Shown: positions 1 through 64,000 of the stretch, piece after piece | How the letters are laid out: each line of letters opens with the position of its first letter | How positions within the stretch are numbered: position 1 is the stretch's first letter | NCBI GenBank assembly: GCA_947629005.1 | Contig: CANRCD010000007.1 | Location: forward strand, 17,661-81,660 | DNA: 64,000 nt | DNA from: an uncultured Clostridia bacterium | GTDB taxonomy: Bacteria; Bacillota; Clostridia; UMGS1883 | Direction: 5' to 3' | The notes under the pieces: model-generated | Told to the model about the DNA's origin: nothing | The model's input: the letters and a program-made list of their open reading frames with translations, nothing else | The model's database searches: none | Program-made: the position numbers and the translations under genes

Positions 1-3000
1 CGCACTTGCCGCCCGCACCGGTGTTGAACATTATATAATTAACATAGCTGTTCTTCCACGTCTGGCTCATGGTGCGCTCGTCGTTATACAGGCCGTAGCG
101 CACAAAGGCGGATTCGGTCTTATCGCCGTCGGATACGGTGACGATGACGGAGTCGGCCGAGGAGTCAACGTCGAGCACAACGTCCCACACGCAGTTGGCC
201 TTAAAGGCCGTGCCGCCGCCCAGCAGGGTGGTCTGGCTGCCTTCGTTATAGGTGATGGAGCGCATGAGGTTGAAGCCCATTTTATTCTTGCCAGAGGGCG
301 CGAGCCTAAGCTGGAGCGCCGCCGGATGAGAGGTGTCGTCCCCGCCGGTCACGCGGCCCGAGCTAAGCGTTACGCCGGCCCACTGGGCATTATATGTGCT
401 GCCGTCGATGGTATTGGGCACGTACCACTTGAACTTGACGCGGTACTTATCGCCGGGGAGGGCCAGCTTGTGCGAGGCCCCTATGCTGCCCGCGCCCGCG
501 CCCTTATCCTCACGGTCTACGTTATCGTAGAGGTGGAGGGCCATATTGCCGTCCTCGAAGCCCACGCCCGAGGGTGTGGGGGCTATATCGGCGTAAAGGC
601 CGGAGCCGGTCGCGGGAGTATAGTCGGTATAAGTCATCTCGGGAAGGGCGGCGCTGGCCCAGCCGGCCTCGCCGAGGCTGCCCGCGGCGTTGAAGCTCTC
701 GTCCTCGGCCACGGTCTCGCCCACGGCGGAGCCGTACGCCTCGAAGGCGGTAAGGCTGAACCAGTTGTCGCTGGCATCGTCATAGCCGTGGTCGGTGAGC
801 TCTTTAGCCTTCCAGCCGTAGCCGACTATCTTCACATAGCGGGCGGCAAGATCGCCGGCGGGGAAATACTCGGTATAGGGCGAGGAGCCGGAGGAATAGC
901 GTTTATATATGGCGGTGGTATATTCCGTTCCGTCCTCGGATAGCTCGACGGCAAAGCCTGTGCTGCGCGAGCTGCCGCGATAGAAGCCAAGCCCGATGTT
1001 GTGCAGCTCGTAAACCGCGCCAAGGTCAACCACGGCCTCGACGGGCTTTTCGTCGTTTGAGCCGACGGCGCCCTTAGTCTGGCCGGACCAGCGGGTGGAG
1101 GATTCGCGGTCAAGTATATTGACGGCCTCGTTGCCCTCCTGCTGATTGGAGCAGCTTATTATGCTGCGCTCTATAGCGGGCACAACTATCATCTCCGCGC
1201 CGTCGGGCTTGGGGAAGGCGCCCTCGGGATTGCGGGAATCGACCGCGCGGACGTAGGGATTCATGCCGTTTGTCTTATTCCAGAGGAAAATCAGGGTGTA
1301 CTCGCCGCTTCCGAGAGCGGTATCCTTTTCATAGGATATGCGGGTATCGGGAAGGGCGGTCACGGTCTCGTCAGTTATGCCGAGCAGTCGGCCGTCCTCG
1401 CTGAAGCGGGCGATTATGACGTCGGCGGATATCTCCTCCTCGGTGCCGTTAATCAGCAGCGCATCGGAACGAGAGTAGGCCGTGCCATTCTCGTCCATAA
1501 GATTCTCTACCGCGGACGAGGCCGTAAGCTCAGGTACGCGGGCGCAGGAAAGATAGGCGTTCATGCCGTCGGTTTCCATGGTTATGGCGTCGGTTAGCTT
1601 TGCAAGGTCGCCCGCCGCGCCGTCATACACGCCGGTCACAACAAACTCGCCGTCGAGCACGGAGCAGTCGGCCTCGGTCAGGCTGTAGGAGCTGCCGGCC
1701 TCAAGCTGCATTTCACGGGTCTCTATCTCATCGCCGCCGTTCATATAGTGCAGCGTAAGCGTGGCTCCCCTTCCCTGCACGGCGTAAAGCCGCGCGTCGC
1801 GGAAGAAGGCCAGCGTTTCGGGGAGAGTAAGCTCGGGAGCCGCGCCCTCGCCCTCGTCCTCGGGCACGGTGAAGAACAGCTCAACGCTGTCGCCCTCATT
1901 GAAGCCCGCAAGATATTCGAGGAAGGCTGCCTCGCTCATCTCGTTCATCAGGCCGTAAGCCGGAAGCGGGGGCGCGGGCTCAAGACCGCTGTCCTCGTCT
2001 TTGAGCATAAGGCCGGTCACAAGAACGTCGGCCGCGTAGGATGGAGTTTCCGCAAGGCCCTTGGTAAATACGAGGCGGTAAGTCGCGCCGTTCTCAAGCG
2101 CAAAGGCGTTATCGGCGGGGAGCTGGCCCTCGCCGTAACAGGCCTCGCCCACGGTTATCTTGGCCTCGGCGCGGAAAAGTTCGGTATCGTCAACGTCGCC
2201 GTAAAGAGTGAAGGAACCCTTTTTGGCGTAGGTGCAAAAGTCCGCCTCGTCCCAGCGCCACGTTACGTTCTTGATTATGGGCGCGCCATTGTCGAGGTAC
2301 GCCTTGACGCTCGTCGGGAGCTGGGGCCGCACGCCCCGTATTGTGGCCGCGCCGCCGGCGGCGGAAAGCGCAGGCTCGGCGCGAACAATATCGCGCTTTG
2401 TATAGCGGGCGTAAATGTCGTTTTTATCCTGCGCGAGGCTCTTCAGGCAGAGGTTTTCGTCCGGCTCGGGGTTGCCCTTTACGCCGGAATCGACGCCGGA
2501 AGCGGCGGGCGCGGCCCCGCCGCCGTCCTCTATGACGGGCGGGTCAATCTCGTCAGGGTGTTCGGCCAGCCAGTCGTAAACGTAGTCGTAATAATATATG
2601 CAGCCGTCCTCGCCGCGTATGGATTCGGGCACGGCTCCGTCATAGGAGAAGGGCTTGCTGAGCTTGCCGAGCATATCAACGCTTTCGGCTATCTCACCGC
2701 CGTTCTCGTCCACGTAGTGGAGAGTGACGGGCGCGTATTTGACGTACTTTGCGGTGCGCAGGGAAGGAGCGGTATCCGAGGAGCCTTCCCTGTCGGTTAC
2801 GTATGCGGCGCAGGTGTCGGCCTCAACCATGAAGGAAAGGTACTCGTCGTTCCTGTGGTCGCGCACATAGCCCGTCACGTCAAGGTCAACCCAGCCCTTT
2901 GTGGCTTTCGGCAGCTTGCGCGAGCTTATCAGCTCAGCCCCGTCAACGATATTCCTGGAGTTATTCCATGTGATTTCGCCCTCATCCCACGTATCGAGCT

Positions 3001-5245
3001 CCGCGGGTATGCCGTAGACGCTGTACGTGGGAGATGCGTCGTTGTCGATATGGTCAAAATAAAGGCGGAGCGAGGCGTTGACGATAGAGTTTACGTCCTC
3101 GCCTTTTTCGCCGCTGTATTCGTCGTGAATAATCTCATCGCCGAAGCCGCCGCCCTCAAAGCGGAGGAAGGCCTTGCGCTCGGTCCCCGCGTCGGTATTT
3201 GTTCCCGTTTTCGTGCCGGTTATGCGGAGCGCGGTTCCCTTTTCGGGCGCTTTGTCGTCCATGGGGTGGGCGTTATGAGGCGAGGTAGGCTCGCTTTCCA
3301 CGATGAAAGTGTCGGCAAGGGCGGGACGGTCCTCGATATCGCCCTCCTCGATAAGCACAAGCTGATTGACCGGCCTGTTGCCGGGGACAAGCCTGCCGCC
3401 CACGCTGAACGAGCCCGCGGAGCCGTAGGCTGAGGAATCCACCTCATCCCAGACAACGCCCATCGTGACGGTCGAATTGTCCTCAACGTCAACCGTCAGC
3501 GCGCGGGGAAGCGCGGGATAGACCCCGAGCGTGGTGCTTAAGGCGGGCATACGCACGCCGGTTATCTCAAGCACCTTTACGGTCACCTCTACCGCGTCGG
3601 TTTCTATGCCCTGAAGCTTGCCGCTGACCTTGAACTCGCCGCCCTCGGCGTAACTGCTCTCGGCAACGGCGTCCCACTTGACGGGATACGGCTGAACCGA
3701 GCCGTCGCTGAAGCGCACGTCAACGCTTTCGGGCAGCTTGGGCGCGTGGTACTGCACGGTGGTGACGGGACTGACAGGTACCGTGCCCTCGGGCAGCTTA
3801 TCGGCGTATACGAGGGTTATCTCGGTGTCGCCGCTTATGGCGACGGGCAGCGGATTTTTACGCTCGGTCGCGGCCGCGTCGTATATCATGCCGTTTATTT
3901 TTTCGGGTATGTCGGGGGTGTAACGCTCGCCTATGGGCAGACGCTCCATGAGCGGGCTTTTCAGCTCCTCGCCGGACGGGCCCTCATATTTGACGGTGAC
4001 GGCGGCGGTCTTGCGGCGGATATAATCCACCTTGGGCGCGAAGCTCTCGCCGGCCTCGGATGAGTAAATATGGCTGACGGCGGTATCGGCGGTCAGCGCA
4101 AAGGCGTAAACGCCGTCGTCGGACGGGTGTTGGTTTATATAATCCGTTATGTCGAGGGTGAAGTAGTCCAGCACGGCGGAGGAGTTGTTCGGTATTATGA
4201 CCTTGGCCGCCGCCGTGCCGCTCACGGCGGGCTTATTGCCCCAGTTTACGGAGGACGCGGCCCAGTTTTTGTCTATGGGCGTAAGGCTAACGGTCTGATT
4301 TGCCTCGGCTATGCTGAGGGCGCGGAAGGTGAGCGCCGCTTTGTCGTAATGCAGGTTTTCGCCCTTGGGCAGGGAAAACTTTACGAAGGCGTTGCGCGTG
4401 TAAAGTGCGCCTGTCGAGCCGCCTATGGTCTTGTTTGCGGCTATGATCATTTCGGTCTCGGCCGAAAGGTCCTTGGCGCGGTTACCTTCGCTGTCCTCGG
4501 CGTAGGTATCCTCGGTGAGGGCAACGCAGCCGTACTCCGACGAGGCGAGGGCCGGATCGCGGGTTATCTCAAGCGCGGGGCGCAAGGCGAAGGAGCCCGA
4601 CTCGGAGGAATGAACGATAACGCCCGCCGCGCCGGCCTTTACTCGCAGGGAAAAGCGAGTTTTTTTGTTTTCGCGTATATACCGCGTGAGGTCGGCGGTT
4701 ATCTCCGCGCCGAGCTTTGCGCTGCCGCTGCCAAGCGGCCTTGACACCGCCGCTAGGCTTTCCGCTTTGGCGGCGGGAGCGTTATTCCATGTGAGGGCGG
4801 AGGCGCTCCAATTATCGCCTACCTCATAAAAGGCGAGCGCGGAGGCGGTAACGCCGTGTTTTTTGAAGTTTTCTATCATGGTTGAAGCGTCCGCCACATA
4901 GAGCTTCAGTACGGCGGAGGAAACCGTGCTCGGGTCTATATCGCCGAGGTCAAAGCGCAAAAAGGCGTCGCGGCTGCGGCCCGCATCGCCGCGGTTCTCG
5001 CCGCCGACAAAGCCCGTTTCAACGGGAAGCGGGTTTTTGCTATTATAGCCTATCTCAAGAGTGGTTTTATCAGCGTTTACAGGCGTATCGGCGCTGTTTG
5101 CGTCAATGTATGTATCCTCCGACGGCGCAAGGCTCACCGTGGCGGCGTCCTCGGCCACGGCGCTCGGACCGGCGGGCGTGAACGCAGCAACCGAGCATAC
5201 CAGCGTTACCGTGAGGATAAGGGCAAGCATTTTCCGTAATTTCAT
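1..5245 (-). CDS. Large secreted modular protein (>1740 aa, runs off the left edge): signal peptide, about 3 DNRLRE-type domains, Big_4 Ig-like domains, F5/8C (CBM32)-like domain; probably carbohydrate-active or a surface protein
   Basis: ATG at 5245 after GGAGGG RBS; N-terminus MKLRKMLALILTVTLVCSVAAF; motifs RDAFLRFDL..AVLKLYV..WSASALTWNNAP, PKLPESVDVRFSDGSVQPYPVKWD, NEAVNILDRESSTRWSG..VDLGAVYEL. Segments translated by hand stay in one frame down to base 2; all + strand shadow ORFs (326, 1748, 3746, 4070) share its register. Confidence 0.8.
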   Translation of the reverse strand, partial: MKLRKMLALILTVTLVCSVAAFTPAGPSAVAEDAATVSLAPSEDTYIDANSADTPVNADKTTLEIGYNSKNPLPVETGFVGGENRGDAGRSRDAFLRFDLGDIDPSTVSSAVLKLYVADASTMIENFKKHGVTASALAFYEVGDNWSASALTWNNAPAAKAESLAAVSRPLGSGSAKLGAEITADLTRYIRENKKTRFSLRVKAGAAGVIVHSSESGSFALRPALEITRDPALASSEYGCVALTEDTYAEDSEGNRAKDLSAETEMIIAANKTIGGSTGALYTRNAFVKFSLPKGENLHYDKAALTFRALSIAEANQTVSLTPIDKNWAASSVNWGNKPAVSGTAAAKVIIPNNSSAVLDYFTLDITDYINQHPSDDGVYAFALTADTAVSHIYSSEAGESFAPKVDYIRRKTAAVTVKYEGPSGEELKSPLMERLPIGERYTPDIPEKINGMIYDAAATERKNPLPVAISGDTEITLVYADKLPEGTVPVSPVTTVQYHAPKLPESVDVRFSDGSVQPYPVKWDAVAESSYAEGGEFKVSGKLQGIETDAVEVTVKVLEITGVRMPALSTTLGVYPALPRALTVDVEDNSTVTMGVVWDEVDSSAYGSAGSFSVGGRLVPGNRPVNQLVLIEEGDIEDRPALADTFIVESEPTSPHNAHPMDDKAPEKGTALRITGTKTGTNTDAGTERKAFLRFEGGGFGDEIIHDEYSGEKGEDVNSIVNASLRLYFDHIDNDASPTYSVYGIPAELDTWDEGEITWNNSRNIVDGAELISSRKLPKATKGWVDLDVTGYVRDHRNDEYLSFMVEADTCAAYVTDREGSSDTAPSLRTAKYVKYAPVTLHYVDENGGEIAESVDMLGKLSKPFSYDGAVPESIRGEDGCIYYYDYVYDWLAEHPDEIDPPVIEDGGGAAPAASGVDSGVKGNPEPDENLCLKSLAQDKNDIYARYTKRDIVRAEPALSAAGGAATIRGVRPQLPTSVKAYLDNGAPIIKNVTWRWDEADFCTYAKKGSFTLYGDVDDTELFRAEAKITVGEACYGEGQLPADNAFALENGATYRLVFTKGLAETPSYAADVLVTGLMLKDEDSGLEPAPPLPAYGLMNEMSEAAFLEYLAGFNEGDSVELFFTVPEDEGEGAAPELTLPETLAFFRDARLYAVQGRGATLTLHYMNGGDEIETREMQLEAGSSYSLTEADCSVLDGEFVVTGVYDGAAGDLAKLTDAITMETDGMNAYLSCARVPELTASSAVENLMDENGTAYSRSDALLINGTEEEISADVIIARFSEDGRLLGITDETVTALPDTRISYEKDTALGSGEYTLIFLWNKTNGMNPYVRAVDSRNPEGAFPKPDGAEMIVVPAIERSIISCSNQQEGNEAVNILDRESSTRWSGQTKGAVGSNDEKPVEAVVDLGAVYELHNIGLGFYRGSSRSTGFAVELSEDGTEYTTAIYKRYSSGSSPYTEYFPAGDLAARYVKIVGYGWKAKELTDHGYDDASDNWFSLTAFEAYGSAVGETVAEDESFNAAGSLGEAGWASAALPEMTYTDYTPATGSGLYADIAPTPSGVGFEDGNMALHLYDNVDREDKGAGAGSIGASHKLALPGDKYRVKFKWYVPNTIDGSTYNAQWAGVTLSSGRVTGGDDTSHPAALQLRLAPSGKNKMGFNLMRSITYNEGSQTTLLGGGTAFKANCVWDVVLDVDSSADSVIVTVSDGDKTESAFVRYGLYNDERTMSQTWKNSYVNYIMFNTGAGGKC

Positions 5246-5415
5246 ATTATTTCCCTCCGTTTGAGTGCGTTTTTGCCGTTTTGTACATATATTTAGATAA
5301 TTGTATTATATCACATTTCTTTCCGCTTGGCAAGGACTTTGCGAAAATTTAACAAAGAGTCCTCAAAAAACGCCGGCCCGAGCGCGACGGACGGCCCAAC
5401 CGCCCGAGGCGAGCC

Positions 5416-6576
5416 TCATTTTTGGGCGGACGCGTCGGGCCCCTGCCGCTGAACGCTGGGGTAATACATGAACTCCTCGCCGCCGAGGCGGCCGATGGCA
5501 AGGTTATACACATCAGTGCCCCTGCACTCGAGGCGGAAAATCTCGTCGTCCTTAAGGCTGCCCCCTCGTGAGGCTATGGGCAGCTTAGCCGCGGCCGAGG
5601 CGGCGCGGAGTATTTCCGCTCCCCTCTCGCTGAAGGCCAGCGGGCGGATATAAGTCGGAGGGATGTATTTACCGTCGCTGCCGAGCACAAGGTTAAACAG
5701 CACGCGCCTAAGGCGGCTGTCGGCGTAGCGGCGGCTGTGGGCCGCGGCGATTATGGCCTCGAGCGAGTTGCCATGAGCGGCCTTCTTAAGCCGCGCGGCA
5801 ATCTCCTCGTTGCAGCCGGCAATGGCGGTCAGCTCGTCCATTGAGGCGATTTTGAGCCTGTAGGCGATGATCTGGTCAAAGCTCTTGCTGAACACGGGCC
5901 TGAACACCGGCGGGTAGGGCACGTAGCTGTCAATGCTTTCGCCGGTTTTAAGGCTTTCGCGCAGGGCGCGGGCGCTGGCCACGTTTTCGCCCGGCTCCAT
6001 CGAATCGTGGGCGACCTCGGCGCGATGTATCGTCACGGGCGTTATGGAACTGCCGGTGCGCTTAAGCGCCTTGAGGTACTCCACGCCGAGGATATTGTTC
6101 GGCTCGGCAATGGCGGCGGCCTTTTCGCCCAAAACCGCCGTCAGCGCCCTCTGACGCGCGGCGGCGTAGCTGAGACCATCGGAAAGGGCGGCGGAGAGAG
6201 CCTCGCGGAAGGCGCCGCTCTCGTTCATGAGAGCCTCGGCCAGCTCGGCGAGGGGCGCGAGTTCGCCCGCTTCGGAGCCGAACCACAGCTCGTCTACAAG
6301 CGAAAGACCGTTCATCTCCTCCACCGCGCCCATGGCGAAGCCCTCAGCCGAGGACAGCGAGTAAAGCAGCGGCAGCTCGAGCACAAGGTCGAGCCCGCAG
6401 CTTACAGCGACCTTCGCGCGGGTGAATTTGTCGAATACGGAGCAGCCGCCCCGCTGAACGTAGTTGCCGCTCATCACGGCGACGGCCGCCGCCCCGCCCT
6501 CCTTCATTGCGTCGATAAGGCGCTTGTGCCCGTTGTGGAAAGGGTTGAACTCGGCGATGGTTGCCCTGATTGTCAT
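5416..6576 (-). CDS. tmcAL: tRNA(Met) cytidine acetate ligase (YlbM/HIGH nucleotidyltransferase family)
   Basis: IAEFNPFHNGH, VMSGNYVQRG and PNNILGVEY motifs; divergent from pta-ackA. Confidence 0.88.
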   Translation of the reverse strand: MTIRATIAEFNPFHNGHKRLIDAMKEGGAAAVAVMSGNYVQRGGCSVFDKFTRAKVAVSCGLDLVLELPLLYSLSSAEGFAMGAVEEMNGLSLVDELWFGSEAGELAPLAELAEALMNESGAFREALSAALSDGLSYAAARQRALTAVLGEKAAAIAEPNNILGVEYLKALKRTGSSITPVTIHRAEVAHDSMEPGENVASARALRESLKTGESIDSYVPYPPVFRPVFSKSFDQIIAYRLKIASMDELTAIAGCNEEIAARLKKAAHGNSLEAIIAAAHSRRYADSRLRRVLFNLVLGSDGKYIPPTYIRPLAFSERGAEILRAASAAAKLPIASRGGSLKDDEIFRLECRGTDVYNLAIGRLGGEEFMYYPSVQRQGPDASAQK

Positions 6577-6634
6577 AAATCATCCACTCCTTATAAATCG
6601 TTTTTTTCCATGGTCAAAAAAATTAAAAAAGCTA

Positions 6635-6663
6635 TTGAAAATTTTCCGGATATGTTATATAAT
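6635..6663 (+). promoter_or_regulatory. sigma-A promoter for pta-ackA
   Basis: TTGAAA-17bp-TATAAT. Confidence 0.6.
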
Positions 6664-6700
6664 GTATAATCATATAAAAATCTATGGAGGCGTATTTAAA

Positions 6701-7705
6701 ATGAGTAAATTCCTTGAGAGCGTTATCGCTCGGGCCAAGACCGACAAAAAAACCATCGTCCTCGCCGAGGGCAACGACATCCGCACCATTCGCGCGGCGG
6801 CGTCGGCCCTTGAACAGGAAATTGCCGACATTATTATTTTAGGCGATATTGATGAGATTTGCAAGATGGCAAATGAAGAAAATTTGAAAATTTCCGACGC
6901 AACGCTCATTGACCCGTGCAAAGACGAGCATTTTAACGATTTCGCGTCCACATTTTACGAAATGCGCAAGGCGAAGGGTATGACTCCCGAAAAGGCCGAG
7001 GAAACGATGAAGAACACGCTTTACTTCGGCTGCATGATGGTTAAGCAGGGCTTCGCCGACGGCATGGTGGCCGGTGCGTGCAACTCCTCGGCCAATGTGC
7101 TCAGAAGCGCGCTTCAGGTTATCAAGACGGCCCCGGGAACAAAGCTGGTTTCCGCCTTCTTTATCGAGTGCGTGCCCGATTGTGCGTACGGCGAGGACGG
7201 AGTGTTCCTGTTCGCCGACTGCGGGCTGAACGAAAATCCTGACGCCGAGGCCGTAAGCGAGATTGCGGTATCCTCGGCCAAGAGCTTTAAGACGCTTGTG
7301 GGCGCGGAGCCCAACGTGGCCATGCTGTGCTACTCCACCTACGGAAGCGCCAAGAGCGAGCTGGTGGACAAGATGGCCCTCGCCACGAAGCTGGCCAAGG
7401 AAAAGGCCCCCGATGTGAACATAGACGGCGAAATGCAGGCCGACGCGGCCATGGTTCCCGCAGTCGCGGCGTCGAAGGCTCCGTCGAGCCCTGTCGCCGG
7501 CAAGGCCAATGTACTGGTGTTCCCCGACCTCAACGCCGGAAACATCGCTTACAAGCTGGTGGAGCGTCTCGCCAAGGCCGAGGCCTACGGCCCCATCACT
7601 CAGGGCATTGCCAAGCCCGTAAACGACCTTTCGCGCGGGTGCAAGGCCGAGGATATAGTGGGCGTTATCGCTATTACCTGCGTTCAGGCGCAGGCCCAGA
7701 ACTAA
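6701..7705 (+). CDS. pta: Phosphate acetyltransferase
   Basis: GGAGG RBS, ATG 6701; IVLAEGND.R, DGEMQADAA and FPDLNAGNIAYK motifs. Confidence 0.95.
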   Translation: MSKFLESVIARAKTDKKTIVLAEGNDIRTIRAAASALEQEIADIIILGDIDEICKMANEENLKISDATLIDPCKDEHFNDFASTFYEMRKAKGMTPEKAEETMKNTLYFGCMMVKQGFADGMVAGACNSSANVLRSALQVIKTAPGTKLVSAFFIECVPDCAYGEDGVFLFADCGLNENPDAEAVSEIAVSSAKSFKTLVGAEPNVAMLCYSTYGSAKSELVDKMALATKLAKEKAPDVNIDGEMQADAAMVPAVAASKAPSSPVAGKANVLVFPDLNAGNIAYKLVERLAKAEAYGPITQGIAKPVNDLSRGCKAEDIVGVIAITCVQAQAQN

Positions 7706-7723
7706 GGAAAGAGGCCGTAAATT

Positions 7724-8914
7724 ATGAAAATTCTTGTTATTAACGCGGGCAGCTCCTCGCTGAAATACCAGCTTATTGATATGGACAAGCGGTTCGTTAT
7801 GGCCAAGGGCCTGTGCGAGCGCATAGGTATCGACGGAAGCCGCCTCAAGCACACGCCCGCGGGCAGGGACAGCATCGTTATCGAAAGCCCGATGCCAACC
7901 CATGCCGACGCGATATCCCTTGTTATCTCGTCGCTTACCGACAGTGAAAACGGCGTTATCTCCTCGATGAGCGAAATAGGCGCGGTGGGCCACAGAGTTG
8001 TCCACGGCGGCGAAAGCTTCAGCGAGAGCGTGGTTATAGACGAAAAGGTGAAGGAGGGCATACGCGGCTGCGTTGAGCTCGCTCCGCTGCACAACCCCGC
8101 TAACCTTATCGGCATAGAGGCCTGCGAGAAGGTAATGCCAAATGTACCGCAGGTGGCCGTGTTCGACACCGCCTTCCATCAGACAATGCCGCAGAAGGCT
8201 TACCTCTACGGCCTGCCCTACGAGTATTATCAAAAGTACAAAATTCGCCGCTACGGCTTCCACGGCACCAGCCATAAATACGTCTCGGGTCGCGCGGCAG
8301 AAATGCTCAACATGCCCCTTTCCGAGCTTCGCGTCGTGACCTGCCACCTCGGCAACGGTTCGAGCGTGGCCGCCATCGACCACGGCAGGGTTGTCGATAC
8401 CTCAATGGGCCTAACGCCCCTTGCCGGCGTCATCATGGGTACACGCTGCGGCGACATCGACCCCGCCATCGTCACCTTCCTGATGGAGAAGGAGGGCCTT
8501 GACCCGAAGGCCATGGATGCCGTGATGAACAAGCAGAGCGGCGTTCTCGGCGTTAGCGGCGTTTCCAGCGACTTCCGCGACCTCGGCAACGCCGCAGAAA
8601 ACGGCGACAGCCGCGCCAAGGCCGCGCTGGATATGTTCTACTATTCCGTCAAAAAGTTCGTCGGCGCTTACGCCGCCGTCATGGGCGGTATCGACGCTCT
8701 GGTATTCACCGCGGGCGTGGGCGAGAACAACGCCGCCTGCCGCGCCGCCGTTACCGAAGGACTGGAGTACATGGGCGTGAAAATTGACCCCGAGCTTAAC
8801 AAGCAGCGCGGCGAGCTGGATATTTCCGCGCCCGACGCCGCCGTGCATACGCTCGTTATCCCCACCGACGAGGAAATGATGATAGCCCTTGACGCGCAAA
8901 GACTGACAAAGTAA
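7724..8914 (+). CDS. ackA: Acetate kinase
   Basis: [28 protein letters not shown] and RYGFHGTSH motifs. Confidence 0.97.
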
Positions 8915-8929
8915 ATTTTAAATTGGGGC

Positions 8930-9074
8930 CGTAAAAAAATACGCGCAGACCGTTCAAGGGCTGGGTGTATTGATATAAGGCCGCTTTGAGCATTAAATGT
9001 TTACCGAAAAGCAATTAGTTAATGTAGAAAATCCGCTCATATGAGCGGATTTTCGTTGTTTTAAGCCCTTGAAC
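8930..9074. repeat. Intergenic repeat element, copy 1 (29-bp conserved head, internal hairpin, 11-bp inverted repeat)
   Basis: 8930-8958 matches 19769-19797 at 27/29; hairpin GAAAATCCGCTC-ATAT-GAGCGGATTTTC at 9027-9054; GTTCAAGGGCT (8952-8962) is the reverse complement of AGCCCTTGAAC (9064-9074). Confidence 0.65.
9027..9060. terminator. Probable bidirectional intrinsic terminator between ackA and azlD
   Basis: 12-bp stem with A/T-rich flanks between convergent genes. Confidence 0.7.
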
Positions 9075-9277
9075 TACGAACGAAAATCACCACTCGGCGT
9101 ACCTATGTACGCCGTCGGGAGTGCTTGCTCGGCGGCAGGCGTTCGCCTGTACGCCGCTTCGCGGCGCCGCCTGCGCGAGCTGATTTTCATACGTTCTGCA
9201 CGATTTTTTCGGCCGGCCCCCGTGCCTCCACACTACAGAGTGAGTTTTTCGGCGGTTTTTTGCGCGGCAAAGAGTCG

Positions 9278-9601
9278 TTACATCACCCTTATCAGCAGCA
9301 TATATACGGCGGTGCCGGAGATTATGCTGACGAGGGAGCTTCGCTTCCAACTCTGGAGCCCTATAACGACGGCGGCGGAAATGAGCTCCGGCAGACCGAA
9401 GGGGGCCGAGGCGAGGTCAACGCTGCGAAGGCAGTATATCACAAGCATACCTATAATCGCGCTGGGGAGCACATCGCCCAGATAGGAAACATAGGCGGGA
9501 GTTTTGCCGCCGCGGAATATCAGAAAGGGAAGAAAGCGAAGCAGTATGGTAACTATGGACATTACCGCCACAAGGAGGGCGGCGTGTACGTTCGCGCTCA
9601 T
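9278..9601 (-). CDS. azlD: AzlD-domain branched-chain amino acid exporter, small subunit
   Basis: LLRFLPF..YLG.VLP.AIIGMLVIYCL motif; overlaps azlC. Confidence 0.88.
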   Translation of the reverse strand: MSANVHAALLVAVMSIVTILLRFLPFLIFRGGKTPAYVSYLGDVLPSAIIGMLVIYCLRSVDLASAPFGLPELISAAVVIGLQSWKRSSLVSIISGTAVYMLLIRVM

Positions 9602-10323
9602 GCCCCCGCCTCCTTTGCCTCAAGGCGTGGACGCAGCAGCGTCAGAACCGCCGTGATGACGAGCATGGAAGGGATGAGAAATCCCTCCGCGCCAAATATC
9701 AGCAGGCAGACAAGGCTCCCCGCGATGCCGACAACGGCGGGAGTGCGGTCGCGGGCGGTTATCCACTGCTCGGTGAACGACGCGATAAACAGCGCCGTCA
9801 TGGAAAACTCAATGCCATCCGCGCCGAAGGGGAGCGCCGCGCCGAGAATACTGCCCAGAACGCAGCCCGTCACCCAGTAGCACTGGTTAAAAAGCGACAC
9901 CAAAAAGCGGTAGAGGTCGGGGTCCGTCCCCTCGGGCGCGGAACCGTCGCACAGGAGGGAATATGTCTCGTCGGTCAGGGCGAAAATCAGGTAGGGCTTA
10001 TACTTACCTGCGTCGCGGTAGCGGTCGATCATGGATATGCTGTAAAACAGGTGGCGCGCGTTAACCATGAAGGTCGTCAGCGCGGCCGTGATGAGCGAGG
10101 CCCCGCCGGCGAGCAGCCCTACGCCCACATACTGCATGGAGCCCGCGAAAATCAGCACGCTCATGGCCAGCGACCACAAAAGTCCGTAGCCGGCGTTCCT
10201 CAAAAGTATGCCGAAGCCGACGCCCAGAACCACATATCCGGCCAGCACAGGCGCCGACTTGATAAACGCTTTTTTGACAACGCCGCGCCCTGAAGCGCGC
10301 GGCGGAGTTTTATCCGTGTTCAT
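9598..10323 (-). CDS. azlC: AzlC family exporter permease
   Basis: FAGSMQY, VNARHLFY and LTDETY motifs. Confidence 0.92.
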   Translation of the reverse strand: MNTDKTPPRASGRGVVKKAFIKSAPVLAGYVVLGVGFGILLRNAGYGLLWSLAMSVLIFAGSMQYVGVGLLAGGASLITAALTTFMVNARHLFYSISMIDRYRDAGKYKPYLIFALTDETYSLLCDGSAPEGTDPDLYRFLVSLFNQCYWVTGCVLGSILGAALPFGADGIEFSMTALFIASFTEQWITARDRTPAVVGIAGSLVCLLIFGAEGFLIPSMLVITAVLTLLRPRLEAKEAGA

Positions 10324-10356
10324 TGATATTATTCTCCTCGCATAAAAGCCGCCGGC

Positions 10357-10596
10357 TTACTGCCGGTCGTCGCTCTCCTCGGCGTCAACCTGAATCGGCT
10401 CCGTATATCCGTCGGGCGGAGAATCGGGCAAAATAAAGGCCACAATGAAGTAGGCCAATATGCCGGTTCCGAAGAAAAGCACGCAAACGGCCCAGATTAT
10501 GCGAACTATTGTAGGATCGATATTGAAATATTCGGCTATGCCGCCGCAGACTCCGAAAATTTTGCGGTCGGCGCGGGATTTATACAGTCTTTTCAT
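10357..10596 (-). CDS. pspC: PspC domain membrane protein
   Basis: KRLYKSRADRKIFGVCGGIAEYFNIDPTIVR. Confidence 0.9.
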   Translation of the reverse strand: MKRLYKSRADRKIFGVCGGIAEYFNIDPTIVRIIWAVCVLFFGTGILAYFIVAFILPDSPPDGYTEPIQVDAEESDDRQ

Positions 10597-10962
10597 ATTG
10601 AGACGCCCTTTCGCTGAGGTTTTGTTATAATTGCGCTTCGCCTTTCCGAGCCCAAAGGGCGGGGAAAATTACGGCGGCGCGTAAAATCGGCGTATAATAT
10701 AGCCATAATTATTATACCACTAAGCGGGGCTTTTGTCAAATTAATTGGCAAAATTACGCCGGCTAAGGCAAAAGATGTATAAATTCGCTCTGCGGGGGTA
10801 TTCGGACTTATACATTAAGGGAGCGCAGAGCCAATGCCCCCTGCGGGCGAAAAAAGGCAATACGGGACGGAAAAGGCAAAACTGACGGCGGGAAAGACGG
10901 CGGGGCGGAAAGAGGGCGGGCCAAGCGGAGCGATTGACGGACGGGGCTTTACCATGCCCAGC

Positions 10963-10990
10963 AAAAAAGGCCCGCACAGCGGGCCTTTTT
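10963..10990 (-). terminator. Intrinsic terminator of tuf / str operon
   Basis: AAAAAGGCCCGC-ACA-GCGGGCCTTTTT just after the tuf stop. Confidence 0.85.
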
Positions 10991-11005
10991 ATTTTATGCG
11001 GGAAC

Positions 11006-12208
11006 TTAGGCGTTAATGGAAGATACAACGCCGGAGCCAACGGTCCTGCCGCCCTCGCGGATAGCGAAGCGGAGACCTTCCTCGATGGCGATGGGGGTGA
11101 TAAGCTCAACGTCCATCTTTACGTTGTCGCCGGGCATGCACATCTCGGTGCCGGCGGGCAGGGAGATAACGCCGGTAACGTCGGTGGTTCTGAAATAGAA
11201 CTGAGGACGATAGTTGTTGAAGAAGGGGGTATGACGGCCACCCTCCTCCTTGGTCAGCACGTAAACCTGACCGGAGAACTTGGTGTGGGGATGAATGGAG
11301 CCGGGCTTGGCAAGAACCTGACCGCGCTCAATCTCGTTCCTCTGAACGCCGCGAAGCAGGGCGCCTATGTTATCGCCGGCCTCGGCGCTGTCGAGGAGCT
11401 TGCGGAACATCTCGATACCGGTAACTACAACCTTGCGGGCCTCGTCGGTAAGACCAACGATTTCAACCTCCTCGCTCATCTTGAGGGTGCCGCGCTCTAC
11501 ACGACCGGTGGCAACGGTGCCGCGGCCAGTGATGGAGAATACGTCCTCAACAGGCATAAGGAAGGGCGCGTCGGTGGGACGCTGAGGAGTGGGGATATAG
11601 CTGTCAACGGCGTCCATAAGGTCCAGAATGGGCTTATAAACGGGGTCGTTGATGTCGGTAGAGGTGCTCTCGAGAACCTCAAGGGCGGAGCCTACAATGA
11701 TGGGAATATCATCGCCGGGGAACTCGTACTCGGTGAGAAGGTCGCGAACCTCCATCTCAACGAGCTCGAGCAGCTCATCGTCGTCAACCTGATCTCTCTT
11801 GTTCAGGAAAACAACGATGTAGGGAACGCCAACCTGACGGGCAAGCAGGATGTGCTCGCGGGTCTGGGGCATAACGCCGTCGGCGGCGGAAACAACAAGG
11901 ATAGCGCCGTCCATCTGCGCAGCGCCGGTGATCATGTTCTTAACGTAGTCGGCGTGGCCGGGGCAGTCAACGTGAGCGTAGTGACGGTTATCGGTCTCGT
12001 ACTCAACGTGGGCGGTGGAGATTGTGATTCCGCGGGCCTTCTCCTCGGGAGCCTTGTCGATCTGGTCGTAGGCGGTGTAGTTGGCCTGACCCTTCATACC
12101 AAGAACCTTGGTGATGGCCGCGGTAAGAGAGGTCTTGCCATGGTCAACGTGACCGATGGTGCCGATGTTTACATGGGGCTTACTTCTTTCAAATTTTTCC
12201 TTTGCCAT
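11006..12208 (-). CDS. tuf: Elongation factor Tu
   Basis: [23 protein letters not shown]. Confidence 0.99.
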
Positions 12209-12320
12209 TGTAAATTTGCCTCCTTTAGACTATTTTGATTTTTTTGTTAATTACATTATAAATGAAAACGAAATAAAAATCAATACTTTTTTTATAAATA
12301 TTGAAATTTATGGAGAGTCA

Positions 12321-14402
12321 TCAGTCCTTCTTGGCGCGGGCGCTGATGATATCGTCCATGATGTTCTTGGGAACGGCCTCGTAGTGGTCGGGCGTCATGG
12401 TATAGGCGCCGCGGCCCTGAGTTTTGCTGCGCAGGTCCGTGGCGTAGCCAAACATCTCGCTGAGGGGAACAAAGCTTGAAATCTGCTTGGTTCCGGCGAT
12501 GTCGTCCATGCCGAGGATACGGCCGCGGCGGGACGAAAGGTCGCCTATAACGTCGCCCATGTATTCCTCGGGCACGGTAACGTCAACCTTCATGATGGGC
12601 TCCTTAAGGATGGGGTCCGCCTTGCGGCAGCCTTCCTTGAAGGCCATGGAACCGGCTATCTTGAACGCCATTTCGGAGGAGTCAACCTCGTGATAGGAGC
12701 CGTCGAACAGCGTTACGCGGACGTCCACCACATTGTAGCCGGCAAGCACGCCGGACTGCATTGCGCCTTGGATACCGGCGTCAACCGCGGGAATATACTC
12801 CTTGGGTATAGCGCCGCCGACAATCTTGTTGACGAACTCGTAGCCCTGTCCGGGCTCGAGGGGCTCAAGCTCAATAAATACGTGGCCGTACTGGCCCTTA
12901 CCGCCGCTCTGACGGGCATACTTATGCTCGATCTTGACGGACTTCTGAATGGTCTCGCGGTAGGAAACCTGCGGCTTGCCGACGTTTGCCTCGACCTTGA
13001 ACTCACGCAGAAGCCTATCGACGATTATCTCAAGGTGAAGCTCGCCCATGCCGGCGATGATGGTCTGGCCGGTTTCCTCGTCGGTATAGGTCTTAAAAGT
13101 GGGATCCTCCTCGGCGAGCTTGGAGAGGGCTATGCCCATTTTCTCCTGACCGGCCTTGGTCTTGGGCTCGATAGCTACGCGGATAACGGGCTCGGGGAAC
13201 TCCATCTGCTCAAGAATGATGGGGTGTTTCTCGTCGCAGAGAGTGTCGCCGGTGGTGGTATTCTTAAGGCCGACGGCCGCAGCTATATCGCCGCTGTAAA
13301 CCTTTTCAAGATCCTCGCGCTTGTCGGCGTGCATCTGAAGAATACGGCCCAGACGCTCCTTATCGCCCTTGGAACTGTTCAAAACGTAGGAGCCGGTCTC
13401 GACGGTGCCGGAATATACCCTGAAGAACGCCAGCTTGCCGACAAAGGGGTCGGTCATTATCTTGAAGGCGAGGGCGCTGAAGGGCTCCTCGTCGCTGGAG
13501 TGGCGAACCTCCTCCTCCTCGGTGTCGGGGTTCACGCCGGTGATGGCGGGAACGTCGAGCGGGGAGGGCATATAGTCGATTATCGCGTCGAGCAGCTTCT
13601 GAACGCCCTTATTGCGGTAGGACGTTCCGCACACAACGGGCACCATTTCATTGGCGATGGTGCTCTTGCGTATGCAGGACTTAATCTCGTCAATGGTGAG
13701 CTCCTCGCCCTCGAGGTACTTCATCATAAGCTCCTCGTCCATTTCGGCTACGTGCTCCACCATGTCAGAGTGGTACTGCTCCGCCTTCTCGCGCATATCC
13801 TCGGGAATCTCCTCCTGACGGATATCCTTGCCGAGGTCGTCATAGTATACGTATGCCTTCATCTCAACAAGGTCAATTATGCCCTTGAAGGTGTCCTCCG
13901 CACCGATGGGAAGCTGAATGGGCACCGCGTTGCACTTGAGGCGGTCCTTCATCATCTGAACGACATTATAGAAATTGGCGCCCATGATGTCCATTTTATT
14001 GACATAAGCCATGCGGGGTACGTGGTACTTGTCCGCCTGACGCCACACGGTTTCGGACTGGGGCTCAACGCCGCCCTTCGCGCAGAATACCGTAACGCTG
14101 CCGTCGAGCACACGCAGCGAACGCTGAACCTCAACCGTGAAGTCAACGTGGCCGGGGGTGTCAATGATGTTTATTCTGTGGTTCTTCCAGAAGGCGGTGG
14201 TGGCCGCGGAGGTGATGGTTATGCCTCTCTCCTGCTCCTGCTCCATCCAGTCCATGGTAGCGGCGCCCTCGTGAACCTCGCCGATTTTATGCGTCTTTCC
14301 CGTGTAGAAAAGTATTCTTTCGGTCGTTGTCGTTTTACCGGCGTCAATGTGCGCCATGATGCCGATATTACGAGTTTTTTCCAAGCTGTAAGCTCTTGGC
14401 AT
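12321..14402 (-). CDS. fusA: Elongation factor G
   Basis: [23 protein letters not shown]. Confidence 0.99.
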
Positions 14403-14447
14403 TAATATCCTCCTTTCCCTGATAATGGGGAACTTGGTTTATAAGGA

Positions 14448-14918
14448 CTACCAGCGGTAGTGGGCGAAGGCCTTGTTGGCCTCGGCCATCTTGTGGGTAT
14501 CCTCACGCTTTTTGACGGCGCCGCCCATATTGTTGACGGCGTCGAGTATTTCGCCGGCCAGACGCTCGCGCATGGTTCTTTCGCTGCGGGCGCGGCTGTA
14601 TGTTGTGAGCCAGCGAAGGCCGAGGGTTTGACGGCGGGCGGGTCGAACCTCCATGGGAACCTGATAGGTTGCGCCGCCGACACGTCTTGCCTTGACCTCA
14701 AGCACGGGCATAATGTTGTCCATGGCGGCGCGGAACACCTCAAGGGGATCCTTGCCGGACTTTTCGCGGACAATGTCAAACGCACCGTACACAATCTTCT
14801 GCGCGACACCCTTCTTGCCGTCGAGCATAATGCTGTTTACAAGACGGGTAACGACCTTGTCGTTATACACGGGATCGGGCAGAACGTCACGCTTGGGAAC
14901 AAAACCTCTTCTTGGCAC
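14448..14918 (-). CDS. rpsG: 30S ribosomal protein S7
   Basis: GTG start after GGAGG; [25 protein letters not shown]. Confidence 0.98.
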
Positions 14919-15043
14919 TTGTCTTCCCTCCTTCATTAAAAATTGATGAATTCACAGGTACTCTGCCCCATAAGGGGCCGTCAGTGCAACGACAAATATA
15001 TATAATCCGCAGTCGCACTATTTTCCGCTTCCTGCGGGGAAAA

Positions 15044-15457
15044 TTACTTTTTGGGCTTCTTGGCGCCGTACTTGCTGCGGGCCTGCATTCTCTTCGCAAC
15101 GCCGGCTGCGTCAAGGGTGCCGCGGATAATGTGATACCTTACGCCGGGCAGATCCTTAACTCTTCCCCCGCGGATGAGAACAACGCTGTGCTCCTGAAGG
15201 TTATGGCCTTCGCCGGGGATGTAGCTCGTCACCTCAATGCCGTTGGAAAGGCGCACTCTGGCAATCTTGCGAAGCGCGGAATTCGGCTTCTTGGGGGTCT
15301 GGGTCTTAACATTCGTGCAGACGCCTCTCTTTTGAGGAGAGCTTTGGTCCGTAGGCGCCTTCTTGAGGGAGTTGAGTCCCTTCTGAAGCGCGGGGGCGTT
15401 TGATTTTACAACGCCGGTTTCCCTTCCCTTTCTGACAAGCTGGTTAAATGTGGGCAT
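15044..15457 (-). CDS. rpsL: 30S ribosomal protein S12
   Basis: [23 protein letters not shown]. Confidence 0.99.
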
Positions 15458-15510
15458 GATTTCACCTCCGATTATAACGTATGCGGCCTCGCGGCCTACA
15501 CCAATTCCGT

Positions 15511-15539
15511 ATTATATCAACATTTTCAAATTATGTCAA
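15511..15539 (-). promoter_or_regulatory. sigma-A promoter of the str operon
   Basis: TTGACA-17bp-TATAAT on the minus strand. Confidence 0.8.
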
Positions 15540-15662
15540 GACTTTTTGGAAAAAAACATTAAAAATTTTTAGTGAATATTACCGATTTTTTTGTGTATTC
15601 TGCAAAGGAAATGAGGAACGCGGAATGCAAGATTTTCACCATTCTTCGTTCCGCGGTTTCCC

Positions 15663-15926
15663 CTACTTAGACGCGGTCATGGCGTCGTTATTACGGCCGC
15701 AGCTCGGGCAGCGGGGAAAATCGCAGTCGTAGACGGCTCCGCACTCGCACTTCACCTTGGATATGCCTGAGGTCTCGGCGGCAAAAAACTCGAGCTTGCC
15801 GCACTTGGGGCAGGAATAGACCTCAACCTCGACCGCAGGCTCGGACGCGGGCCTGCCGAATCGGAAACCTTCAGAGCCGAGAAAGTTAAGCCTTTCGCTG
15901 CATCTTGGACAATGGATCTTCTTCAT
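15663..15926 (-). CDS. Small double zinc-ribbon protein
   Basis: CPRC, CPKC, CEC and CPSC motifs; GGAGGAG RBS; overlaps upstream gene by 4 nt. Confidence 0.7.
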   Translation of the reverse strand: MKKIHCPRCSERLNFLGSEGFRFGRPASEPAVEVEVYSCPKCGKLEFFAAETSGISKVKCECGAVYDCDFPRCPSCGRNNDAMTASK

Positions 15927-16348
15927 TGTAATTTCTCCTCCTGTTTATTCATTAGCTGTTTCAGTCTGTTATCGGGGTAAAAATCGTAGGCGCGGCCATC
16001 GAAGAAAAGCTTGTTCCCTCTGACCTGTGCCTTTGAAATATCTATCCACGCGGTCTCCCACGAAAGGAGGCCGTAGCGCGTAACATAAACCAGTATTCCT
16101 CCGTCGGTCAGGACGTATTCCACCTTAAACACGCCCTTTTTCAGCACGCGGTTAAGCGCGGCGGCCGTAAGCGCAACGGCGGCTATCTGGAAAAACGCCG
16201 CGTATGGCAGCGGCGAAAGCAGACGCAGCGCCAGCGCGCAGAGAGCGGCGAGCAAAAGCACGGCGGCAAAGCTTGCCATGGGTTTGGCCGGAAGCAGGGC
16301 CGCGCCCCTGTAGACCGAGGTTTTATCCTTTAAAAAATCGTCCCTCAC
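15923..16348 (-). CDS. Hypothetical membrane protein
   Basis: Two hydrophobic segments; tightly packed in operon. Confidence 0.6.
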   Translation of the reverse strand: MRDDFLKDKTSVYRGAALLPAKPMASFAAVLLLAALCALALRLLSPLPYAAFFQIAAVALTAAALNRVLKKGVFKVEYVLTDGGILVYVTRYGLLSWETAWIDISKAQVRGNKLFFDGRAYDFYPDNRLKQLMNKQEEKLQ

Positions 16349-16349
16349 G

Positions 16350-17525
16350 TCACTTCTCCGAGGCGGCCCCCGTGGCGAAGGCGGTCTCCTTCACCGCGGC
16401 GGCAACGGCGGCGGCCACGCGGGCGTCCAGCGCGGCGGGCAAGATATAATCGGCACACAGCTCGGCTTCGGGCACAAGACCCGCGATGGCCTTAGCGGCG
16501 GCGATTTTCATTTCGTCGTTTATCTCGCGGGCGCGGGCGTCGAGAGCTCCGCGGAACACGCCCGGGAAGGCGAGGACATTGTTTATCTGATTGGGAAAGT
16601 CGCTGCGGCCGGTGCCTACGACGAAGGCCCCCGCCTCCTTCGCGGCGTCGGGCATTATCTCGGGCTCGGGATTGGCCATGGCGAAAATTATCGGCTTATC
16701 CGCCATGGAGCGCACCATTTCGGGCTTAAGCACGCCCTTCGCGCTGACGCCCACAAACAGGTCGGCCCCCTTAACGGCATCGGCAAGCGTTCCCTTGAGG
16801 TTTTCGGGGTTAGTATCCTCGGCAAGGGACGCGAGGGCCGAATCCATGCCCGAACGGCCTCGGTAAACAATGCCGTCGATATCGGTCATTATCACGTTTT
16901 TGAGGCCGCTCTTCATCAGCAGCCGACAGATAGCCGCGCCAGCGGCCCCTGCCCCGCTGAACACGGCCTTTATCTCCCCTATCCGCTTGCCGACAAGCTT
17001 GAGCGCGTTCATCACGGCGGCGAGCACGATTATCGCCGTGCCGTGCTGGTCGTCATGGAAAACGGGGATGGACAGCTCCTCCTTTAGCCGACGCTCTATC
17101 TCGAAGCAGCGCGGGGCGGATATGTCCTCGAGGTTTATGCCGCCGAACACGGGTTCGAGGTATTTGACGGTACGGACTATCTCGTCCGCGTCCTTCGTGG
17201 CAAGGCATATCGGGAAGGCGTCTACGCCGCCGAATTCCTTGAACAGTATGCACTTGCCCTCCATGACGGGTATGGCGGCGTGAGGGCCTATGTCGCCGAG
17301 GCCAAGCACCGCCGTGCCGTCGCTGATAACGGCCACAAGGTTATGCTTGCGGGTGTAGTCGTAGACGGAGGCGGGGTTTTTATATATCTCCCGACAGGGC
17401 TCCGCTACGCCCGGGGTGTAGGCCGTGGAAAGGTCGTCCCGCGTTTTGAGGGGGACGGCGCTTATTACCTCAATTTTGCCCCCGTGCTCCTTGTGGAGCC
17501 TGAGAGCGGCTTCTCCATAGTTCAT
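16350..17525 (-). CDS. NAD(P)-dependent malic enzyme
   Basis: AYTPGVAEPC, SDGTAVLGLGDIG, INLEDI, DDQHGTA and GRSDFPNQINN motifs. Confidence 0.95.
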   Translation of the reverse strand: MNYGEAALRLHKEHGGKIEVISAVPLKTRDDLSTAYTPGVAEPCREIYKNPASVYDYTRKHNLVAVISDGTAVLGLGDIGPHAAIPVMEGKCILFKEFGGVDAFPICLATKDADEIVRTVKYLEPVFGGINLEDISAPRCFEIERRLKEELSIPVFHDDQHGTAIIVLAAVMNALKLVGKRIGEIKAVFSGAGAAGAAICRLLMKSGLKNVIMTDIDGIVYRGRSGMDSALASLAEDTNPENLKGTLADAVKGADLFVGVSAKGVLKPEMVRSMADKPIIFAMANPEPEIMPDAAKEAGAFVVGTGRSDFPNQINNVLAFPGVFRGALDARAREINDEMKIAAAKAIAGLVPEAELCADYILPAALDARVAAAVAAAVKETAFATGAASEK

Positions 17526-18301
17526 TGCGATTTTCCTTTCTGCATCTTATATATCTCGTAAAGACCGTCCAGCGTGAGCATACCGTCAATCACGTCAATG
17601 CTTTTCGCCTCGCGGCTTATCATGGCCGCAAGGCCGCCGGTGGCTATGACCTTCGCCTGCGGACAGTTCATCTCCGCCTTCATAAGCGAAACGATATAAT
17701 CAACCTGACCGGCGTAGCCGTGGAGCACGCCGGCCTGCATACTCTCAACTGTGGTGCGGCCGATGATACGGTCGGTGGGAGCGAGCTCTATCCTCGGGAG
17801 CTTGGCGGTCCGCGAGAAAAGCGCCTCCACGCTTATTTTTATGCCGGGACTTATCGCGCCGCCGAGATAGCGGCCCTTTTCATCAATGGCGCAGAAGGTG
17901 GTGGCGGTGCCAAAGTCCACGACTATGGCGGGAGGGGCGTACTTCCTGAGCACGGCCACGGCGTTGACAAGCCTGTCCGCCCCGAGCTCGCGCGGGTTCT
18001 CGTAAAGTATCTCCATGCCGAGGTCCATCTCGTTGGTGACGACGATGGGCGTGCGGCCAAGATAGTCCTTGACGGCCCTCTCCAAAGAATACATGACGGG
18101 CGGAACGACGGAGCTGATGATGACGTCGTCCACGTCCTCCTTTTTTATGCCGCGGTGATTCAAAAGCTGAATGAACAGCAGGCCGTATTCGTCGCGGCTC
18201 TTTTCGGCCGAGGTCGTTATGCGGAAGTGAAAAAGGCGCCTTCCGCCGTCGTACACGCCCATGACTATGTTGGTGTTGCCGACGTCTATCGCTACTAACA
18301 T
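17522..18301 (-). CDS. coaX: Type III pantothenate kinase
   Basis: IDVGNTN, LGADR and VDFGTATT motifs. Confidence 0.95.
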   Translation of the reverse strand: MLVAIDVGNTNIVMGVYDGGRRLFHFRITTSAEKSRDEYGLLFIQLLNHRGIKKEDVDDVIISSVVPPVMYSLERAVKDYLGRTPIVVTNEMDLGMEILYENPRELGADRLVNAVAVLRKYAPPAIVVDFGTATTFCAIDEKGRYLGGAISPGIKISVEALFSRTAKLPRIELAPTDRIIGRTTVESMQAGVLHGYAGQVDYIVSLMKAEMNCPQAKVIATGGLAAMISREAKSIDVIDGMLTLDGLYEIYKMQKGKSQ

Positions 18302-18320
18302 TACATTTCTCCTTTATCCG

Positions 18321-18797
18321 CTATATTATCCAATCCACGACAACTGAGCCGCAGCTTCCGTCCTCGATTTCAAGCACCCCGAACGTCGGCGCGCCCATGC
18401 GCGGGCGGGAGCAGCTCCCGGGGTTAAAGACGAGTATGCCTTTTTCACGCCTGTCGTCGGGGCGGTGAGTATGGCCGTAAAGCGCGGCTTGGCAGCCCCG
18501 ACTCTCGGCGGCCAAAACAAGGCCCTCCGTACCGCGGCTGACGCCCCGCGTGTGGCCATGGCAGATGAAAATGCGCGCGCCGCCGAGCTCGATAACGCTC
18601 TCCGTCGGGCGCGGAGCTCCGAAATCGTTATTGCCAAGCACGGCGTACACCGGCAGGCCGCAGGTTTTCTCAAGATAACGGACGTCGCGCTCAATATCGC
18701 CGAGGTGAATTACGGCCTCGGCCCCGCCGACGGCGGCCAGCGCCTTATCCATTGGGCGGACGTCGCCGTGGCTGTCGGAAAAAACTATTACGCGCAT
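18321..18797 (-). CDS. YfcE-family metallophosphoesterase
   Basis: SDSHG, HLGD, GNND, GHTH and NPGS motifs; GGAGG RBS before ATG 18797. Confidence 0.9.
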   Translation of the reverse strand: MRVIVFSDSHGDVRPMDKALAAVGGAEAVIHLGDIERDVRYLEKTCGLPVYAVLGNNDFGAPRPTESVIELGGARIFICHGHTRGVSRGTEGLVLAAESRGCQAALYGHTHRPDDRREKGILVFNPGSCSRPRMGAPTFGVLEIEDGSCGSVVVDWII

Positions 18798-18927
18798 AGG
18801 CACCTCCGTTCGGGCCGAAATTTTGCATTTTGTATTCTTCATTATATCACAAATTTTCCCTTGTGTCAATATTTTCCGCGCGGCATAATATGTGTTAAGA
18901 CTATTTGGAAACGGAAGGTAGACAGTT

Positions 18928-19170
18928 ATGCAGCAAAATATAGTTTCAATGCTTAAAAATATGAGCCCAAAGGAGCTTAACGAGGCCGTGGCCAAGGCCA
19001 AAGCCTTCGCCGCCACCGCGGAAGGAAAGGAAATGGTTAAAAGGCTCCAAAGCGGAAAGCCCATCGAAGGGCTTCCCGTAACCACAGACGAGCAAAACAA
19101 AATTATCGCAGAGTTGACGAAAAATCCCCAAATCGCCAAGCAGCTTGCCGCTATAATAGGAAAGAAGTGA
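18928..19170 (+). CDS. Small hypothetical protein
   Basis: RBS GGAAGG; helical 80 aa; first of three small co-oriented genes. Confidence 0.6.
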   Translation: MQQNIVSMLKNMSPKELNEAVAKAKAFAATAEGKEMVKRLQSGKPIEGLPVTTDEQNKIIAELTKNPQIAKQLAAIIGKK

Positions 19171-19177
19171 TTTCGCT

Positions 19178-19540
19178 ATGAATCTGGAGGAGCAGATTTC
19201 CTCGGTACTGAGCGACCCCGAGGCAATGAGCAAAATATCCTCGATAGTAAGCGCTCTTGGAGGGGGCGGGGCCTCCCCCGCTCCCCAGAGCGCCCCGCAG
19301 GCCCAGCAGCAACCGCAGCAACCGCAGCCCCCAAGCCCGACCCCTCAGCCGCAGCCGACCCTTCCCGCCGGACTGCAAAATCTGAACCTGCCCGACCTCG
19401 GCAATGACAACCGTACCCGCCTTTTGATGGCGGTGAAGCCCTTTCTCAGCGAAAAGCGAGCCCCCTACGTGGACGGCGCGGTGGCCCTGCTGCGCATGAT
19501 GCAGCTCGGCAAGCTGGGCAAGGACATGAAGCTGTTTTAA
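19178..19540 (+). CDS. Hypothetical protein with Pro/Gln linker (clostridial, possibly sporulation-related)
   Basis: LSDPEAMSKI..PQ-rich..RTRLLMAVKPFLS pattern. Confidence 0.65.
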   Translation: MNLEEQISSVLSDPEAMSKISSIVSALGGGGASPAPQSAPQAQQQPQQPQPPSPTPQPQPTLPAGLQNLNLPDLGNDNRTRLLMAVKPFLSEKRAPYVDGAVALLRMMQLGKLGKDMKLF

Positions 19541-19549
19541 AGGCGCGCC

Positions 19550-19765
19550 ATGCGGAGCAGAAGCATGACGCCCTTCCTGCCATCAACGGGGCGCGGCGCG
19601 GCGGGCGGGGCCGCGCAGGAGCCGACGTCCCTGATAAAAAAGATAAGCGAGCTCAAAACCGACGATTACATCCTGCTGGGGATAATAGCCGTGCTGTTTT
19701 TTGAGGGCAGCGACGACTATATCATGATGGCGGCGCTGGGGTATTTGTTTTTAATGGGACTGTAG
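19550..19765 (+). CDS. Small hypothetical membrane protein
   Basis: C-terminal DDYILLGIIAVLFFEG.DD hydrophobic hairpin. Confidence 0.55.
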   Translation: MRSRSMTPFLPSTGRGAAGGAAQEPTSLIKKISELKTDDYILLGIIAVLFFEGSDDYIMMAALGYLFLMGL

Positions 19766-19768
19766 GAA

Positions 19769-19879
19769 CGTAAAAAAACACGCGCAGACCGTTAAAGAGA
19801 TGAAGCCCTCGTTTCAAGGCAATTTCGGGTATTATAAACGGGAATGATATTGAAAATCCGCTCGGCCGAGCGGATTTTT
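19769..19879. repeat. Intergenic repeat element, copy 2, ending in a terminator hairpin just upstream of the phage-like operon
   Basis: CGTAAAAAAACACGCGCAGACCGTTAAAG plus GAAAATCCGCTC-GGCC-GAGCGGATTTTT (19852-19879). Confidence 0.65.
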
Positions 19880-20000
19880 GCCCGTTCTGACGCGATTTTC
19901 TCTGCCGGCCACTGCGCCTCCGCGCTACAGGGCGAGTTTTATTACAGCTTCATTAATTCTTTTTCCCGCAATAATTTTTTGCTCTTTACGCAAAAAATTA

Positions 20001-20029
20001 TTGACACGGGACTTTTGGGGTGGTATATT
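20001..20029 (+). promoter_or_regulatory. sigma-A promoter of the phage-like operon
   Basis: TTGACA (20001-6), 17 bp, TATATT (20024-9) with an extended TG. Confidence 0.8.
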
Positions 20030-20041
20030 ATACCCATAAAG

Positions 20042-20055
20042 CGAACAAATGTTCG
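20042..20055. promoter_or_regulatory. LexA/SOS box (Bacillota Cheo box)
   Basis: CGAACAAATGTTCG fits CGAAC-N4-GTTCG; begins 13 bp after the -10 element. Confidence 0.85.
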
Positions 20056-20103
20056 TATTTCGAGGCTCGGTACACATTTACGAAGGACAAGCACGCGGGA
20101 GGC

Positions 20104-20403
20104 ATGAAAGTGACAAAAAGGAAAAACGAAGGAGCGGTAAAATTCTGCATAGTGTGCGGGAAAAAGATACCCGAGAGCAGCAACCGTCACAAAATATGCG
20201 GGGAACGCTGCCGTCTTAAGCGGCGATACCTTGCGCGGCGCGGTCAGGCCGCGCCATACGAGTACGCGACGGAGCCGCCGATAGCGGCATACTCGCTGGG
20301 AGAGCTTCAGCGTCGGGCGCGCGAGGCCGGACTAAGCTACGGGCAGTACATGAGCAAGCTGCACGCCGGAGGGCTCAGCCTGCACGGGAGGAGCGCGACT
20401 TGA
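20104..20403 (+). CDS. Small Cys4 zinc-finger protein, phage-associated (start may be GTG 20110)
   Basis: CIVC..C...C; C-terminal AREAGLSYGQYM; GGAGG RBS. Confidence 0.65.
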   Translation: MKVTKRKNEGAVKFCIVCGKKIPESSNRHKICGERCRLKRRYLARRGQAAPYEYATEPPIAAYSLGELQRRAREAGLSYGQYMSKLHAGGLSLHGRSAT

Positions 20404-21995
20404 AAAAGCAGGGGCAGCGCAAGCTGAAAGAGCTTATCGAGGGCTATTTTGCCTACTGCGCCGGAGAGCCGCGGCTGGACGCGGACGGCAATCCGCTGCT
20501 TGACAAGAGCGGGGCCGAGATAAGGACGAACGTGCGCCCTCCCACCGTGAGCGGGCTGGCGCTGGCGTTGGGTTTCGACAGCCGCCGCGAACTGACGCGT
20601 TTCTGCGGAAACGCGGCCGAAAATGCCCTTATCGAAAACGCGCTGCTCAGGATAGCCAACTACAACGAGGAAAAGCTCTTTGACAAGGACTGCGCCCGCA
20701 GCGCGATATTCAACCTGTCGAACGGCTGCGGCGAAGATGAAATGGAGAACGCCGCCGAGCTGCGTATTCCAGCCGAACTGCTGTGCGCGGGCTTCATAGA
20801 CCTTTACCGCGACATCCGCGCCGGTAAGCACGCCGAGTACGTGCTAAAGGGCGGGAGAGGAAGCACAAAGTCGTCCTTCGCGGCGTTGGTGACGGTGGAG
20901 CGGCTTTTCAGCCATCCGGACGAGCACGCGCTTGCCATGCGGCAGGTCGGCGCGACGCTGAAAGACAGCGTGTACTCCCAGCTTTGCTGGGCGGCGGCGG
21001 CCCTCGGGGTGGAGGACGAGTTCGAGCGAAAGCAAAGCCCGCTCGAACTTATACGCAAGGCCACGGGCCAGCGGATTTACTTTCGCGGGGCGGACGACCC
21101 CTCGAAGCTGAAATCGCTGGCCCCGCCCTTCGGACACATCGGCACGCTGTGGCTGGAGGAGCTTGACCAGTTCGGCTCCGAGGCGGCGGTGCGCTCGCTG
21201 GAGCAGAGCGTGCTGCGCGGCGGCGACGGAATTGCGATAAAGACCTTCAACCCGCCCCGCTCGCCAGCCGCTTGGGTGAACCGCAGCATGGCCGCGCCCA
21301 AGGCCGGCCGCCTTGTGCATCACAGCACTTACCTTGACGTGCCGCCCGAATGGCTGGGCGGGCGGTTCATCGACGAGGCCGAACACCTTAAGACCGCCGA
21401 CCCGAAGTCCTACGCCCACGAATATTTGGGCGAGTGCAACGGCGACGGCGGGCCGGTGTTTGAAAACCTGACGCTGCGCGAGATTACGGACGACGAAATA
21501 TCGCGCTTCGACAGAACGCTCTGCGGCATAGACTGGGGTTGGTATCCCGACCCCTTCCGCTTTTGCAGGGTGAGCTACGTGGCGGCGGAAAGGCGGCTGT
21601 TCATCTATGACGAGATAAGCGGAAACAAGCTGAGCAACGCGAAAATAGCCAAGCTGCTGCGGGAAAAAGGCGTCGGCTACGGCGACAGGATAACCGCCGA
21701 CAGCGGCGGCGAGGGGCCGAAAAGCATAGCCGACCTAAAGACGGCGGGCTTCCTTATAAGAGGGGCCGCGAAGGGGCCGGGCAGCGTGGAATATTCGATG
21801 AAGTGGCTGTGCGCGCTGAGCGAGATAGTCATTGACCCAACGCGCTGCCCCTGCGCCGCAAAGGAGTTCCTTGAATACGAATACGAAAAGGGGCGCGGCG
21901 GCGAAGTGATAGGCGGCTACCCTGACCGTGACAACCACTCCATCGACGCGGCGCGGTACGCTACGGAGGAAATCTGGCGAAAGAGAGGGGTTTAA
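20400..21995 (+). CDS. Terminase: N-terminal gp3-type small-subunit domain fused to a PBSX-family large subunit
   Basis: IEGYFAYC..RPPTVSGLALALGFDSR (TerS-like); GGRGSTKS Walker A, WLEE Walker B, GIDWG and DNHSIDAARY nuclease motifs. Confidence 0.9.
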   Translation: MKKQGQRKLKELIEGYFAYCAGEPRLDADGNPLLDKSGAEIRTNVRPPTVSGLALALGFDSRRELTRFCGNAAENALIENALLRIANYNEEKLFDKDCARSAIFNLSNGCGEDEMENAAELRIPAELLCAGFIDLYRDIRAGKHAEYVLKGGRGSTKSSFAALVTVERLFSHPDEHALAMRQVGATLKDSVYSQLCWAAAALGVEDEFERKQSPLELIRKATGQRIYFRGADDPSKLKSLAPPFGHIGTLWLEELDQFGSEAAVRSLEQSVLRGGDGIAIKTFNPPRSPAAWVNRSMAAPKAGRLVHHSTYLDVPPEWLGGRFIDEAEHLKTADPKSYAHEYLGECNGDGGPVFENLTLREITDDEISRFDRTLCGIDWGWYPDPFRFCRVSYVAAERRLFIYDEISGNKLSNAKIAKLLREKGVGYGDRITADSGGEGPKSIADLKTAGFLIRGAAKGPGSVEYSMKWLCALSEIVIDPTRCPCAAKEFLEYEYEKGRGGEVIGGYPDRDNHSIDAARYATEEIWRKRGV

Positions 21996-22005
21996 CATTA
22001 AAGCT

Positions 22006-23328
22006 ATGTTTTGGAAAGGAAGGTTGAGGAAGATGTTTACGCCCATATCGAGAGAGGAGGAGATCAGGCGGGCATTCGGCGTCAAAACCGGTGAAAACCG
22101 CATGGACGCCGCCCGCAGACGCTGGCGCGGCCTTTACGAGGGAGGCGGACTGCGACTTGCGGCGGCGGTGGCGGGCGAGCTGGCGCGGCTGACGGTGATG
22201 GAGCTGAAATTTAAGGTGGAAGGCGGCGCGAGGGCCGCGTTCCTCAACGGCTGCCTTGACAGGCTCCGCGCGGGGCTGAGGCAGGACATGGAAAACGCCG
22301 CCGCCGACGGCTGCATAGTCTTTCGCCCTTACCCGAACGGGGATACGTTAAGAGTCGAGGCTGTGCGCTCGGACTGCTTTATTCCTATATCATGGGAAAA
22401 CGGCGTCTGCACGGAAGCGGTGTTCGTGCAGGAGCTGAAAAAGGAGGACGAGCTGTTTACGCGGCTGGAGCATCACTCGCTTGAAAACGGCCGCTACAGG
22501 ATAGAAAACGCGGCTTACCGCAGCAAAGGCGGCGGCCTCGGCGCTCGCTGCTCCCTTGCCGACGCGGACGAGTGGAAGGATTTGGCGGAGAGCGTAGTTA
22601 TCGAAAACGTCAAAAGGCCGCTGTTCGGCCTGTTCAAAACGCCAATCGCCAACACAATCGACCCCGATTCGCCGCTCGGAGTTTCGGTGTTCGCGCGGGC
22701 CGAGGAGCAGATAGCGCAGGCGGACGAGCTTTACGAAAATCTGCTGTGGGAATTCAGAAGCGGCAAACGCCGCCTTTACGTGGACGTGACGGCCTTCGAG
22801 CGAGGGGCCGACGGAAAGCCCCGCCTGCCCGACACGGAGCTTTACCGCGCGATAGACCTCGGCGACGGCGGACTGTTCAACGAGTGGTCGCCCGAATTCC
22901 GTCACGAGGCGCTGCTCTCCGGACTGAACGAGGTGTTAAGGCGCATTGAGTTCAACTGCTCGCTGGCATACGGAACCCTTTCGGAGCCGAGCTACGTGGA
23001 AAAGACCGCCGAGGAGGTGCGCGCCGGCAGACAGCGCAGCTACTGCTTCGTCAGCGAGCTGCAAAGTCAGCTACGCACGGCGCTGACCGACCTCGTTTAC
23101 GCAATGGACGTGTGGTGCGACGTATGCTCGCTTGCGCCGGCAGGCAAGTACGAATGCTCGTTCGAGTTCGACGACTCGATTGCCGCTGACCGCAGAGCCG
23201 AATACGAGGAAAAGCTGCGGCTGACGGAGCTGGGCGTAATGCTGCCGTGGGAGCTGAGGGCGTGGTATCTGGGCGAGAGCGAGGAAACTGCCAAGGCGGC
23301 GCTGAGCCGCGCGGAGGCCGGAGCATGA
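22006..23328 (+). CDS. Portal protein (A118/SPP1 gp6-like); start may be 22033
   Basis: Follows terminase; FTRLEHH, PIANTIDPDSPLGVSVFARA, LRRIEFNCSLAYGTLS and FDDSI motifs. Confidence 0.88.
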   Translation: MFWKGRLRKMFTPISREEEIRRAFGVKTGENRMDAARRRWRGLYEGGGLRLAAAVAGELARLTVMELKFKVEGGARAAFLNGCLDRLRAGLRQDMENAAADGCIVFRPYPNGDTLRVEAVRSDCFIPISWENGVCTEAVFVQELKKEDELFTRLEHHSLENGRYRIENAAYRSKGGGLGARCSLADADEWKDLAESVVIENVKRPLFGLFKTPIANTIDPDSPLGVSVFARAEEQIAQADELYENLLWEFRSGKRRLYVDVTAFERGADGKPRLPDTELYRAIDLGDGGLFNEWSPEFRHEALLSGLNEVLRRIEFNCSLAYGTLSEPSYVEKTAEEVRAGRQRSYCFVSELQSQLRTALTDLVYAMDVWCDVCSLAPAGKYECSFEFDDSIAADRRAEYEEKLRLTELGVMLPWELRAWYLGESEETAKAALSRAEAGA

Positions 23329-23639
23329 AACTGAGGCACATAAGGGTGTTCAGCCTTAACAAAGAGGCCGGAGGGTACGCATATAACGACTACCGCGGTA
23401 CGGCGGAACTGGAGGACGGCGACGAGACCGACAAATCGGGCCGCCGCAGACGCTGCTTAGGCAGCGTGAGGCTGATGACGCGCGAGGACATACGCGCTGT
23501 GCCAGGGGATTACGTGAGCCTCGGCTTGGCGGAGGAGCCCGACAAGGGGCGCGACTTTTACATAACCGCCGTGAAGGACAACCGCAGGGGCAACCTCCCC
23601 CACTGGAGGCTTTTGGTCGGAAGGAGGGGACTGGGCTGA
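23325..23639 (+). CDS. Putative head-closure/stopper protein
   Basis: ATGA overlap with portal; PGDYV..ITAVKDNRRG.LPHW. Confidence 0.6.
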   Translation: MKLRHIRVFSLNKEAGGYAYNDYRGTAELEDGDETDKSGRRRRCLGSVRLMTREDIRAVPGDYVSLGLAEEPDKGRDFYITAVKDNRRGNLPHWRLLVGRRGLG

Positions 23640-23974
23640 AGCTGACGCTGAAAAACGCGGACGAAATACTACGCGAGCACGGCCTTGAAAACGGCGGCGC
23701 GGTGCAGCGTACTGTTGACGAGGCCGTTATAAGCCTGTGCGAGCCGTACGTGCCGGTGGACACGGGAGCCCTCAAGGCCAGCCCATACACATACTCGCCG
23801 CCAGGCGAGGGAAGGGTGGTTTACGGAGTGGCTTACGCAAGGGAGCAGTACCTTAACAACAAGGGCGACGGCGGACTGCGCGGCGCAAGGTGGTTCGACC
23901 GCATGAAAGCCGACCGCCTTGGCGACATTGTGGAGCGGGCGGCCTCTGCCGCAGGCGGAAAAGCGGAATATTAA
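23636..23974 (+). CDS. Neck/tail-completion protein (Minor_capsid_2-like), probable CTG start
   Basis: PYVPVDTGAL..YAREQY..RGARWFDRM; AAGGAGG RBS upstream of CTG 23636. Confidence 0.7.
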   Translation: MKLTLKNADEILREHGLENGGAVQRTVDEAVISLCEPYVPVDTGALKASPYTYSPPGEGRVVYGVAYAREQYLNNKGDGGLRGARWFDRMKADRLGDIVERAASAAGGKAEY

Positions 23975-23989
23975 AGAAAGGAAAATGAA

Positions 23990-24307
23990 ATGAAGTTCGT
24001 TTTTGAGGATTTTTCCCGCGAGGTGGACAACACCGAGGTATCGGTGGCAAAAAAGTACGAAAAATGCCTTGAGGACTTTTACGTCCGAGTGGCGAAAATC
24101 GACATGAAGGGTACGGCCAGCGGCATATACGGCGAGATAGTGGACGCGGGCATGGCCATGATGGAGGACTTCTTCGGCAAGGGCAGCGCGGAGGAGATGT
24201 TTAAGGAGAGCCGCAGCGTGAGAAAGGTCATGACGGCGGTATGCGGCCTCAACAAATACATGAACGACATAGGCTCCGTCATTGAGGAAATGAAGGGCCT
24301 GTCGTGA
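23990..24307 (+). CDS. Putative tail assembly chaperone
   Basis: 105 aa, helical, EDFFGKGSAEEMF; directly precedes the Gp15-like gene. Confidence 0.55.
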   Translation: MKFVFEDFSREVDNTEVSVAKKYEKCLEDFYVRVAKIDMKGTASGIYGEIVDAGMAMMEDFFGKGSAEEMFKESRSVRKVMTAVCGLNKYMNDIGSVIEEMKGLS

Positions 24308-24840
24308 GCATAATTACGGGTGCGCTCCCCGACAGCGTTGAGTTTGAAGGCAAAAGCTACGCGGTCCACACGGATTTCCGCCGCTGGATAGCCTTCTTCG
24401 AGGCCGCCGGAGAGAGGGATTTGGTGGGTATGCTGAAGGTTTACCGCGAACTGCCGCCCTCGGCGGATACGGCCGTCGCGCTGGCGTTAGGCTTCGGAAA
24501 CGGAGCGGCTCTGCCTTACGGGGGCGGAGGGAAAAGAGCCGTGCTGGACTTTGAGACCGACGCCGCGCTGATTTACGCCGGATTCATGGGGGAATACGGG
24601 ATAGACCTATGCGAGGCCAGTCTGCACTGGTACAAGTTCTGCGCGCTGCTTGCGGGACTGGGACAGGACAGACGTATCTCGCAAATCATGGAGCTTCGCG
24701 CCGAGGACGCGGGGCTTGTGCAGGACAAGGCCCGTAGGCGCAGACTGCGGGAGCTTCAGCGAAACTACGCCATACCTGACAGAAGGTCGGCGCAGGAAAA
24801 GGACGGCGGACTCGTTCGCTGTCTGGGCGAATTTTATTGA
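24304..24840 (+). CDS. Gp15-family (A118) tail assembly protein
   Basis: TDFRRWI, LDFETDAALIYAGF..EYGIDL..LHWYKF. Confidence 0.8.
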   Translation: MSIITGALPDSVEFEGKSYAVHTDFRRWIAFFEAAGERDLVGMLKVYRELPPSADTAVALALGFGNGAALPYGGGGKRAVLDFETDAALIYAGFMGEYGIDLCEASLHWYKFCALLAGLGQDRRISQIMELRAEDAGLVQDKARRRRLRELQRNYAIPDRRSAQEKDGGLVRCLGEFY

Positions 24841-24855
24841 GAAAGGGGAAGGGAA

Positions 24856-25230
24856 ATGACGACGGAGATTTCCGAGGAGGAAAAGACGCTCGGGGCCGAG
24901 GAAGAGCTTGAGGCTCTCAGGGCGGAAAACGAGGCCCTGCGCGCCCGCGTGGCGGAGCTTGAGGCCGAGCTCGACGCGGCGAGGCTCGATTTCGCGGTGG
25001 AAAACGAGCTGCGCGGCTTTGGGGCAAAGAGCTCCAAGGCGGTGCGCGCGCTGCTCGACATGGGCGCAGTGGAGCTCGCCGACGGCGAGGCCAAAGGCCT
25101 TAAGGAGCAGCTTGAAAAGCTGCGCGAGGAGCACGGCTACCTATTCGCGGGCAAAACGCCCGCGGTGGCGGCTCCCACAGGAAAAAGCCGCGGAGGCGGC
25201 TTCGGCTTCAAATTTACGGGCGTCAGATAG
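24856..25230 (+). CDS. Capsid scaffolding protein (GP20-like)
   Basis: Acidic coiled coil; GAKSSKAVRALLD..GLKEQLEKL..YLF; directly before the capsid gene. Confidence 0.8.
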   Translation: MTTEISEEEKTLGAEEELEALRAENEALRARVAELEAELDAARLDFAVENELRGFGAKSSKAVRALLDMGAVELADGEAKGLKEQLEKLREEHGYLFAGKTPAVAAPTGKSRGGGFGFKFTGVR

Positions 25231-25258
25231 ACGCATACAAAAGGAAGGAGAATGACTA

Positions 25259-26137
25259 ATGGCAACCTTGAATTACGCGACTGAATACGCGGGCGGCCTC
25301 GCGCAGGCCTATCCTTACGTGCTGAACTTCGGCGCGCTTTACGCCTGCGAAAACGACAGCCGCTACCGCTGGGTGAACGCTAAAACCATCGAGATACCCA
25401 GCATTACCACCACCGGCCGCGTGGACGGCGACCGCGATACCGTGGAGCAGGCCAAGCGCAACTACGACAACGCTTGGGAAATGAAAACTCTCTCCCATCA
25501 CCGCAAATGGAGCACGCTCGTGCACCCTATGGACATCGACGAAACCAACATGGCGGCCTCGATAGGCAATATCACGCAGGTATACAACGAGGAGCAGAAG
25601 TTCCCCGAAATGGACGCCTACACCGTATCTGAGATATACAGCCAGTGGACGACCGCGGGGCAGAGCCCCGACACCACCGTGCTGACCGCCGATAACGTGC
25701 TTTCGGTATTCGACGCCATGATGGAGGCTATGGACGAGGCACGCGTACCCGCAAAGGGCAGAATACTTTACGTGACGCCCGCCGTTAAGACGCTCATCAA
25801 GAACGCCACGGCCCGCACCGTGAACAACGGCGAAAGCGGAATAGAACGCTCGGTGGCCGACATTGACAGCGTGGAGATCATCGCGGTGCCGAAGGACCTG
25901 ATGAAAACCAAGTACGACTTTGACGAGGGCTGGGAGGTAAACGAGGCCGCAAAGCAGATAAATATGCTGCTCATCCACCCCAGCGCCGTCATTACGCCCG
26001 AAAAGTACACCTTTGCCCGTCTTGACGAGCCCAGCGCCGGCAGCGAAGGCAAGTATGTGTACTACGAGGAGAGCTACGACGGCGTGTTCATCCTGAACAA
26101 GCGCGTGGGCGGTATAGCCGTAAACGCGGAGGCTTAG
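25259..26137 (+). CDS. Major capsid protein
   Basis: LNYATEY, AKTIEIP, FPEMDAY, RILYVTP and YDGVFIL motifs; strong AAGGAAGGAG RBS. Confidence 0.85.
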   Translation: MATLNYATEYAGGLAQAYPYVLNFGALYACENDSRYRWVNAKTIEIPSITTTGRVDGDRDTVEQAKRNYDNAWEMKTLSHHRKWSTLVHPMDIDETNMAASIGNITQVYNEEQKFPEMDAYTVSEIYSQWTTAGQSPDTTVLTADNVLSVFDAMMEAMDEARVPAKGRILYVTPAVKTLIKNATARTVNNGESGIERSVADIDSVEIIAVPKDLMKTKYDFDEGWEVNEAAKQINMLLIHPSAVITPEKYTFARLDEPSAGSEGKYVYYEESYDGVFILNKRVGGIAVNAEA

Positions 26138-26139
26138 GC

Positions 26140-26475
26140 ATGAGCTACGAGGAATACCTGTCCGTCTGCTCCGGCCAAGAGCCCATTCCGGAGGACGAGT
26201 TCGCCTTTTACGACAAAAAGGCCGGAGCCCTTTTGAGCCTCTTTACCTTCGGCAGAAGCGACGACTCGGACGACGAGGCCGTGAAATACGCCCGAGCGGA
26301 AATTGCCGGATATATCTTTGAAAACGGCGGCCGGAGGGGTATTGTCAGCGAAAGCAACGACGGCCTCAGCGTCAGCTACGACGGCAGCGATGACGCCGGA
26401 GCTTACGCCATCGCAAAGCAGTGGCTGGGCGGCGGAGGTATGATGTACCAAGGAGTTGAGCGCTGTGATAATTGA
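26140..26475 (+). CDS. Head-tail adaptor
   Basis: SYEEY..TFGR..VKYA..SESNDGLSVSY..MYQGV. Confidence 0.7.
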   Translation: MSYEEYLSVCSGQEPIPEDEFAFYDKKAGALLSLFTFGRSDDSDDEAVKYARAEIAGYIFENGGRRGIVSESNDGLSVSYDGSDDAGAYAIAKQWLGGGGMMYQGVERCDN

Positions 26476-26875
26476 CGGCGTTAAGCGGTTTTTCGAGGGC
26501 TGCCCCCTGCTCGGGGGAGCGGAGGTAAACGTGAATTACCTCGGCAGGGACGGCGGCGAGTACAGCATTGACAGCCTCCCCTCCTCCCCGCTGGTGAAGC
26601 GGTACGTGGACGGCGGAGAGGTGCGCCGCTTCGACTTTACCTTCGCGGCAAGGGAGTTCCACGACGCCGACTGCCGCCAGAACACCGATTCGGCCTTGGC
26701 GTGCGAAAGGCTTATCGAATGGATAGAGGCCGAGGCCGAGGCGGGCAGGCTGCCGGAGCTTGACGGCGGGCTGGAGGCGCTGGGCCTTGAGGCGTTGAGC
26801 GGCGGATACGTCAGTTCCTCGAACGACGCTACGGCGAGATTTCAAATTCAATGCAGACTTACATACAGAAAGTGA
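26465..26875 (+). CDS. Tail terminator protein
   Basis: GTG after AGGAG; VNYLG..EYSID..KRYVDG..ARFQIQCRLTY; precedes tail tube. Confidence 0.7.
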   Translation: MIIDGVKRFFEGCPLLGGAEVNVNYLGRDGGEYSIDSLPSSPLVKRYVDGGEVRRFDFTFAAREFHDADCRQNTDSALACERLIEWIEAEAEAGRLPELDGGLEALGLEALSGGYVSSSNDATARFQIQCRLTYRK

Positions 26876-26883
26876 GGAGAAAA

Positions 26884-27345
26884 ATGGCTACTTCCAAAAG
26901 ATGCGACAAGGTGGCCTTTATGGGCGTGAGCGGCAAGTTCCACAGAATGACGAATTTCACGGAGATAACCACAAACAAAAATCCCCGCGAGTACAACCGT
27001 CAGTACGTGGACGAGGAGTTTGAACGGGCCGACGTGGTGGGCTACAACCCCTCCGTCAGCTATGCCTTCGACTACGACAAGGAAAACCCCGTGCACGGCC
27101 TGATAAAGGACATCGTTGACAAGGAGCTCGTCGGCGACGAGGCCGTGGTGGAGATAATAATGGTGGACATCGACGCCCCAGACGGGGAAAACAACGGCAT
27201 AAGCCGCCGCTGGAGCGTCATTCCCGACGCCGAGGGCGCAAGCCTTGACGCCTACACCTACAGCGGAAGCTTCAGGGCCAACGGTGAAAAGACCGCCGTT
27301 AAGGTGACTTCCACCGACGGCTGGCAAACCGTTACCAAGGGCTGA
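26884..27345 (+). CDS. Major tail tube protein
   Basis: KNPREYNRQYVDE..DVVGYNPSVSYAFD; GAGGAG RBS. Confidence 0.75.
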   Translation: MATSKRCDKVAFMGVSGKFHRMTNFTEITTNKNPREYNRQYVDEEFERADVVGYNPSVSYAFDYDKENPVHGLIKDIVDKELVGDEAVVEIIMVDIDAPDGENNGISRRWSVIPDAEGASLDAYTYSGSFRANGEKTAVKVTSTDGWQTVTKG

Positions 27346-27365
27346 GAGACCGAGGAGGTGGAAGC

Positions 27366-29111
27366 GTGGCGGCCGACGGAAGCATAGTTATTGAAACCCG
27401 CCTCGACACCGACGGCGTTGAACGGGGTCTGAGCGAGATAGAAAAGGCCGTGGAGAGCAGGCTGGAGGCCGTGGAGGACGGCGCTAAAGGCCTGATGGAC
27501 GCCGTCAGAAACGCTATCGGCTCGGCTGATTTGTCAGAGAGCGCCGCGGCGCTTATCGCCTCCGCCGCAGACGCAATAACGGGCGGAGCGGGGAGCTTAT
27601 TCTCCGCAGCCCTCGGGGCCGCCGCCGAGGCGGCTTCGGGTCTGCTTGGCGGAGCGGGACAGTTCAGCTCGGGCGGGGCCGCGCTCTCCTCTGCGGCGGC
27701 CTCGGGCATAAACGGAGCGGCGGGGGCGGTGGCCTCCGCCGCCAGAAGCTCGGCCGCGGGCGGGGCCACGGCGGCGGCCTCAGTTTCGGGGCAGTTCTCG
27801 TCGGTGGGCGCAAACCTGATGAGCGCACTCCGCAGCGGTATCGCGGCGGGCGCTTCGGCGCTGTACGCCAAGGCCGCGGCCATTGCCGCCGGAGTGGTGG
27901 CGAGGATAAAAGGCGTTTTCGGTATTCACTCGCCATCAAAGGTATTCCGCGACGAAATCGGCAAAATGCTGATGATGGGCCTTTCCGAAGGTATATTGCA
28001 GAATAAGGAGGCCGTGCTCGCGGCCTGCGAGGATCTGAGCGCGGATATGCTCGACTCCGAGAAAAAGTACCTTGCCGAGCGGGAACGCGTCGAGGCCGAG
28101 CAGGACGAGGCCGACGAAGCCCGCCGCGTGCGGGAATACGAAAAACGGCTGGCCTCGGCCAAGGACGAGACGGAGATGGAAGAAATAATCGCCGAAGAGC
28201 GGCTGAGGCTCAAAAAAAGGGCCGACGACGCTTATCTCGCCCAGCTCAAGGAAAGCTCCGAGCGGGAGCGCGAAATCGTGGATCAATTAAAGGACGACAT
28301 CACCGCCGTATACAAGGACATTGCCGAGTACGCGGAAAACGGCCTTGAGCCTATAGTAAAGAGCCGCGACAAGCTGAGCGAACGGCTGAAAAAATACGCC
28401 GCCGAAAGCTTTGGCTACGAGGAGCGCGAGTACAGCATAAGCCTTCGCGAGGAGACGTCAATCGGGGCGGTGAGACGCCGCGATGCGACAATGCCGGTTT
28501 ATCTGCTCTCCGACCAGAGGGGAACCATCGAAACGCTTCGCGGCTACAGCGAGGCCCTAAGCTCGCTTTCAAAAAGGCTGAAGGAGAGCTTTTCGCCGGA
28601 AACGGCTCGCGACTTTATGCACGCGCTGGCCGAACTGGACGTGGAGGAAGCCTCGACCTTCGCACAGACGCTGCTGACCGCCGACGACCGTATGTTCGGC
28701 GATTATGTGGAGCGCTGGACCGAAAAGAACGAGCTGGCCGAGGCCATTGCCAGCCAGCTTTACAGCGATGAATTCACCGAGGCGGTTGACGACTGCACCG
28801 ATTATATGAAATCGGCGCTGGAGGCAGTGGGGCTTGAGGCTCCGGAGGGCTTTTTTGCAAGCGGAGCGGCCAGCGCGCGGGAATTTGGCAGGGGCTTTAG
28901 CGAAGGGCTGAACAAGGCGCTGGAGGACGCGCGCGGACTTATCGAAAGCTTCGGCGGCTTCGGCGCGGCTTCGGCGGGCTCGGGCGGCGTGGTGAACAAC
29001 ACAAATTACTACAACAGCTACTCCATAAGCGGCACAAAGAGCACCGCTGCGGAAAGCATCCGCGCCGTTGAGGCCGCGGCTACAATGAACAGGTACAGGG
29101 GGCTTGGCTGA
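27366..29111 (+). CDS. Tail tape measure protein (short, 581 aa)
   Basis: MAADGSIVIETRLD start; Ala/Gly-rich; FGIHSPSKVFRDEIG motif. Confidence 0.85.
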   Translation: MAADGSIVIETRLDTDGVERGLSEIEKAVESRLEAVEDGAKGLMDAVRNAIGSADLSESAAALIASAADAITGGAGSLFSAALGAAAEAASGLLGGAGQFSSGGAALSSAAASGINGAAGAVASAARSSAAGGATAAASVSGQFSSVGANLMSALRSGIAAGASALYAKAAAIAAGVVARIKGVFGIHSPSKVFRDEIGKMLMMGLSEGILQNKEAVLAACEDLSADMLDSEKKYLAERERVEAEQDEADEARRVREYEKRLASAKDETEMEEIIAEERLRLKKRADDAYLAQLKESSEREREIVDQLKDDITAVYKDIAEYAENGLEPIVKSRDKLSERLKKYAAESFGYEEREYSISLREETSIGAVRRRDATMPVYLLSDQRGTIETLRGYSEALSSLSKRLKESFSPETARDFMHALAELDVEEASTFAQTLLTADDRMFGDYVERWTEKNELAEAIASQLYSDEFTEAVDDCTDYMKSALEAVGLEAPEGFFASGAASAREFGRGFSEGLNKALEDARGLIESFGGFGAASAGSGGVVNNTNYYNSYSISGTKSTAAESIRAVEAAATMNRYRGLG

Positions 29112-29950
29112 TGGAAATGATTTTTGAAAACGCCGCCGGCAGCGTGCGGCTGGACGGCGGCAGGGGCGGCGCTCCCTTCCGCATACGCGCGGCGGAGGGG
29201 CTGGGCTACATGAGCATGACGGCCGCCACCGCCGAATATCCCCGCAGAGCGGGCCAGAAAACCATAACACGCACCGCCGGCGCGAGAATCATCACGCTGA
29301 GCTTTGACGACGCGGCCGCCGGCGCCAACACCGAGGGCGTTCTGGCAAGAATATTCCACGGAGAGGGGCGGCTGACCGTCGTCAGCGGAGCAAAGCGCGT
29401 ACACGCCGACTGCTACGCCAGCGCAATGAGCGCGCAGCAGCGCTTCGGCACGGACTTCGGACGCTATACGGTGCAGCTCACCTGCGATTATCCCTACTTC
29501 AAGGGCGAGACGCGGCTCGCGCCGCTGTTTGGGCGCGAAAAGCTGATAAAGGCGGGCTTCTCGCTGCCGTCAATACTGTCGCGCCGCACGGAGGGGAACA
29601 AAGTATCCGTTGGCGGCGACGCGGACATATACCCGCGGCTGCTTCTGGGAAATCTGTCCTCGGCGGAGGAATTTACCCTCGAGGCGCTGAACGAAACCAC
29701 CGGCGCGGCGCTCCGTCTCAATCTGCCCGCCGGAAGCTACCCGTCGATTGAGGCGGACCTTGCCGAGGGCAGCATAAGCTGCGGCGGAAAGGATTTGACG
29801 CGCTATCTTGACGAGGATATCTACATGAGCGATTTCCTGCTCAGCCGAGGCGAAAACTCCCTGAAAATCAAGGCCGAAGGGCTTACAGGCGAGGCTTGGG
29901 CAACGGTGGAATTTGAGGAGGAGTACGTTTCGGCATTGGAGGAAGCATGA
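29111..29950 (+). CDS. Distal tail (Dit)-like protein
   Basis: Follows tape measure; EGLG..RIITL..QLTCDYPYF..FLLSRGENSL. Confidence 0.7.
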   Translation: MEMIFENAAGSVRLDGGRGGAPFRIRAAEGLGYMSMTAATAEYPRRAGQKTITRTAGARIITLSFDDAAAGANTEGVLARIFHGEGRLTVVSGAKRVHADCYASAMSAQQRFGTDFGRYTVQLTCDYPYFKGETRLAPLFGREKLIKAGFSLPSILSRRTEGNKVSVGGDADIYPRLLLGNLSSAEEFTLEALNETTGAALRLNLPAGSYPSIEADLAEGSISCGGKDLTRYLDEDIYMSDFLLSRGENSLKIKAEGLTGEAWATVEFEEEYVSALEEA

Positions 29951-30909
29951 GAGAGGAAATCGTTTTTTATGACTACGAGTTCAACCCGCTGGGCCGCACA
30001 GTGAACATTACGGACATATACCACAAGGAGCTTTACAACGGTATCGGCTCCTTCGAGGCGGGACTCACCGCCGATGACCCAGCGGCAAGGCTGCTGCTGG
30101 AACGCGACTTCACCGTGGCCGTGTGGGAGAACCGTCAGGCGATAATCACCTCCACCCAGACGGACAACAGCACGGGGGCGTTCCGCGTTTACGGGCGCAC
30201 GCCCAACTGGCTGCTCTCGAAGCGGGCCTGCCCCAACTTCGGCCACAGAAAAGGCACGCCCTTTGAGCTGGCCCACGCGTTGGTGGAAGAGGTTTGGGGG
30301 GACGCTATTGCGGTGGGCCCCGGCAGGGACATAACCGCCGCGACAACCACCTTCTGGCGAAACGTCTACAACCCGCTGAGCGAGGTGGTGGCCGACTGCC
30401 TTGACCGAGCCGGAGGCGGCCACCGCGTGGTTTTTGACACAAAAAAGAAGGAGTGGCGTTTTGAGACTTGGCTCGGCGGCGAAAGCCCCTGCCTTTTCAG
30501 CGAGGACAGGCGCAGCATAAGCACCCAAAGCCTGCGCCGAAGCGTGCTGGACTACTTCAACGGCGGCTTCTACTGCAAGGACGACGAGGACGGCACTTGG
30601 GTGGAAATACCCTCGGATAAAGAGGGAATATACCGATGGACTACCCGATTGGACGGCTCGGGCGAGGACGCGGCCAGAAGCGACCTTATGCGGCGGCGCA
30701 TTGAGGACGAGGGCGATTTTGACGTCCTCGGAGAACCGGACGGAACCTACGCGCTGGGCGATACGGTGAAGGCGCAGCTCTGCTGCGGAAGCTTCAGGAA
30801 AACGCGTGAAATGCGCGTCGCAGCCATCGAGCGTTGGTCCGAACGCGGGAGCAGCGGCGAAAGACCGCTGCTGAAATCTATATACGATAACGAGGGGGCC
30901 AAAGAATGA
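29947..30909 (+). CDS. Tail tip/baseplate hub protein (Gp37/Tal-like)
   Basis: VFYDYEFN..YNGIGSFE..YALGDTV; position after Dit. Confidence 0.65.
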   Translation: MREEIVFYDYEFNPLGRTVNITDIYHKELYNGIGSFEAGLTADDPAARLLLERDFTVAVWENRQAIITSTQTDNSTGAFRVYGRTPNWLLSKRACPNFGHRKGTPFELAHALVEEVWGDAIAVGPGRDITAATTTFWRNVYNPLSEVVADCLDRAGGGHRVVFDTKKKEWRFETWLGGESPCLFSEDRRSISTQSLRRSVLDYFNGGFYCKDDEDGTWVEIPSDKEGIYRWTTRLDGSGEDAARSDLMRRRIEDEGDFDVLGEPDGTYALGDTVKAQLCCGSFRKTREMRVAAIERWSERGSSGERPLLKSIYDNEGAKE

Positions 30910-31754
30910 AATACTATTTCAGCGATAACCGCAGCTACGGCGCGGACGACCTAAAGGCCGCGCTGGGCGTGCTGGTGGCCGCCGGAGGCATAACCGTAAA
31001 TCTGAGCGACTCAGAGAGCTACGACCCGTCGAAGCTGAACGGCCTTATCGGCAGCGCGGTTGCGGCGGGAGTGGTGCCGGAAAACAACGCCAGTTTAAAG
31101 CTTATTAAGAGCGGCGACGGCTACAGCGTAATGCCGGGCAGAGCCGTGTTCTCGGACGGCGGGATAGCCGTGTTGGACGCGAGCGCGCCCGTTGACGCAA
31201 AACCCGGACAGTATGTGTATCTGGCATACAGCGCGGCGTTGGACGACGTTTACTTTATTGCGGAGGACACGGAGCAGACCGAACACGGCGGAGTGCTGCT
31301 GGTGCCGCTGGGCCGCGTGAAACCCGACGGCAGTGTGGAAAACCGCCGCGTTTACGCCCGCGGAAGGGTGCCGGCGCTGGCCTCGGCCAACTGGACGAAC
31401 CTCCGAACGGTGGAGCTTTCGGTGGACGTGTCATCGCTGGGTGCAAACGGGGGATATGTCGAGGCGACGCACGAGATTGACGGCGACATGAATTTCATGC
31501 TGGTGGACGACCACACGCTGATAAGCGTAATGCACACCGGCGCGGAAACGGCCTATCACACGGTAATGCGCTCGACCTCACGCGATACCAGCAACAACAG
31601 AGACTATCTGGGCATAACGCAGACCGTCAACGGCACTGTTCGCGCCACGCTTATCAGCCACGGCAACGGCTATATACGGATGAGGTACTATGTGCCCGGG
31701 CCGGTGAAAACCAAGACGCTGACCTATACCGCTCTGATAGGCATAACCGCATGA
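30906..31754 (+). CDS. Baseplate/receptor-binding protein, last gene of the operon
   Basis: YFSDNRSYGADDL..VMPGRAVFSDG N-terminus; beta-rich C-terminus. Confidence 0.55.
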   Translation: MKYYFSDNRSYGADDLKAALGVLVAAGGITVNLSDSESYDPSKLNGLIGSAVAAGVVPENNASLKLIKSGDGYSVMPGRAVFSDGGIAVLDASAPVDAKPGQYVYLAYSAALDDVYFIAEDTEQTEHGGVLLVPLGRVKPDGSVENRRVYARGRVPALASANWTNLRTVELSVDVSSLGANGGYVEATHEIDGDMNFMLVDDHTLISVMHTGAETAYHTVMRSTSRDTSNNRDYLGITQTVNGTVRATLISHGNGYIRMRYYVPGPVKTKTLTYTALIGITA

Positions 31755-31802
31755 GTGCAGCCTTGAGCATAGCCTTGGTTTAAGGGGGCCGAATCAATGA
31801 GT

Positions 31803-31830
31803 AAAACCCGCTCTGCCGAGCGGGTTTTTT
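31803..31830. terminator. Bidirectional terminator ending the phage-like operon and comF
   Basis: AAAACCCGCTC-TGCC-GAGCGGGTTTTTT. Confidence 0.85.
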
Positions 31831-31871
31831 CTGTGTCAACAAACCTTTGCCGCACTTTCGGGCGCCTTCAA

Positions 31872-32636
31872 TCACCTTGGCGTCAACAGCCCTTCCGTAA
31901 AGGCCGTCTCCACGGAAGGGAACGGCGTCTTGTTTATATCCGTGCCGGAATAACCAAGCCCCGCTCTGGCGACGGCCGCGCCGTACACGCTGCCGCAGCC
32001 CATGCGGCGCAGCAGAGTGCAGCACCATTTCATGGTAGCGCCGGTAGTGATAACGTCGTCCACCACGAGCCATGTCCCGCTCAGCCTTTTCTTAGCGGCG
32101 GGATGGTAAAGCCTTCGGGCATTAGTAAGGCGGCGACTGCGGCTTAGGCCCACCTGATCCTCGCCGCCCTCTATACGCCTGAGAACTCTTCTCACGGGCA
32201 CGTCAAGCAAGCGGCCAAGCTCGCAGGCGATTAGCCTCGCATGATTGTAGCCGCGCTCGCGGCCCGCCTTTCGGCTCTGCGGCACGTATGTAATGCAGTC
32301 GGGCCGAAAGCCGCCCATCTCGTCCGCTATGGCGCGGGCGAAGCAGCGGAAGGCCGCGGGGCGGGAGTAAAACTTCATATTTAAGATTGCGCGGCGGACG
32401 CCGTCGCGATAAGAGAAGGGCACAAAGCACTTTTCATACGGTACGCCGCCGCGGCAGTCGGCACAGTTTGGCATGGCAAACTCGCCGCCCATGGGCGCGG
32501 CGCAGATAGAACATCTTGGGCCGGTGATTTTTGGGAGCCCGTCCTCACAGACAGGACAAAAACCATCCGCGCTCTCCGCCAAGGCGCCACATATAGGGCA
32601 CTTGGGCGGAAACAGCAGCGAAAGCAGCCCCTTCAT
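31872..32636 (-). CDS. comF: ComF family protein (double zinc ribbon + phosphoribosyltransferase domain)
   Basis: LFPPKCPIC..CPVC..CSIC..CADC; RGYNHA; LVVDDVITTGAT. Confidence 0.92.
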   Translation of the reverse strand: MKGLLSLLFPPKCPICGALAESADGFCPVCEDGLPKITGPRCSICAAPMGGEFAMPNCADCRGGVPYEKCFVPFSYRDGVRRAILNMKFYSRPAAFRCFARAIADEMGGFRPDCITYVPQSRKAGRERGYNHARLIACELGRLLDVPVRRVLRRIEGGEDQVGLSRSRRLTNARRLYHPAAKKRLSGTWLVVDDVITTGATMKWCCTLLRRMGCGSVYGAAVARAGLGYSGTDINKTPFPSVETAFTEGLLTPR

Positions 32637-32893
32637 CCCTGAGCCGTCCTGCCCGAGCGCTTCTTAGCGCGGGCGGGGGACTGGCCGGCGTCTCCCTCGC
32701 GGACTATGATATCGCTTAGCTCACAGCCCAGCGCCTCGCAAATTTTGTCCAGATGGTCGAGGTTCACCCTCTCGCACATTTCATGATACATATCGTTTAT
32801 TGTATTCGCCCTTATGCCGGTCTTGCGGGCCAAGTCGGCCTGCGTCCAGCGCTTTTCTCCAAGCCTTGTGGAAAGCATTATCCTTATCGACAT
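32633..32893 (-). CDS. Cro/C1-type (XRE) HTH transcriptional regulator
   Basis: WTQADLARKTGIRANTI..LDKICEALGCELSDII; overlaps comF by 4 nt. Confidence 0.88.
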   Translation of the reverse strand: MSIRIMLSTRLGEKRWTQADLARKTGIRANTINDMYHEMCERVNLDHLDKICEALGCELSDIIVREGDAGQSPARAKKRSGRTAQG

Positions 32894-32954
32894 AAGATTC
32901 TCCCCTTTTTGCTAATTTAGATATATTATAACAAAAAGCGGAGTTTATTTCATA

Positions 32955-32977
32955 TTTTTGATAAATTTTATCAAAAA
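32955..32977. promoter_or_regulatory. Palindromic operator candidate upstream of the HTH-comF operon
   Basis: TTTTTGATAAA-T-TTTATCAAAAA, next to a minus-strand TGnTATAAT promoter. Confidence 0.55.
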
Positions 32978-33188
32978 GTGATATTATTTGTCGAAAAATG
33001 AGCAATCGTGCGCACCGCATTTAATCAGCGGCGACCCAACGGCGCGGCAACCCCACCGGGGAAGGCGGCGCGTCCGCAAAGCGGAGGACGTGTCAGCGCA
33101 GACCGCATAGGCGGCATGATTACACAGCGGAAACCCGCGGAGCGGCGCGGCGGGGCCTACTCGCGGAAGCGTATTGCCCAGCCGAGGC

Positions 33189-33704
33189 TCAATCCTTGAA
33201 AACGTCGATGTTTTCATATATATAGGCCACCCAGCTCAGCAGAGTGAAGCCTGCGGCTATCCACAGCGCGGCGGCGGCCCAAGCGGGGCGGTACTGCTCG
33301 ATAAACACCGAGAACAGCACGGCGAATATCTGCACGTTGGTCTTGATTTTGCCCCACCACGAGGCCGCTATGACCTTGCCCTTATCCACGGCCACAACGC
33401 GCATACAGGTGACGAACAGCTCTCGCGCGATGATTATGGCCGCGGGCCAGACGTTCACCGTGCCGTTTTGCACAAAGCAAAGCAGCGCACCGAAAACGAG
33501 AATTTTATCGGCGAGAGGATCCATTATCTTGCCAAAGGAGGTGACGAGGTTATACTTCCTCGCTATGTAGCCGTCAAAAAAGTCGGTTATGCTCGCCAGA
33601 GCGAACACTATGCCCGCCGCGACCGCGTGGCCCGACAGCATTAACGCCATCGTCACCGGCACAAGAACCAGCCTTATCATTGTTAGCTTGTTTGGTAAAT
33701 TCAT
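33189..33704 (-). CDS. pgsA: CDP-diacylglycerol--glycerol-3-phosphate 3-phosphatidyltransferase
   Basis: NLPNKLT, TDFFDGYIARK..FGKIMDPLADK. Confidence 0.95.
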   Translation of the reverse strand: MNLPNKLTMIRLVLVPVTMALMLSGHAVAAGIVFALASITDFFDGYIARKYNLVTSFGKIMDPLADKILVFGALLCFVQNGTVNVWPAAIIIARELFVTCMRVVAVDKGKVIAASWWGKIKTNVQIFAVLFSVFIEQYRPAWAAAALWIAAGFTLLSWVAYIYENIDVFKD

Positions 33705-35035
33705 TTTTCTTCCTCCTTAAATAGTCCTACCTGCTCTCCGTAGAGGTCATAATCGTCGCTGTCCACGATTTTGACCCACACAAGGCTGCCGGGAAGTATT
33801 TCCTCCCCCGCGCCGAAGTAAATCACAGGGTCCACGTCGGGGCTTTCGCCGCCGCTGCGGCCCTGCCACAGGTTCCCGTCAAAGGTTTCGGCCATGACGA
33901 GGAGCTTTTTGCCTATCATACTTTTCCCGCGCTCGCGCGAGAGCTCACGCGCAAGGGCCATCGCCTCGCCTCGGCGGCGCTCCTTTTCCTCCTCGGGAAG
34001 CTGGCCGCCGAGCTTGGCCGCCGGAGTGCCCTCCTCCTGCGAATAGGCGAAAACGCCCACCCTGTCGAAGCGCGCCTCTCTTATGAGCGACAGCAGATTC
34101 GCGAACTCCTCCTCCGTTTCGCCGGGGAAGCCCGCGATGAGGCTCGTGCGCACGGTAACGCCGGATATCTCCCGCCGCAGGCGCTCCACCAGCGCCAGCG
34201 ACTGCGCCCGCGTGGTATGCCGCCCCATGCGGCGGAGCACGTTGTCGTCGCCGTGCTGGATTGGTATATCAAAATATTTGACGATTTTTTCTTCGTTTTT
34301 AACGGTTTCTATCAGTTCGTCGGTAACAGCCTCGGGATAGCAGTAGTGCAGCCTTATCCACTCCACCCCGCCGACGCGGCAAAGGCGGCGCAGCAGTTCG
34401 GGAAGGGCCCGCTCTCCCCTATCATCCCCGTATCGTGTGACGTCCTGCGCGACTAAGATAAGCTCCTTCACTCCGTCGGCGGCCAGAGCGGCGGCCTCGT
34501 CAAGAATGGCTTCCATGCTTCGGCTGCGGTAACGCCCGCGAATCATGGGAATGGCGCAGTAGGTGCAGCGGTTATCACAGCCCTCGGCGATTTTGAGGTA
34601 CGCCGTGTGCGGCTGCGTGGTGACTATTCTCGGCAGTCCCTCGGGAGCCGAAGCGTCGGCGGGCCTTAGAATGGTCTCCCGCTCGCCCTTGAGGCCCCTC
34701 TCCACCGCGTCGGCGATTTCGTCAAAGGCGGTGGCTCCAATGATAAGGTCTACCTCGGGCAGCTCGCGGCGGATATCCTCGGCGTAGCGCTGGGCAAGAC
34801 AGCCCGCCGCGGCAAGCAGCCGGCAGCGGCCTTTTTTGTATTCGGCCATTTCAAGCAGGGCGTTGATAGACTCCTGCTTGGCGCTGTCGATAAAGGCGCA
34901 GGTATTGACGACTATGGCGTCGGCGAGGGCGGGGTCGTTCACAAGCTCGAAGCCGCGCTCGGCCAGAAGTCCCAGCATATTCTCGCTGTCGCAGAGATTT
35001 TTGTCGCAGCCCAGCGACACAAAGCCTATCGTCAT
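33701..35035 (-). CDS. rimO: Ribosomal protein S12 methylthiotransferase
   Basis: SLGCDKN, NTCAFI, EGCDNRCTYCAIP radical-SAM motif, TRAM domain. Confidence 0.95.
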   Translation of the reverse strand: MTIGFVSLGCDKNLCDSENMLGLLAERGFELVNDPALADAIVVNTCAFIDSAKQESINALLEMAEYKKGRCRLLAAAGCLAQRYAEDIRRELPEVDLIIGATAFDEIADAVERGLKGERETILRPADASAPEGLPRIVTTQPHTAYLKIAEGCDNRCTYCAIPMIRGRYRSRSMEAILDEAAALAADGVKELILVAQDVTRYGDDRGERALPELLRRLCRVGGVEWIRLHYCYPEAVTDELIETVKNEEKIVKYFDIPIQHGDDNVLRRMGRHTTRAQSLALVERLRREISGVTVRTSLIAGFPGETEEEFANLLSLIREARFDRVGVFAYSQEEGTPAAKLGGQLPEEEKERRRGEAMALARELSRERGKSMIGKKLLVMAETFDGNLWQGRSGGESPDVDPVIYFGAGEEILPGSLVWVKIVDSDDYDLYGEQVGLFKEEEK

Positions 35036-35037
35036 GG

Positions 35038-35514
35038 TCAGTCCTCCCATTCAATATCCTGAAAGGCGCTGCGGGCGTTCATCGCGCCCCTTATGTCGGA
35101 GTAAGAAAAGCCGCGCCGCGCAAAGTACGCCACGATGCGCGAACGCTCCTTCGGGTTGCTTAAATCAGCGCCTTGAAAACGGCGGTCCATTATTTCGGCC
35201 ACGCGCTCCGCCCCGTCGGCGGCGAGCCCCTGAGCCAAAGCCTCGTCCACAATGCTCCGGCTGACGCCGCGGCGCAGCAGTTCGCTGCGTATGCGTGCCT
35301 CGCCATGGCCGCGCAGCTTGACGCCGTCGGAAACGTACTTCTCGGCGTAGGCGCGGTCGTCTATGTAGCCGAAGCCCTTCATGGCCTCCACGGCGTCGTC
35401 GGCCTCGTCCGCTCCGTAGCCCTTTTCAAGCAGCTTGTCCCGCAGTTCCTTTTCGGTGCGGTCCTTTACGGCGAGTATTTTAACCGCGCTGTCGCGGCAG
35501 CTCGGCTTTGGCAT
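35038..35514 (-). CDS. recX: Regulatory protein RecX
   Basis: RTEKELRDKL..GYIDDRAYA..RRGFSY. Confidence 0.9.
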   Translation of the reverse strand: MPKPSCRDSAVKILAVKDRTEKELRDKLLEKGYGADEADDAVEAMKGFGYIDDRAYAEKYVSDGVKLRGHGEARIRSELLRRGVSRSIVDEALAQGLAADGAERVAEIMDRRFQGADLSNPKERSRIVAYFARRGFSYSDIRGAMNARSAFQDIEWED

Positions 35515-35525
35515 GGTATCACTCC

Positions 35526-36563
35526 CTAAACAAATTCGGCAAATACGATATTCGCAAGGTCAAGCCCGCGCCGCGTGAGGCGCAGGCGGTTTCCTCTTAT
35601 TTCCAAAAGCCCTTGAGCGGCGAGACGCTCCACCTCGTCGGGGAACTCGCCGAAATATTCCACGCCGCCCGTCTTGCGCAGGCCCAGCCAGAATTTCTCC
35701 CGCAAGAGCTCGTCCTCGTCCACGGCCTCGCGCTCAATTTTCCGCCCGCCGCCCGCAAGGTAAAGGTCGAGGTCGGGGGCGTTCTTGTACCTTTCGCCGC
35801 CGCAGAACGAAGCGGCAGCCGCTCCGATACCCACGTATTCGCCCCCGCTCCAATATTTGAGATTGTGGCGGCACTCGCAGCCCGAACGGGCAAAGTTAGA
35901 TATCTCGTACTGTCCGAGGCCCATGGCCTCGAAGGCTTCTCGGGCCTGATGGTAAAGATCCCGTTCCTCATCCTCGTCGGGGAGGTCGGGGGTGTTTTCG
36001 TAAAACGGCGTGCCTTCCTCAATTATCAGTGAATACGCGCTGACGTGTTCGGGCGAAAGGGCGCGGATACGCGCGAGGCTGCGGCCAAGGCTTTCGGCCG
36101 TCTGCCCCGGGACGGCGAGCATGAGGTCTATATTTATGTTATCGAAGCCCGCCTCGCGGGCCATGAAGAAGGCCTCCTCGGCCTGCGCCGCCGAGTGTAT
36201 GCGCCCGAGGGCGGCAAGCTCGCTGTCAACAAAGCTCTGCACGCCAAGGCTCAGGCGGTTGACGCCTGCTGCGCGCAAGTCGCGCAGCAGCTCGGGCGTA
36301 AGAGTCCCGGGGTTGGCCTCCACGGTGAACTCCTCAGCCTTCGGCAGCGAGCGGCAGAGCAGCGCGAGCTCCTCCCCCATCGCTGTGGGGGTGCCGCCGC
36401 CGACGAACACGGTGTCGAACCGGCAGGAATATTCCGCGAGCTCCTCAAGCAGAGCCGCGCGGTACTTTGAGGCGCGGCCGCGCTCGGTGACGGAGTAGAA
36501 GTCGCAGTAGGAGCATTTTCTAAGGCAGAAGGGGATGTGGACGTAAAGACCGACGCTACTCAT
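35526..36563 (-). CDS. hemW: Radical SAM heme chaperone
   Basis: [35 protein letters not shown]; follows lepA. Confidence 0.92.
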
Positions 36564-38361
36564 CAAGCTTCAGCACCGCCATGAAAGCCTCCTGCGGCAA
36601 CTCCACGCTGCCCACCTGCCTCATGCGTTTTTTGCCTTCCTTCTGCTTTTCGAGCAGCTTTTTCTTACGGGTTATGTCGCCGCCGTAGCACTTGGCAAGC
36701 ACGTCCTTGCGCAGGGCCTTGACGGTCTCGCGGGCGATGATCTTCCCGCCCACGGCGGCTTGGATGGGTATTTCGAAAAGCTGGCGCGGAATGGACTCCT
36801 TGAGCTTTTCGGCGATTCTGCGGCCTCGGGCATAACTTTTGGACGAATGGACGATAAAGCTGAGCGCGTCCACCATTTCGCCGTTAAGCAGGATGTCGAG
36901 CTTGACAAGGTCGCTTTTCACGTATCCCATGAACTCGTAGTCAAACGAGGCGTAGCCGCGGCTGCGGCTCTTTAAGGCGTCAAAAAAGTCGTAAATTATT
37001 TCGTTGAGCGGCAGCTCGTAGTGCAGGTCCGCGCGGTCGGCGTCAATATAGGTCATGCCCTTATACACGCCGCGCCGCTCCTGACACAGCTCCATTATCG
37101 AGCCCACATAGTCCTTGGGCGAAAAGATATGCGCCGTCACCACGGGCTCCTCCATATAGTTTACTTCGGCGGGAGAGGGCATATTTGTCGGGTTCGAGAT
37201 AAACACGTCCTCGCCGCTTGTTTTTATCACATGATAGACCACGCTCGGCGCGGTCGTAACAAGGTCAAGATTAAACTCGCGCTCGAGCCTCTCCTGAATT
37301 ATTTCCAAATGCAAAAGTCCCAAGAAGCCGCAGCGGAAACCAAAGCCCAGCGCCGCCGAGGTCTCGGCCTCGAAGGAAAGGGAAGCATCGTTGAGCTGGA
37401 GCTTTTCAAGCGCGTCGCGCAGGTCGTTATACTTAGCGCCGTCGGCGGGGTAAATCCCGCAGAAAACCATAGGGTTCACCTTGCGGTAGCCCTCCAGCGG
37501 CTCGGCGGCGGGGTTGTTCGCGTCGGTAACGGTATCGCCCACCTGCGTGTCGCGCACGGTTTTAATGCTGGCCGCAATGTAACCGACCTCGCCCGCGCTG
37601 AGTTCCTTGGCGCTCTGCATTCCGTTGGGCAGAAGATAGCCCGTCTCCACCACGTCAAACTCGCCGCCGGTAGCCATAAACCGTATTCTCATGCCGGGGC
37701 GGAGCGTCCCCTCCATCACGCGGACGTAAACGATTACGCCGCGGTAGGAGTCGTAGTACGAATCAAAAATCAGCGCGCGCGGCGGGGCCGATGGGTCGCC
37801 CGTTGGAGCGGGAATGTTTTTGACTATATATTCGGGCACCTCCTCTATGTTAATGCCCTGCTTGGCGCTTATTCTGGGGGCGTCCATGGCGGGAATCCCG
37901 ATGACGTCCTCAATCTCGCGGGCAACAACATCGGGGCGGGCGCTGGGGAGGTCGATTTTGTTTATGACCGGCAGGATCTCCAGATTGTGGTCAAGCGCGA
38001 GATAGGTGTTCGCAAGGGTCTGGGCCTCCACGCCCTGAGCCGCGTCCACAACCAGAACCGCTCCCTCGCAGGCCGCGAGAGACCGCGATACCTCGTAATT
38101 GAAGTCCACATGGCCCGGGGTGTCGATAAGGTTTAAGATATATGTCTCGCCGTCCTTCGCCTTGTAGCTCATGCGCACGGCGCGGGCCTTTATGGTTATG
38201 CCGCGCTCCCTTTCAAGCTCCATGTTGTCGAGGAGCTGCTCCTCCATATCGCGGCTCTCCACAACGCCCGTCAGCTCAAGCAGGCGGTCGGCAAGGGTGC
38301 TTTTGCCGTGGTCTATGTGGGCTATTATACTGAAATTGCGAATTTTGTCCTGCATTGCCAT
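36556..38361 (-). CDS. lepA: Elongation factor 4 (start 38361 or 38355)
   Basis: [34 protein letters not shown]. Confidence 0.98.
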
Positions 38362-38470
38362 CTTCTCCGTTTTTTCATATAAAATTATTGTACCACAACC
38401 GCCGCCAAAATGCAAGCCCATTTTCTGTTGATGAGCTCGGCGGGCAAAATAAAAAATTTTAAAAAAGGGG

Positions 38471-38499
38471 TTGACAAGCTCTCGTTATTATGCTATAAT
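38471..38499 (+). promoter_or_regulatory. sigma-A promoter of tRNA-Ala
   Basis: TTGACA-17bp-TATAAT with an extended TG. Confidence 0.85.
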
Positions 38500-38519
38500 A
38501 ACCCTCGGTTGACAAACAC

Positions 38520-38595
<76 letters not shown>

Positions 38596-38599
38596 ACGG

Positions 38600-38634
38600 A
38601 AAACGGCTTGAAGTTTAAGCTTCAAGCCGTTTTT
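38600..38634. terminator. Bidirectional terminator (tRNA / cob operon)
   Basis: AAAACGGCTTGAAG-TTTAAG-CTTCAAGCCGTTTT. Confidence 0.85.
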
Positions 38635-38756
38635 GCTTTTACTCTGTAAATTTATTTTACATGACCTGTGTATTGCCGGCCTCGGCGTGGACGCTCCGAC
38701 GGCACGTAGTCGGCGGTCAAGGGCTTTCCGCGGCCCTCACGAGGATAAAGAGCCTT

Positions 38757-39266
38757 TCAATATTCAATGCCCAAGCGGGCCTTTACTCCTTTTTTAAACG
38801 GGTGCCTCACAGCATTAATTTCGCTTATATAGTCCGCTGCGTCGAGGAACTTTTGCACTGGGCGGCGGCCCGTGAGCACAAGCTCGATTTTGCCGGCGTT
38901 TTCCAGCACAATCCCGTCAGCGGTATCGCGGTCGAGAAGGCCGTGGCGGTAGGCGGAATTGAACTCGTCTAAAATCAGCATATCAAGCGCGGGCAAAAGC
39001 CCCGCAGCCCCGCAAAGGAGGGCGTTATGCCGGTCGGTTATCTCCGCCCTGACGGCCGCCGTCATAGCCGCCGGAAAGCCGTAGTCACGTTCGAGACGGC
39101 TGAGGGTTATTTCCGGAATTTTGGCCAGAGCCGCCAGCTCCGACGTGGGCCTCCCCTTCATTAGCTGGACAATGTGCACTCTCATGCCCGCGCCTGCGGC
39201 CCGCAGGGCCAGCCCGAGGGCGGCGGTGGTTTTGCCCTTACCGTCGCCGCAATATATTTGCAGCAT
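38757..39266 (-). CDS. cobO: Cob(I)yrinic acid a,c-diamide adenosyltransferase
   Basis: YCGDGKGKTTAALG, LILDE, LVLTGR and GIEY motifs. Confidence 0.92.
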   Translation of the reverse strand: MLQIYCGDGKGKTTAALGLALRAAGAGMRVHIVQLMKGRPTSELAALAKIPEITLSRLERDYGFPAAMTAAVRAEITDRHNALLCGAAGLLPALDMLILDEFNSAYRHGLLDRDTADGIVLENAGKIELVLTGRRPVQKFLDAADYISEINAVRHPFKKGVKARLGIEY

Positions 39267-40726
39267 TAAATCCCCTCCTCGATTATCCTGTAAATCAAAT
39301 CCATGCCGAGGCTTTGGCGAACGGCCTCGGCCAGCTTATTATATTGTAACTCCTTATAGGCCGCCTTGTCAAGAGGAGGGGAATTGTATTCAAGTCCTTT
39401 TTTCGCGAACAGCGCCTTAACAATGGGAACGGCCGCCGCGTCAAAAACGCCGTGGAGGTAACAGCCGCAGACATTCCCCCGCACAGAACCCTCGCCGTTC
39501 GCGAAGAGCGGGGCTTCCTCCGACGCGGTCTCGCCCGTATGAATCTCATAGCCCTCGGCCTCAAGACCGTTAAGGCAGGAAAAAAAGCCTCTTACGCCGG
39601 CAATGGCCGCCCTCTTTTGCGCAAGCGTCTTTTCGCTTTTAAACACCGTTTCCATATTCAACAGGCCCAGCCCCTCGATCTCGCCGCCTCCCTCCGAGTT
39701 CAATGGGTCGGATATTTTTTTGCCCAAAAGCTGATACCCGCCGCACACTCCGAAAATGGGCGCGCCGGTCGAGGCAAGACTTTTTATCGCGGGCTCAAGT
39801 CCGCTTTCCCGCAGCCAACGCATATCGGCGATAGAGCTCTTTGTGCCGGGCAAGATGAGCAAGTCCGGCCTGCCCAGCTCATTTTCGCGGCTTACATATC
39901 GCACCGGTATTCCGCAGCGGGCAAAGGCGTCAAAGTCGGTAAAGTTGGATATTTTCGGCAGCCTGACAACGGCTATATCCGCCGCCGAGGCATTTTTGTT
40001 CTCCAACCGTTCTGAAAGGCTGTCCTCCTCGTCAAGGTCAACGTCTATCCACGGGACAACTCCCGCAACGGGCTTGCCGCTCCTCTCCTCAAGGATTTTC
40101 ACACCTTCATCAAACAAGCGCAGGTCTCCGCGGAACTTGTTCACGACAAGCCCCTTTACCATGGCGTTTTCCTCGGGCTCAAGCAGCATAAGCGTTCCCA
40201 GCAGTTGGGCGAACACCCCGCCCCGATCAATATCGCCCGCCAGCAACACGGGCGAGGCGGTCAGCCGCGCAAGGCCCATATTAACTATGTCGTCCTTTTT
40301 GAGATTGAGCTCCACGGGGCTGCCCGCGCCCTCAATAACGATTATATCAAAGCGGCGGGAAAGCTCTCTGTACGCCTCCATCACCTCGGGCACAAGAGAT
40401 TTTTTATATCTGAAATAGTCCGCGGCTTTCATTTCGCCCCGAACACGGCCGTTTACAATGACCTGTGAGCCTCGGTCTGTGGTGGGCTTAAGGAGAATAG
40501 GATTCATAAGAAAGCTTGGTTCGACTCCGGCGGCTTCGGCCTGCATGGCCTGCGCCCTGCCCATTTCGCGGCCCTCGCGGGTGACATAGGAGTTGAGAGC
40601 CATATTTTGCGACTTAAACGGCGCGGCGCTGTATCCGTCCTGCCTGAAGATACGGCAGAGTGCCGCCGTCAGCAGGCTTTTGCCCGCATTGGACATCGTA
40701 CCCTGTATCATTATTGATTTGGCCAT
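39266..40726 (-). CDS. cbiP: Cobyric acid synthase (CobQ/CbiP)
   Basis: IQGTMSNAGKS, PFKSQNMALNS, GVCGGYQ. Confidence 0.95.
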   Translation of the reverse strand: MAKSIMIQGTMSNAGKSLLTAALCRIFRQDGYSAAPFKSQNMALNSYVTREGREMGRAQAMQAEAAGVEPSFLMNPILLKPTTDRGSQVIVNGRVRGEMKAADYFRYKKSLVPEVMEAYRELSRRFDIIVIEGAGSPVELNLKKDDIVNMGLARLTASPVLLAGDIDRGGVFAQLLGTLMLLEPEENAMVKGLVVNKFRGDLRLFDEGVKILEERSGKPVAGVVPWIDVDLDEEDSLSERLENKNASAADIAVVRLPKISNFTDFDAFARCGIPVRYVSRENELGRPDLLILPGTKSSIADMRWLRESGLEPAIKSLASTGAPIFGVCGGYQLLGKKISDPLNSEGGGEIEGLGLLNMETVFKSEKTLAQKRAAIAGVRGFFSCLNGLEAEGYEIHTGETASEEAPLFANGEGSVRGNVCGCYLHGVFDAAAVPIVKALFAKKGLEYNSPPLDKAAYKELQYNKLAEAVRQSLGMDLIYRIIEEGI

Positions 40727-41740
40727 CTATTTTTCCTCCGAAAGGATTTCTTTTATTGCGCCGACGAGCGTTTCGTTTTCCGCCCTCAGCCGAACGGCGG
40801 CGCGGTAAAACTGCGGCCCGAGGCCGTAGTAGTCGGAGCAGCAGCGTATGGATATCCTTCGGCGGAGCAGCGCGGCTCTTAACCCCTCGGGGCCTTTGAA
40901 AAGCAGATAATTCGCCTCGGACGGGAACGTCTTTAACCCAAGTCCGGCCAAAGAAGCGGAAAGGAATTCCCTCTCCCGCCTTACAAACCGCCGCGTTCTC
41001 GGGATAAAGGTCTTTTCCTTTAACGCCGCCAATCCGGCGAGCTGCGCCGGAGCAGACACGCTCCAGCAGGGGCCGTAAGCGGCGATTTTTTCCGCCAGAG
41101 AGGCGTCCTCGCAGATCAGATAGCCCAGCCGAAGTCCGGCCATGGCGTAAATTTTGGTAAATGCCTTGAGCGCAAACGGCGGCCGCGGAATGTCCGCCCG
41201 CGCCCGCGCAAAATCCGCAAAGCATTGGTCGAGTATGAGGGCCGCCCCTTTCTCTCTGCATTTTGCGATTACTTTTCCCAGAAGCGCTCCGTCTATAAGT
41301 CCGCCGTCGGGGTTGTTCGGGCTGGCAAGTATCACCGCGCCGCGAGCGGGTATGCGCTCCGTAATGCCTTCGTCAAGCCGGAAATCGTTTTCCGCCGAAA
41401 GATAAAACCGCTCCACCTTAGAACCCGCCTCGAGCATGGCTTTTTCGTATTCGGAAAAAGCCGGCGCCGTAACAAGGGCCTTTTGGGGTGAAAGGACGTG
41501 GGCCAGTCTGTATATCAGGTCGGAGGCCCCGTTCCCGCAGACAATGTTTTCGGGAGCCACACCCTCCCTTTCGGCCAAGGCGCGGCGCAGAGCGCGGCAC
41601 TTCGGGTCGGGATATCTTTCGAAGCTCCGCGCGCCCGCCCTGAGAGCGGACCGAACGCTCGCAGGCATACCGAGAGGGTTTATATTTGCGGAAAAATCCA
41701 GCTCAACATCCACGGAATAAACGTCCCCGCCGTGAGTCAC
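40727..41740 (-). CDS. cobD: Threonine-phosphate decarboxylase
   Basis: HGGD..DFSANINPLG, YPDP, AFTKIYAMAGLRLGY. Confidence 0.9.
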   Translation of the reverse strand: MTHGGDVYSVDVELDFSANINPLGMPASVRSALRAGARSFERYPDPKCRALRRALAEREGVAPENIVCGNGASDLIYRLAHVLSPQKALVTAPAFSEYEKAMLEAGSKVERFYLSAENDFRLDEGITERIPARGAVILASPNNPDGGLIDGALLGKVIAKCREKGAALILDQCFADFARARADIPRPPFALKAFTKIYAMAGLRLGYLICEDASLAEKIAAYGPCWSVSAPAQLAGLAALKEKTFIPRTRRFVRREREFLSASLAGLGLKTFPSEANYLLFKGPEGLRAALLRRRISIRCCSDYYGLGPQFYRAAVRLRAENETLVGAIKEILSEEK

Positions 41741-42690
41741 AGTATCACCTCCGCCAAAAGTCTTAACAATAACGCAAAAATCAAGGTCAAAAACGAGGTC
41801 AGGTACATCAGCCTGTTCGCCCGTCGGATATCCTCCGGCTCTGTGGGGCGCAGAGGGTCGCCGATGACAGGCTTTTTGTGAACCACGCCGAAATAGCTTG
41901 CGTCTCCGGCCAACTCCACGCCAAGCGCGCCCGCCATTACCGACTCGGTCTGGGCGGAGTTGGGGCTGGGGTGCCCGAGCCTGTCCCGCCGCCATATTTT
42001 GTAAGCGTTTTTGCCGTCAAGGCCGGACAGCCTTGCCGCGAAAATCATTATCAGCGCCGTCAGCCGAGAGGGGATAAAGTTCAGCGCGTCGTCCAGCCGA
42101 GCGGCAAAGCGGCCGAGGTCTATGTATTTTTCATTTTTATATCCCACCATGGAGTCCATTGTGTTGGCCGCTTTGTAGAAAAAACCGAGCGGCGCTCCTC
42201 CAAGGGCGATAAAAAGCATGGGCGCGGTCACGCCGTCGGAGGTGTTTTCGGCCACGGTCTCAATGGCGGCGCGGGTTATTCCTGCTGCGTCCAGCCCCTC
42301 GACGTCCCGCCCGACTATCATCGAAACGGCTCCTCGGGCGGCTTCGGTATCGCCGCGCTCAAGGGCGCGGCAGACCTTCATGCTTTCCCGCTCGAGGCAG
42401 CGGGCGGCCAGCAGATAATAGCACATCACGCTCTCTGCGGCCAAACCGAGGATGGTATTCATGCGGTAAAGCAAAATTAAAATTCCCGTCGGCACGGCGG
42501 CGCTCACGAGCAAAACCGTCAGCGCCATAAGCGTTCCCGCCAGTCTTTCCCTGCCGGAAAGCAGACGGCGCAGCGTTTTTTCCAGCCATGATATCATTGA
42601 GCCGATGAGCCGCACCGGATGAGGCAGGGAGTGCGGGTCGCCGAGAAAAAAGTCGATAACAAAGCCTATCGGCAGCGCAAGTATCCTCAT
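41737..42690 (-). CDS. cbiB: Adenosylcobinamide-phosphate synthase
   Basis: GDP..LPHPV, ETVAENTSDG, NTMDSMVGY, HPSPNS. Confidence 0.95.
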   Translation of the reverse strand: MRILALPIGFVIDFFLGDPHSLPHPVRLIGSMISWLEKTLRRLLSGRERLAGTLMALTVLLVSAAVPTGILILLYRMNTILGLAAESVMCYYLLAARCLERESMKVCRALERGDTEAARGAVSMIVGRDVEGLDAAGITRAAIETVAENTSDGVTAPMLFIALGGAPLGFFYKAANTMDSMVGYKNEKYIDLGRFAARLDDALNFIPSRLTALIMIFAARLSGLDGKNAYKIWRRDRLGHPSPNSAQTESVMAGALGVELAGDASYFGVVHKKPVIGDPLRPTEPEDIRRANRLMYLTSFLTLIFALLLRLLAEVIL

Positions 42691-43244
42691 CCCAGCCTCC
42701 CGATAACGCTCATGACCCCGCCGTCAAAATCCACAATAAAGCCGCCGCCGTTTTCCGTGCGGTAATCGTAAAATTCCCTTTGCGGCAGAGCGTAGCGTTC
42801 AAGGAGGGCCATTATCGTTCCGCCGTGAACCACAAAGGCGGTTTTATCGGCGAGGCTTGGGACAAGCTCCTCAAAGGCGGAGGCAGTGCGGGCGCAAAAG
42901 CCCGCCATATCTTCCCCGCCCGGGAAGGCCATTTTGCCGCCGCTGTCTATCCACTGCTGATAAACGGGCGCGCCGTTGAGGTCGTCGTAGTTTTTGCCCT
43001 CGAACGCGCCGAAATCACATTCCCTGAGCCCGCGGCACAGGAGGGGCGTTTTGTCGGGATAGATGATGCTTGCCGTTTCAAGGCAGCGGCGCAGAGGACT
43101 TGCGACAACCGCCCGAGCCGCGGGATAGCGGCGCGTTTCCAGCTCTAAGCGGCCCGCCCCGCAAAGCGGCTCGTCCGTCACGCCGATATAGCGTTTTTCA
43201 AGGTTGCCGGCGGTTTTGCCGTGGCGGATAAAATAAAGTTCCAT
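42687..43244 (-). CDS. cobC: Alpha-ribazole phosphatase-like histidine phosphatase
   Basis: IRHGKT..SPLRRC..VVHGG; cob operon context. Confidence 0.8.
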   Translation of the reverse strand: MELYFIRHGKTAGNLEKRYIGVTDEPLCGAGRLELETRRYPAARAVVASPLRRCLETASIIYPDKTPLLCRGLRECDFGAFEGKNYDDLNGAPVYQQWIDSGGKMAFPGGEDMAGFCARTASAFEELVPSLADKTAFVVHGGTIMALLERYALPQREFYDYRTENGGGFIVDFDGGVMSVIGRLG

Positions 43245-43248
43245 AATA

Positions 43249-43572
43249 TCATCCCTTAATTTTTATCGGTATACCGCAGACAACGCGTTCCACGGTCTCG
43301 GCCCTTTCCGCCAGCAGACAGCCCACGCGGCCCACGGCCTCCCGCCAAAGTCGGTCGGGCTTTTCCAGCGGGATTATGCCGCAGCCTATTTCGTCCATGA
43401 CTATGACGGCGTCGGGATTTTCCGCGAGAAAATTTTCGGTCTCGGCCAAAGGGTCGAGGCCGGCTTCGAGCCACCGACGTACTTTCAGCTCGTAGCCGTC
43501 CGTGTGGCAGCCGTATTTTTCGCCCGCATAGAGGGCCTTGCCCTGATGGGCTCCGCCGATGATTAACCTCAT
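43249..43572 (-). CDS. Short CobU-like protein (107 aa)
   Basis: LIIGGAHQGK..DEIGCGIIP..RVVCGIP. Confidence 0.75.
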   Translation of the reverse strand: MRLIIGGAHQGKALYAGEKYGCHTDGYELKVRRWLEAGLDPLAETENFLAENPDAVIVMDEIGCGIIPLEKPDRLWREAVGRVGCLLAERAETVERVVCGIPIKIKG

Positions 43573-44342
43573 AAAACCGCGCTCCTTATCATTGCGGCAA
43601 AGACTGCGGCCCCCACGGCCGCAAGCTCGCATATTTGCAGGAAATATCCCGCCAAATCGCCCGTCACGCCGCCGAATTTTTTGTACGACATCCCGCGGTA
43701 ATAAACGAAGCCGAGGACCTCCGCGGCAAATGCGCAGCAGCCGCAGAGCGGGTCGATAAAAAACGCGGGGGCCAGCGTAAGCGCCAAAGCCGCGAGCTCG
43801 CTTGCGATAACCGCCCGCTTATCCGCCGGACGGCGGAAGCTTTGGAGGGCGCCGTCGGCCTTTGCGCTCTTGAAAACAGCCGCTCCGAGGCCGCTCAGCG
43901 CCCGCGACTGCACAAAGGCGAGGGCGCAGACCGCCATCGGCCGCCATGCTTTTATCTGTGCGAACAGCCCCGCCTGAACAAGCAAATACAGCGCGGCCTT
44001 TACGGCGGCGAAGGAGCCTATGTGCGGGTCGTCCATAATCTCCAGCATTTTTTCCCTTGCGCCCCAGCTCGCAAGCGCGTCGCAAACGTCGCAGAAGCCG
44101 TCTATATGTATGCCGCCGGTTATGACGACGGGCAGAGCCGCCGCACCGGCCCCAAACAGAAACGAGCTAAATCCGAGGGCGCGGTACAGCCAGAACCACA
44201 GCAGCTCGGCCCCGCCCACCGCCGCGCCCACCAGCGGGAAAAAGCACAGAGAATAGCGGCGGTTTTCATCCTTCCATTCCACCTGCGGCACAGGTATGCG
44301 GGAGTACATCAGAAAGGCCGAAAGCATTGATTTTATAAGCAT
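43569..44342 (-). CDS. cobS: Adenosylcobinamide-GDP ribazoletransferase
   Basis: TGGIHIDGFCD..DAL, IMDDPHIG, FGGVTGDLAG. Confidence 0.93.
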   Translation of the reverse strand: MLIKSMLSAFLMYSRIPVPQVEWKDENRRYSLCFFPLVGAAVGGAELLWFWLYRALGFSSFLFGAGAAALPVVITGGIHIDGFCDVCDALASWGAREKMLEIMDDPHIGSFAAVKAALYLLVQAGLFAQIKAWRPMAVCALAFVQSRALSGLGAAVFKSAKADGALQSFRRPADKRAVIASELAALALTLAPAFFIDPLCGCCAFAAEVLGFVYYRGMSYKKFGGVTGDLAGYFLQICELAAVGAAVFAAMIRSAVL

Positions 44343-44857
44343 TTGGGCCGCTCTCCTTTCAATATAAGAGGTATGCCGCAAACCGCCTCTATCACAGTGT
44401 CCGCCGCCTCGGCCAAGCGGCGGTTTATTTCGCCGATGAGCCTTATGTACTCCTCGGTTTCGGGCGGATAGGCAAAACCGTCGCAGCCCACCTCGTTTGT
44501 CACAACGATGAGATTGGCGGCCCGTTTGCTCAGTCCGACAACGCCGGCTGTGATATTTTCCGCCGGACGGGGAGCCTTGGCCGTGAACATCTCGTTGGCA
44601 AGGAGGTTGCCCACGTCCTCCAACAGGGCGCAGCAGCCCGCAGGCAAAGCGGCGCGGCCGATATCGGCGTATTTTTCGACGGTGACAAAGCCCTTGCCCT
44701 CCCGCTGTCGGCGGTGACGCTCTATCAGGGCCTCCGCTTCGGCGCCGAAGGGCCGCATTGTGGCGATATAATAAAGGGGCGGACCGCAAGAAACGGCCAG
44801 AGCCTCGGCCATGCGGGACTTGCCGCACTTGCTTCCGCCGGTAATAAGGGTCAGCAT
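44333..44857 (-). CDS. cobU: Adenosylcobinamide kinase/guanylyltransferase
   Basis: ITGGSKCGKS, YYIAT, VTNEVG. Confidence 0.9.
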   Translation of the reverse strand: MLTLITGGSKCGKSRMAEALAVSCGPPLYYIATMRPFGAEAEALIERHRRQREGKGFVTVEKYADIGRAALPAGCCALLEDVGNLLANEMFTAKAPRPAENITAGVVGLSKRAANLIVVTNEVGCDGFAYPPETEEYIRLIGEINRRLAEAADTVIEAVCGIPLILKGERPKCL

Positions 44858-45894
44858 AGATCAACGTACCTTTCCATGGGGAGAGAATCGAAGCGGTGAG
44901 CGCCGTTATATACCGCCAGAGCTCCGTCGAGAAGCGGCAGCAGCATCAGCGCGCCGCTCCCTTCGCCCAAGGCAAGGCCGGCGGATATGACGGGGCTCAG
45001 GCCGAGACTCTCAACGAGGGCCTTTGCCGCCGGTTCCCTTGAGGCGTGGGAGGCCAGCATGAACTCCTTTGACAGCGGCGCGATTCTTACGGCCAGCGCT
45101 GCCGCAGTCAGCGAGATAAGGCCGTCGATAATAACCGGCGTGCGGCGGACGGCCCCGCCTAAGAACAGCCCCGTCATTCCGGCAATGTCAAAGCCGCCCA
45201 GCCCCGCGAGAACTCCTATCGGGTCGCCCGCGTCGGGGCGGTTTGCCTCCAGCGCGCGGCGGACGGCGGATATCTTTCGCCCGAGCCCCTCTCTGCTCAA
45301 GCCGGCTCCCCGTCCCACGGTCTTTTCGGGCGGCAGGCCCAGCAGCGCCGAGGTCACCGCCGCAGCCGAGGTAGTGTTGCCTATGCCCATTTCTCCGGCG
45401 ATTATGACGTCCGCTCCGCCGCCGCACAAATCGCGCGCTATGTCCATGCCGGCGGCGATGGCGATTTCCGCTTCGCCGCGGCTCATGGCGGGGCCGCGGG
45501 CGATATTGCCCGTGCCGGCGGCAACGCGGCGGTCAAGCACGCCGTCCACAGGGGCGTTCATACCCATATCTACGGCCAAGACTTCGGCCCCGTAGGCGGC
45601 GGCAAGGCAGTTTACGCATGAGCGGCCGTCGGCTATTTCCGCCGCCACGAGGGCGGTCACCTCGCTGCCTGTCTGCGTAACGCCTTCAGCCACAACGCCG
45701 TTGTCGGCGCACATCACCACGGCGGCGCGATTTTTCAGCTCAAAGTCCTCGCTGCCCTTTATGCCGGCGATTTTTACCACAGCGTCCTCCAAAAGGCCGA
45801 GACTGTGCAGAGGCTTAGCCACGGAGCTCCAACGCTCACGCGCCCGCTCCATGGCGGCCTCGTCCAAGGGATGTATATTTTCAAGTCCGCGCAT
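44851..45894 (-). CDS. cobT: Nicotinate-nucleotide--DMB phosphoribosyltransferase
   Basis: AKPLHSLGLLE, GEMGIGNTT, LGEGSG. Confidence 0.95.
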   Translation of the reverse strand: MRGLENIHPLDEAAMERARERWSSVAKPLHSLGLLEDAVVKIAGIKGSEDFELKNRAAVVMCADNGVVAEGVTQTGSEVTALVAAEIADGRSCVNCLAAAYGAEVLAVDMGMNAPVDGVLDRRVAAGTGNIARGPAMSRGEAEIAIAAGMDIARDLCGGGADVIIAGEMGIGNTTSAAAVTSALLGLPPEKTVGRGAGLSREGLGRKISAVRRALEANRPDAGDPIGVLAGLGGFDIAGMTGLFLGGAVRRTPVIIDGLISLTAAALAVRIAPLSKEFMLASHASREPAAKALVESLGLSPVISAGLALGEGSGALMLLPLLDGALAVYNGAHRFDSLPMERYVDLC

Positions 45895-47206
45895 TTTCGT
45901 ACTCCTGACATTTGCTTATAAAGCCTGCCGCCGCCTCGGGATGGGAATACAGGTACAGGTGCGGGAAGCCCGCGTACAGCGACGGGCCGGCATAGGCGCA
46001 GCGGTACCGCGCTCCGCCGCGCGCCCGAACGGCCTCGCAGTCGTCCCCGAGAGCGGTGACGTCCCAATAGTGGAACTCGTGCGCCGGCAGGCACAGCTCG
46101 CCGAAAAGGCTGTCCTTCGGGGTGCGCAGGGAAATATATCCGAAGCGGCGCAGACCGCCTGCGCAGTACGCGGCGGCGTCGATAACTCCGACGGCATTGT
46201 GTTTGCCGATGGATTTACAGAGATACATAAAGCCCCCGCACTCGGCGACGGCGGGAAGGCCGCCGCCAATTTTACGGCGGATATCCGCAAGCATGGAGGC
46301 GTTCGCCGCGAGCTCCTCCGCGTAAAGCTCGGGATAGCCGCCGCCGAGGATAAGCCCGCTTACCCCCTCGGGCAAAGAGCCGTCCTTAAGCGGAGAAAAC
46401 TCCGCGAGCTCACAGCCCATTTCCCGCAGCAGATCAAGGTTGTCCTCATAATAGAAGCAGAAGGCCCTGTCTCTTGCCACGGCGATTTTCGGCGGCTTCC
46501 CGCTTATTTGGGGGACGGCGGGCGGAGAAAAGGGCAGGCTCTGCGCCCTGTCGCCAAGCGCCAGAATTTCGTCAATCATAATGTGCTCCTCGGCGAGGGC
46601 AGCGAGCCCGTTAAGCTTTTGCTTTAAATCCGCTATTTCTCCCGCGGTCACAAGCCCCAGATGGCGGCTCTCTATCGAAAGGTCCTTTTTATACGGCAGC
46701 CGCCCGAGGTACGCCGCGCCCATCTCCCCGCAGAGAGCCTTTGCCGTCGGCACAAGACTTTCCGGCAGGCGGTTAAAGATGAAGCCCGCGATATTGTTCG
46801 GCTCGCGAAACGTGAGAAAGCCCCTCATAACCGCTCCGAGGGACAGGCTCATGCCCTTGCAGTCGATGACGACGACGGCGGGCGTGCCCGTATCAAGCGC
46901 CAGCGCGCGGGAGGACGCCGCCTCGCCCACGCCGTCGTAAAAGCCCATAACGCCCTCGATTACCGAAAGCTCGCCGCCGTGCTTGTTCAGGAGATAATTT
47001 ATCAGATTTTTGTCGCAGAACCAGCCGTCCAGATTGCGGGAGGGCACGCCGATGACGCGGCTGTGAAACATGGGATCGACATAATCCGGCCCGCACTTAA
47101 AGGCCGCCGGAGCGAGGCCTCGGTTCACGAGAGCCTGCAAAACGGCGCAGGTAACGGTGGTTTTGCCGCAGCCGCTGCAAACGCCGGCAATCATAACGCG
47201 CTTCAT
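45881..47206 (-). CDS. cbiA: Cobyrinate a,c-diamide synthase
   Basis: SGCGKTT, FKCGPDYVDP, IEGVMG, AECGGFMYL. Confidence 0.95.
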   Translation of the reverse strand: MKRVMIAGVCSGCGKTTVTCAVLQALVNRGLAPAAFKCGPDYVDPMFHSRVIGVPSRNLDGWFCDKNLINYLLNKHGGELSVIEGVMGFYDGVGEAASSRALALDTGTPAVVVIDCKGMSLSLGAVMRGFLTFREPNNIAGFIFNRLPESLVPTAKALCGEMGAAYLGRLPYKKDLSIESRHLGLVTAGEIADLKQKLNGLAALAEEHIMIDEILALGDRAQSLPFSPPAVPQISGKPPKIAVARDRAFCFYYEDNLDLLREMGCELAEFSPLKDGSLPEGVSGLILGGGYPELYAEELAANASMLADIRRKIGGGLPAVAECGGFMYLCKSIGKHNAVGVIDAAAYCAGGLRRFGYISLRTPKDSLFGELCLPAHEFHYWDVTALGDDCEAVRARGGARYRCAYAGPSLYAGFPHLYLYSHPEAAAGFISKCQEYENART

Positions 47207-48390
47207 TTCAAAGTACCTCTCACGATAAACACCGGATTTTCGGCGGAGAGCATGGTGTGCTCTCCGACCCTTTTCGTCCGCGTAACGGCCATTTGCAAAA
47301 TCTCGGCGTTTTCCGAAAACAGTCCCCTCAGCTCCGCCAGCGTTTCCAGCGACACGGCCGTCGCCGCGACAAGCGCGGCGGGGTTTTTGGCCCTGACGGC
47401 GGCGGCAATTTCCTTCAGCCTTCCACCGCTGCCGCCGATGAAAACGCGGTCCGGCGCGGGGAGCGGCGCAAGGGCCTCGGGCGCGGCTGCGGCGACCGCT
47501 TCAATGTTGTCGCAGCCGAATTTTATGCGGTTTTGCTCGATGAGCCGAAGGGCCTCCGCGTCGCGCTCCACGGCATAAACCCTGCCCTCGCCGCAGCGGA
47601 GCGCCATTTCCACGCTCACCGAGCCGCTTCCCGCGCCCACGTCCCAGCAGACGGAGCCGTCCTCAATATTCAGCTTTGAAACGCAGACGCAGCGCACCTC
47701 GGCCTTGGTCATGGGCGTTTTGCCGCGGATAAATTCGCCGTCCGGCACGCAGGAGGGAATACCGCGCTCATAGCCGAGGTTTTCCACAACAGCGGCGCAG
47801 AGGCCGCCGGTTTTGAGCTCCGTCAGCTCGCTTGCCGGAGCCGAAATTATCCGCTCGTTTTCAAGGGCAAAATTTTCGCCGATATGCACGGTCAAGTTTC
47901 CAAGGCCGTACTCAGTCAGCCTTTGGCAGATATCCGACGGAGCGATTTTGCCGCCCAGCAGGAAGAAGGTTTTTTCGTGGGAGCAGACTTGGCGTACAAT
48001 GGCCCCCTCTCTGCCGTGGAGGCTGACAAAATGAAGGTCCTGCCAAGGCATTTTTAACCTTGAGCAAAAATAAATCGGGGCGGAAATTCCTGATATGACC
48101 TTTACCTCACAGCCGCCGAGCAGGGGCAGAAGCCTTTTCGCGCCGCTGTAAAAGCCGCAGTCGCCGGACATGAGGACGGCTATGCGCCCCCGCTCGCTCG
48201 CCGCGATGTGCTCCGCGATTTCGTCCGCGGAAACGGAAGCGAACGAGGGCTTGCCAAAGCCGCCGCACAGCCCAAGAAGCCGCTCCGCTCCAATCAGCTC
48301 GTCAGCCGCGGCTATAGCCGCGCCGGCCTCGGCGGTAAGAGTGGCGGCCCCGTCCATGCCCGCACCGATTATGTAAACCTCTTTATTCAT
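47203..48390 (-). CDS. cbiET: Bifunctional cobalt-precorrin-7 C5 / precorrin-6B C15 methyltransferase (CbiE-CbiT fusion)
   Basis: SGDCGFYSG; PMTKAEVR..WDVGAGSGSVS. Confidence 0.9.
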   Translation of the reverse strand: MNKEVYIIGAGMDGAATLTAEAGAAIAAADELIGAERLLGLCGGFGKPSFASVSADEIAEHIAASERGRIAVLMSGDCGFYSGAKRLLPLLGGCEVKVISGISAPIYFCSRLKMPWQDLHFVSLHGREGAIVRQVCSHEKTFFLLGGKIAPSDICQRLTEYGLGNLTVHIGENFALENERIISAPASELTELKTGGLCAAVVENLGYERGIPSCVPDGEFIRGKTPMTKAEVRCVCVSKLNIEDGSVCWDVGAGSGSVSVEMALRCGEGRVYAVERDAEALRLIEQNRIKFGCDNIEAVAAAAPEALAPLPAPDRVFIGGSGGRLKEIAAAVRAKNPAALVAATAVSLETLAELRGLFSENAEILQMAVTRTKRVGEHTMLSAENPVFIVRGTLK

Positions 48391-49126
48391 GAGCTTCACC
48401 CGTTTCAAGTACGATTTGTTTTACCTCCGCAAGGGACAAGCCGCTTTCCCGCGGCCTTTTCAGTATGAGCGGCGCGGCGCCGAGCTCCTTGGCGGCGGCC
48501 AGCTTTTCGCCGAGGCCTCCGGCTTTGCCGCTGTCCTTGGTCACAAGGAAGCGGGCGTTAAATTTTTTTATATGCTCCACATTCTGTTCCCTTGTGAACG
48601 GGCCTTTTCCTGCGATTATGCGCTCCGGCGCAAAGCCCAGTTCAAGGCAGCGCTCCACGGCGGAGGGCAGCACGCGGACGGCGCAGCGCTCGCCGTAATT
48701 TTCAAGGGCGCAAAAGGCCGCGAGTTCCTTGCTGCCGGTGGTTATCAGCACGCCGCCGTCCGTTTGGGACAGGAAAGAAATCAAATCCCGTATTTCGTCA
48801 AAATACCGCCCGAAGGTACGGCCGCCGTCTTCCCGCAGCACGCGGACAAGGCGCACTCCCGCCTCCCCGCAGGCCGCGCGTATGTTGGCCGTGGCCTCCG
48901 AGGCAAAGGGATGAGTGGCGTCAACGACGAGTTCAAAGCCGTTTTCATCTATCAGCTTAAGCATTTCCGCCCGCGTCAGCCGTCCGATAAACACCCCGAC
49001 GCCGCGAAGCAGCGACGCGCCGTAGGCCGTGGCGACGCTGACGCAGGCCGAAACGCCGTTTTCCGCGCAAAACTCCGCCAGCTCCCGTCCCTCGGTCGTA
49101 CCGCCGAAAATTAATACTCTACGCAT
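48383..49126 (-). CDS. cbiJ: Cobalt-precorrin-6A reductase
   Basis: IFGGTTEG, DATHPFA, VTKDSG. Confidence 0.92.
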   Translation of the reverse strand: MRRVLIFGGTTEGRELAEFCAENGVSACVSVATAYGASLLRGVGVFIGRLTRAEMLKLIDENGFELVVDATHPFASEATANIRAACGEAGVRLVRVLREDGGRTFGRYFDEIRDLISFLSQTDGGVLITTGSKELAAFCALENYGERCAVRVLPSAVERCLELGFAPERIIAGKGPFTREQNVEHIKKFNARFLVTKDSGKAGGLGEKLAAAKELGAAPLILKRPRESGLSLAEVKQIVLETGEAHE

Positions 49127-49841
49127 TTTTGTATCCCCTTGGCGTGACCATTTTTCCGCTGATGATTTTTGTTTCGCGGCTGCCGACAAATACGGTGGTA
49201 AACATATCTGCGGCGGCGTATTTCAGCTCGGCCAGCGTCAAAATGCGCGCTTCCTCTCCGGCGCGGCCCACGTTTTTGGCAAGTCCGCAGACCGTGCTCG
49301 GGGCCCTGAACCTGAGCAGAATATCGCAGGCGCGGGAGAGGTAATCCGCCCTTTTTTTTGAGGACGGATTGTAAAGCGCTATCACAAAATCGCCCTCAGC
49401 CGCACATTTGAGGCGTTTTTCGATTTTGTCCCAAGGGGTGAGCAGGTCCGAAAGACTTATGACGGCAAAGTCGTGCCCCAAAGGCGCGCCCAGCAGCGCG
49501 CCGCCCGAAAGGGCGGCGGTTACTCCGGGGACGATCTCGATATCCGCGCCCTCGGGGGCGAGCTCCAGCGCAAGCCCCGCAAGGCCGTAAACCTCGCTGT
49601 CGCCGCTGGACAGGAGCGAAACGGCCCCGCCCTTTTCCGCCGCACCGAAGGCCAGCCGCACCCGCTCGATTTCACCCCTCATGGGAGTGGAAAGGTACTC
49701 CTTTTCGGGGAATATTTTCCTCATCAAATCCGTGTACGCCGTATAGCCCACGATAACGCCGCTGCGCTCAATGGCGGCCCTCGCGGCAAAAGTCATGCCC
49801 TCCGCGCTTCCGGGGCCGAAGCCCACAATATACAGCTTCAT
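49119..49841 (-). CDS. cbiH: Cobalt-precorrin-3 C17-methyltransferase
   Basis: SSGDSEVYG, HDFAVISLSDLLTPW, TPRGY. Confidence 0.93.
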   Translation of the reverse strand: MKLYIVGFGPGSAEGMTFAARAAIERSGVIVGYTAYTDLMRKIFPEKEYLSTPMRGEIERVRLAFGAAEKGGAVSLLSSGDSEVYGLAGLALELAPEGADIEIVPGVTAALSGGALLGAPLGHDFAVISLSDLLTPWDKIEKRLKCAAEGDFVIALYNPSSKKRADYLSRACDILLRFRAPSTVCGLAKNVGRAGEEARILTLAELKYAAADMFTTVFVGSRETKIISGKMVTPRGYKNA

Positions 49842-50854
49842 AGTATTTTCCTTTCAAAATCCGGCGTGATTTCCATCTCCGCAGCCGCCGCGCTCACGCC
49901 GTTCCCCGACGTTTTGGGCAGCGCTATTTTTCCGCCGCCGAAGGCCGCGCAGCGCTCGCACACGTTGTCCACGCCCACGGTTTTCAGCACAAAGTCCGAA
50001 GAGCTGAACCCGCCCTTTACCCCGCGCAGCTCCTCCGCCGAATAAAGCTTCAGCGGCAGGCCGTATTTTCCGCAAAAATCAAGTATCGCCTTTTCGTCCT
50101 TTTTAATGTCGATAGTCCGAACCTCAGCCAGCCTGTAAAGCGGGATTTTAGCCCTTTCGAGGGCGGCCAGAACAAAATCCTCAAGAGCCGACGGACGGAC
50201 GTTTCTCCGGCAGCCCACGCCCAAGACTATATTTTGGGGTACAAGGTGCAGGGTGGTTTTGAAGGGGCGCTTATCCGCGCAGGCGGACACACAAACCCCG
50301 ATTTCCGCCTTATCCGTCAGTCCGTCGGGCGCGTTTTTGCAGGGATAATCGCTGTAAAAGCCCACTTTTTCGCCGTTTACCACGGCGGCGGCTACGGCCT
50401 TTGCCAGTTCCGGCTCAAGGACGTAAAGGCCGTTGGCCTTGGCAAAGCTGTCGGGCGAAAACCTCCCGCCCACGTCGGTGGCCGTGGTAACGACCGCGGC
50501 CGCGCCGGTGATTTCCGCTATTTTCTCCGTCAGGGCGTTAGCCCCGCCCACGTGGCCGGACAAAAGCGAAACGGCAAATTTCCCGCTTTCATCGATTGCG
50601 ACGACGGCGGGGTCGGCGAGCTTTGAGCGCACGCACGGAGCTATGGCTCTGACCGCGATACCGACGGCGCATATAAAAATAAGCCCCTCGTATTTTCCGA
50701 AAATATCCGCCGTGAGACCGCTCAGAGATGAAAACGGAGTTGTTCCGTCCGCGGCATATTTCTCAAAGGCGTAGCGGTCGCAGTCTATACTGCCGGCGAT
50801 TTTTTCCGCAATTTTGATTCCGTTTTTTGTCAGTATGACAGCGGCCGTTTTCAT
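49838..50854 (-). CDS. cbiG: Cobalt-precorrin-5A hydrolase
   Basis: GIAVRAIAP..DPAVV..LLSGHVGGAN, TTATD, GVGCRR. Confidence 0.93.
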   Translation of the reverse strand: MKTAAVILTKNGIKIAEKIAGSIDCDRYAFEKYAADGTTPFSSLSGLTADIFGKYEGLIFICAVGIAVRAIAPCVRSKLADPAVVAIDESGKFAVSLLSGHVGGANALTEKIAEITGAAAVVTTATDVGGRFSPDSFAKANGLYVLEPELAKAVAAAVVNGEKVGFYSDYPCKNAPDGLTDKAEIGVCVSACADKRPFKTTLHLVPQNIVLGVGCRRNVRPSALEDFVLAALERAKIPLYRLAEVRTIDIKKDEKAILDFCGKYGLPLKLYSAEELRGVKGGFSSSDFVLKTVGVDNVCERCAAFGGGKIALPKTSGNGVSAAAAEMEITPDFERKIL

Positions 50855-51606
50855 ATTTTCGCCTCTCTGAACTCCGTTGAAAATCCGCTGTCGTAGAGCT
50901 TTGAGAGCTCATACCCGCCGCCCAGAAAATTACCCGCGCATATTAGGGCGGTCTTTTTTATGCCCTCCCTTTCCGCCGTTTCCGCCAGCGTACCAACGGT
51001 GCAGCGCAGCGTCCTTTCGTCGGGCCAACTGGCCTTATAGACTATAGCGGCGGGAGTTTCGGGGGAGTATCCGCCCCTTATAAGCTCCGCCGACAGCTCG
51101 TCAAGCATCGACGCGCTCAAAAAAACAGCCATCGTTGCCCCGTGGGCCGCGAGCGAGGCTATGCCCTCCCGCTCAGGCACGGGAGTTTTCCCCGCCATGC
51201 GGGTGATTATGACGCTTTGGCTGACGCCCGGGACGGTGTACTCCGCCTTCAGAGCCGCCGCCGCCCCGCAGAGCGAGCTTACGCCGGGGCAAACCTCGAA
51301 GGGTATATTAAGCTCCCGCAGCCTATCCATCTGTTCCCGTACAGCCCCGTAAATACTGGGGTCTCCGCTGTGAAGGCGAACGGTGCGTTTGCCCTCCCTT
51401 TCGGCGGCCGAGATGATATCAATCACCTCGTCCAGCGTCAAAAGGGCGCTGTTATAAATCCCGCACCCCGACTTGGCGTACTTCAGAAGCTCGGGGTTCA
51501 CCAGCGAGCCGGCGTAGATTATAACGTCCGCCTCGCCGAGCAGCCGCGCGCCGCGAATGGTTATAAGGTCGGCCGCTCCGCAGCCCGCTCCCACAAAATC
51601 AACCAT
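50851..51606 (-). CDS. cbiF: Cobalt-precorrin-4 C11-methyltransferase
   Basis: YAGSLVN, RLHSGDPSIYG, YKASWPDE, SKLYD. Confidence 0.95.
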   Translation of the reverse strand: MVDFVGAGCGAADLITIRGARLLGEADVIIYAGSLVNPELLKYAKSGCGIYNSALLTLDEVIDIISAAEREGKRTVRLHSGDPSIYGAVREQMDRLRELNIPFEVCPGVSSLCGAAAALKAEYTVPGVSQSVIITRMAGKTPVPEREGIASLAAHGATMAVFLSASMLDELSAELIRGGYSPETPAAIVYKASWPDERTLRCTVGTLAETAEREGIKKTALICAGNFLGGGYELSKLYDSGFSTEFREAKI

Positions 51607-52747
51607 TTGCTTCCCTCGCTTCCCTCGCAATTCTTTCCGTCAGTTCTCCCGCTCCGGCCGTCATGCCTATGACGCCGAGCTTATCCGAAAACATCACCGC
51701 GCCTGTTTTTATCGCGCCCTTCACCCTTAAATCAAGGTAATACCCTGCCCGCTCCATCAGCACGGCGGCGGTTTTTTCCCTCGCTCCAGCGGCCTCCAGC
51801 AGGGCGAAGGCCGCGTCCGCCGTGGCGCAGTCGGGTATTTTTCTCAGCACGTCCGGCTCCGCTCCGGCCAAAAGGCCGCAGGTCACCAGCGTCTCCATGC
51901 GCCCGTCGGCTTGGGAGGAGTGGGTGTTCATTATGCCCGCTCCCAGCTTCACCAGCTTGCCTATGTGGCCCACTATCAGGACTCCCGAAAAGCCCAGCTC
52001 AACGGCGGAGTCAAGGGCCTCGCCGATAAAGTTGCCGCATTTGACGCTTTTCTCGAAGGCTAACGGCAGCTCGCGGGCCAAAAAGCTTTTGCCGTAATTA
52101 CCGATGGTGAGCAAAAGCGTTTTTGTCCCTTCGGCCCGACGCATACGCATTTCCGCGCGGGTGGTCTCAATAACGGCGGCAGAGCTCATCGGCTCCACAA
52201 TGCCGGTGGTGCCGATGATGGAGATACCGCCCACGACGCCCATGCGGGGGTTGTAGGTCTTTTTTGCCAGCTCGGCTCCGTCGGGGACGGAAACGGTAAT
52301 TTTTATCCCTCCCCCATAAGCGCAGACCTCGCACGCCTCGGCCACAGCCCCGGCTATCATTTTTCTCGGCACGGAGTTTATAGCCGCCGCGCCCGCCGGC
52401 TGGTCAAGGCCGGGCTTAGTGACGCGGCCCACGCCCTCGCCGCCCTCGATTTCAATGCCCGAGGGTATTTTTTCCGCCTTTGAGCGAACCAAAATCCCGT
52501 CCGTCACGTCCGGATCGTCTCCGGCGTCTTTGCGGACGGAGCAGGCGGCGTAATCCCCGCAAAGCTCCGGCTCCAGAATTTCAAGATTGAGCGTTTCGCC
52601 CGCGGGGACCCGCAGCCGCACGCTTTTAACGATTTTGCCTGTCAGCAGCATTTCCGCCGCCGCCCCTGCCGCCGCCGCGGCGCAGGAGCCCGTGGTATAG
52701 CCGCGGCGCAGGCGCTTGCCGTCCTTAAATACATACTGTTCGCACAT
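51599..52747 (-). CDS. cbiD: Cobalt-precorrin-5B C1-methyltransferase
   Basis: LRRGYTTGSCA, KDAGDDPDVT, GGISIIGTTG. Confidence 0.95.
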   Translation of the reverse strand: MCEQYVFKDGKRLRRGYTTGSCAAAAAGAAAEMLLTGKIVKSVRLRVPAGETLNLEILEPELCGDYAACSVRKDAGDDPDVTDGILVRSKAEKIPSGIEIEGGEGVGRVTKPGLDQPAGAAAINSVPRKMIAGAVAEACEVCAYGGGIKITVSVPDGAELAKKTYNPRMGVVGGISIIGTTGIVEPMSSAAVIETTRAEMRMRRAEGTKTLLLTIGNYGKSFLARELPLAFEKSVKCGNFIGEALDSAVELGFSGVLIVGHIGKLVKLGAGIMNTHSSQADGRMETLVTCGLLAGAEPDVLRKIPDCATADAAFALLEAAGAREKTAAVLMERAGYYLDLRVKGAIKTGAVMFSDKLGVIGMTAGAGELTERIAREAREANG

Positions 52748-52751
52748 AATG

Positions 52752-53396
52752 TCACTTCCTGTCGCACAGCATATACAGCAGCGCGTTGCAGACCGACGCC
52801 GCCACAGCGCTGCCGCCCTTTCGGCCCATCGCGGCGATATACGGAACGCTTAGCTCCGTCAGCCGCTCCTTCGAGCGTTCCACGTTCACAAAGCCCACCG
52901 GCGCGCCGATAATGAGGGCGGGGCGGATTTCGCGGTTCTGCGCAAGCTCACACAGCCGCAGGAGAGCCGTTGGTGCGTTGCCTATCGCAAAAATGATATT
53001 TTTATTTTCATAGAGCTCCGCCGCCATGTCCATTGCGGCAAGGGCGCGGGTGGTTTTGTTTTTTGCCGCCCTTTCGGCAACTCTCGGGTCGGCCATCAGG
53101 CAGACAGCCTCGCAGCCGAGAGCCGACAGCGCGGGCTTGTTTATCCCCGCGAGAGCCATGTTGGTATCGGTGACGACGAGCGCGCCATCCCTCAGGGCCG
53201 CAAGGCCCTTTTCCACGGCGTTTTCGGAAAATTTCAGGCTGCTTCGGTAGTCGAAGTCCGCCGTGGCGTGGATCACACGCTTAAGCGTCGTCCTCTCGGC
53301 GGCGGAAAGCTCCGGCGTCGGGCCGAGCTCGGCCTCGATGATGTCCATGCTCCGCCGCTCTATTTCGGCGGGGCGCATTAGCTCAATGTCCTTCAT
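52752..53396 (-). CDS. cbiC: Cobalt-precorrin-8 methylmutase
   Basis: RVIHATADF, IGNAPTAL, PVGFVNV, GRKGGS. Confidence 0.95.
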   Translation of the reverse strand: MKDIELMRPAEIERRSMDIIEAELGPTPELSAAERTTLKRVIHATADFDYRSSLKFSENAVEKGLAALRDGALVVTDTNMALAGINKPALSALGCEAVCLMADPRVAERAAKNKTTRALAAMDMAAELYENKNIIFAIGNAPTALLRLCELAQNREIRPALIIGAPVGFVNVERSKERLTELSVPYIAAMGRKGGSAVAASVCNALLYMLCDRK

Positions 53397-53937
53397 TTTT
53401 CTTTTTCTTCTTCTTTTCACCGTTCAAAATCAGCGCGATTACGGCGGCGGCCAGAGCCGCGCCAACGACGGCGCCGATCGCCGCGCCGGCCGACGCGCCG
53501 CTTTTTAAGGCGCTCTCCGGCAGAGTATCCGCCTTGAACACAAGGGTGCGGTCATACCACCGCTGCCTCCGTATACTGAAGGCGGCGCAGGGAATATCCG
53601 CGTTCAGCGCGGCAACGGGCGCCGCGTAGGTATATTTGCCATCGGCGTTTTCCTTAAAATATATGAACTCGCTGTCGGGGGCGGAGGAGGCTTCCTCGCC
53701 TGTGCCCATGAACAGCTTTTCGTAGCCGGAGCCGCTCAGCGTCATAAGGGCCGTCATTTCGCCGTCCGCCACAGTCAGCTCACAGTCCACGATACGGAAC
53801 ATGGAGGAGCTCGACTCCACCTCTATTTTATATGTCCCGTCCTTTATGTCCTTGCCGTACACCGCGCCCTCCGCCGAAGCGGCAAGGGCCGCGCCGAGAA
53901 TGAGCATGGCGCAGGCAAGCGCGAACGCTTTTTTCAT
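53383..53937 (-). CDS. Secreted protein with C-terminal membrane anchor (transport accessory?)
   Basis: Signal peptide; DGTYKIEVESSSSMFRIVDCELTV; C-terminal TM plus poly-Lys. Confidence 0.7.
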   Translation of the reverse strand: MKKAFALACAMLILGAALAASAEGAVYGKDIKDGTYKIEVESSSSMFRIVDCELTVADGEMTALMTLSGSGYEKLFMGTGEEASSAPDSEFIYFKENADGKYTYAAPVAALNADIPCAAFSIRRQRWYDRTLVFKADTLPESALKSGASAGAAIGAVVGAALAAAVIALILNGEKKKKKKNEGH

Positions 53938-53940
53938 TTT

Positions 53941-54831
53941 TTACTCCATAGACGCGATTGCGTCTGCAACATGGTCAACATAAATCTGCCGTATGTCGGG
54001 GATTTCGCCCATACCGCGGAGCAGGCACTCCACCTCGAGGCCGGCGTTTTCCATAACGGACTTCCATGAATCCTCTTCGTCGCCGGCCATATCGTTGTTG
54101 GCGTGGTCGCCGGCGACTACCATCAGGGGCTCCAGCGCAACCTTGGGATAATTGCCCAGCATAACGCTAGACAGTACGTCCTCAAGGCTGGGGGTGGCTT
54201 CTACCGTACCTACGAAATAGTTCGCGGCCCCCGCCTCGCTGAAGGTCTCCTGAAGCTTGGTGTAAACCTCGTTCGATTCATGCTCGGTGCCGTGGCCCAT
54301 GAACACTACGGCCGTGTCCTCCGCATTGTACTCCTCGGTGGCCTTTATGAGCGCGGCGGCAACCCTCCCGTAGTCCTCGTCGGAGGTGAGCAAGGGCTCG
54401 CCCATGGCTACCTTGTCAAATTTATCTCTGTATTCGTCCACAGCGGCGGCAAGGTCGTCATACTCAAAGCCGCTCATTACGTGGGTGGGCTGAACGACAA
54501 GCTCCTTCACTCCGTCGGACACAAGGCGGTCGAGAGCCTGCTCAACATTGTCTATCTCAAGACCGTCGCGCTCTCTGAGCTTGTCGATTATTATCTGACT
54601 GGTGAAGGCGCGGCGCACCTCGTAGTCGGGATTGGCCTCGGCGATGGCTGTTTCGATTGCGCCGATAGTCTTATCGCGGCTGTCGTTATAGCTGGTGCCG
54701 AAGCTGACTACAAGCACGACGGGCTTGGCCGCCTCCTTCGGCTCGGGATTTTCGGCGGGACGTGTGGAAACGCAGCCCCCAAGGGCCACCATTGCGGCGA
54801 GGGCCGCGGCTAAAACAGTTCTTTTTTTCAT
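53941..54831 (-). CDS. cbiK: CbiK-family cobaltochelatase with lipoprotein signal
   Basis: LVVSFGTS, FMGHGTEH, VAGDHANNDMAG; lipobox LGGC. Confidence 0.9.
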   Translation of the reverse strand: MKKRTVLAAALAAMVALGGCVSTRPAENPEPKEAAKPVVLVVSFGTSYNDSRDKTIGAIETAIAEANPDYEVRRAFTSQIIIDKLRERDGLEIDNVEQALDRLVSDGVKELVVQPTHVMSGFEYDDLAAAVDEYRDKFDKVAMGEPLLTSDEDYGRVAAALIKATEEYNAEDTAVVFMGHGTEHESNEVYTKLQETFSEAGAANYFVGTVEATPSLEDVLSSVMLGNYPKVALEPLMVVAGDHANNDMAGDEEDSWKSVMENAGLEVECLLRGMGEIPDIRQIYVDHVADAIASME

Positions 54832-55595
54832 AATGATTTTCCTTTCTTGAAATATTTTTTATAAAGCTCCTCCGGTAGGTCAAACAACTCCCGAAGAATC
54901 TTCTCCTTAAAAATTTCTTCCGGCGTTCCCGCGCGGAACACGCGGCCGTCCTTTATGCAGAGCGTTCGGTCGGCGATTTTTTCCGCCAGTTCCAGCTCGT
55001 GCATGGACAAAATAACGGCGACGGCCTTTTCCCTTGCCAGCCTTTGGAGACTGTCGAGAAAAATCAGCTTGTGATGGATGTCGAGATAGGAGGTGGGCTC
55101 GTCCAGTATCATAACCTCCGGCTCCTGACAGACGGCTCGGGCCAGCATTACCCGTTGGCTCTGACCGTCGCTGAGCCGCGAAAAGTCCCGCTCCGCCAGC
55201 CCGCCCACGCCTGCCAGCTCCATCGCCTCGTCCGCGGCTCTTTTGTCGGCCGGGGACAGCAGCCCGAACCGCCCTGTGTAGGGATAGCGGCCGAGCTCCA
55301 CAACCTCGCGGCAGGTCATTTTGTCGGTGCGCGGCCTGTCCGTCAGCAGAACGGACATCCTTTTTGCCCGCTCCCTCGGGGAAAGCCTGTCCGCGTCAAG
55401 CCCGCAGAGCGTCACCGCGCCGCCCAGCTTCTCCGGCCCTCCGGCCAAAGCCCTCAGAAGGGTGGATTTTCCGCCGCCGTTCGGGCCGATAAGGGCAAGT
55501 ATTTCTCCGCCTCTGACGGCAAGATCCACGCCCTCCACCACAGGCGAGCCGTAGCCCGCGGAAAGGTTTTCAGCGGAGATGAGAACGTCTGTCAT
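54828..55595 (-). CDS. Iron-chelate/cobalamin ABC transporter ATPase
   Basis: GPNGGGKST, LSDGQ, ILDEPT. Confidence 0.9.
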   Translation of the reverse strand: MTDVLISAENLSAGYGSPVVEGVDLAVRGGEILALIGPNGGGKSTLLRALAGGPEKLGGAVTLCGLDADRLSPRERAKRMSVLLTDRPRTDKMTCREVVELGRYPYTGRFGLLSPADKRAADEAMELAGVGGLAERDFSRLSDGQSQRVMLARAVCQEPEVMILDEPTSYLDIHHKLIFLDSLQRLAREKAVAVILSMHELELAEKIADRTLCIKDGRVFRAGTPEEIFKEKILRELFDLPEELYKKYFKKGKSL

Positions 55596-56593
55596 ACCGC
55601 CTCGCCCCGCTTTCGCCGCAGCATGACGGCGATGACCACAGGCGCGCCGAAAATCGCCGTGACCGTGCTGATACTGAGTTCTGTGGGCGCAAAGGCCAGC
55701 CTTGCTATCAGGTCGCAGGCCGAACAGAATATCCCTCCGCCGAGGAAGCAGGCGGGTATCAGCGAGGCGGGCTTTGAGCCGCCCAAAAGCAGCCTCACGA
55801 TGTGCGGCGCGGCTATTCCCACAAAGGACACCGGCCCCGCAAAGGCCGTCACACATGCGGCCAGCAGCCCCGACAAGGTCATGAGCGCCGCTCTGAGCAG
55901 CCCGACTCTGACGCCGGAGCTTTTGGCGTAGCCCTCGCCCAAACGGTAGGCTCCTATGGGCTTGGACAGCAGGAACACGCAAATTGACGCCGCCGGTACT
56001 ATGACAGCCATGACCGCCACGCTGTCAATATCTGTGCCGGAAAAGCTGCCCATGGACCAGCTACGAAGATTGACGATGTCCGCGTCGTCGGCGAAGGTCA
56101 CCGCAAAGTCCGTGGCCGCCGAGCAAATATAGCCTATCATCACGCCGCAGACCACCAGCAGGCTCACCCGCCCTACCCTTTGGGAAATGAGCAGGATAAG
56201 TCCCAGCGAAAGCATGGAGCCTGCGAAGGCCGCCCCTACCATGGATACGGAAGTAAGCGTCCTTCCCGCCGCGGCGGCGGTTATCATCAACAGCGCCACC
56301 GCAAGCTTTGCCCCCGAACTGACCCCCAGCACAAAGGGGCCCGCAATGGGATTATGGAAAAAGACTTGGAGCAAATAGCCCGACAGGGCCAGCGCGCCTC
56401 CCAGAAGCAAGGCCGCCATAGCCCTTGGCGCTCTGATTTTCCACATTATCGCGTCCCCCGATAGGAGGCGCGCGGCGGCCTCGCCGAAGGAGAACTTTGC
56501 GCTGCCGATAAAAACATTCAGTCCAAAAAACAGCAGCGCCAAAGCGAAAAGCCCCCCAAGCACGGCGGCGGTCTTGAATCTCGCGTATCTCAA
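55592..56593 (-). CDS. FecCD/BtuC-family ABC permease
   Basis: FFHNPIAGPFVLGVSSGA, GPVSFVGIAAPH. Confidence 0.9.
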   Translation of the reverse strand: MRYARFKTAAVLGGLFALALLFFGLNVFIGSAKFSFGEAAARLLSGDAIMWKIRAPRAMAALLLGGALALSGYLLQVFFHNPIAGPFVLGVSSGAKLAVALLMITAAAAGRTLTSVSMVGAAFAGSMLSLGLILLISQRVGRVSLLVVCGVMIGYICSAATDFAVTFADDADIVNLRSWSMGSFSGTDIDSVAVMAVIVPAASICVFLLSKPIGAYRLGEGYAKSSGVRVGLLRAALMTLSGLLAACVTAFAGPVSFVGIAAPHIVRLLLGGSKPASLIPACFLGGGIFCSACDLIARLAFAPTELSISTVTAIFGAPVVIAVMLRRKRGEAV

Positions 56594-57732
56594 GGAGCGT
56601 CACCGCCCTTTAATTTATACAGGCGGCTCGGCGTATCCGCCCGTCCGGAAAAAATTATATTGAAATCGGATATGGTTTCGCCAATGCTCATCGTGTCCTG
56701 AAAAAAGCTTTTGCCGGTACACCATACGTCGCCGTTTTTTACCGCCTTAAAGTCCGCCAGCAGGGAATTTTTCGCCTTCAGTTCCTCAATGCTGTCAATT
56801 TCTCCGGTAATTGCGCCGTCATAAATAATTACGTCCGCGTCCTTCGCCTTCAGGTAAAACTCCTCCGGCTCCATGGCGACGGTGGAGAGGGCATTGTCCC
56901 CGTTCGGCTCGGAGAGAATATTTTTACCGCCTGCCAGCTCTATCATTTTTGAAACGTAGTCTCCGGACTTTCGCGTCACTATCCGCCCGCCGCCGCTGAT
57001 GTAAAAGCAAACGGCCGTCTTGCCGTCGCCGTCGGGGCTGAGGCCGTCAAGATAGGACTTCTGCTCGTTGAACAGCTTTTCCGCCGACTCGCTTTCACCC
57101 AGCATTTCGCCGTAGAGCTTTATCCACTCACAGCGGCCAAGGGGGTGGCTCTCGTAGCTGGAACGGTCAACAAAAACCGTTATGCCCAGCTCCTCCAGTT
57201 TTTCCCTGACCTCCGGCGCGTGACCTATCATGCTGGACTGAATCGAAAAACCGCAGCCCTCCGACAGCAGCAATTCATAATCCGGCAGGCTGTACTTTCC
57301 GGCGTAGAGCATTTCTCCACGCTCCATGGCCTCTCTCGCTCCGTCTATGTACCAGCCGTCGGCCTTCACCGAGGAAAACCTCACCGCGCCGGTCCCGCCA
57401 AGAGCGTCGAACAGGCCCATCACCGCCGTGGCGGCCATGTAAACGTCACTAAGAGGCCGCCTTATTATTTTGACGTCAGAACCGAGGTCGGCGGGGATTT
57501 TTCCGTCCTCCGGCGTTACAAGATATTTTTCGCCGTCCGCGATATGTATAAGGGAGTAGCCGCCCTCGTATCGGTCGATGACGAATTGGTCGGCGTAACT
57601 GAGCTCTACCCGTTCGGTAAAGGTCAGACCGGAGATTTCCTCCGCGGCGTCGGGCAAAGCCTGAGGCGGCCCGTTTGCGCAGCCCGAGAGAATTATAAGC
57701 AGGGCTAAAATTATAACGAGCTTATTTTTCAT
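56590..57732 (-). CDS. ABC substrate-binding lipoprotein (BtuF/FecB class)
   Basis: Lipobox LSGC; SSYESHPLGRCEWIK; FKAVKNG.VW. Confidence 0.85.
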   Translation of the reverse strand: MKNKLVIILALLIILSGCANGPPQALPDAAEEISGLTFTERVELSYADQFVIDRYEGGYSLIHIADGEKYLVTPEDGKIPADLGSDVKIIRRPLSDVYMAATAVMGLFDALGGTGAVRFSSVKADGWYIDGAREAMERGEMLYAGKYSLPDYELLLSEGCGFSIQSSMIGHAPEVREKLEELGITVFVDRSSYESHPLGRCEWIKLYGEMLGESESAEKLFNEQKSYLDGLSPDGDGKTAVCFYISGGGRIVTRKSGDYVSKMIELAGGKNILSEPNGDNALSTVAMEPEEFYLKAKDADVIIYDGAITGEIDSIEELKAKNSLLADFKAVKNGDVWCTGKSFFQDTMSIGETISDFNIIFSGRADTPSRLYKLKGGDAP

Positions 57733-58150
57733 TTCTCTTCCTCTTTTTTATCAGCTTAACGAGCATAAGAGCGGCCACTGCCGCCGCGATTGCCGCGACG
57801 ATGGCCGCAAAGGGCATAGCGGCGTTCTCTCTGCGCAGCGAGGCGGAATCAAAATACAGGGTGTAATCTATCGTATGCGGTCGGCTCATGGCCACTGTCT
57901 CGGCCTTTGCCGCAAGCTCCCTGTCCAGCCTCGCGTCAATGACAAACACCGAATTTCCTTCCTTATTTACAGGGTAGTACTCCTTACCCTCAACCTCCAT
58001 ATAATCGTAATAAGGGCTGTCCCAGCAAATCTTGGCCTTGAGCTCTCCGTCACCGGCCGTCAGCTCCGCAGGACTTTCGATTTTCGCCCTGCCGCTGCCT
58101 CCGCCAAGACTTACCTCCACGGTATAAACCCCGTTTTTCAACTCTTTCAT
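57722..58150 (-). CDS. C-terminally anchored protein, apparent paralog of 53383-53937
   Basis: GGAGG RBS, ATG 58150; NGVYTVEVSLGGGSGRA..YDYM..TIDYTLYF; C-terminal TM plus basic tail. Confidence 0.7.
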   Translation of the reverse strand: MKELKNGVYTVEVSLGGGSGRAKIESPAELTAGDGELKAKICWDSPYYDYMEVEGKEYYPVNKEGNSVFVIDARLDRELAAKAETVAMSRPHTIDYTLYFDSASLRRENAAMPFAAIVAAIAAAVAALMLVKLIKKRKRNEK

Positions 58151-58166
58151 GCCGTCGCCTCCAAAC

Positions 58167-58200
58167 AAAAAATGCGCCCTTGCCGCAAAGCAAGGCGCAC
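58167..58200 (-). terminator. Attenuator hairpin in the riboswitch expression platform
   Basis: Minus strand GTGCGCCTTGC-TTTGCG-GCAAGGGCGCATTTTTT, just before the RBS. Confidence 0.7.
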
Positions 58201-58279
58201 CAAAAACAGACGTGCACTTATGCACGTTGAGCGTACTGCCAATTACTCGTGGCATTGGAGCCGAAGCTCCCGTACCGGC

Positions 58280-58468
58280 GGCGGGCAGGTCTCCTGGCTC
58301 ATACATCATCGCTCGAAAGGGCCTTCCCAATCCCAAAGGATCAGTGACATATTCCTTCCGGCTCCGTAATCACAGTGACGAGTTCGTACAGGATTTGCAC
58401 CTGTTTCCCTTTTCATCGGGCCCCTTTCGCCTTGGCGAACGCCCGACACCCGCTGCCTATTCAGTTTT
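58280..58468 (-). ncRNA. Cobalamin riboswitch
   Basis: Minus strand AAAAGGGAAACAGGTGCAAATCCTG..CGTCACTGTGA..CACTG..GGGAAGG..AGCCAGGAGACCTGCC; upstream of the cob operon. Confidence 0.95.
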
Positions 58469-58510
58469 CAAATCAATGGGGAATATTGGCTTTATCCCCA
58501 TTACACCGTA

Positions 58511-58539
58511 ATTATAACATAAAATCCGCCCTCTGTCAA
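58511..58539 (-). promoter_or_regulatory. sigma-A promoter of the cob operon
   Basis: TTGACA-17bp-TATAAT with extended TG; -35 lies inside the ATCCGCCCT/AGGGCGGAT inverted repeat. Confidence 0.8.
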
Positions 58540-58588
58540 GGGCGGATAATTTTTATGGGCGCAATTAACGTATACCGAAGGAAAACCC

Positions 58589-58618
58589 GTCAGAGTTATC
58601 CCAAGTCAGAGTTATCCC
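58589..58618. repeat. 14-bp direct repeat x2 (GTCAGAGTTATCCC)
   Basis: Copies at 58589-58602 and 58605-58618. Confidence 0.75.
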
Positions 58619-58631
58619 GCAGGAGCGCGGC

Positions 58632-58817
58632 TTAATTCCGGCTCCTCCAGTAATTGTAGCCGTTAACAGAGCCAAGGTCAATATCTATAACGCGGGCCGC
58701 GCCGGGTTCAAAGCTGTCGGAAAGCGCCGCCATCACTTTCTCAGGGTGAAGGGCAAGGGCCCCGATTTCCGGACGCTCAAACTTTTTTCTCTCTACCTTT
58801 TTCTCCATTTTCCTCAT
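58632..58817 (-). CDS. Small peptide A, RiPP-precursor-like (start 58817 or 58808)
   Basis: AAGGAGG RBS; KFERPEIGALALHPEKVMA..GYNYWR. Confidence 0.65.
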   Translation of the reverse strand: MRKMEKKVERKKFERPEIGALALHPEKVMAALSDSFEPGAARVIDIDLGSVNGYNYWRSRN

Positions 58818-59220
58818 TTCCTCCTTAAATCAAACCTCTTATATGAAGTCAGACCCAACGCCGGACGCGGCTGACCCGATAATCTGCTCCCCATCGCTGC
58901 CGCAACGAACTTTATCCACTCCGACATCATCTTTTAATACAATAAAGATAGCACAATACGGGCCCAAAGGCCAGTAAATTTTTGTAAAAATATAGACAAA
59001 TATTGCGCAAATAATCAAGCTCGTCCTTAAAAATATTAATAATCCGTATATAAGCTTTAAAAATTGAGGTGTTTATGCGTATGTTGGTATAATGCGGAAT
59101 TAAGCGTCTGAAAATATCCATTTTGTAATCAAAAATTATAAATTTGTACTTTCCGCTTTTGGACAAAATTTATAGTATACATTTCATCAAAATCTGTTTA
59201 CATTCAGTCATGTTTTTGAT

Positions 59221-59249
59221 TTGATTGCGGACAAATTTTGTGATATAAT
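59221..59249 (+). promoter_or_regulatory. sigma-A promoter for the nucleotidyltransferase
   Basis: TTGATT-17bp-TATAAT with TG, in an AT-rich region. Confidence 0.55.
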
Positions 59250-59407
59250 TATATTTGTAGAAGTATTTTCGGCCTGTTTTGGCGCGTTCAACCGCATTTA
59301 TTACAGTTATAAGCGTTTTCCTTTCGGGCATAACAACCGCGGAGATAAATTTCTCGGCCTCGCCGTTAAGGCCGAAGCCGTATGAAAGGCAATGGAGGAG
59401 CGTATAA

Positions 59408-60649
59408 GTGTACAAGCAAATGAACAACCTGATAAAAATTCTGCGCGCCGCCGTCGTTGGCGATATGCCGCCGTTGGAGGCTCCCGAATGGGAGAGCCTG
59501 TATCGGCTCGCAAGGATTCATTCCGTTATTCCCCTGTTTAACGAGGGCGCGGCAAAATATCCCGAATACGAGGATGCGCCGGAGGAACTCAAAATGAACG
59601 CCATGATAAATTCAGTGGCGATGATCTCTTTGCAGGCGCAGCAAACGGACCGTTTTTTAGAAACATACGACGCCCTAATTAAGGCGGGCTTGCGGCCGCT
59701 GGTTCTCAAGGGCCTGATTTGCCGACTCGCCTACGGGGATTTGGCCGACCATCGCTCCTCCGGAGACGACGACGTTTACATACCCAAGGCTGATTGCGAA
59801 AAATGCCGGCAGGTTTTGCAAGGCCTCGGCTATACGGCGGAAGCGCCCGACCCGAGCAAAATTGACCCTGACACTTGGGGGACGGTGGCCTTCGTTTTGC
59901 CGCCGCAAAAAATAGAGGTTCATGTCAGGCTGTTTGACACGAACACGGAGCTTTTTTGCAAATGCGGCGGCTTCTTTGAAAACGCTTTTTCAAAAGCGGT
60001 ATCCGTAAATGTGGGCAGTCACACGGTTTACACTATGGATCCGACCCTGCATTTTCTCTATCTTATTATACATTTCTATAAGCATATCATCAACTCGGGA
60101 GCCGGAATACGCCAAATTTTGGATATAGTGACGTTTTATTCCGCGCATAGCGGCGAAATAAATCTTCCAAAGGTCGAGGCAATCCTGCCTGAGCTGAGGG
60201 CGGACAAGCTGTATGCCGATATCTTAGCGGTGGGAGAATTGCTGGGATTTTGCGTTCCGACAAAGCTGCCCCGCACCGACCCCGACGCATTGATTGAGGA
60301 AATAGCCGAGGCCGGAATATTCGGCACCGATAACAACGAACGTGTGCGCGGCAACGTCATAGTCAGGGCCGAGGCATACAAAACAAATAATACGGGGCTG
60401 CTTCGCAGGATATTCCCGTCCTTGTCGGTAATGTCCAAAATCTATCCCGAAACGGGCGGCAAGCTGTGGCGTTATCCAATGGTTTGGGCGCGCCGCTGCC
60501 TCAGGTTTTTCTCAAAAAAGGACGTTGTCTCAAGGAGCAAGGATATTTTGGTTCAGCACGCGGATTATAAATTCGCCGGAAGCGAAGCCGTTAAAATCGC
60601 GGATAGAAGGATACGGCTTTTAAAGGAGTACGGTATTATTAAGCAGTAA
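59408..60649 (+). CDS. Nucleotidyltransferase family protein (NTP_transf_5 type)
   Basis: W..LYRLARIHSVIP, LVLKG..Y..R.SGDDDVYI, IEVH, YLIIHFYKH..GAGIRQILD. Confidence 0.85.
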   Translation: MYKQMNNLIKILRAAVVGDMPPLEAPEWESLYRLARIHSVIPLFNEGAAKYPEYEDAPEELKMNAMINSVAMISLQAQQTDRFLETYDALIKAGLRPLVLKGLICRLAYGDLADHRSSGDDDVYIPKADCEKCRQVLQGLGYTAEAPDPSKIDPDTWGTVAFVLPPQKIEVHVRLFDTNTELFCKCGGFFENAFSKAVSVNVGSHTVYTMDPTLHFLYLIIHFYKHIINSGAGIRQILDIVTFYSAHSGEINLPKVEAILPELRADKLYADILAVGELLGFCVPTKLPRTDPDALIEEIAEAGIFGTDNNERVRGNVIVRAEAYKTNNTGLLRRIFPSLSVMSKIYPETGGKLWRYPMVWARRCLRFFSKKDVVSRSKDILVQHADYKFAGSEAVKIADRRIRLLKEYGIIKQ

Positions 60650-60767
60650 AGCCCTCGATATATCAGAGGCGGGCAAAAGTAAACTTTTTTCGCGGAGGCC
60701 CATTCCTGCCGTCGCCGCCGCAGCGCGCCGCGCACGGTCAAGCTGTTTTCGTTTGCAATATAAGCGC

Positions 60768-60793
60768 GGGAGCCGCCCATCAGGGCGGCTCCC
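60768..60793. terminator. GC-rich hairpin between the convergent nucleotidyltransferase and peptide B
   Basis: GGGAGCCGCCC-ATCA-GGGCGGCTCCC. Confidence 0.6.
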
Positions 60794-60849
60794 TTCGTCT
60801 TAAGCTCTGATTATTCAAAGGATTAAATCGGCATAAACAACGGTCCCGC

Positions 60850-61017
60850 CTATTCCTTTTCCTTTGAAAATCCCTTCCACAGCTCGTACTGGCGGCCTGT
60901 ATCGTCCTTCCACACGGTAAGAGCGACGTTTTTTGAGGCAAGCTCCGATTCGGCCATTATGTCCGAAAGCGTTAGCTCCGCCGAGAATATCTCGGGATAA
61001 ACAAATTTATTTTTCAT
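60850..61017 (-). CDS. Small peptide B, 55 aa, RiPP-precursor-like (absent from the ORF track)
   Basis: GGAGGT RBS; MKNKFVYPEIFSAELTLSDIMAESELASKNVALTVWKDDTGRQYELWKGFSKEKE. Confidence 0.7.
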   Translation of the reverse strand: MKNKFVYPEIFSAELTLSDIMAESELASKNVALTVWKDDTGRQYELWKGFSKEKE

Positions 61018-64000
61018 GATTTACCTCCTGTATCTCCTCGGCGGTATCCGTCGGGCCGAAGGCCAGCCGAACCGCGTCCAGATGTACGGACTCAGCCGAC
61101 ATAGCGTCAAGGCCGTATATGGTAACGGTTTTCTCATCCGTGACGACCGCCTGCGCCGCCTCGCCGCCGTCAACGGCGAAGCGCACTCCCTCCGCAAACC
61201 TAAGTCCGGCCCGCACGGCCCTGTCGTTCAGCGTCACCGTTCCCTTTTCGGGGTCAAGAGTCATAAGGAGGGCGGCCTCGTCGTTAAGTACCAGCGCGCC
61301 GTCGCCGCCGCGCGTAATGTATATGCCTCCGTGGTTAAGAACCTCCGTCGCCCTTTCAAGCTGGGACGCCTCTATCCTGCCGCCGTATCCGAAGCCGGCG
61401 ACCGCTTTTGCCACAAGGCTGTAAACGCTTTCGCTTTCCGCTTGGCCCTTAAACTCTCCATAGACTCCGGCCACGGTGTAAATACGGTTGGCGTCGGAGG
61501 GAGAAACGGCGAGCCCTCCGTCGCCGGCCTTTATATCCACAGTCACGGGGGCCTCGGCGTCCTCGGGCGTTATTTCGAGTGAAAGCGCGCCCTCGCTCGC
61601 GGCGTTAATTGTAAAGTCCGCGCCGTCCCAGCCAAGCGTCAGAACAGCCTTTGCGGGAACCAGCGGCCGAACCTTTGCGTTCCTCAGACAGTCATTATCG
61701 TCCATAATTACTATATCTGCCCAATCCTCCGCCGTTCCTATGTAGTTGACGGTCTGAAGGCTGTCGCAGCCGTGGAAGGCGGATATATTGACCGCGGCGA
61801 CGCTGCGGGGCACGGTTATGCTCGTAAGGCCCGTGCAGCCGTAAAACATGGTGTCGCCCACAGAGCTGACAGAGGGAAGCTTTATATCCGCAAGGCCCGT
61901 GCAGCCCTGGAACGAGCCGCGCCCCAAAGTCGCCCCCTCGGGAACGGTTATTTCCTTCAGGCCGGAGCAGCCATAAAAGGCCCTGACCCTTATCTCCGTC
62001 ACGGATGGAGGAAGGGCTATGTCCGTCAGATTTGAGCAGTTATAGAAGGCGTAAGAGCCTATTCGGGTTATCCCGTCGTGGAGCTTGACGCTCTTGAGGC
62101 CCTTCCAGCCGAAAAATACGTAGTCTTTTATCTCGGTCACGCCGTCGGGGACGGTTATCTCGCTCAGCGGTTCACCGTCCAGTATCAGCCTTTGAGCGTA
62201 AAACAGCGGGTTTGAAACGGAGGTACCGTAGTTGTACCGGTCGCCGAAGGATATATTCATAAACGCTTCCAAATCGGAGATACGCACCTCTTTAATGCCC
62301 GTGCAGCCGCTGAAGGCCGCCAAGTCGATAAGGGTGACGCCGGACGGGAGCTCTATTGAGCCGAGGGAGGAACAGCCGAGGAAGGCCGCCTCGCCTATGG
62401 TTTCCAGCCCGTCCGGCAGCTCCGCCGAGGTCAGAGATGAGCAGAAGGCAAAGGCGCTGGGCGCGAGCTTGCTAATGCCCCGCGGCAGGCTTATCTCGGT
62501 CAGTCCGGAACAGCCGGCAAAGGCAAAGTCGCCGACGGACTTCAATCCCTGCGGCAGTTCCAGTTCCGTAAGACCGTCGCAGCAGTAGAAGGCCGCCTCG
62601 CCTATGGAAGCAACGCTTTCGGATATAACGACCTTTTTTAGGGTGCGCCAGTTGTAGAACGCAAAATCGCCTATCGAGTCTCCGTCGGCCGTAACCTCGG
62701 TGACGGGCTCACCGTTCAGGTAAAGGTCCTTGGCGCAGTTCATGGGGTTGGCGCCGCAGTCCGCAAAGGCGTAATTCAGAAAGACGCCCAAGTCGGTTAT
62801 GTCCACCCTTTCGAGCCCGTAGCAGGAGGCAAAGGCGGAGCCGCCTATACTTTCCACGCTTTCGGGCAGGTTGATTTTTTTCATTCCCGAGCAGCCGCAA
62901 AAGGCCTCGGCTCCTATCGTCCTCAGCCCGTCGGGCAGGGTGAGCTCCTTAAGCGAGGTGCAGCCGTAAAAGGCCGCCTCGCCTATGGACGTTACGGTGG
63001 AGGGAATAACGACGCTTTCCAAGGCCGTCCAGTTATAGAAGGCCCTGTCCTTGATTTCGGTTGTTCCCTCTGGGATTTTGTATTGGGTCACCGGTCCCCC
63101 TTTCAGCAGCAGGCTCCGCGCATAATACATGGGATTGGCCCTGTCGTTGCCGAAGCTTATGCTCTGATAGGCGTCCATACTGTCGATATACACGCTCTCC
63201 AGACCGTAGCAGCCCTGATACGCGTCGGAGCCTACGGTCCTGACCGTTTCCGCAAGGCGGACCGAGGTCAGGGACGAGCAATACGCGAAGGCCGAACCGC
63301 CGATGGCGGTCAGCCTCTCGGGCAGCTCAAGCTCCGCCAGAGAAGAGCAGCCGTAAAAGGCGCTGCCGCCTATAGAGGTCACGCTTTCGGGAATATTGAC
63401 GCTTTTCAGGCTCTTACAGTTGACAAAGAGGTTGCCTTTGACCGACGCCGCGCCCTCAGGTATATTCGCCGAGGTAACCGGCGCGCCGTCCAGCAGAAGC
63501 GTGCCCGAGTGATATACGGGGTTCGATTCAAGGCTTTGGAATGAGATGTTTATATACGCCGAGATGTCGCTTATATTCACCGCTTCAATATAATTGCAGT
63601 CCTCAAAGGCATTTTCGCCGGAGCTTTTAAGCGTTGACGGCAGGGTGACGGAGGTCAGGCCCACACAGTAGAAAAACGCGCTGTTTCCAATGCTTTCCAC
63701 ACCCTCCGGCAGAACCAGCTCCCCTATCTCAAAGCAGCGGGAGAAGGCGTTTGCCCCAATGGTTCTGACGCTTTCGGGGATTTGCAGGGCGTCTATTTTC
63801 ACGCACTCGGCAAAGGCCCAGTCGCTTATGGCGGCAAGGGTCGCGGGCAGTACGAGCGTTCCGTTCAGTCCGGCGCAGTGACGGAAGGCTTCCCTCCCGA
63901 TTGAGACGACTCCGCTCAAATCGACGCTTTCTATGGCCCTGCAATTGTAAAAGGCGCGGCTGCCGATGGTTTGCACGGCGGAAAGGTTGATATCCTTAAG
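61007..64000 (-). CDS. BspA-type leucine-rich repeat surface protein (5' end beyond the window)
   Basis: Many LxxIxIPxSVTxIGxxAFxGC repeats with periodic NPM/NPL inserts; non-LRR C-terminal region of about 220 aa. Confidence 0.92.
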   Translation of the reverse strand, partial: LKDINLSAVQTIGSRAFYNCRAIESVDLSGVVSIGREAFRHCAGLNGTLVLPATLAAISDWAFAECVKIDALQIPESVRTIGANAFSRCFEIGELVLPEGVESIGNSAFFYCVGLTSVTLPSTLKSSGENAFEDCNYIEAVNISDISAYINISFQSLESNPVYHSGTLLLDGAPVTSANIPEGAASVKGNLFVNCKSLKSVNIPESVTSIGGSAFYGCSSLAELELPERLTAIGGSAFAYCSSLTSVRLAETVRTVGSDAYQGCYGLESVYIDSMDAYQSISFGNDRANPMYYARSLLLKGGPVTQYKIPEGTTEIKDRAFYNWTALESVVIPSTVTSIGEAAFYGCTSLKELTLPDGLRTIGAEAFCGCSGMKKINLPESVESIGGSAFASCYGLERVDITDLGVFLNYAFADCGANPMNCAKDLYLNGEPVTEVTADGDSIGDFAFYNWRTLKKVVISESVASIGEAAFYCCDGLTELELPQGLKSVGDFAFAGCSGLTEISLPRGISKLAPSAFAFCSSLTSAELPDGLETIGEAAFLGCSSLGSIELPSGVTLIDLAAFSGCTGIKEVRISDLEAFMNISFGDRYNYGTSVSNPLFYAQRLILDGEPLSEITVPDGVTEIKDYVFFGWKGLKSVKLHDGITRIGSYAFYNCSNLTDIALPPSVTEIRVRAFYGCSGLKEITVPEGATLGRGSFQGCTGLADIKLPSVSSVGDTMFYGCTGLTSITVPRSVAAVNISAFHGCDSLQTVNYIGTAEDWADIVIMDDNDCLRNAKVRPLVPAKAVLTLGWDGADFTINAASEGALSLEITPEDAEAPVTVDIKAGDGGLAVSPSDANRIYTVAGVYGEFKGQAESESVYSLVAKAVAGFGYGGRIEASQLERATEVLNHGGIYITRGGDGALVLNDEAALLMTLDPEKGTVTLNDRAVRAGLRFAEGVRFAVDGGEAAQAVVTDEKTVTIYGLDAMSAESVHLDAVRLAFGPTDTAEEIQEVNHEK

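What the first reader, a model, noticed from the sequence alone, without database searches (positions are those of the whole stretch)
20001..31830. Candidate gene transfer agent (GTA)-like system: minimal, apparently intact siphovirus particle operon under host control
Seen: 16 abutting or overlapping ORFs without obvious frameshifts, between one promoter and one terminator. They encode terminase, portal, scaffold, capsid, neck, tail tube, tape measure, Dit, hub and tip. There is no integrase, CI/Cro switch, replication, holin or endolysin gene inside it. Its neighbours are ordinary chromosomal genes, and GC/codon style looks host-like by eye. Established: RcGTA-type GTAs and Bacillus PBSX are non-replicating structural clusters that package host DNA. 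Inference: this is a vertically inherited, A118/SPP1-derived particle producer in a clostridium, likely packaging chromosomal fragments, with lysis functions elsewhere or absent.
Basis: partly seen in the sequence, partly recalled or inferred. Interest (0 to 1): 0.92.

Follow-up and report, generated by a model that had tools for sequence, protein, structure and literature searches.

The report
SOS-controlled domesticated phage particle operon
A gut Clostridia genus has kept a complete but non-replicating phage head-and-tail gene set for its whole history, wired to the cell's DNA-damage switch, which makes it a strong candidate for a gene transfer agent or killer particle.

Summary
Window 20001-31830 carries one strong promoter, 16 tightly packed + strand genes and one terminator. 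The genes cover a zinc-ribbon protein, TerS-TerL, portal, scaffold, capsid, connectors, tube, tape measure, Dit, hub and tip. There is no integrase, repressor, replication or lysis gene, and the flanks are housekeeping genes.

New evidence supports domestication.
- The cluster, in the same order, is in 10 of 11 species of the genus (three incompletely assembled).
- Its tree shares 5 of 6 splits with a host-gene tree.
- Its dS equals host dS, and all 16 genes have dN/dS 0.03-0.41.
- Two derived traits, a scrambled gene order and a TerS-TerL fusion, occur only in this genus, not in the relatives examined.
- No relative elsewhere exceeds 69% capsid identity.
- A LexA box sits 12-14 nt after the -10 in 7 of 7 species, like the boxes at this genome's lexA, recA and uvrB.
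- At least 60 kb away, a sister promoter drives a fibre-holin-endolysin operon.

The locus is not conserved between species. DNA packaging, its content and transfer are untested. The closest precedent is FpGTA of Faecalibacterium, which has two operons but looks podovirus-like. I rate this a new variant of a known kind.

The parts
20001..20029 (+). Promoter of operon 1: TTGACA, 17-nt spacer ending in TG, TATATT
   Evidence: 11 of 12 matches. The same promoter, with a conserved spacer, is present in 7 of 7 species that have upstream sequence.
20042..20055 (+). LexA (SOS) box CGAACAAATGTTCG, 12 nt after the -10
   Evidence: 2 matches in the window, 0.08 expected. It is conserved in 7 of 7 species. 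The same box type lies upstream of this genome's lexA, recA, uvrB and a TIGR03916 repair gene.
20104..20403 (+). g01: 99-aa zinc-ribbon protein (C-x2-C...C-x3-C) with a conserved LSYGQY C-terminal part. Candidate regulator or packaging accessory.
   Evidence: (weak DUF2116). dN/dS is 0.09-0.16. A homologue in G008 sits in a prophage between an unnamed 150-aa ORF and a larger gene.
20400..21995 (+). g02: TerS-TerL fusion (gp3-like TerS domain aa 4-99; Terminase_3 ATPase and nuclease)
   Evidence: It is one open frame in 7 species. Walker A GGRGS(T/A)KS is present in 7 of 7. In relatives terL starts at about aa 120-126 and terS is a separate frame: 19 of 19 unfused in GTDB loci and 41 of 41 unfused in IMG/VR loci.
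22006..23328 (+). g03: portal
   Evidence: phrog_533, 1.6e-102
23325..23639 (+). g04: small protein, weak DUF6751 match
   Evidence: It has the highest dN/dS in the cluster (0.25-0.41).
23702..23974 (+). g05: Minor_capsid_2-type head-completion protein, displaced from its canonical place after the capsid/adaptor genes
23990..24307 (+). g06: DUF6673/phrog_4450 protein. Probable tail assembly chaperone partner, displaced.
24304..24840 (+). g07: Phage_Gp15 (A118 gp15 family). It sits between tube and tape measure in relatives and is displaced here.
24856..25230 (+). g08: scaffolding protein
   Evidence: PF06810, 6e-23
25259..26137 (+). g09: major capsid protein
   Evidence: phrog_422, 7.6e-104. 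Identity is 83-96% within the genus and at most 69% elsewhere.
26140..26475 (+). g10: head-tail adaptor
   Evidence: phrog_541, 1e-14
26456..26875 (+). g11: tail completion protein
   Evidence: phrog_3266, 7.5e-34
26884..27345 (+). g12: probable major tail (tube) protein, assigned by position
   Evidence: phrog_3099, 4.4e-34, function not named. Position before the tape measure.
27366..29111 (+). g13: tape measure protein (581 aa)
   Evidence: Several TMP PHROGs, 2e-23 and weaker
29111..29950 (+). g14: distal tail protein (Dit), weak match
   Evidence: phrog_33, 8.8e-5; SPP1_Dit, 0.006
29947..30909 (+). g15: tail hub / minor tail protein (Sipho_Gp37 N-terminal part)
   Evidence: PF14594, 4.4e-10
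30906..31754 (+). g16: last tail gene ('tip'), no family
   Evidence: Conserved in 7 species (A2).
31803..31828 (+). Intrinsic terminator. It belongs to a hairpin motif found at about 13 sites in the genome and is not an att site.

Best explanation
This is a domesticated, non-replicating siphovirus-particle system (a GTA-like 'viriform'). It has been fixed in the chromosome of one uncultured gut Clostridia/Oscillospiraceae genus since before its species split, and it is wired into the host SOS response.

Proposed mechanism:
1. In undamaged cells LexA sits on the box 12-14 nt after the -10 of a strong sigma-A promoter and keeps the 16-gene operon 1 off. The operator is shown; its binding by LexA is inferred.
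2. DNA damage leads to RecA-driven LexA self-cleavage, and operon 1 is transcribed. It supplies procapsid, portal, a TerS-TerL fusion terminase, connectors and a roughly 90-nm non-contractile tail.
3. A second operon, at least 60 kb away, has a sister promoter and supplies a tail fibre with a conserved N-terminal anchor and a hypervariable receptor-binding end, plus a holin and an SLH-anchored amidase endolysin that release the particles. In G000 and G005 this promoter also carries a LexA box. In the other six species it may depend on a product of operon 1, for which g01 is my candidate (inference).
4. The terminase fills heads with cellular DNA. The two loci cannot fit into one head of the size that related phages build. 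Both parts of this step are inferred.
5. Released particles bind related cells through the fibre. They then either deliver DNA (GTA) or act on the cell as PBSX does. This remains open.
For: Structure and content.

Distribution: capsid and TerL were found in 9 of 11 species of the genus. A 1.75-kb contig of a tenth species (G007) carries portal-g04-g05-g06-g07 in the same order. All 16 genes are in the same order with full-length matches in the 5 species whose contigs span the whole cluster, and every gene assembled in 3 further species keeps that order. The only stops lie in my over-extended N-termini, as they also do for host genes.

Vertical descent: the 15-protein cluster tree and the 5-protein host tree share 5 of 6 splits. 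Host data do not reject the cluster topology (p-AU 0.075). dS of cluster genes matches dS of host genes: 0.30-1.02 against 0.47-0.67 for G000-G005, and 0.09-0.84 against 0.21-1.33 for G009-G010. GC3 is host-like.

Selection: dN/dS is 0.03-0.41 for all 16 genes in four species pairs. Walker A is kept in 7 of 7 TerL sequences.

Derived, genus-only traits: the scrambled order was seen in 7 of 7 genus loci, against 26 of 26 informative GTDB loci and 11 of 11 informative IMG/VR loci with the canonical order. The TerS-TerL fusion was seen in 5 of 5 genus loci, against 0 of 19 and 0 of 41 elsewhere.

No close complete phage: the best capsid identity outside the genus is 69% (GTDB genomes), 67% (IMG/VR), 68% (metagenome contigs) and 64.5% (isolated phages).

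Host control: a LexA box is present in 7 of 7 species. The genome has only 5 exact boxes, and the same box type sits at lexA (3 boxes), recA, uvrB and TIGR03916.

Second operon: holin PF05105 and an Amidase_2+PG_binding_1+SLH lysin. Its promoter motif occurs only at these two loci in 2.04 Mb, plus one 3-mismatch site, and is present in 8 of 8 species. The fibre N-terminal domain is conserved in 8 species. The fibre was found in 8 of 10 cluster-bearing species and not in the one species without the cluster.
Against: No particle, packaged DNA or transfer has been observed; everything is sequence inference on MAGs.

The genomic position is not conserved. Only G002 shares the rpsL side with G000, G009/G010 share one flank, and G001/G004 share another. 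Some past mobility cannot be excluded.

The cluster was not found in G008 (91% complete) with capsid, TerL or DNA queries.

Cluster data reject the host tree's G002+G006 pairing (p-AU 0.0019), though I named that group only after seeing the trees.

The LexA box at operon 2 is present in only 2 of 8 species.

The capsid family belongs to phages with 44-56 kb genomes. There is therefore no sequence sign of a small GTA-type head, and a head of that size could hold all of operon 1.

The first 851 nt of operon 2 are 99.5% identical between G000 and G005, while the rest is 81.5%. This is either recent exchange or a binning/assembly artefact.
Confidence: 0.6

Rival explanations
1. A PBSX-type killer particle. 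It would be the same domesticated, SOS-induced particle, kept because released particles kill or damage related competitors (a phage-like bacteriocin). DNA filling would be needed only to complete assembly.
For: All the evidence for domestication and SOS control applies equally. The receptor-binding end of the fibre is hypervariable even between the closest species, as expected for a weapon under arms-race selection. The paper PMC12946183 (passages seen) says PBSX does not inject its DNA and acts as a tailocin, and leaves the same question open for FpGTA.
Against: There is no contractile sheath or other known killing module. Terminase and portal are under purifying selection as strong as that on the tail genes. 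Hypervariable host-recognition loci are also reported for RcGTA (abstract of PMC5026251).
Confidence: 0.25
2. A defective but still selfish element. It would be a prophage remnant or satellite that preferentially packages its own operon, for example from a pac site in the cluster, in the manner of lateral transduction. It would spread horizontally between species of the genus, with or without a helper.
For: The chromosomal position differs between species. A head of the ancestral size (phages of 44-56 kb) could hold the 11.8-kb operon. The TerS DNA-binding domain is retained. There is a recent exchange signal at operon 2.
Against: The cluster's dS equals the host's, and 5 of 6 tree splits are shared. 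No integrase, att repeat or tRNA lies at the borders. The flanks in all species are host genes with homologues in G000. The fibre and lysis genes are on another contig in every species where both loci were found. No copy was found among the best 80 of the capsid relatives in each of IMG/VR (404 relatives) and the metagenome contigs (450 relatives).
Confidence: 0.1
3. An inert prophage relic that merely has not decayed yet.
For: It lacks lysogeny, replication and lysis genes, as relics do. It was not found in one species.
Against: Sixteen of 16 genes are intact in the 5 species with complete clusters, at 38-86% protein identity to the window's copy (37.5% for one scaffold match). dN/dS is 0.03-0.41 with dS up to above 1. 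The promoter and operator are conserved in 7 of 7 species.
Confidence: 0.03

Closest known systems
FpGTA of Faecalibacterium prausnitzii (Borodovich et al. 2026, PMC12946183; section 9 and passages read)
   Same: It is in Gram-positive gut Clostridia and is near-ubiquitous within one genus. It has two unlinked operons: I with terS, terL, portal, scaffold and capsid, and II with tail fibre/RBP, holin and endolysin. It has no replication or lysogeny genes.
   Different: FpGTA I has ten genes and looks podovirus-like, with about 40-nm heads and 8.4-8.9 kb of DNA. This element has 16 genes including tube, tape measure, Dit and hub (siphovirus type), a TerS-TerL fusion and a LexA box. A term search of that paper's main text finds no 'LexA'. 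I could not test homology of the proteins because I held no FpGTA sequence.
PBSX of Bacillus subtilis (recalled, plus passages of PMC12946183 seen)
   Same: A chromosomal defective prophage in Firmicutes, induced by DNA damage. It packages host DNA, is released by lysis and does not propagate.
   Different: PBSX has a contractile tail, its own Xre repressor and Xpf sigma factor, and its lysis genes lie inside the element (recalled). Here the tail is non-contractile, LexA acts directly at the structural promoter, and lysis is encoded elsewhere.
RcGTA of Rhodobacter capsulatus (abstract of PMC5026251; passages of PMC6363796)
   Same: A multi-locus 'genome' with a head-tail cluster plus separate host-recognition and lysis loci. 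It is vertically inherited, under host regulators, and its recognition loci are exchanged more often than the core.
   Different: RcGTA is alphaproteobacterial. CtrA, GafA and quorum sensing control it, with LexA acting indirectly through CckA. It has a small head holding about 4 kb of DNA (recalled). Here a LexA operator is present directly at the promoter, and there is no sequence sign of a small head.
A118-like and phiC2/CDMH1-type temperate phages of Firmicutes
   Same: They are the source of the parts. The capsid is 64% identical to C. difficile phages phiC2, CDMH1, phiMMP01/03 and phiCDKH02, and the Gp15, Minor_capsid_2 and scaffold families are shared.
   Different: Those are complete 44-56 kb phages with the canonical gene order and a separate terS. 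This element has lost everything except the particle genes, is rearranged, and co-diverges with its host.
Colicin operons (recalled)
   Same: LexA boxes lie directly at the promoter of a lethal-to-producer export product, coupled to a lysis function.
   Different: Colicins are single proteins on plasmids, not a phage particle.

Membership tests
Gene transfer agent (functional definition) | Phage-derived genes for head, DNA packaging and tail | tested here: met
   Pfam and PHROGs hits for TerL, portal, scaffold, capsid, adaptor, tail completion, TMP, Dit and hub
Gene transfer agent (functional definition) | No integration, lysogeny or replication genes; cannot propagate as a virus | tested here: met
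   No such family was hit in the 16 ORFs. The flanks are housekeeping genes in the window and host genes in 7 other species. There are no att-like repeats and no adjacent tRNA.
Gene transfer agent (functional definition) | Vertical inheritance with the host and purifying selection | tested here: met
   Five of 6 splits are shared. dS parity and dN/dS of 0.03-0.41. Present in 10 of 11 species.
Gene transfer agent (functional definition) | Expression governed by host regulators | tested here: met
   A LexA operator at the promoter in 7 of 7 species, matching the boxes at lexA, recA and uvrB of the same genome. Binding and induction were not tested.
Gene transfer agent (functional definition) | Particles cannot carry all genes needed for their own production | tested here: inconclusive
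   The two operons lie on contigs that place them at least 60.8 kb apart in G000 (coordinates), more than the 44-56 kb genomes of related phages. Head capacity itself is unknown.
Gene transfer agent (functional definition) | Packages near-random host DNA without enrichment of its own locus | not testable with these tools
   No virome or raw-read data were usable. Only contig-level runs were available.
Gene transfer agent (functional definition) | Delivers DNA to recipient cells | not testable with these tools
   Needs an experiment.
FpGTA-type element | Two unlinked operons: head/packaging, and fibre plus holin plus endolysin | tested here: met
   compared with section 9 of PMC12946183
FpGTA-type element | Short-tailed (podovirus-like) gene set homologous to FpGTA I | tested here: not met
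   Tape measure, tube-position protein, Dit and hub are present. Protein homology to FpGTA was not tested because no sequence was held.
PBSX-like defective prophage | Contractile tail; own Xre/Xpf-type regulators; lysis genes inside the element (features recalled) | tested here: not met
   No sheath, sigma-factor or repressor family among the 16 ORFs. The lysis genes are on another contig.
Functional temperate prophage | Integrase, repressor/Cro switch, replication and lysis modules contiguous with the structural genes | tested here: not met
   The HTH_26 gene at 32633-32893 was matched only in G005, beside pgsA/rimO. It has no match in the flanks of the cluster in the seven other species that have flanking sequence.
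Tailocin (F-type) | Tail genes only; no capsid, portal or terminase | tested here: not met
   Capsid, portal and terminase are present and under purifying selection.
PICI / capsid-forming satellite | Integrase, replication/primase, helper dependence, no tail genes (features recalled) | tested here: not met
   No integrase or replication gene; a full tail module is present.

The most novel reading that the evidence does not exclude
This is the first gene-level description of a siphovirus-type gene transfer agent in gut Clostridia. It arose independently of FpGTA. It is repressed directly by LexA at the structural promoter and fires as a two-step cascade: operon 1, including the zinc-ribbon protein g01, switches on the distant fibre-holin-lysin operon through the shared promoter. 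Its TerS-TerL fusion would be the change that made packaging non-specific. Elements of this kind could explain the GTA-like packaging reported in Oscillospiraceae and Christensenellaceae, for which no gene cluster was named in the passages I read (PMC12946183, section 9).
Probability: 0.3. Interest if true: 0.85.

Novelty: new variant of a known kind. Interest (0 to 1): 0.75.

Why it matters
GTA-like packaging of bacterial DNA was recently reported as common in gut Ruminococcaceae and Oscillospiraceae, but in the passages I read only one gene system (FpGTA) had been tied to it. This element gives a second, structurally different and independently domesticated candidate. It comes with an unusually clean evolutionary signature and an explicit, testable switch: a LexA box at the structural promoter and a twin promoter at the lysis operon. 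If it is active, DNA damage in the gut (from antibiotics, bile or inflammation) would directly trigger lysis and the release of DNA-filled particles in a whole genus of commensals. The TerS-TerL fusion and the scrambled gene order are concrete marks of how a phage module changes once the host, not the virus, is the unit of selection.

Tried and rejected
- Att sites: no direct repeats flank the cluster. The similar hairpins at 19856-19882 and 31803-31828 belong to a terminator motif with 25 strand-hits, about 13 sites, genome-wide. The only tRNA in the window is at 38520.
- Same-locus test: the comF/pgsA/rimO side is not next to the cluster in other species.
- Complex prediction with g15, g16 and fibre residues 1-140 gave 'no answer' (score 0.00). 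This is not evidence either way.
- g01 function: the ESM Atlas gave only viral hypothetical zinc-finger clusters. A PDB profile search gave only weak bL20 matches (E 0.008). NCBIfam gave nothing for g01, g04, g16 or the fibre.
- The capsid has no PDB sequence relative.
- Sequencing runs: 10 runs hold part of the stretch, all kept as contigs. One RNA run (X10) has 228-351-nt contigs at depth 2.3-3.7 on the cluster and on the host flanks alike. This does not show transcription and cannot show induction.
- The second exact CGAACNNNNGTTCG site in the window (17144) lies inside the malic-enzyme gene with a G+C-rich spacer, so I treat it as chance.
- Literature: searches found no paper on a siphovirus-type or LexA-box GTA-like cluster in Clostridia; only FpGTA turned up.

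Full report
**What is there.** Between 20104 and 31754 lie 16 + strand ORFs with gaps of -20 to +62 nt. Pfam and PHROGs identify most of them:
- a large terminase (Terminase_3, 1.8e-38) whose first ~100 residues match a small-terminase family (GP3_package, 3.8e-6; phrog_606);
- portal (phrog_533, 1.6e-102);
- Minor_capsid_2, DUF6673 and Phage_Gp15;
- scaffold, and major head protein (phrog_422, 7.6e-104);
- adaptor, tail completion, and a tube-position protein (phrog_3099);
- a 581-aa tape measure, a weak Dit match and a Sipho_Gp37 hub.

Three genes (g01, g04, g16) have no significant family. A near-consensus promoter lies at 20001-20029 and a strong terminator at 31803-31828. Nothing in the cluster matches an integrase, repressor, replication or lysis family. 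The neighbours are fusA, rpsG, rpsL, malic enzyme, coaX and a phosphoesterase on one side, and comF, an HTH gene, pgsA, rimO, recX, hemN and lepA on the other. There are no att-like repeats and no adjacent tRNA. The flanking hairpins belong to a common terminator motif. GC3 is host-like.

**Who carries it.** The window is contig 7 of a 2.04-Mb, 97%-complete MAG. Record titles of its relatives name uncultured Clostridia/Oscillospiraceae from rabbit and other animal guts. The genus has 11 species genomes in the held set. Capsid and TerL searches found the cluster in 9 of them. A DNA search then found a 1.75-kb contig in a tenth (G007, 86% complete) carrying portal-g04-g05-g06-g07 in the same order. 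It was not found in G008 (91% complete). G008 has only a g01 homologue inside what looks like an ordinary prophage. In the 5 species whose contigs span the whole cluster, all 16 genes are present in the same order with full-length matches. In 3 further species every assembled gene keeps that order. The few stops inside matches lie in N-terminal parts that I had over-extended, and the same happens for host genes.

**Vertical descent and selection.**
- A tree of 15 concatenated cluster proteins and a tree of five host proteins (pgsA, rimO, recX, hemN, lepA) share 5 of 6 internal splits.
- The one difference is the placement of G002 and G006. Host data do not reject the cluster topology (p-AU 0.075). 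Cluster data do reject the host pairing (p-AU 0.0019). I named both groups only after seeing the trees.
- Synonymous divergence of cluster genes equals that of host genes in the same species pairs. For G000-G005 it is 0.30-1.02 against 0.47-0.67. For G009-G010 it is 0.09-0.84 against 0.21-1.33.
- dN/dS is 0.03-0.41 for every gene in four pairs.
- Protein identity to the window's copy is 38-86% (37.5% for one scaffold match), and 82-96% for the sister species. The five host proteins are 50-92% identical (90-98% for the sister species).

The cluster is therefore as old as the genus and is being maintained.

**Position is not conserved.** Only G002 shares the rpsL side with G000. G009 and G010 share an upstream flank, and G001 and G004 share a downstream flank. 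All flanks are host genes that sit elsewhere in G000. This fits genome rearrangement along the phylogeny, but it does not exclude past movement.

**Marks of domestication.** In relatives the order is terL, portal, scaffold, capsid, adaptor, Minor_capsid_2, tail completion, tube, Gp15, tape measure. Here Minor_capsid_2 and DUF6673-Gp15 sit between the portal region and the scaffold gene.
- The derived order occurs in 7 of 7 genus loci.
- It occurs in 0 of 26 informative loci among 73 other GTDB-species loci (47 were uninformative), and in 0 of 11 informative loci among 80 IMG/VR loci.
- terS and terL are one open frame in the genus (5 of 5 loci; 7 species). Elsewhere terL begins at about residue 120-126: 19 of 19 GTDB loci and 41 of 41 IMG/VR loci are unfused, and terS is a separate frame wherever it was matched.
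- No capsid outside the genus exceeds 69% identity in GTDB genomes, 67% in IMG/VR, 68% in metagenome contigs or 64.5% in isolated phages (C. difficile phiCDKH02, CDMH1 and phiC2, with 44-56 kb genomes).

**Host control.** In all 7 species with upstream sequence the promoter TTGAC(A/T)-17-TAnnAT (TATATT in G000) is followed 12-14 nt later by GAACA(A/G/T)ATGTT(C/T). In the window this is CGAACAAATGTTCG at 20042-20055. The genome has one lexA and one recA and only 5 exact CGAACNNNNGTTCG sites (2.2 expected). Boxes of the same type lie upstream of:
- lexA (three boxes) and recA;
- uvrB;
- a TIGR03916/TIGR03915 repair pair.

The cluster is thus a member of a very small SOS regulon. None of the 73 other GTDB loci has such a box. 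Two of the 80 IMG/VR loci have one, in each case away from any promoter.

**The missing lysis genes.** One further SOS box, at G000 contig 8, precedes a minus-strand operon. It encodes:
- a 523-aa repeat-rich protein (fibre-like, no family);
- a Phage_holin_4_1 holin;
- an Amidase_2+PG_binding_1+SLH endolysin;
- a DUF6291/DnaB_2 remnant.

Its promoter (TTTACA, a spacer ...ACTTTTCGGATGG, TAATAT) is a close copy of the operon 1 promoter, spacer included. A scan of the whole genome for this 39-nt motif with up to 3 mismatches finds only these two loci plus one 3-mismatch site. The sister promoter precedes the fibre gene in 8 of 8 species, but the LexA box is there only in G000 and G005. Fibre, holin and lysin are together in G004, G005, G006 and G009. 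Fibre and lysin were found in G002 and G010, and the fibre alone in G003. They are always on a different contig from operon 1. The fibre was not found in G001, G007 or G008.

The first ~135 residues of the fibre are conserved in all 8 species, and the rest is unrelated even between G000 and G005. Where comparable, it is under purifying selection (dN/dS 0.17-0.27). In G000 the contig geometry puts the two operons at least 60.8 kb apart (coordinates).

**Mechanism proposed.** LexA holds operon 1 off. DNA damage removes LexA, and heads, the fusion terminase and tails are made. Operon 2 is switched on directly (G000, G005) or, as I infer, by an operon 1 product acting on the shared promoter. It adds the fibre and lyses the cell. 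The released particles carry DNA.
- Shown: the parts, their conservation, the operator and the twin promoter.
- Inferred: LexA binding, particle formation, the nature of the packaged DNA, the role of g01, and delivery.

Because terminase and portal are constrained as strongly as the tail genes, DNA filling is part of the selected function. Sequence alone cannot say whether the benefit is gene exchange (GTA) or killing (PBSX type).

**Comparison with the literature.**
- Borodovich et al. 2026 (PMC12946183; passages and section 9 read) report GTA-like packaging in gut Ruminococcaceae, Oscillospiraceae and Christensenellaceae. They describe FpGTA of Faecalibacterium: two operons about 125 kb apart, the first with terS, terL, portal, scaffold and capsid, the second with baseplate, fibre, RBP, holin and endolysin. 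It looks podovirus-like and carries 8.4-8.9 kb of DNA. They call it the second such system in Gram-positives, after PBSX. A term search finds no 'LexA', 'siphovirus' or 'tape measure' in the main text.
- RcGTA also has a multi-locus 'genome', with recognition loci that are exchanged more often than the core (abstract of PMC5026251). There LexA acts indirectly through CckA (passages of PMC6363796).
- My searches found no description of a siphovirus-type, LexA-box-bearing element of this kind in Clostridia.

**What gave nothing.**
- The complex prediction gave no answer.
- Sequence searches gave no function for g01 and no PDB relative for the capsid.
- Public runs hold the stretch only as contigs. 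An RNA library shows short low-depth contigs on cluster and flanks alike, which proves nothing.

**Verdict.** It is best filed as a new, independently domesticated variant of the GTA-like / PBSX-like class. Three things distinguish it: direct SOS wiring, a split two-operon layout, and clear derived changes. Function remains to be shown.

Noticed in passing
G000:C8 about 29.8-30.6 kb (L126/L127) and G005:C34 (L128): The promoter, LexA box and first ~590 nt of the fibre gene are 99.5% identical over 851 nt between G000 and G005. The adjoining holin/lysin region is 81.5% identical and the genome-wide dS is about 0.5. The fibre 3' parts are unrelated. This is either recent exchange at the receptor-binding locus or a MAG binning/assembly artefact.
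   Followed up: partly
G000:C21:1657-2544, C10:44262-45122, C28:1-2888: There is a second endolysin copy 91% identical to the operon 2 lysin, and a third at about 45-50%. A 962-aa ORF (open at the contig end) on a 3-kb contig looks like a tape measure by eye; no family search was run on it. G000 therefore holds fragments of at least one other, unrelated prophage. Its capsid and TerL do not match the cluster's.
   Followed up: partly
window 19178-19765: Two small + strand ORFs (120 and 71 aa) lie just upstream of the cluster. One has a Gln/Pro-rich low-complexity stretch. Neither has a Pfam or PHROG family, and neither has a match next to the cluster in other species.
   Followed up: partly
whole genome G000, e.g. 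window 19856-19882 and 31803-31828: A recurring bidirectional terminator hairpin AAAA(T/C)CCGCTC-loop-GAGCGG(A/G)TTTT occurs at about 13 sites (25 strand-hits with up to 3 mismatches).
   Followed up: yes
window 57000-61000: G+C falls to 0.48 against about 0.55-0.62 elsewhere in the window. I did not examine this.
   Followed up: no
L162 (G008:C11:3295-6344): In the one species without the cluster, a g01 homologue (59% identity) sits after a DUF6291-like gene and an unnamed 150-aa ORF. I take this to be the ordinary phage context of g01 and of the DUF6291 remnant at the end of G000's operon 2. This rests on sequence likeness by eye, not on a family search.
   Followed up: partly
L064 (Clostridium celatum DSM 1785 locus): The TerL homologue is matched in two pieces (query residues 121-436 and 440-530) about 900 nt apart and in different frames. 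This suggests an insertion or intron in that prophage's terL.
   Followed up: no
window 38757-58000: A long minus-strand run begins with cobO- and cobQ-type genes. The ORFs further on were not annotated. It is ordinary chromosome and unrelated to the finding.
   Followed up: no

Follow-up and report, generated by a model that had tools for sequence, protein, structure and literature searches.

The locus considered here raises the question of whether the SOS repressor of a host cell has been placed directly in charge of a set of phage structural genes, and whether these genes still belong to a phage. The window, which is the whole stretch of 64,000 nucleotides that was analysed, comes from an uncultured Oscillospiraceae-type gut bacterium with a genome of 2.04 Mb and 54.7% G+C. 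This genome is denoted G000, and it was compared with ten further genomes of the genus, G001 to G010, giving 11 in total. A reading based on the sequence alone had proposed that a consensus promoter followed by a LexA-type palindrome couples the production of phage particles to DNA damage without any phage regulator, as a sign of domestication. Judging from the sequence comparisons given below, it is quite likely that a domesticated particle system of phage origin, of the GTA/PBSX kind, has its operator and promoter at this site and is gated directly by the host LexA.

As shown in Table 1, a promoter and a palindrome lie in close succession in front of a long gene cluster. In the promoter scan of the window, the hexamers agree with the consensus at 11 of 12 positions and carry the TG extension, where the TGg occupies 20021-20023 and the TATATT occupies 20024-20029. 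The palindrome begins 12 nt past the -10 hexamer, and the operator would span about +6 to +19 relative to the inferred transcription start. Both the consensus promoter, TTGACA-17-TGnTATATT, and the perfect palindrome behind it were borne out as the sequence-only reading had described them. The same reading had placed a terminator upstream of the promoter, and the fold supports it; the hairpin has an energy of -17.3 kcal/mol with z = -3.46, and 1 of 200 shuffles folds as well. The hairpin is absent from the consensus terminator scan of the window, which missed it because the T-run begins within the stem. The Rfam matches in the search at gathering thresholds were one tRNA and one cobalamin riboswitch, and none was near the promoter.

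Table 1. Features of the head-tail cluster and of the second locus. Positions are those of the window except for the last line, which gives positions on contig C8 of G000.
Feature	Position	Strand	Description
Intrinsic terminator-like hairpin with U-run	19852..19879	+	closes an upstream unit of two small ORFs (19178-19765)
Promoter	19990..20029	+	invariant A-tract; -35 TTGACA 20001-20006; 17-nt conserved spacer cGGGAcTTTTGGGGTGg; extended -10 TGgTATATT 20021-20029
LexA (Cheo-type) operator, predicted	20042..20055	.	CGAACAAATGTTCG = CGAAC-AAAT-GTTCG
First gene, small Zn-ribbon protein, about 97 aa	20110..20403	+	weak DUF2116 treble-clef Pfam match
Terminase large subunit with small-terminase-like N-terminal region	20400..21995	+	PF04466 1.8e-38, PF17288; phrog_3717, phrog_606
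Portal protein	21928..23328	+	phrog_533 1.6e-102; true start may be further downstream
Four small conserved virion/assembly genes	23247..24840	+	130 aa; 90 aa, minor-head-like; 105 aa; 178 aa, Gp15-like
Scaffolding protein	24856..25230	+	PF06810 6.3e-23
Major capsid protein	25259..26137	+	phrog_422 7.6e-104
Head-tail adaptor, tail completion protein, tail tube	26140..27345	+	phrog_541, phrog_3266; tube = 26851-27345
Short tape measure (581 aa), Dit-like, Gp37-like minor tail, 282-aa protein	27366..31754	+	Pfam/PHROGs-type profile matches
Strong intrinsic terminator, operon end	31803..31828	+	11-bp stem, 6 G-C pairs, T-run
Fibre-lysis operon	G000:C8, about 27460-30460	-	tail fibre phrog_892 2.7e-45; holin PF05105; Amidase_2/PG-binding/SLH endolysin; DUF6291 protein

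The promoter stands at the head of 16 co-directional, tightly packed genes, terminase through tail tip, which extend over 11.7 kb (20110-31754). From its profile matches, the operon is predicted to encode DNA packaging, a head and a non-contractile tail, and no sheath, integrase, repressor, sigma, replication, lysogeny or lysis gene was found among the 16 genes. The terminase belongs to the PBSX family by TIGR01547, with 110.5 bits against a cut-off of 105, and its GP3_package match lies below the cut-off. The model of the tail tube (164 aa; AF2 pLDDT 77) gave Foldseek matches of probability 1.00 and TM about 0.45-0.5 to phage, monocin and RcGTA tubes, where the matched folds are those of phage 80alpha, NF5, monocin, lambda V and, at rank 39, RcGTA. 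In the tail-tube alignment, row L197 was dropped for an internal stop. All four small virion/assembly genes are kept in 6-8 species. Three of the four, those of 90, 105 and 178 aa, have homologues downstream of the capsid gene in the phage relatives, where no homologue of the 130-aa gene was detected. The genes at the distal end of the operon, from the tape measure onwards, are collinear in the 5 other species whose contigs extend that far.

The Zn-ribbon protein encoded by the first gene is 67-72% conserved in 6 species, its atlas neighbours are hypothetical viral proteins, and it gave no PHROGs or NCBIfam match. Its start is most likely the GTG at 20110 and not the ATG at 20104, as a GGAGG lies 7 nt upstream of the GTG and the orthologues begin MTKRK. 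An RNA library, available as assembled contigs from which neither transcription nor its level or start can be read, holds pieces of 174-351 nt with at least 98% identity to the cluster and its flanking genes. Within the cluster, these pieces fall on the portal gene, the 130-aa gene, the scaffold gene, the tape measure gene and the Dit/minor-tail junction.

The occurrence of the palindrome by itself says little about its function, as bare motif counts fail to exclude chance. The window has 7 sites with at most one mismatch where 3.38 are expected, and 7 or more were seen in 8 of 100 shuffles. Perfect sites number two in the window, the other one being at 17144 inside the malic-enzyme gene, and five in the genome against about 2.2 expected by our arithmetic from the base composition. 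Such counts would suit a reading in which the cluster is a decaying prophage remnant and the LexA-like palindrome is a chance match or a relic without a regulatory role. The position of the second perfect site inside a metabolic gene would suit it as well, and so would the variation of the chromosomal neighbourhood between species, which is described below. As the bare counts are near chance, the case was rested on position and conservation instead, and these two properties raise the box above chance.

The genome encodes a single canonical copy of LexA, a protein of 199 aa, which was assigned by the TIGR00498 equivalog with 222 bits and has the VAAG cleavage site and the Ser/Lys residues, and no other protein of G000 has a LexA DNA-binding domain. 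The palindrome, CGAACAAATGTTCG, matches the Cheo-box consensus GAAC-N4-GTTC given in the available text of PMC4234289. The sequence-only reading had taken the box for the Bacillota LexA type and had proposed to look for the same motif in front of recA and lexA; the motif is present at both genes of G000. Three boxes lie upstream of lexA, which is divergent from a LysM yneA-like gene, and recA has the box AGAACATACGTTCG 12 nt past its -10, an offset identical to that of the cluster box. In the same genome, a box lies between the -35 and the -10 of uvrB-uvrA, and another overlies the -35 of a radical-SAM DNA-repair gene. Genus-wide, 8 of 9 genomes have the box in front of recA, the exception being G007 with no box within 260 nt, and lexA has it in 10 of 10.

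The strength of the cluster site was evaluated using a scoring matrix trained on 26 recA and lexA boxes only. The cluster site ranks first of all 14-mers in G000, with 23.0 of a maximum of 23.4 bits, and stands above the operators of lexA itself. The full consensus, CGAACAnnTGTTCG, occurs as one copy in each of 6 of the 11 genus genomes, every time at the cluster promoter, where the reversed-pattern control gives 0-1 per genome.

The upstream region of the cluster is assembled in 7 of the 8 capsid-bearing relatives, and the promoter of G005 is unassembled. That the box should be conserved in orthologous promoters, as had been proposed, was found for five of the seven, which have a perfect box at the same spacing, and with one mismatch for G004, whose box is CGAACAAATGTTTG; the seventh, G001, has no box in the 84 nt available upstream of its first gene, where the contig ends. 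In the 7-species alignment, the invariant columns amount to 12 of 14 in the box, 5 of 6 in the -35, 8 of 14 in the spacer and 5 of 9 in the TGn-10 element. Outside the promoter, they amount to 6 of 94 upstream and 0 of 48 in the 5' UTR. The promoter and the box form a conserved island amid DNA that is otherwise unalignable among the seven species. From its operator match, its promoter-blocking position, the motif shared with lexA and recA, and its conservation, the cluster promoter can be counted as a predicted member of the LexA (Cheo-box) regulon.

The box was also searched for in the relatives of the cluster. Searches of four phage-like relatives within the genus, and of four further phage-like loci, three of them from family or order relatives and one a second locus of G002, revealed no LexA box of the promoter type. 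Among the best 80 capsid-relative loci of named genomes (1.09 Mb), sites of at least 16 bits upstream of the terminase occur only in the 5 loci that belong to the genus, and 80 viral contigs (1.15 Mb) contain no strong LexA-type site. The box thereby appears specific to the resident cluster and not to its phage-like relatives. One unrelated match of at least 16 bits lies elsewhere among those 80 named-genome loci.

The history of the cluster itself was traced through the genus. The capsid gene is present in 8 of the 10 other genomes with 84-96% identity, and neither the capsid nor the cluster was matched in G007 (86% complete) and G008 (91% complete). All 16 genes keep their order in six other species, namely G002, G003 (to its contig end), G004, G006, G009 and G010. 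The identity of 15 concatenated cluster proteins correlates with that of LepA, RecA and LexA with r = 0.91 over 36 non-independent pairs. The cluster and host trees concur on every supported split, and the cluster is present on both sides of the midpoint root in the 11-genome host tree. The dN/dS ratio is 0.158 between G009 and G010, where all 16 genes fall between 0.04 and 0.27 at a dS of 0.45, and 0.117 between G000 and G005 for 11 genes at a dS of 0.48. The pair G001-G004 was set aside as saturated, with a dS of 1.38. The intactness of all 16 genes under purifying selection in the two unsaturated pairs and the congruence with the host tree run against a decaying remnant, as do the island of invariance around the box and its standing as the sole full-consensus site in six genomes, and we regard a remnant with a functionless palindrome as very improbable.

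The cluster is flanked upstream in G000 by the genes for S12, S7, EF-G, EF-Tu, malic enzyme, CoaX and a phosphoesterase, and downstream by those for a ComF-like protein, an XRE protein, PgsA, a radical-SAM methylthiotransferase of the RimO/MiaB type, RecX, a HemN-like radical-SAM protein and LepA. The neighbours elsewhere include S12 in G002, L7/L12 and holA in G004, hisB in G009 and G010, RsmD and CoaD in G003, and a PTS gene in G006. The cluster occupies at least five different chromosomal neighbourhoods among the seven species, all of them made up of housekeeping genes, and this difference could reflect mobility rather than rearrangement.

Mobility is the core of another reading, in which the cluster is the late module of a temperate phage or a satellite that still moves and uses the host LexA as its repressor, as GIL01 does, and the rest of the element lies elsewhere or is unassembled. 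The differing neighbours and the fragmented state of the bins are compatible with it, and LexA-repressed phage promoters are known from P1 and P3 of GIL01 in the available text of PMC4551915 and PMC6182141. However, no integrase, replication or lysogeny gene was found within or beside the cluster in any of the seven species, and the cluster tree matches the host tree. A search with three Pfam families revealed no second terminase in G000, and no tyrosine recombinase lies on the contig of the cluster or on that of the second locus described below; those of G000 lie on other contigs. Among 404 capsid relatives, there is no viral contig with more than 67% capsid identity, no closely related phage contig was found, and 80 viral contigs share at most 8 of the 16 cluster genes. 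Beyond the genus, both among the best 80 loci of named Clostridia genomes and among these viral contigs, the capsid alone retains similarity, of up to 69%, and the other genes fall below about 55% or vanish. The phage-like relatives without a box point in the same direction, and so, as weak evidence, do three DNA runs represented by contigs only, in which no listed joint skips the whole cluster. Taken together, a mobile element is distinctly unlikely. In one DNA run, two small joints inside the cluster were also seen, with short sides of 21 and 29 nt, and these probably come from other organisms.

The domestication proposed from the sequence is supported independently of the box by the collinearity, the congruent trees, the dN/dS values of 0.12-0.16, the integrase-free housekeeping flanks and the lack of a close phage contig among the relatives compared. 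Structural and packaging genes that occur without replication, integration and lysogeny genes, and that are inherited vertically under purifying selection, are also among the features by which GTAs are recognized, and the cluster has these. The functional mark of a GTA is that its particles carry random host DNA into recipient cells, in fragments shorter than its own gene cluster.

A second operon of G000 would supply the adsorption and lysis functions of the particle system (Table 1). It is flanked by pectin-lyase and HlyD-like genes and headed by a strong LexA-type box at G000:C8 30398, which is one of the few others in the genome. Its promoter, TTTACAcGGtAcTTTTcGGaTGgTAatAT, has both the hexamers and the spacer in common with the head-tail promoter. 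The motif T[TG]ACAnGGnAnTTTTnGGnTGnTA has exactly 2 copies in the G000 genome, at the head-tail and fibre-lysis promoters, and, among the loci compared, every match to a relaxed version of the motif lies at one or the other of these promoter types. The N-terminal domain of the fibre occurs together with the promoter in 8 of 10 upstream regions, where the other two are internal or paralogous copies. As for the gene order in six loci, four have fibre, holin and amidase, one has fibre and holin before the contig ends, and one has fibre and amidase only. In 10 of the 11 genomes, the search for the fibre locus and that for the head-tail cluster had the same outcome, with both found or neither. A further mark of GTAs is that their parts reside at more than one locus under common control, and it is seen here in a promoter motif that is otherwise unique. 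The link between the two loci rests on binning, because all the genomes are metagenome bins.

The LexA box at the fibre-lysis promoter is found in 2 of 8 species, namely G000 and its sister G005 only. The other six promoters have unrelated, non-conserved hairpins at the equivalent position and no LexA box. Because the box is absent in these six species, LexA alone cannot explain coordinated lysis in most of the genus.

These hairpins bear on a further reading, in which the palindrome acts mainly as a hairpin at the RNA 5' end or as the site of another regulator, and the conserved spacer, not LexA, is the real switch. The replacement of the box by non-conserved hairpins in six species would fit this reading, as would a conserved spacer that only these two loci share, and G000 encodes further S24-family proteins. 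At the head-tail promoter, however, the arms of the palindrome are invariant in sequence and the variation falls almost entirely in the N4 that would form the loop; this pattern is expected of a protein-binding site and not where compensatory changes preserve a stem. The 5-bp stem would also be weak as a hairpin. Another regulator is disfavoured by the presence of one protein with a LexA DNA-binding domain in the genome and by the agreement of the site with the recA/lexA consensus. We judge this reading unlikely, and direct gating by LexA is preferred. The spacer is a poor match to a CodY-like site, and this candidate was dropped. The part of the original proposal that did not become established is the statement that no phage regulator takes part, as the conserved spacer shared with the second locus and the uncharacterised Zn-ribbon first gene leave room for a further factor. 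A second factor acting through the conserved promoter spacer is plausible.

The preferred reading of direct LexA gating can be put in terms of the following mechanism. A single strong promoter of the sigma-A type would drive the 11.7-kb operon. A dimer of the host LexA would bind the Cheo-type box just past the transcription start and block RNA polymerase, and the RecA-stimulated self-cleavage of LexA would deplete the repressor and release the operon. As the best LexA site in the genome, the box would be among the last to be vacated, so that expression of the operon would await DNA damage that is severe or sustained. Severe DNA damage thus probably switches on particle production. The second operon would be gated by LexA likewise in G000 and G005. 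LexA binding, SOS induction, the formation of particles, and their cargo or role are what we infer from the genes and promoters described above.

The colicin operons of Escherichia coli provide a familiar case of lethal, altruistic release behind high-affinity LexA operators, which fire late in the SOS response. Their products are a toxin and a lysis protein encoded on plasmids, and their operator is of the form CTGT-N8-ACAG. The present system would resemble them in having a release function directly behind a predicted LexA operator; it differs in that it would make a virion-like particle and in that its operator is of the Cheo type. PBSX of Bacillus subtilis is a defective prophage of about 28 kb with a contractile tail and with its own repressor and late sigma factor (Xre/Xpf). 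In contrast, no sheath, repressor or sigma gene was found in the cluster, and only the terminase family matches. The likeness to PBSX lies in this PBSX-family terminase and in the description of PBSX as an SOS-inducible, GTA-like defective prophage that packages host DNA, as stated in the available text of PMC7667829.

The sequence-only reading had also regarded direct control of phage promoters by LexA as a departure from the norm. A direct precedent exists in GIL01, a temperate tectivirus of Bacillus thuringiensis, according to the accessible part of PMC6182141. In GIL01, the role of a dedicated phage repressor is taken by the host LexA, which binds Cheo-type boxes in phage promoters, among them P3, the late promoter for structure and lysis (PMC4551915 and PMC6182141, in the parts available). 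GIL01 differs in being an autonomous phage that needs the co-repressor gp7 and the LexA-like activator gp6, as described in the same parts of these two papers. No genes of the gp7 or gp6 type were found in the cluster, nor were replication genes; the cluster appears to be inherited vertically and not as a replicon.

The GTAs of Rhodobacter capsulatus (RcGTA) and Caulobacter (CcGTA) are likewise domesticated head-tail clusters with further loci elsewhere, which are controlled by the host and linked to DNA damage, as far as the available text of PMC9638019 and PMC9632790 describes. Production of RcGTA requires LexA, whose action is indirect and passes through CckA (PMC9638019, available text). 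CcGTA is repressed by RogA, which resembles LexA but lacks the catalytic residues, and is activated by GafYZ (PMC9632790, available text). The present cluster differs from both in having a canonical predicted LexA operator on the structural operon itself.

A close likeness is also seen with FpGTA of Faecalibacterium prausnitzii, for which the main text of PMC12946183 (Nat Commun 2026) describes an operon I of ~10 kb for packaging and head and an operon II of ~5 kb for fibre, holin and endolysin. The same text reports 40-nm particles with about 9-kb DNA, shown experimentally, and a prominence of GTA-like packaging of bacterial DNA in gut Ruminococcaceae and Oscillospiraceae. As described there, FpGTA and the present cluster are both chromosomal, phage-derived, genus-wide systems of gut Oscillospirales, with a layout of two operons and without a lysogeny or replication module. 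They differ in type, where FpGTA is podovirus-like with 10 ORFs and the present cluster is siphovirus-like with 16 ORFs, including a tube, a tape measure and a Dit protein. They also differ in what is known of them: the particles and packaged DNA of FpGTA were demonstrated in that text, and the present cluster is known from its genes, the likeness being one of description. No Faecalibacterium record was among the best 80 capsid relatives. The words "LexA" and "promoter" are both absent from the main text of PMC12946183. In the literature searched, beyond the papers cited here, we met with no published case of a LexA operator on the structural operon of a GTA or on a Clostridial GTA-like cluster. 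By its gene content and promoter, the element is best filed as a siphovirus-type GTA-like or defective-phage particle system of gut Clostridia with predicted direct gating by LexA, and this variant appears to be new.

A wider scenario may be drawn, although we hold it only tentatively and would rate it at somewhat less than an even chance. In gut Oscillospirales, small particle systems of phage origin may have been domesticated more than once and set directly behind whichever LexA operator of the genome is strongest, so that cells with severely damaged DNA would pack pieces of their chromosome into particles, lyse and pass this DNA to kin. In the present lineage, two inputs would act on the gate, which are LexA at the head-tail operon and a factor that reads the shared spacer. 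The latter may be made by the operon itself, for example the Zn-ribbon protein, and would couple lysis to head-tail expression. If this were true, the trigger could be quinolones or host-derived genotoxins, and the programme would be altruistic.

For the biology of these bacteria, the conserved and top-ranked predicted LexA operator on the structural operon offers a concrete, testable trigger of a kind that the main text of PMC12946183 does not describe. Drugs that damage DNA would, on this basis, be expected to set off both lysis and capsid-mediated gene flow in abundant commensals of the gut. The locus would also be an example of how a host rewires a captured virus, where the phage switch is gone and the stress repressor of the host has been set on a strong promoter.

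As shown in the table, the features considered here lie in the window, elsewhere in the source genome and in two related genomes.

Features noted alongside the phage-derived head-tail operon (G000, source genome; G001 and G004, other genomes of the genus; C, contig; L, fetched locus)
Feature	Position	Strand	Remark
Promoter spacer GGnAnTTTTnGGnTG	window 20007-20023		also in fibre-locus promoters of 8 genomes
Small-terminase-like N-terminal region, terminase large subunit	window 20400-20700		GP3_package sub-threshold (27.4 bits); phrog_606 3.5e-6
ComF-family (DNA-uptake type) and 86-aa XRE-type regulator genes, co-directional	window 31872-32893	minus	directly downstream of the operon
Second perfect CGAAC-N4-GTTCG	window 17144-17157		within malic-enzyme gene, G+C-rich coding DNA
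Perfect 12-of-12 promoter with TG	window 18841-18869	minus	within listed 272-aa phosphoesterase ORF
tRNA gene (one)	window 38520-38592	plus	
Cobalamin riboswitch	window 58267-58468	minus	ahead of long minus-strand gene run
cob genes of that run	window 38757-43632 (annotated)	minus	
Three LexA boxes at lexA	G000:C2 205470-205560 (L001)		
LexA box CGAACATTTGTTTG	G000:C6 42534		over -35 of 461-aa radical-SAM protein gene
Fibre, holin, endolysin and DUF6291 operon, separate from the head-tail operon	G000:C8 about 26779-30460 (L003 8780-12460)	minus	
S24-peptidase (LexA/CI-like) gene	G004:C7 about 24845-25459 (L045 19345-19959)		about 2.5 kb downstream of the operon in G004
Weak S24-like match	G001:C26 about 11994-12161		same contig as the operon in G001

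The gene order of the head-tail operon at window 23702-24840 differs from that of its phage relatives: the minor-head-like, 105-aa and Gp15-like genes lie upstream of the scaffold and capsid genes, whereas in the phage-like loci L195, L196 and L197 all three lie downstream of the capsid gene, the latter two following the tube gene in the usual position of the tail chaperones. The matches of the terminase large subunit to GP3_package and phrog_606 suggest that its N-terminal region is a fused or degenerate DNA-recognition part.

Neither the ComF-family nor the XRE-type gene adjoins the operon in the other species examined, and the source genome has no S24-peptidase gene beside it. Elsewhere in the window, the true start of the phosphoesterase gene is probably downstream of the internal promoter, because the Metallophos domain begins only at residue 115.

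The CGAAC-N4-GTTCG in the malic-enzyme gene is probably a chance match. The radical-SAM protein is of a putative DNA modification and repair type, and its gene, judged by the LexA box over its -35 element, is counted as a further predicted gene of the SOS regulon, which is very small. The lexA gene is divergent from the gene of a small LysM protein, which resembles the cell-division inhibitor YneA, in an arrangement like that in Bacillus subtilis.

The fibre-holin-endolysin operon carries a perfect LexA box of its own, and its DUF6291 gene was found only in the source genome and its nearest relative, G005. This operon and the head-tail operon have one unusual promoter spacer in common, which is kept across species as well as between the two loci and is exclusive to them. 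The spacer may be the binding site of a further factor.
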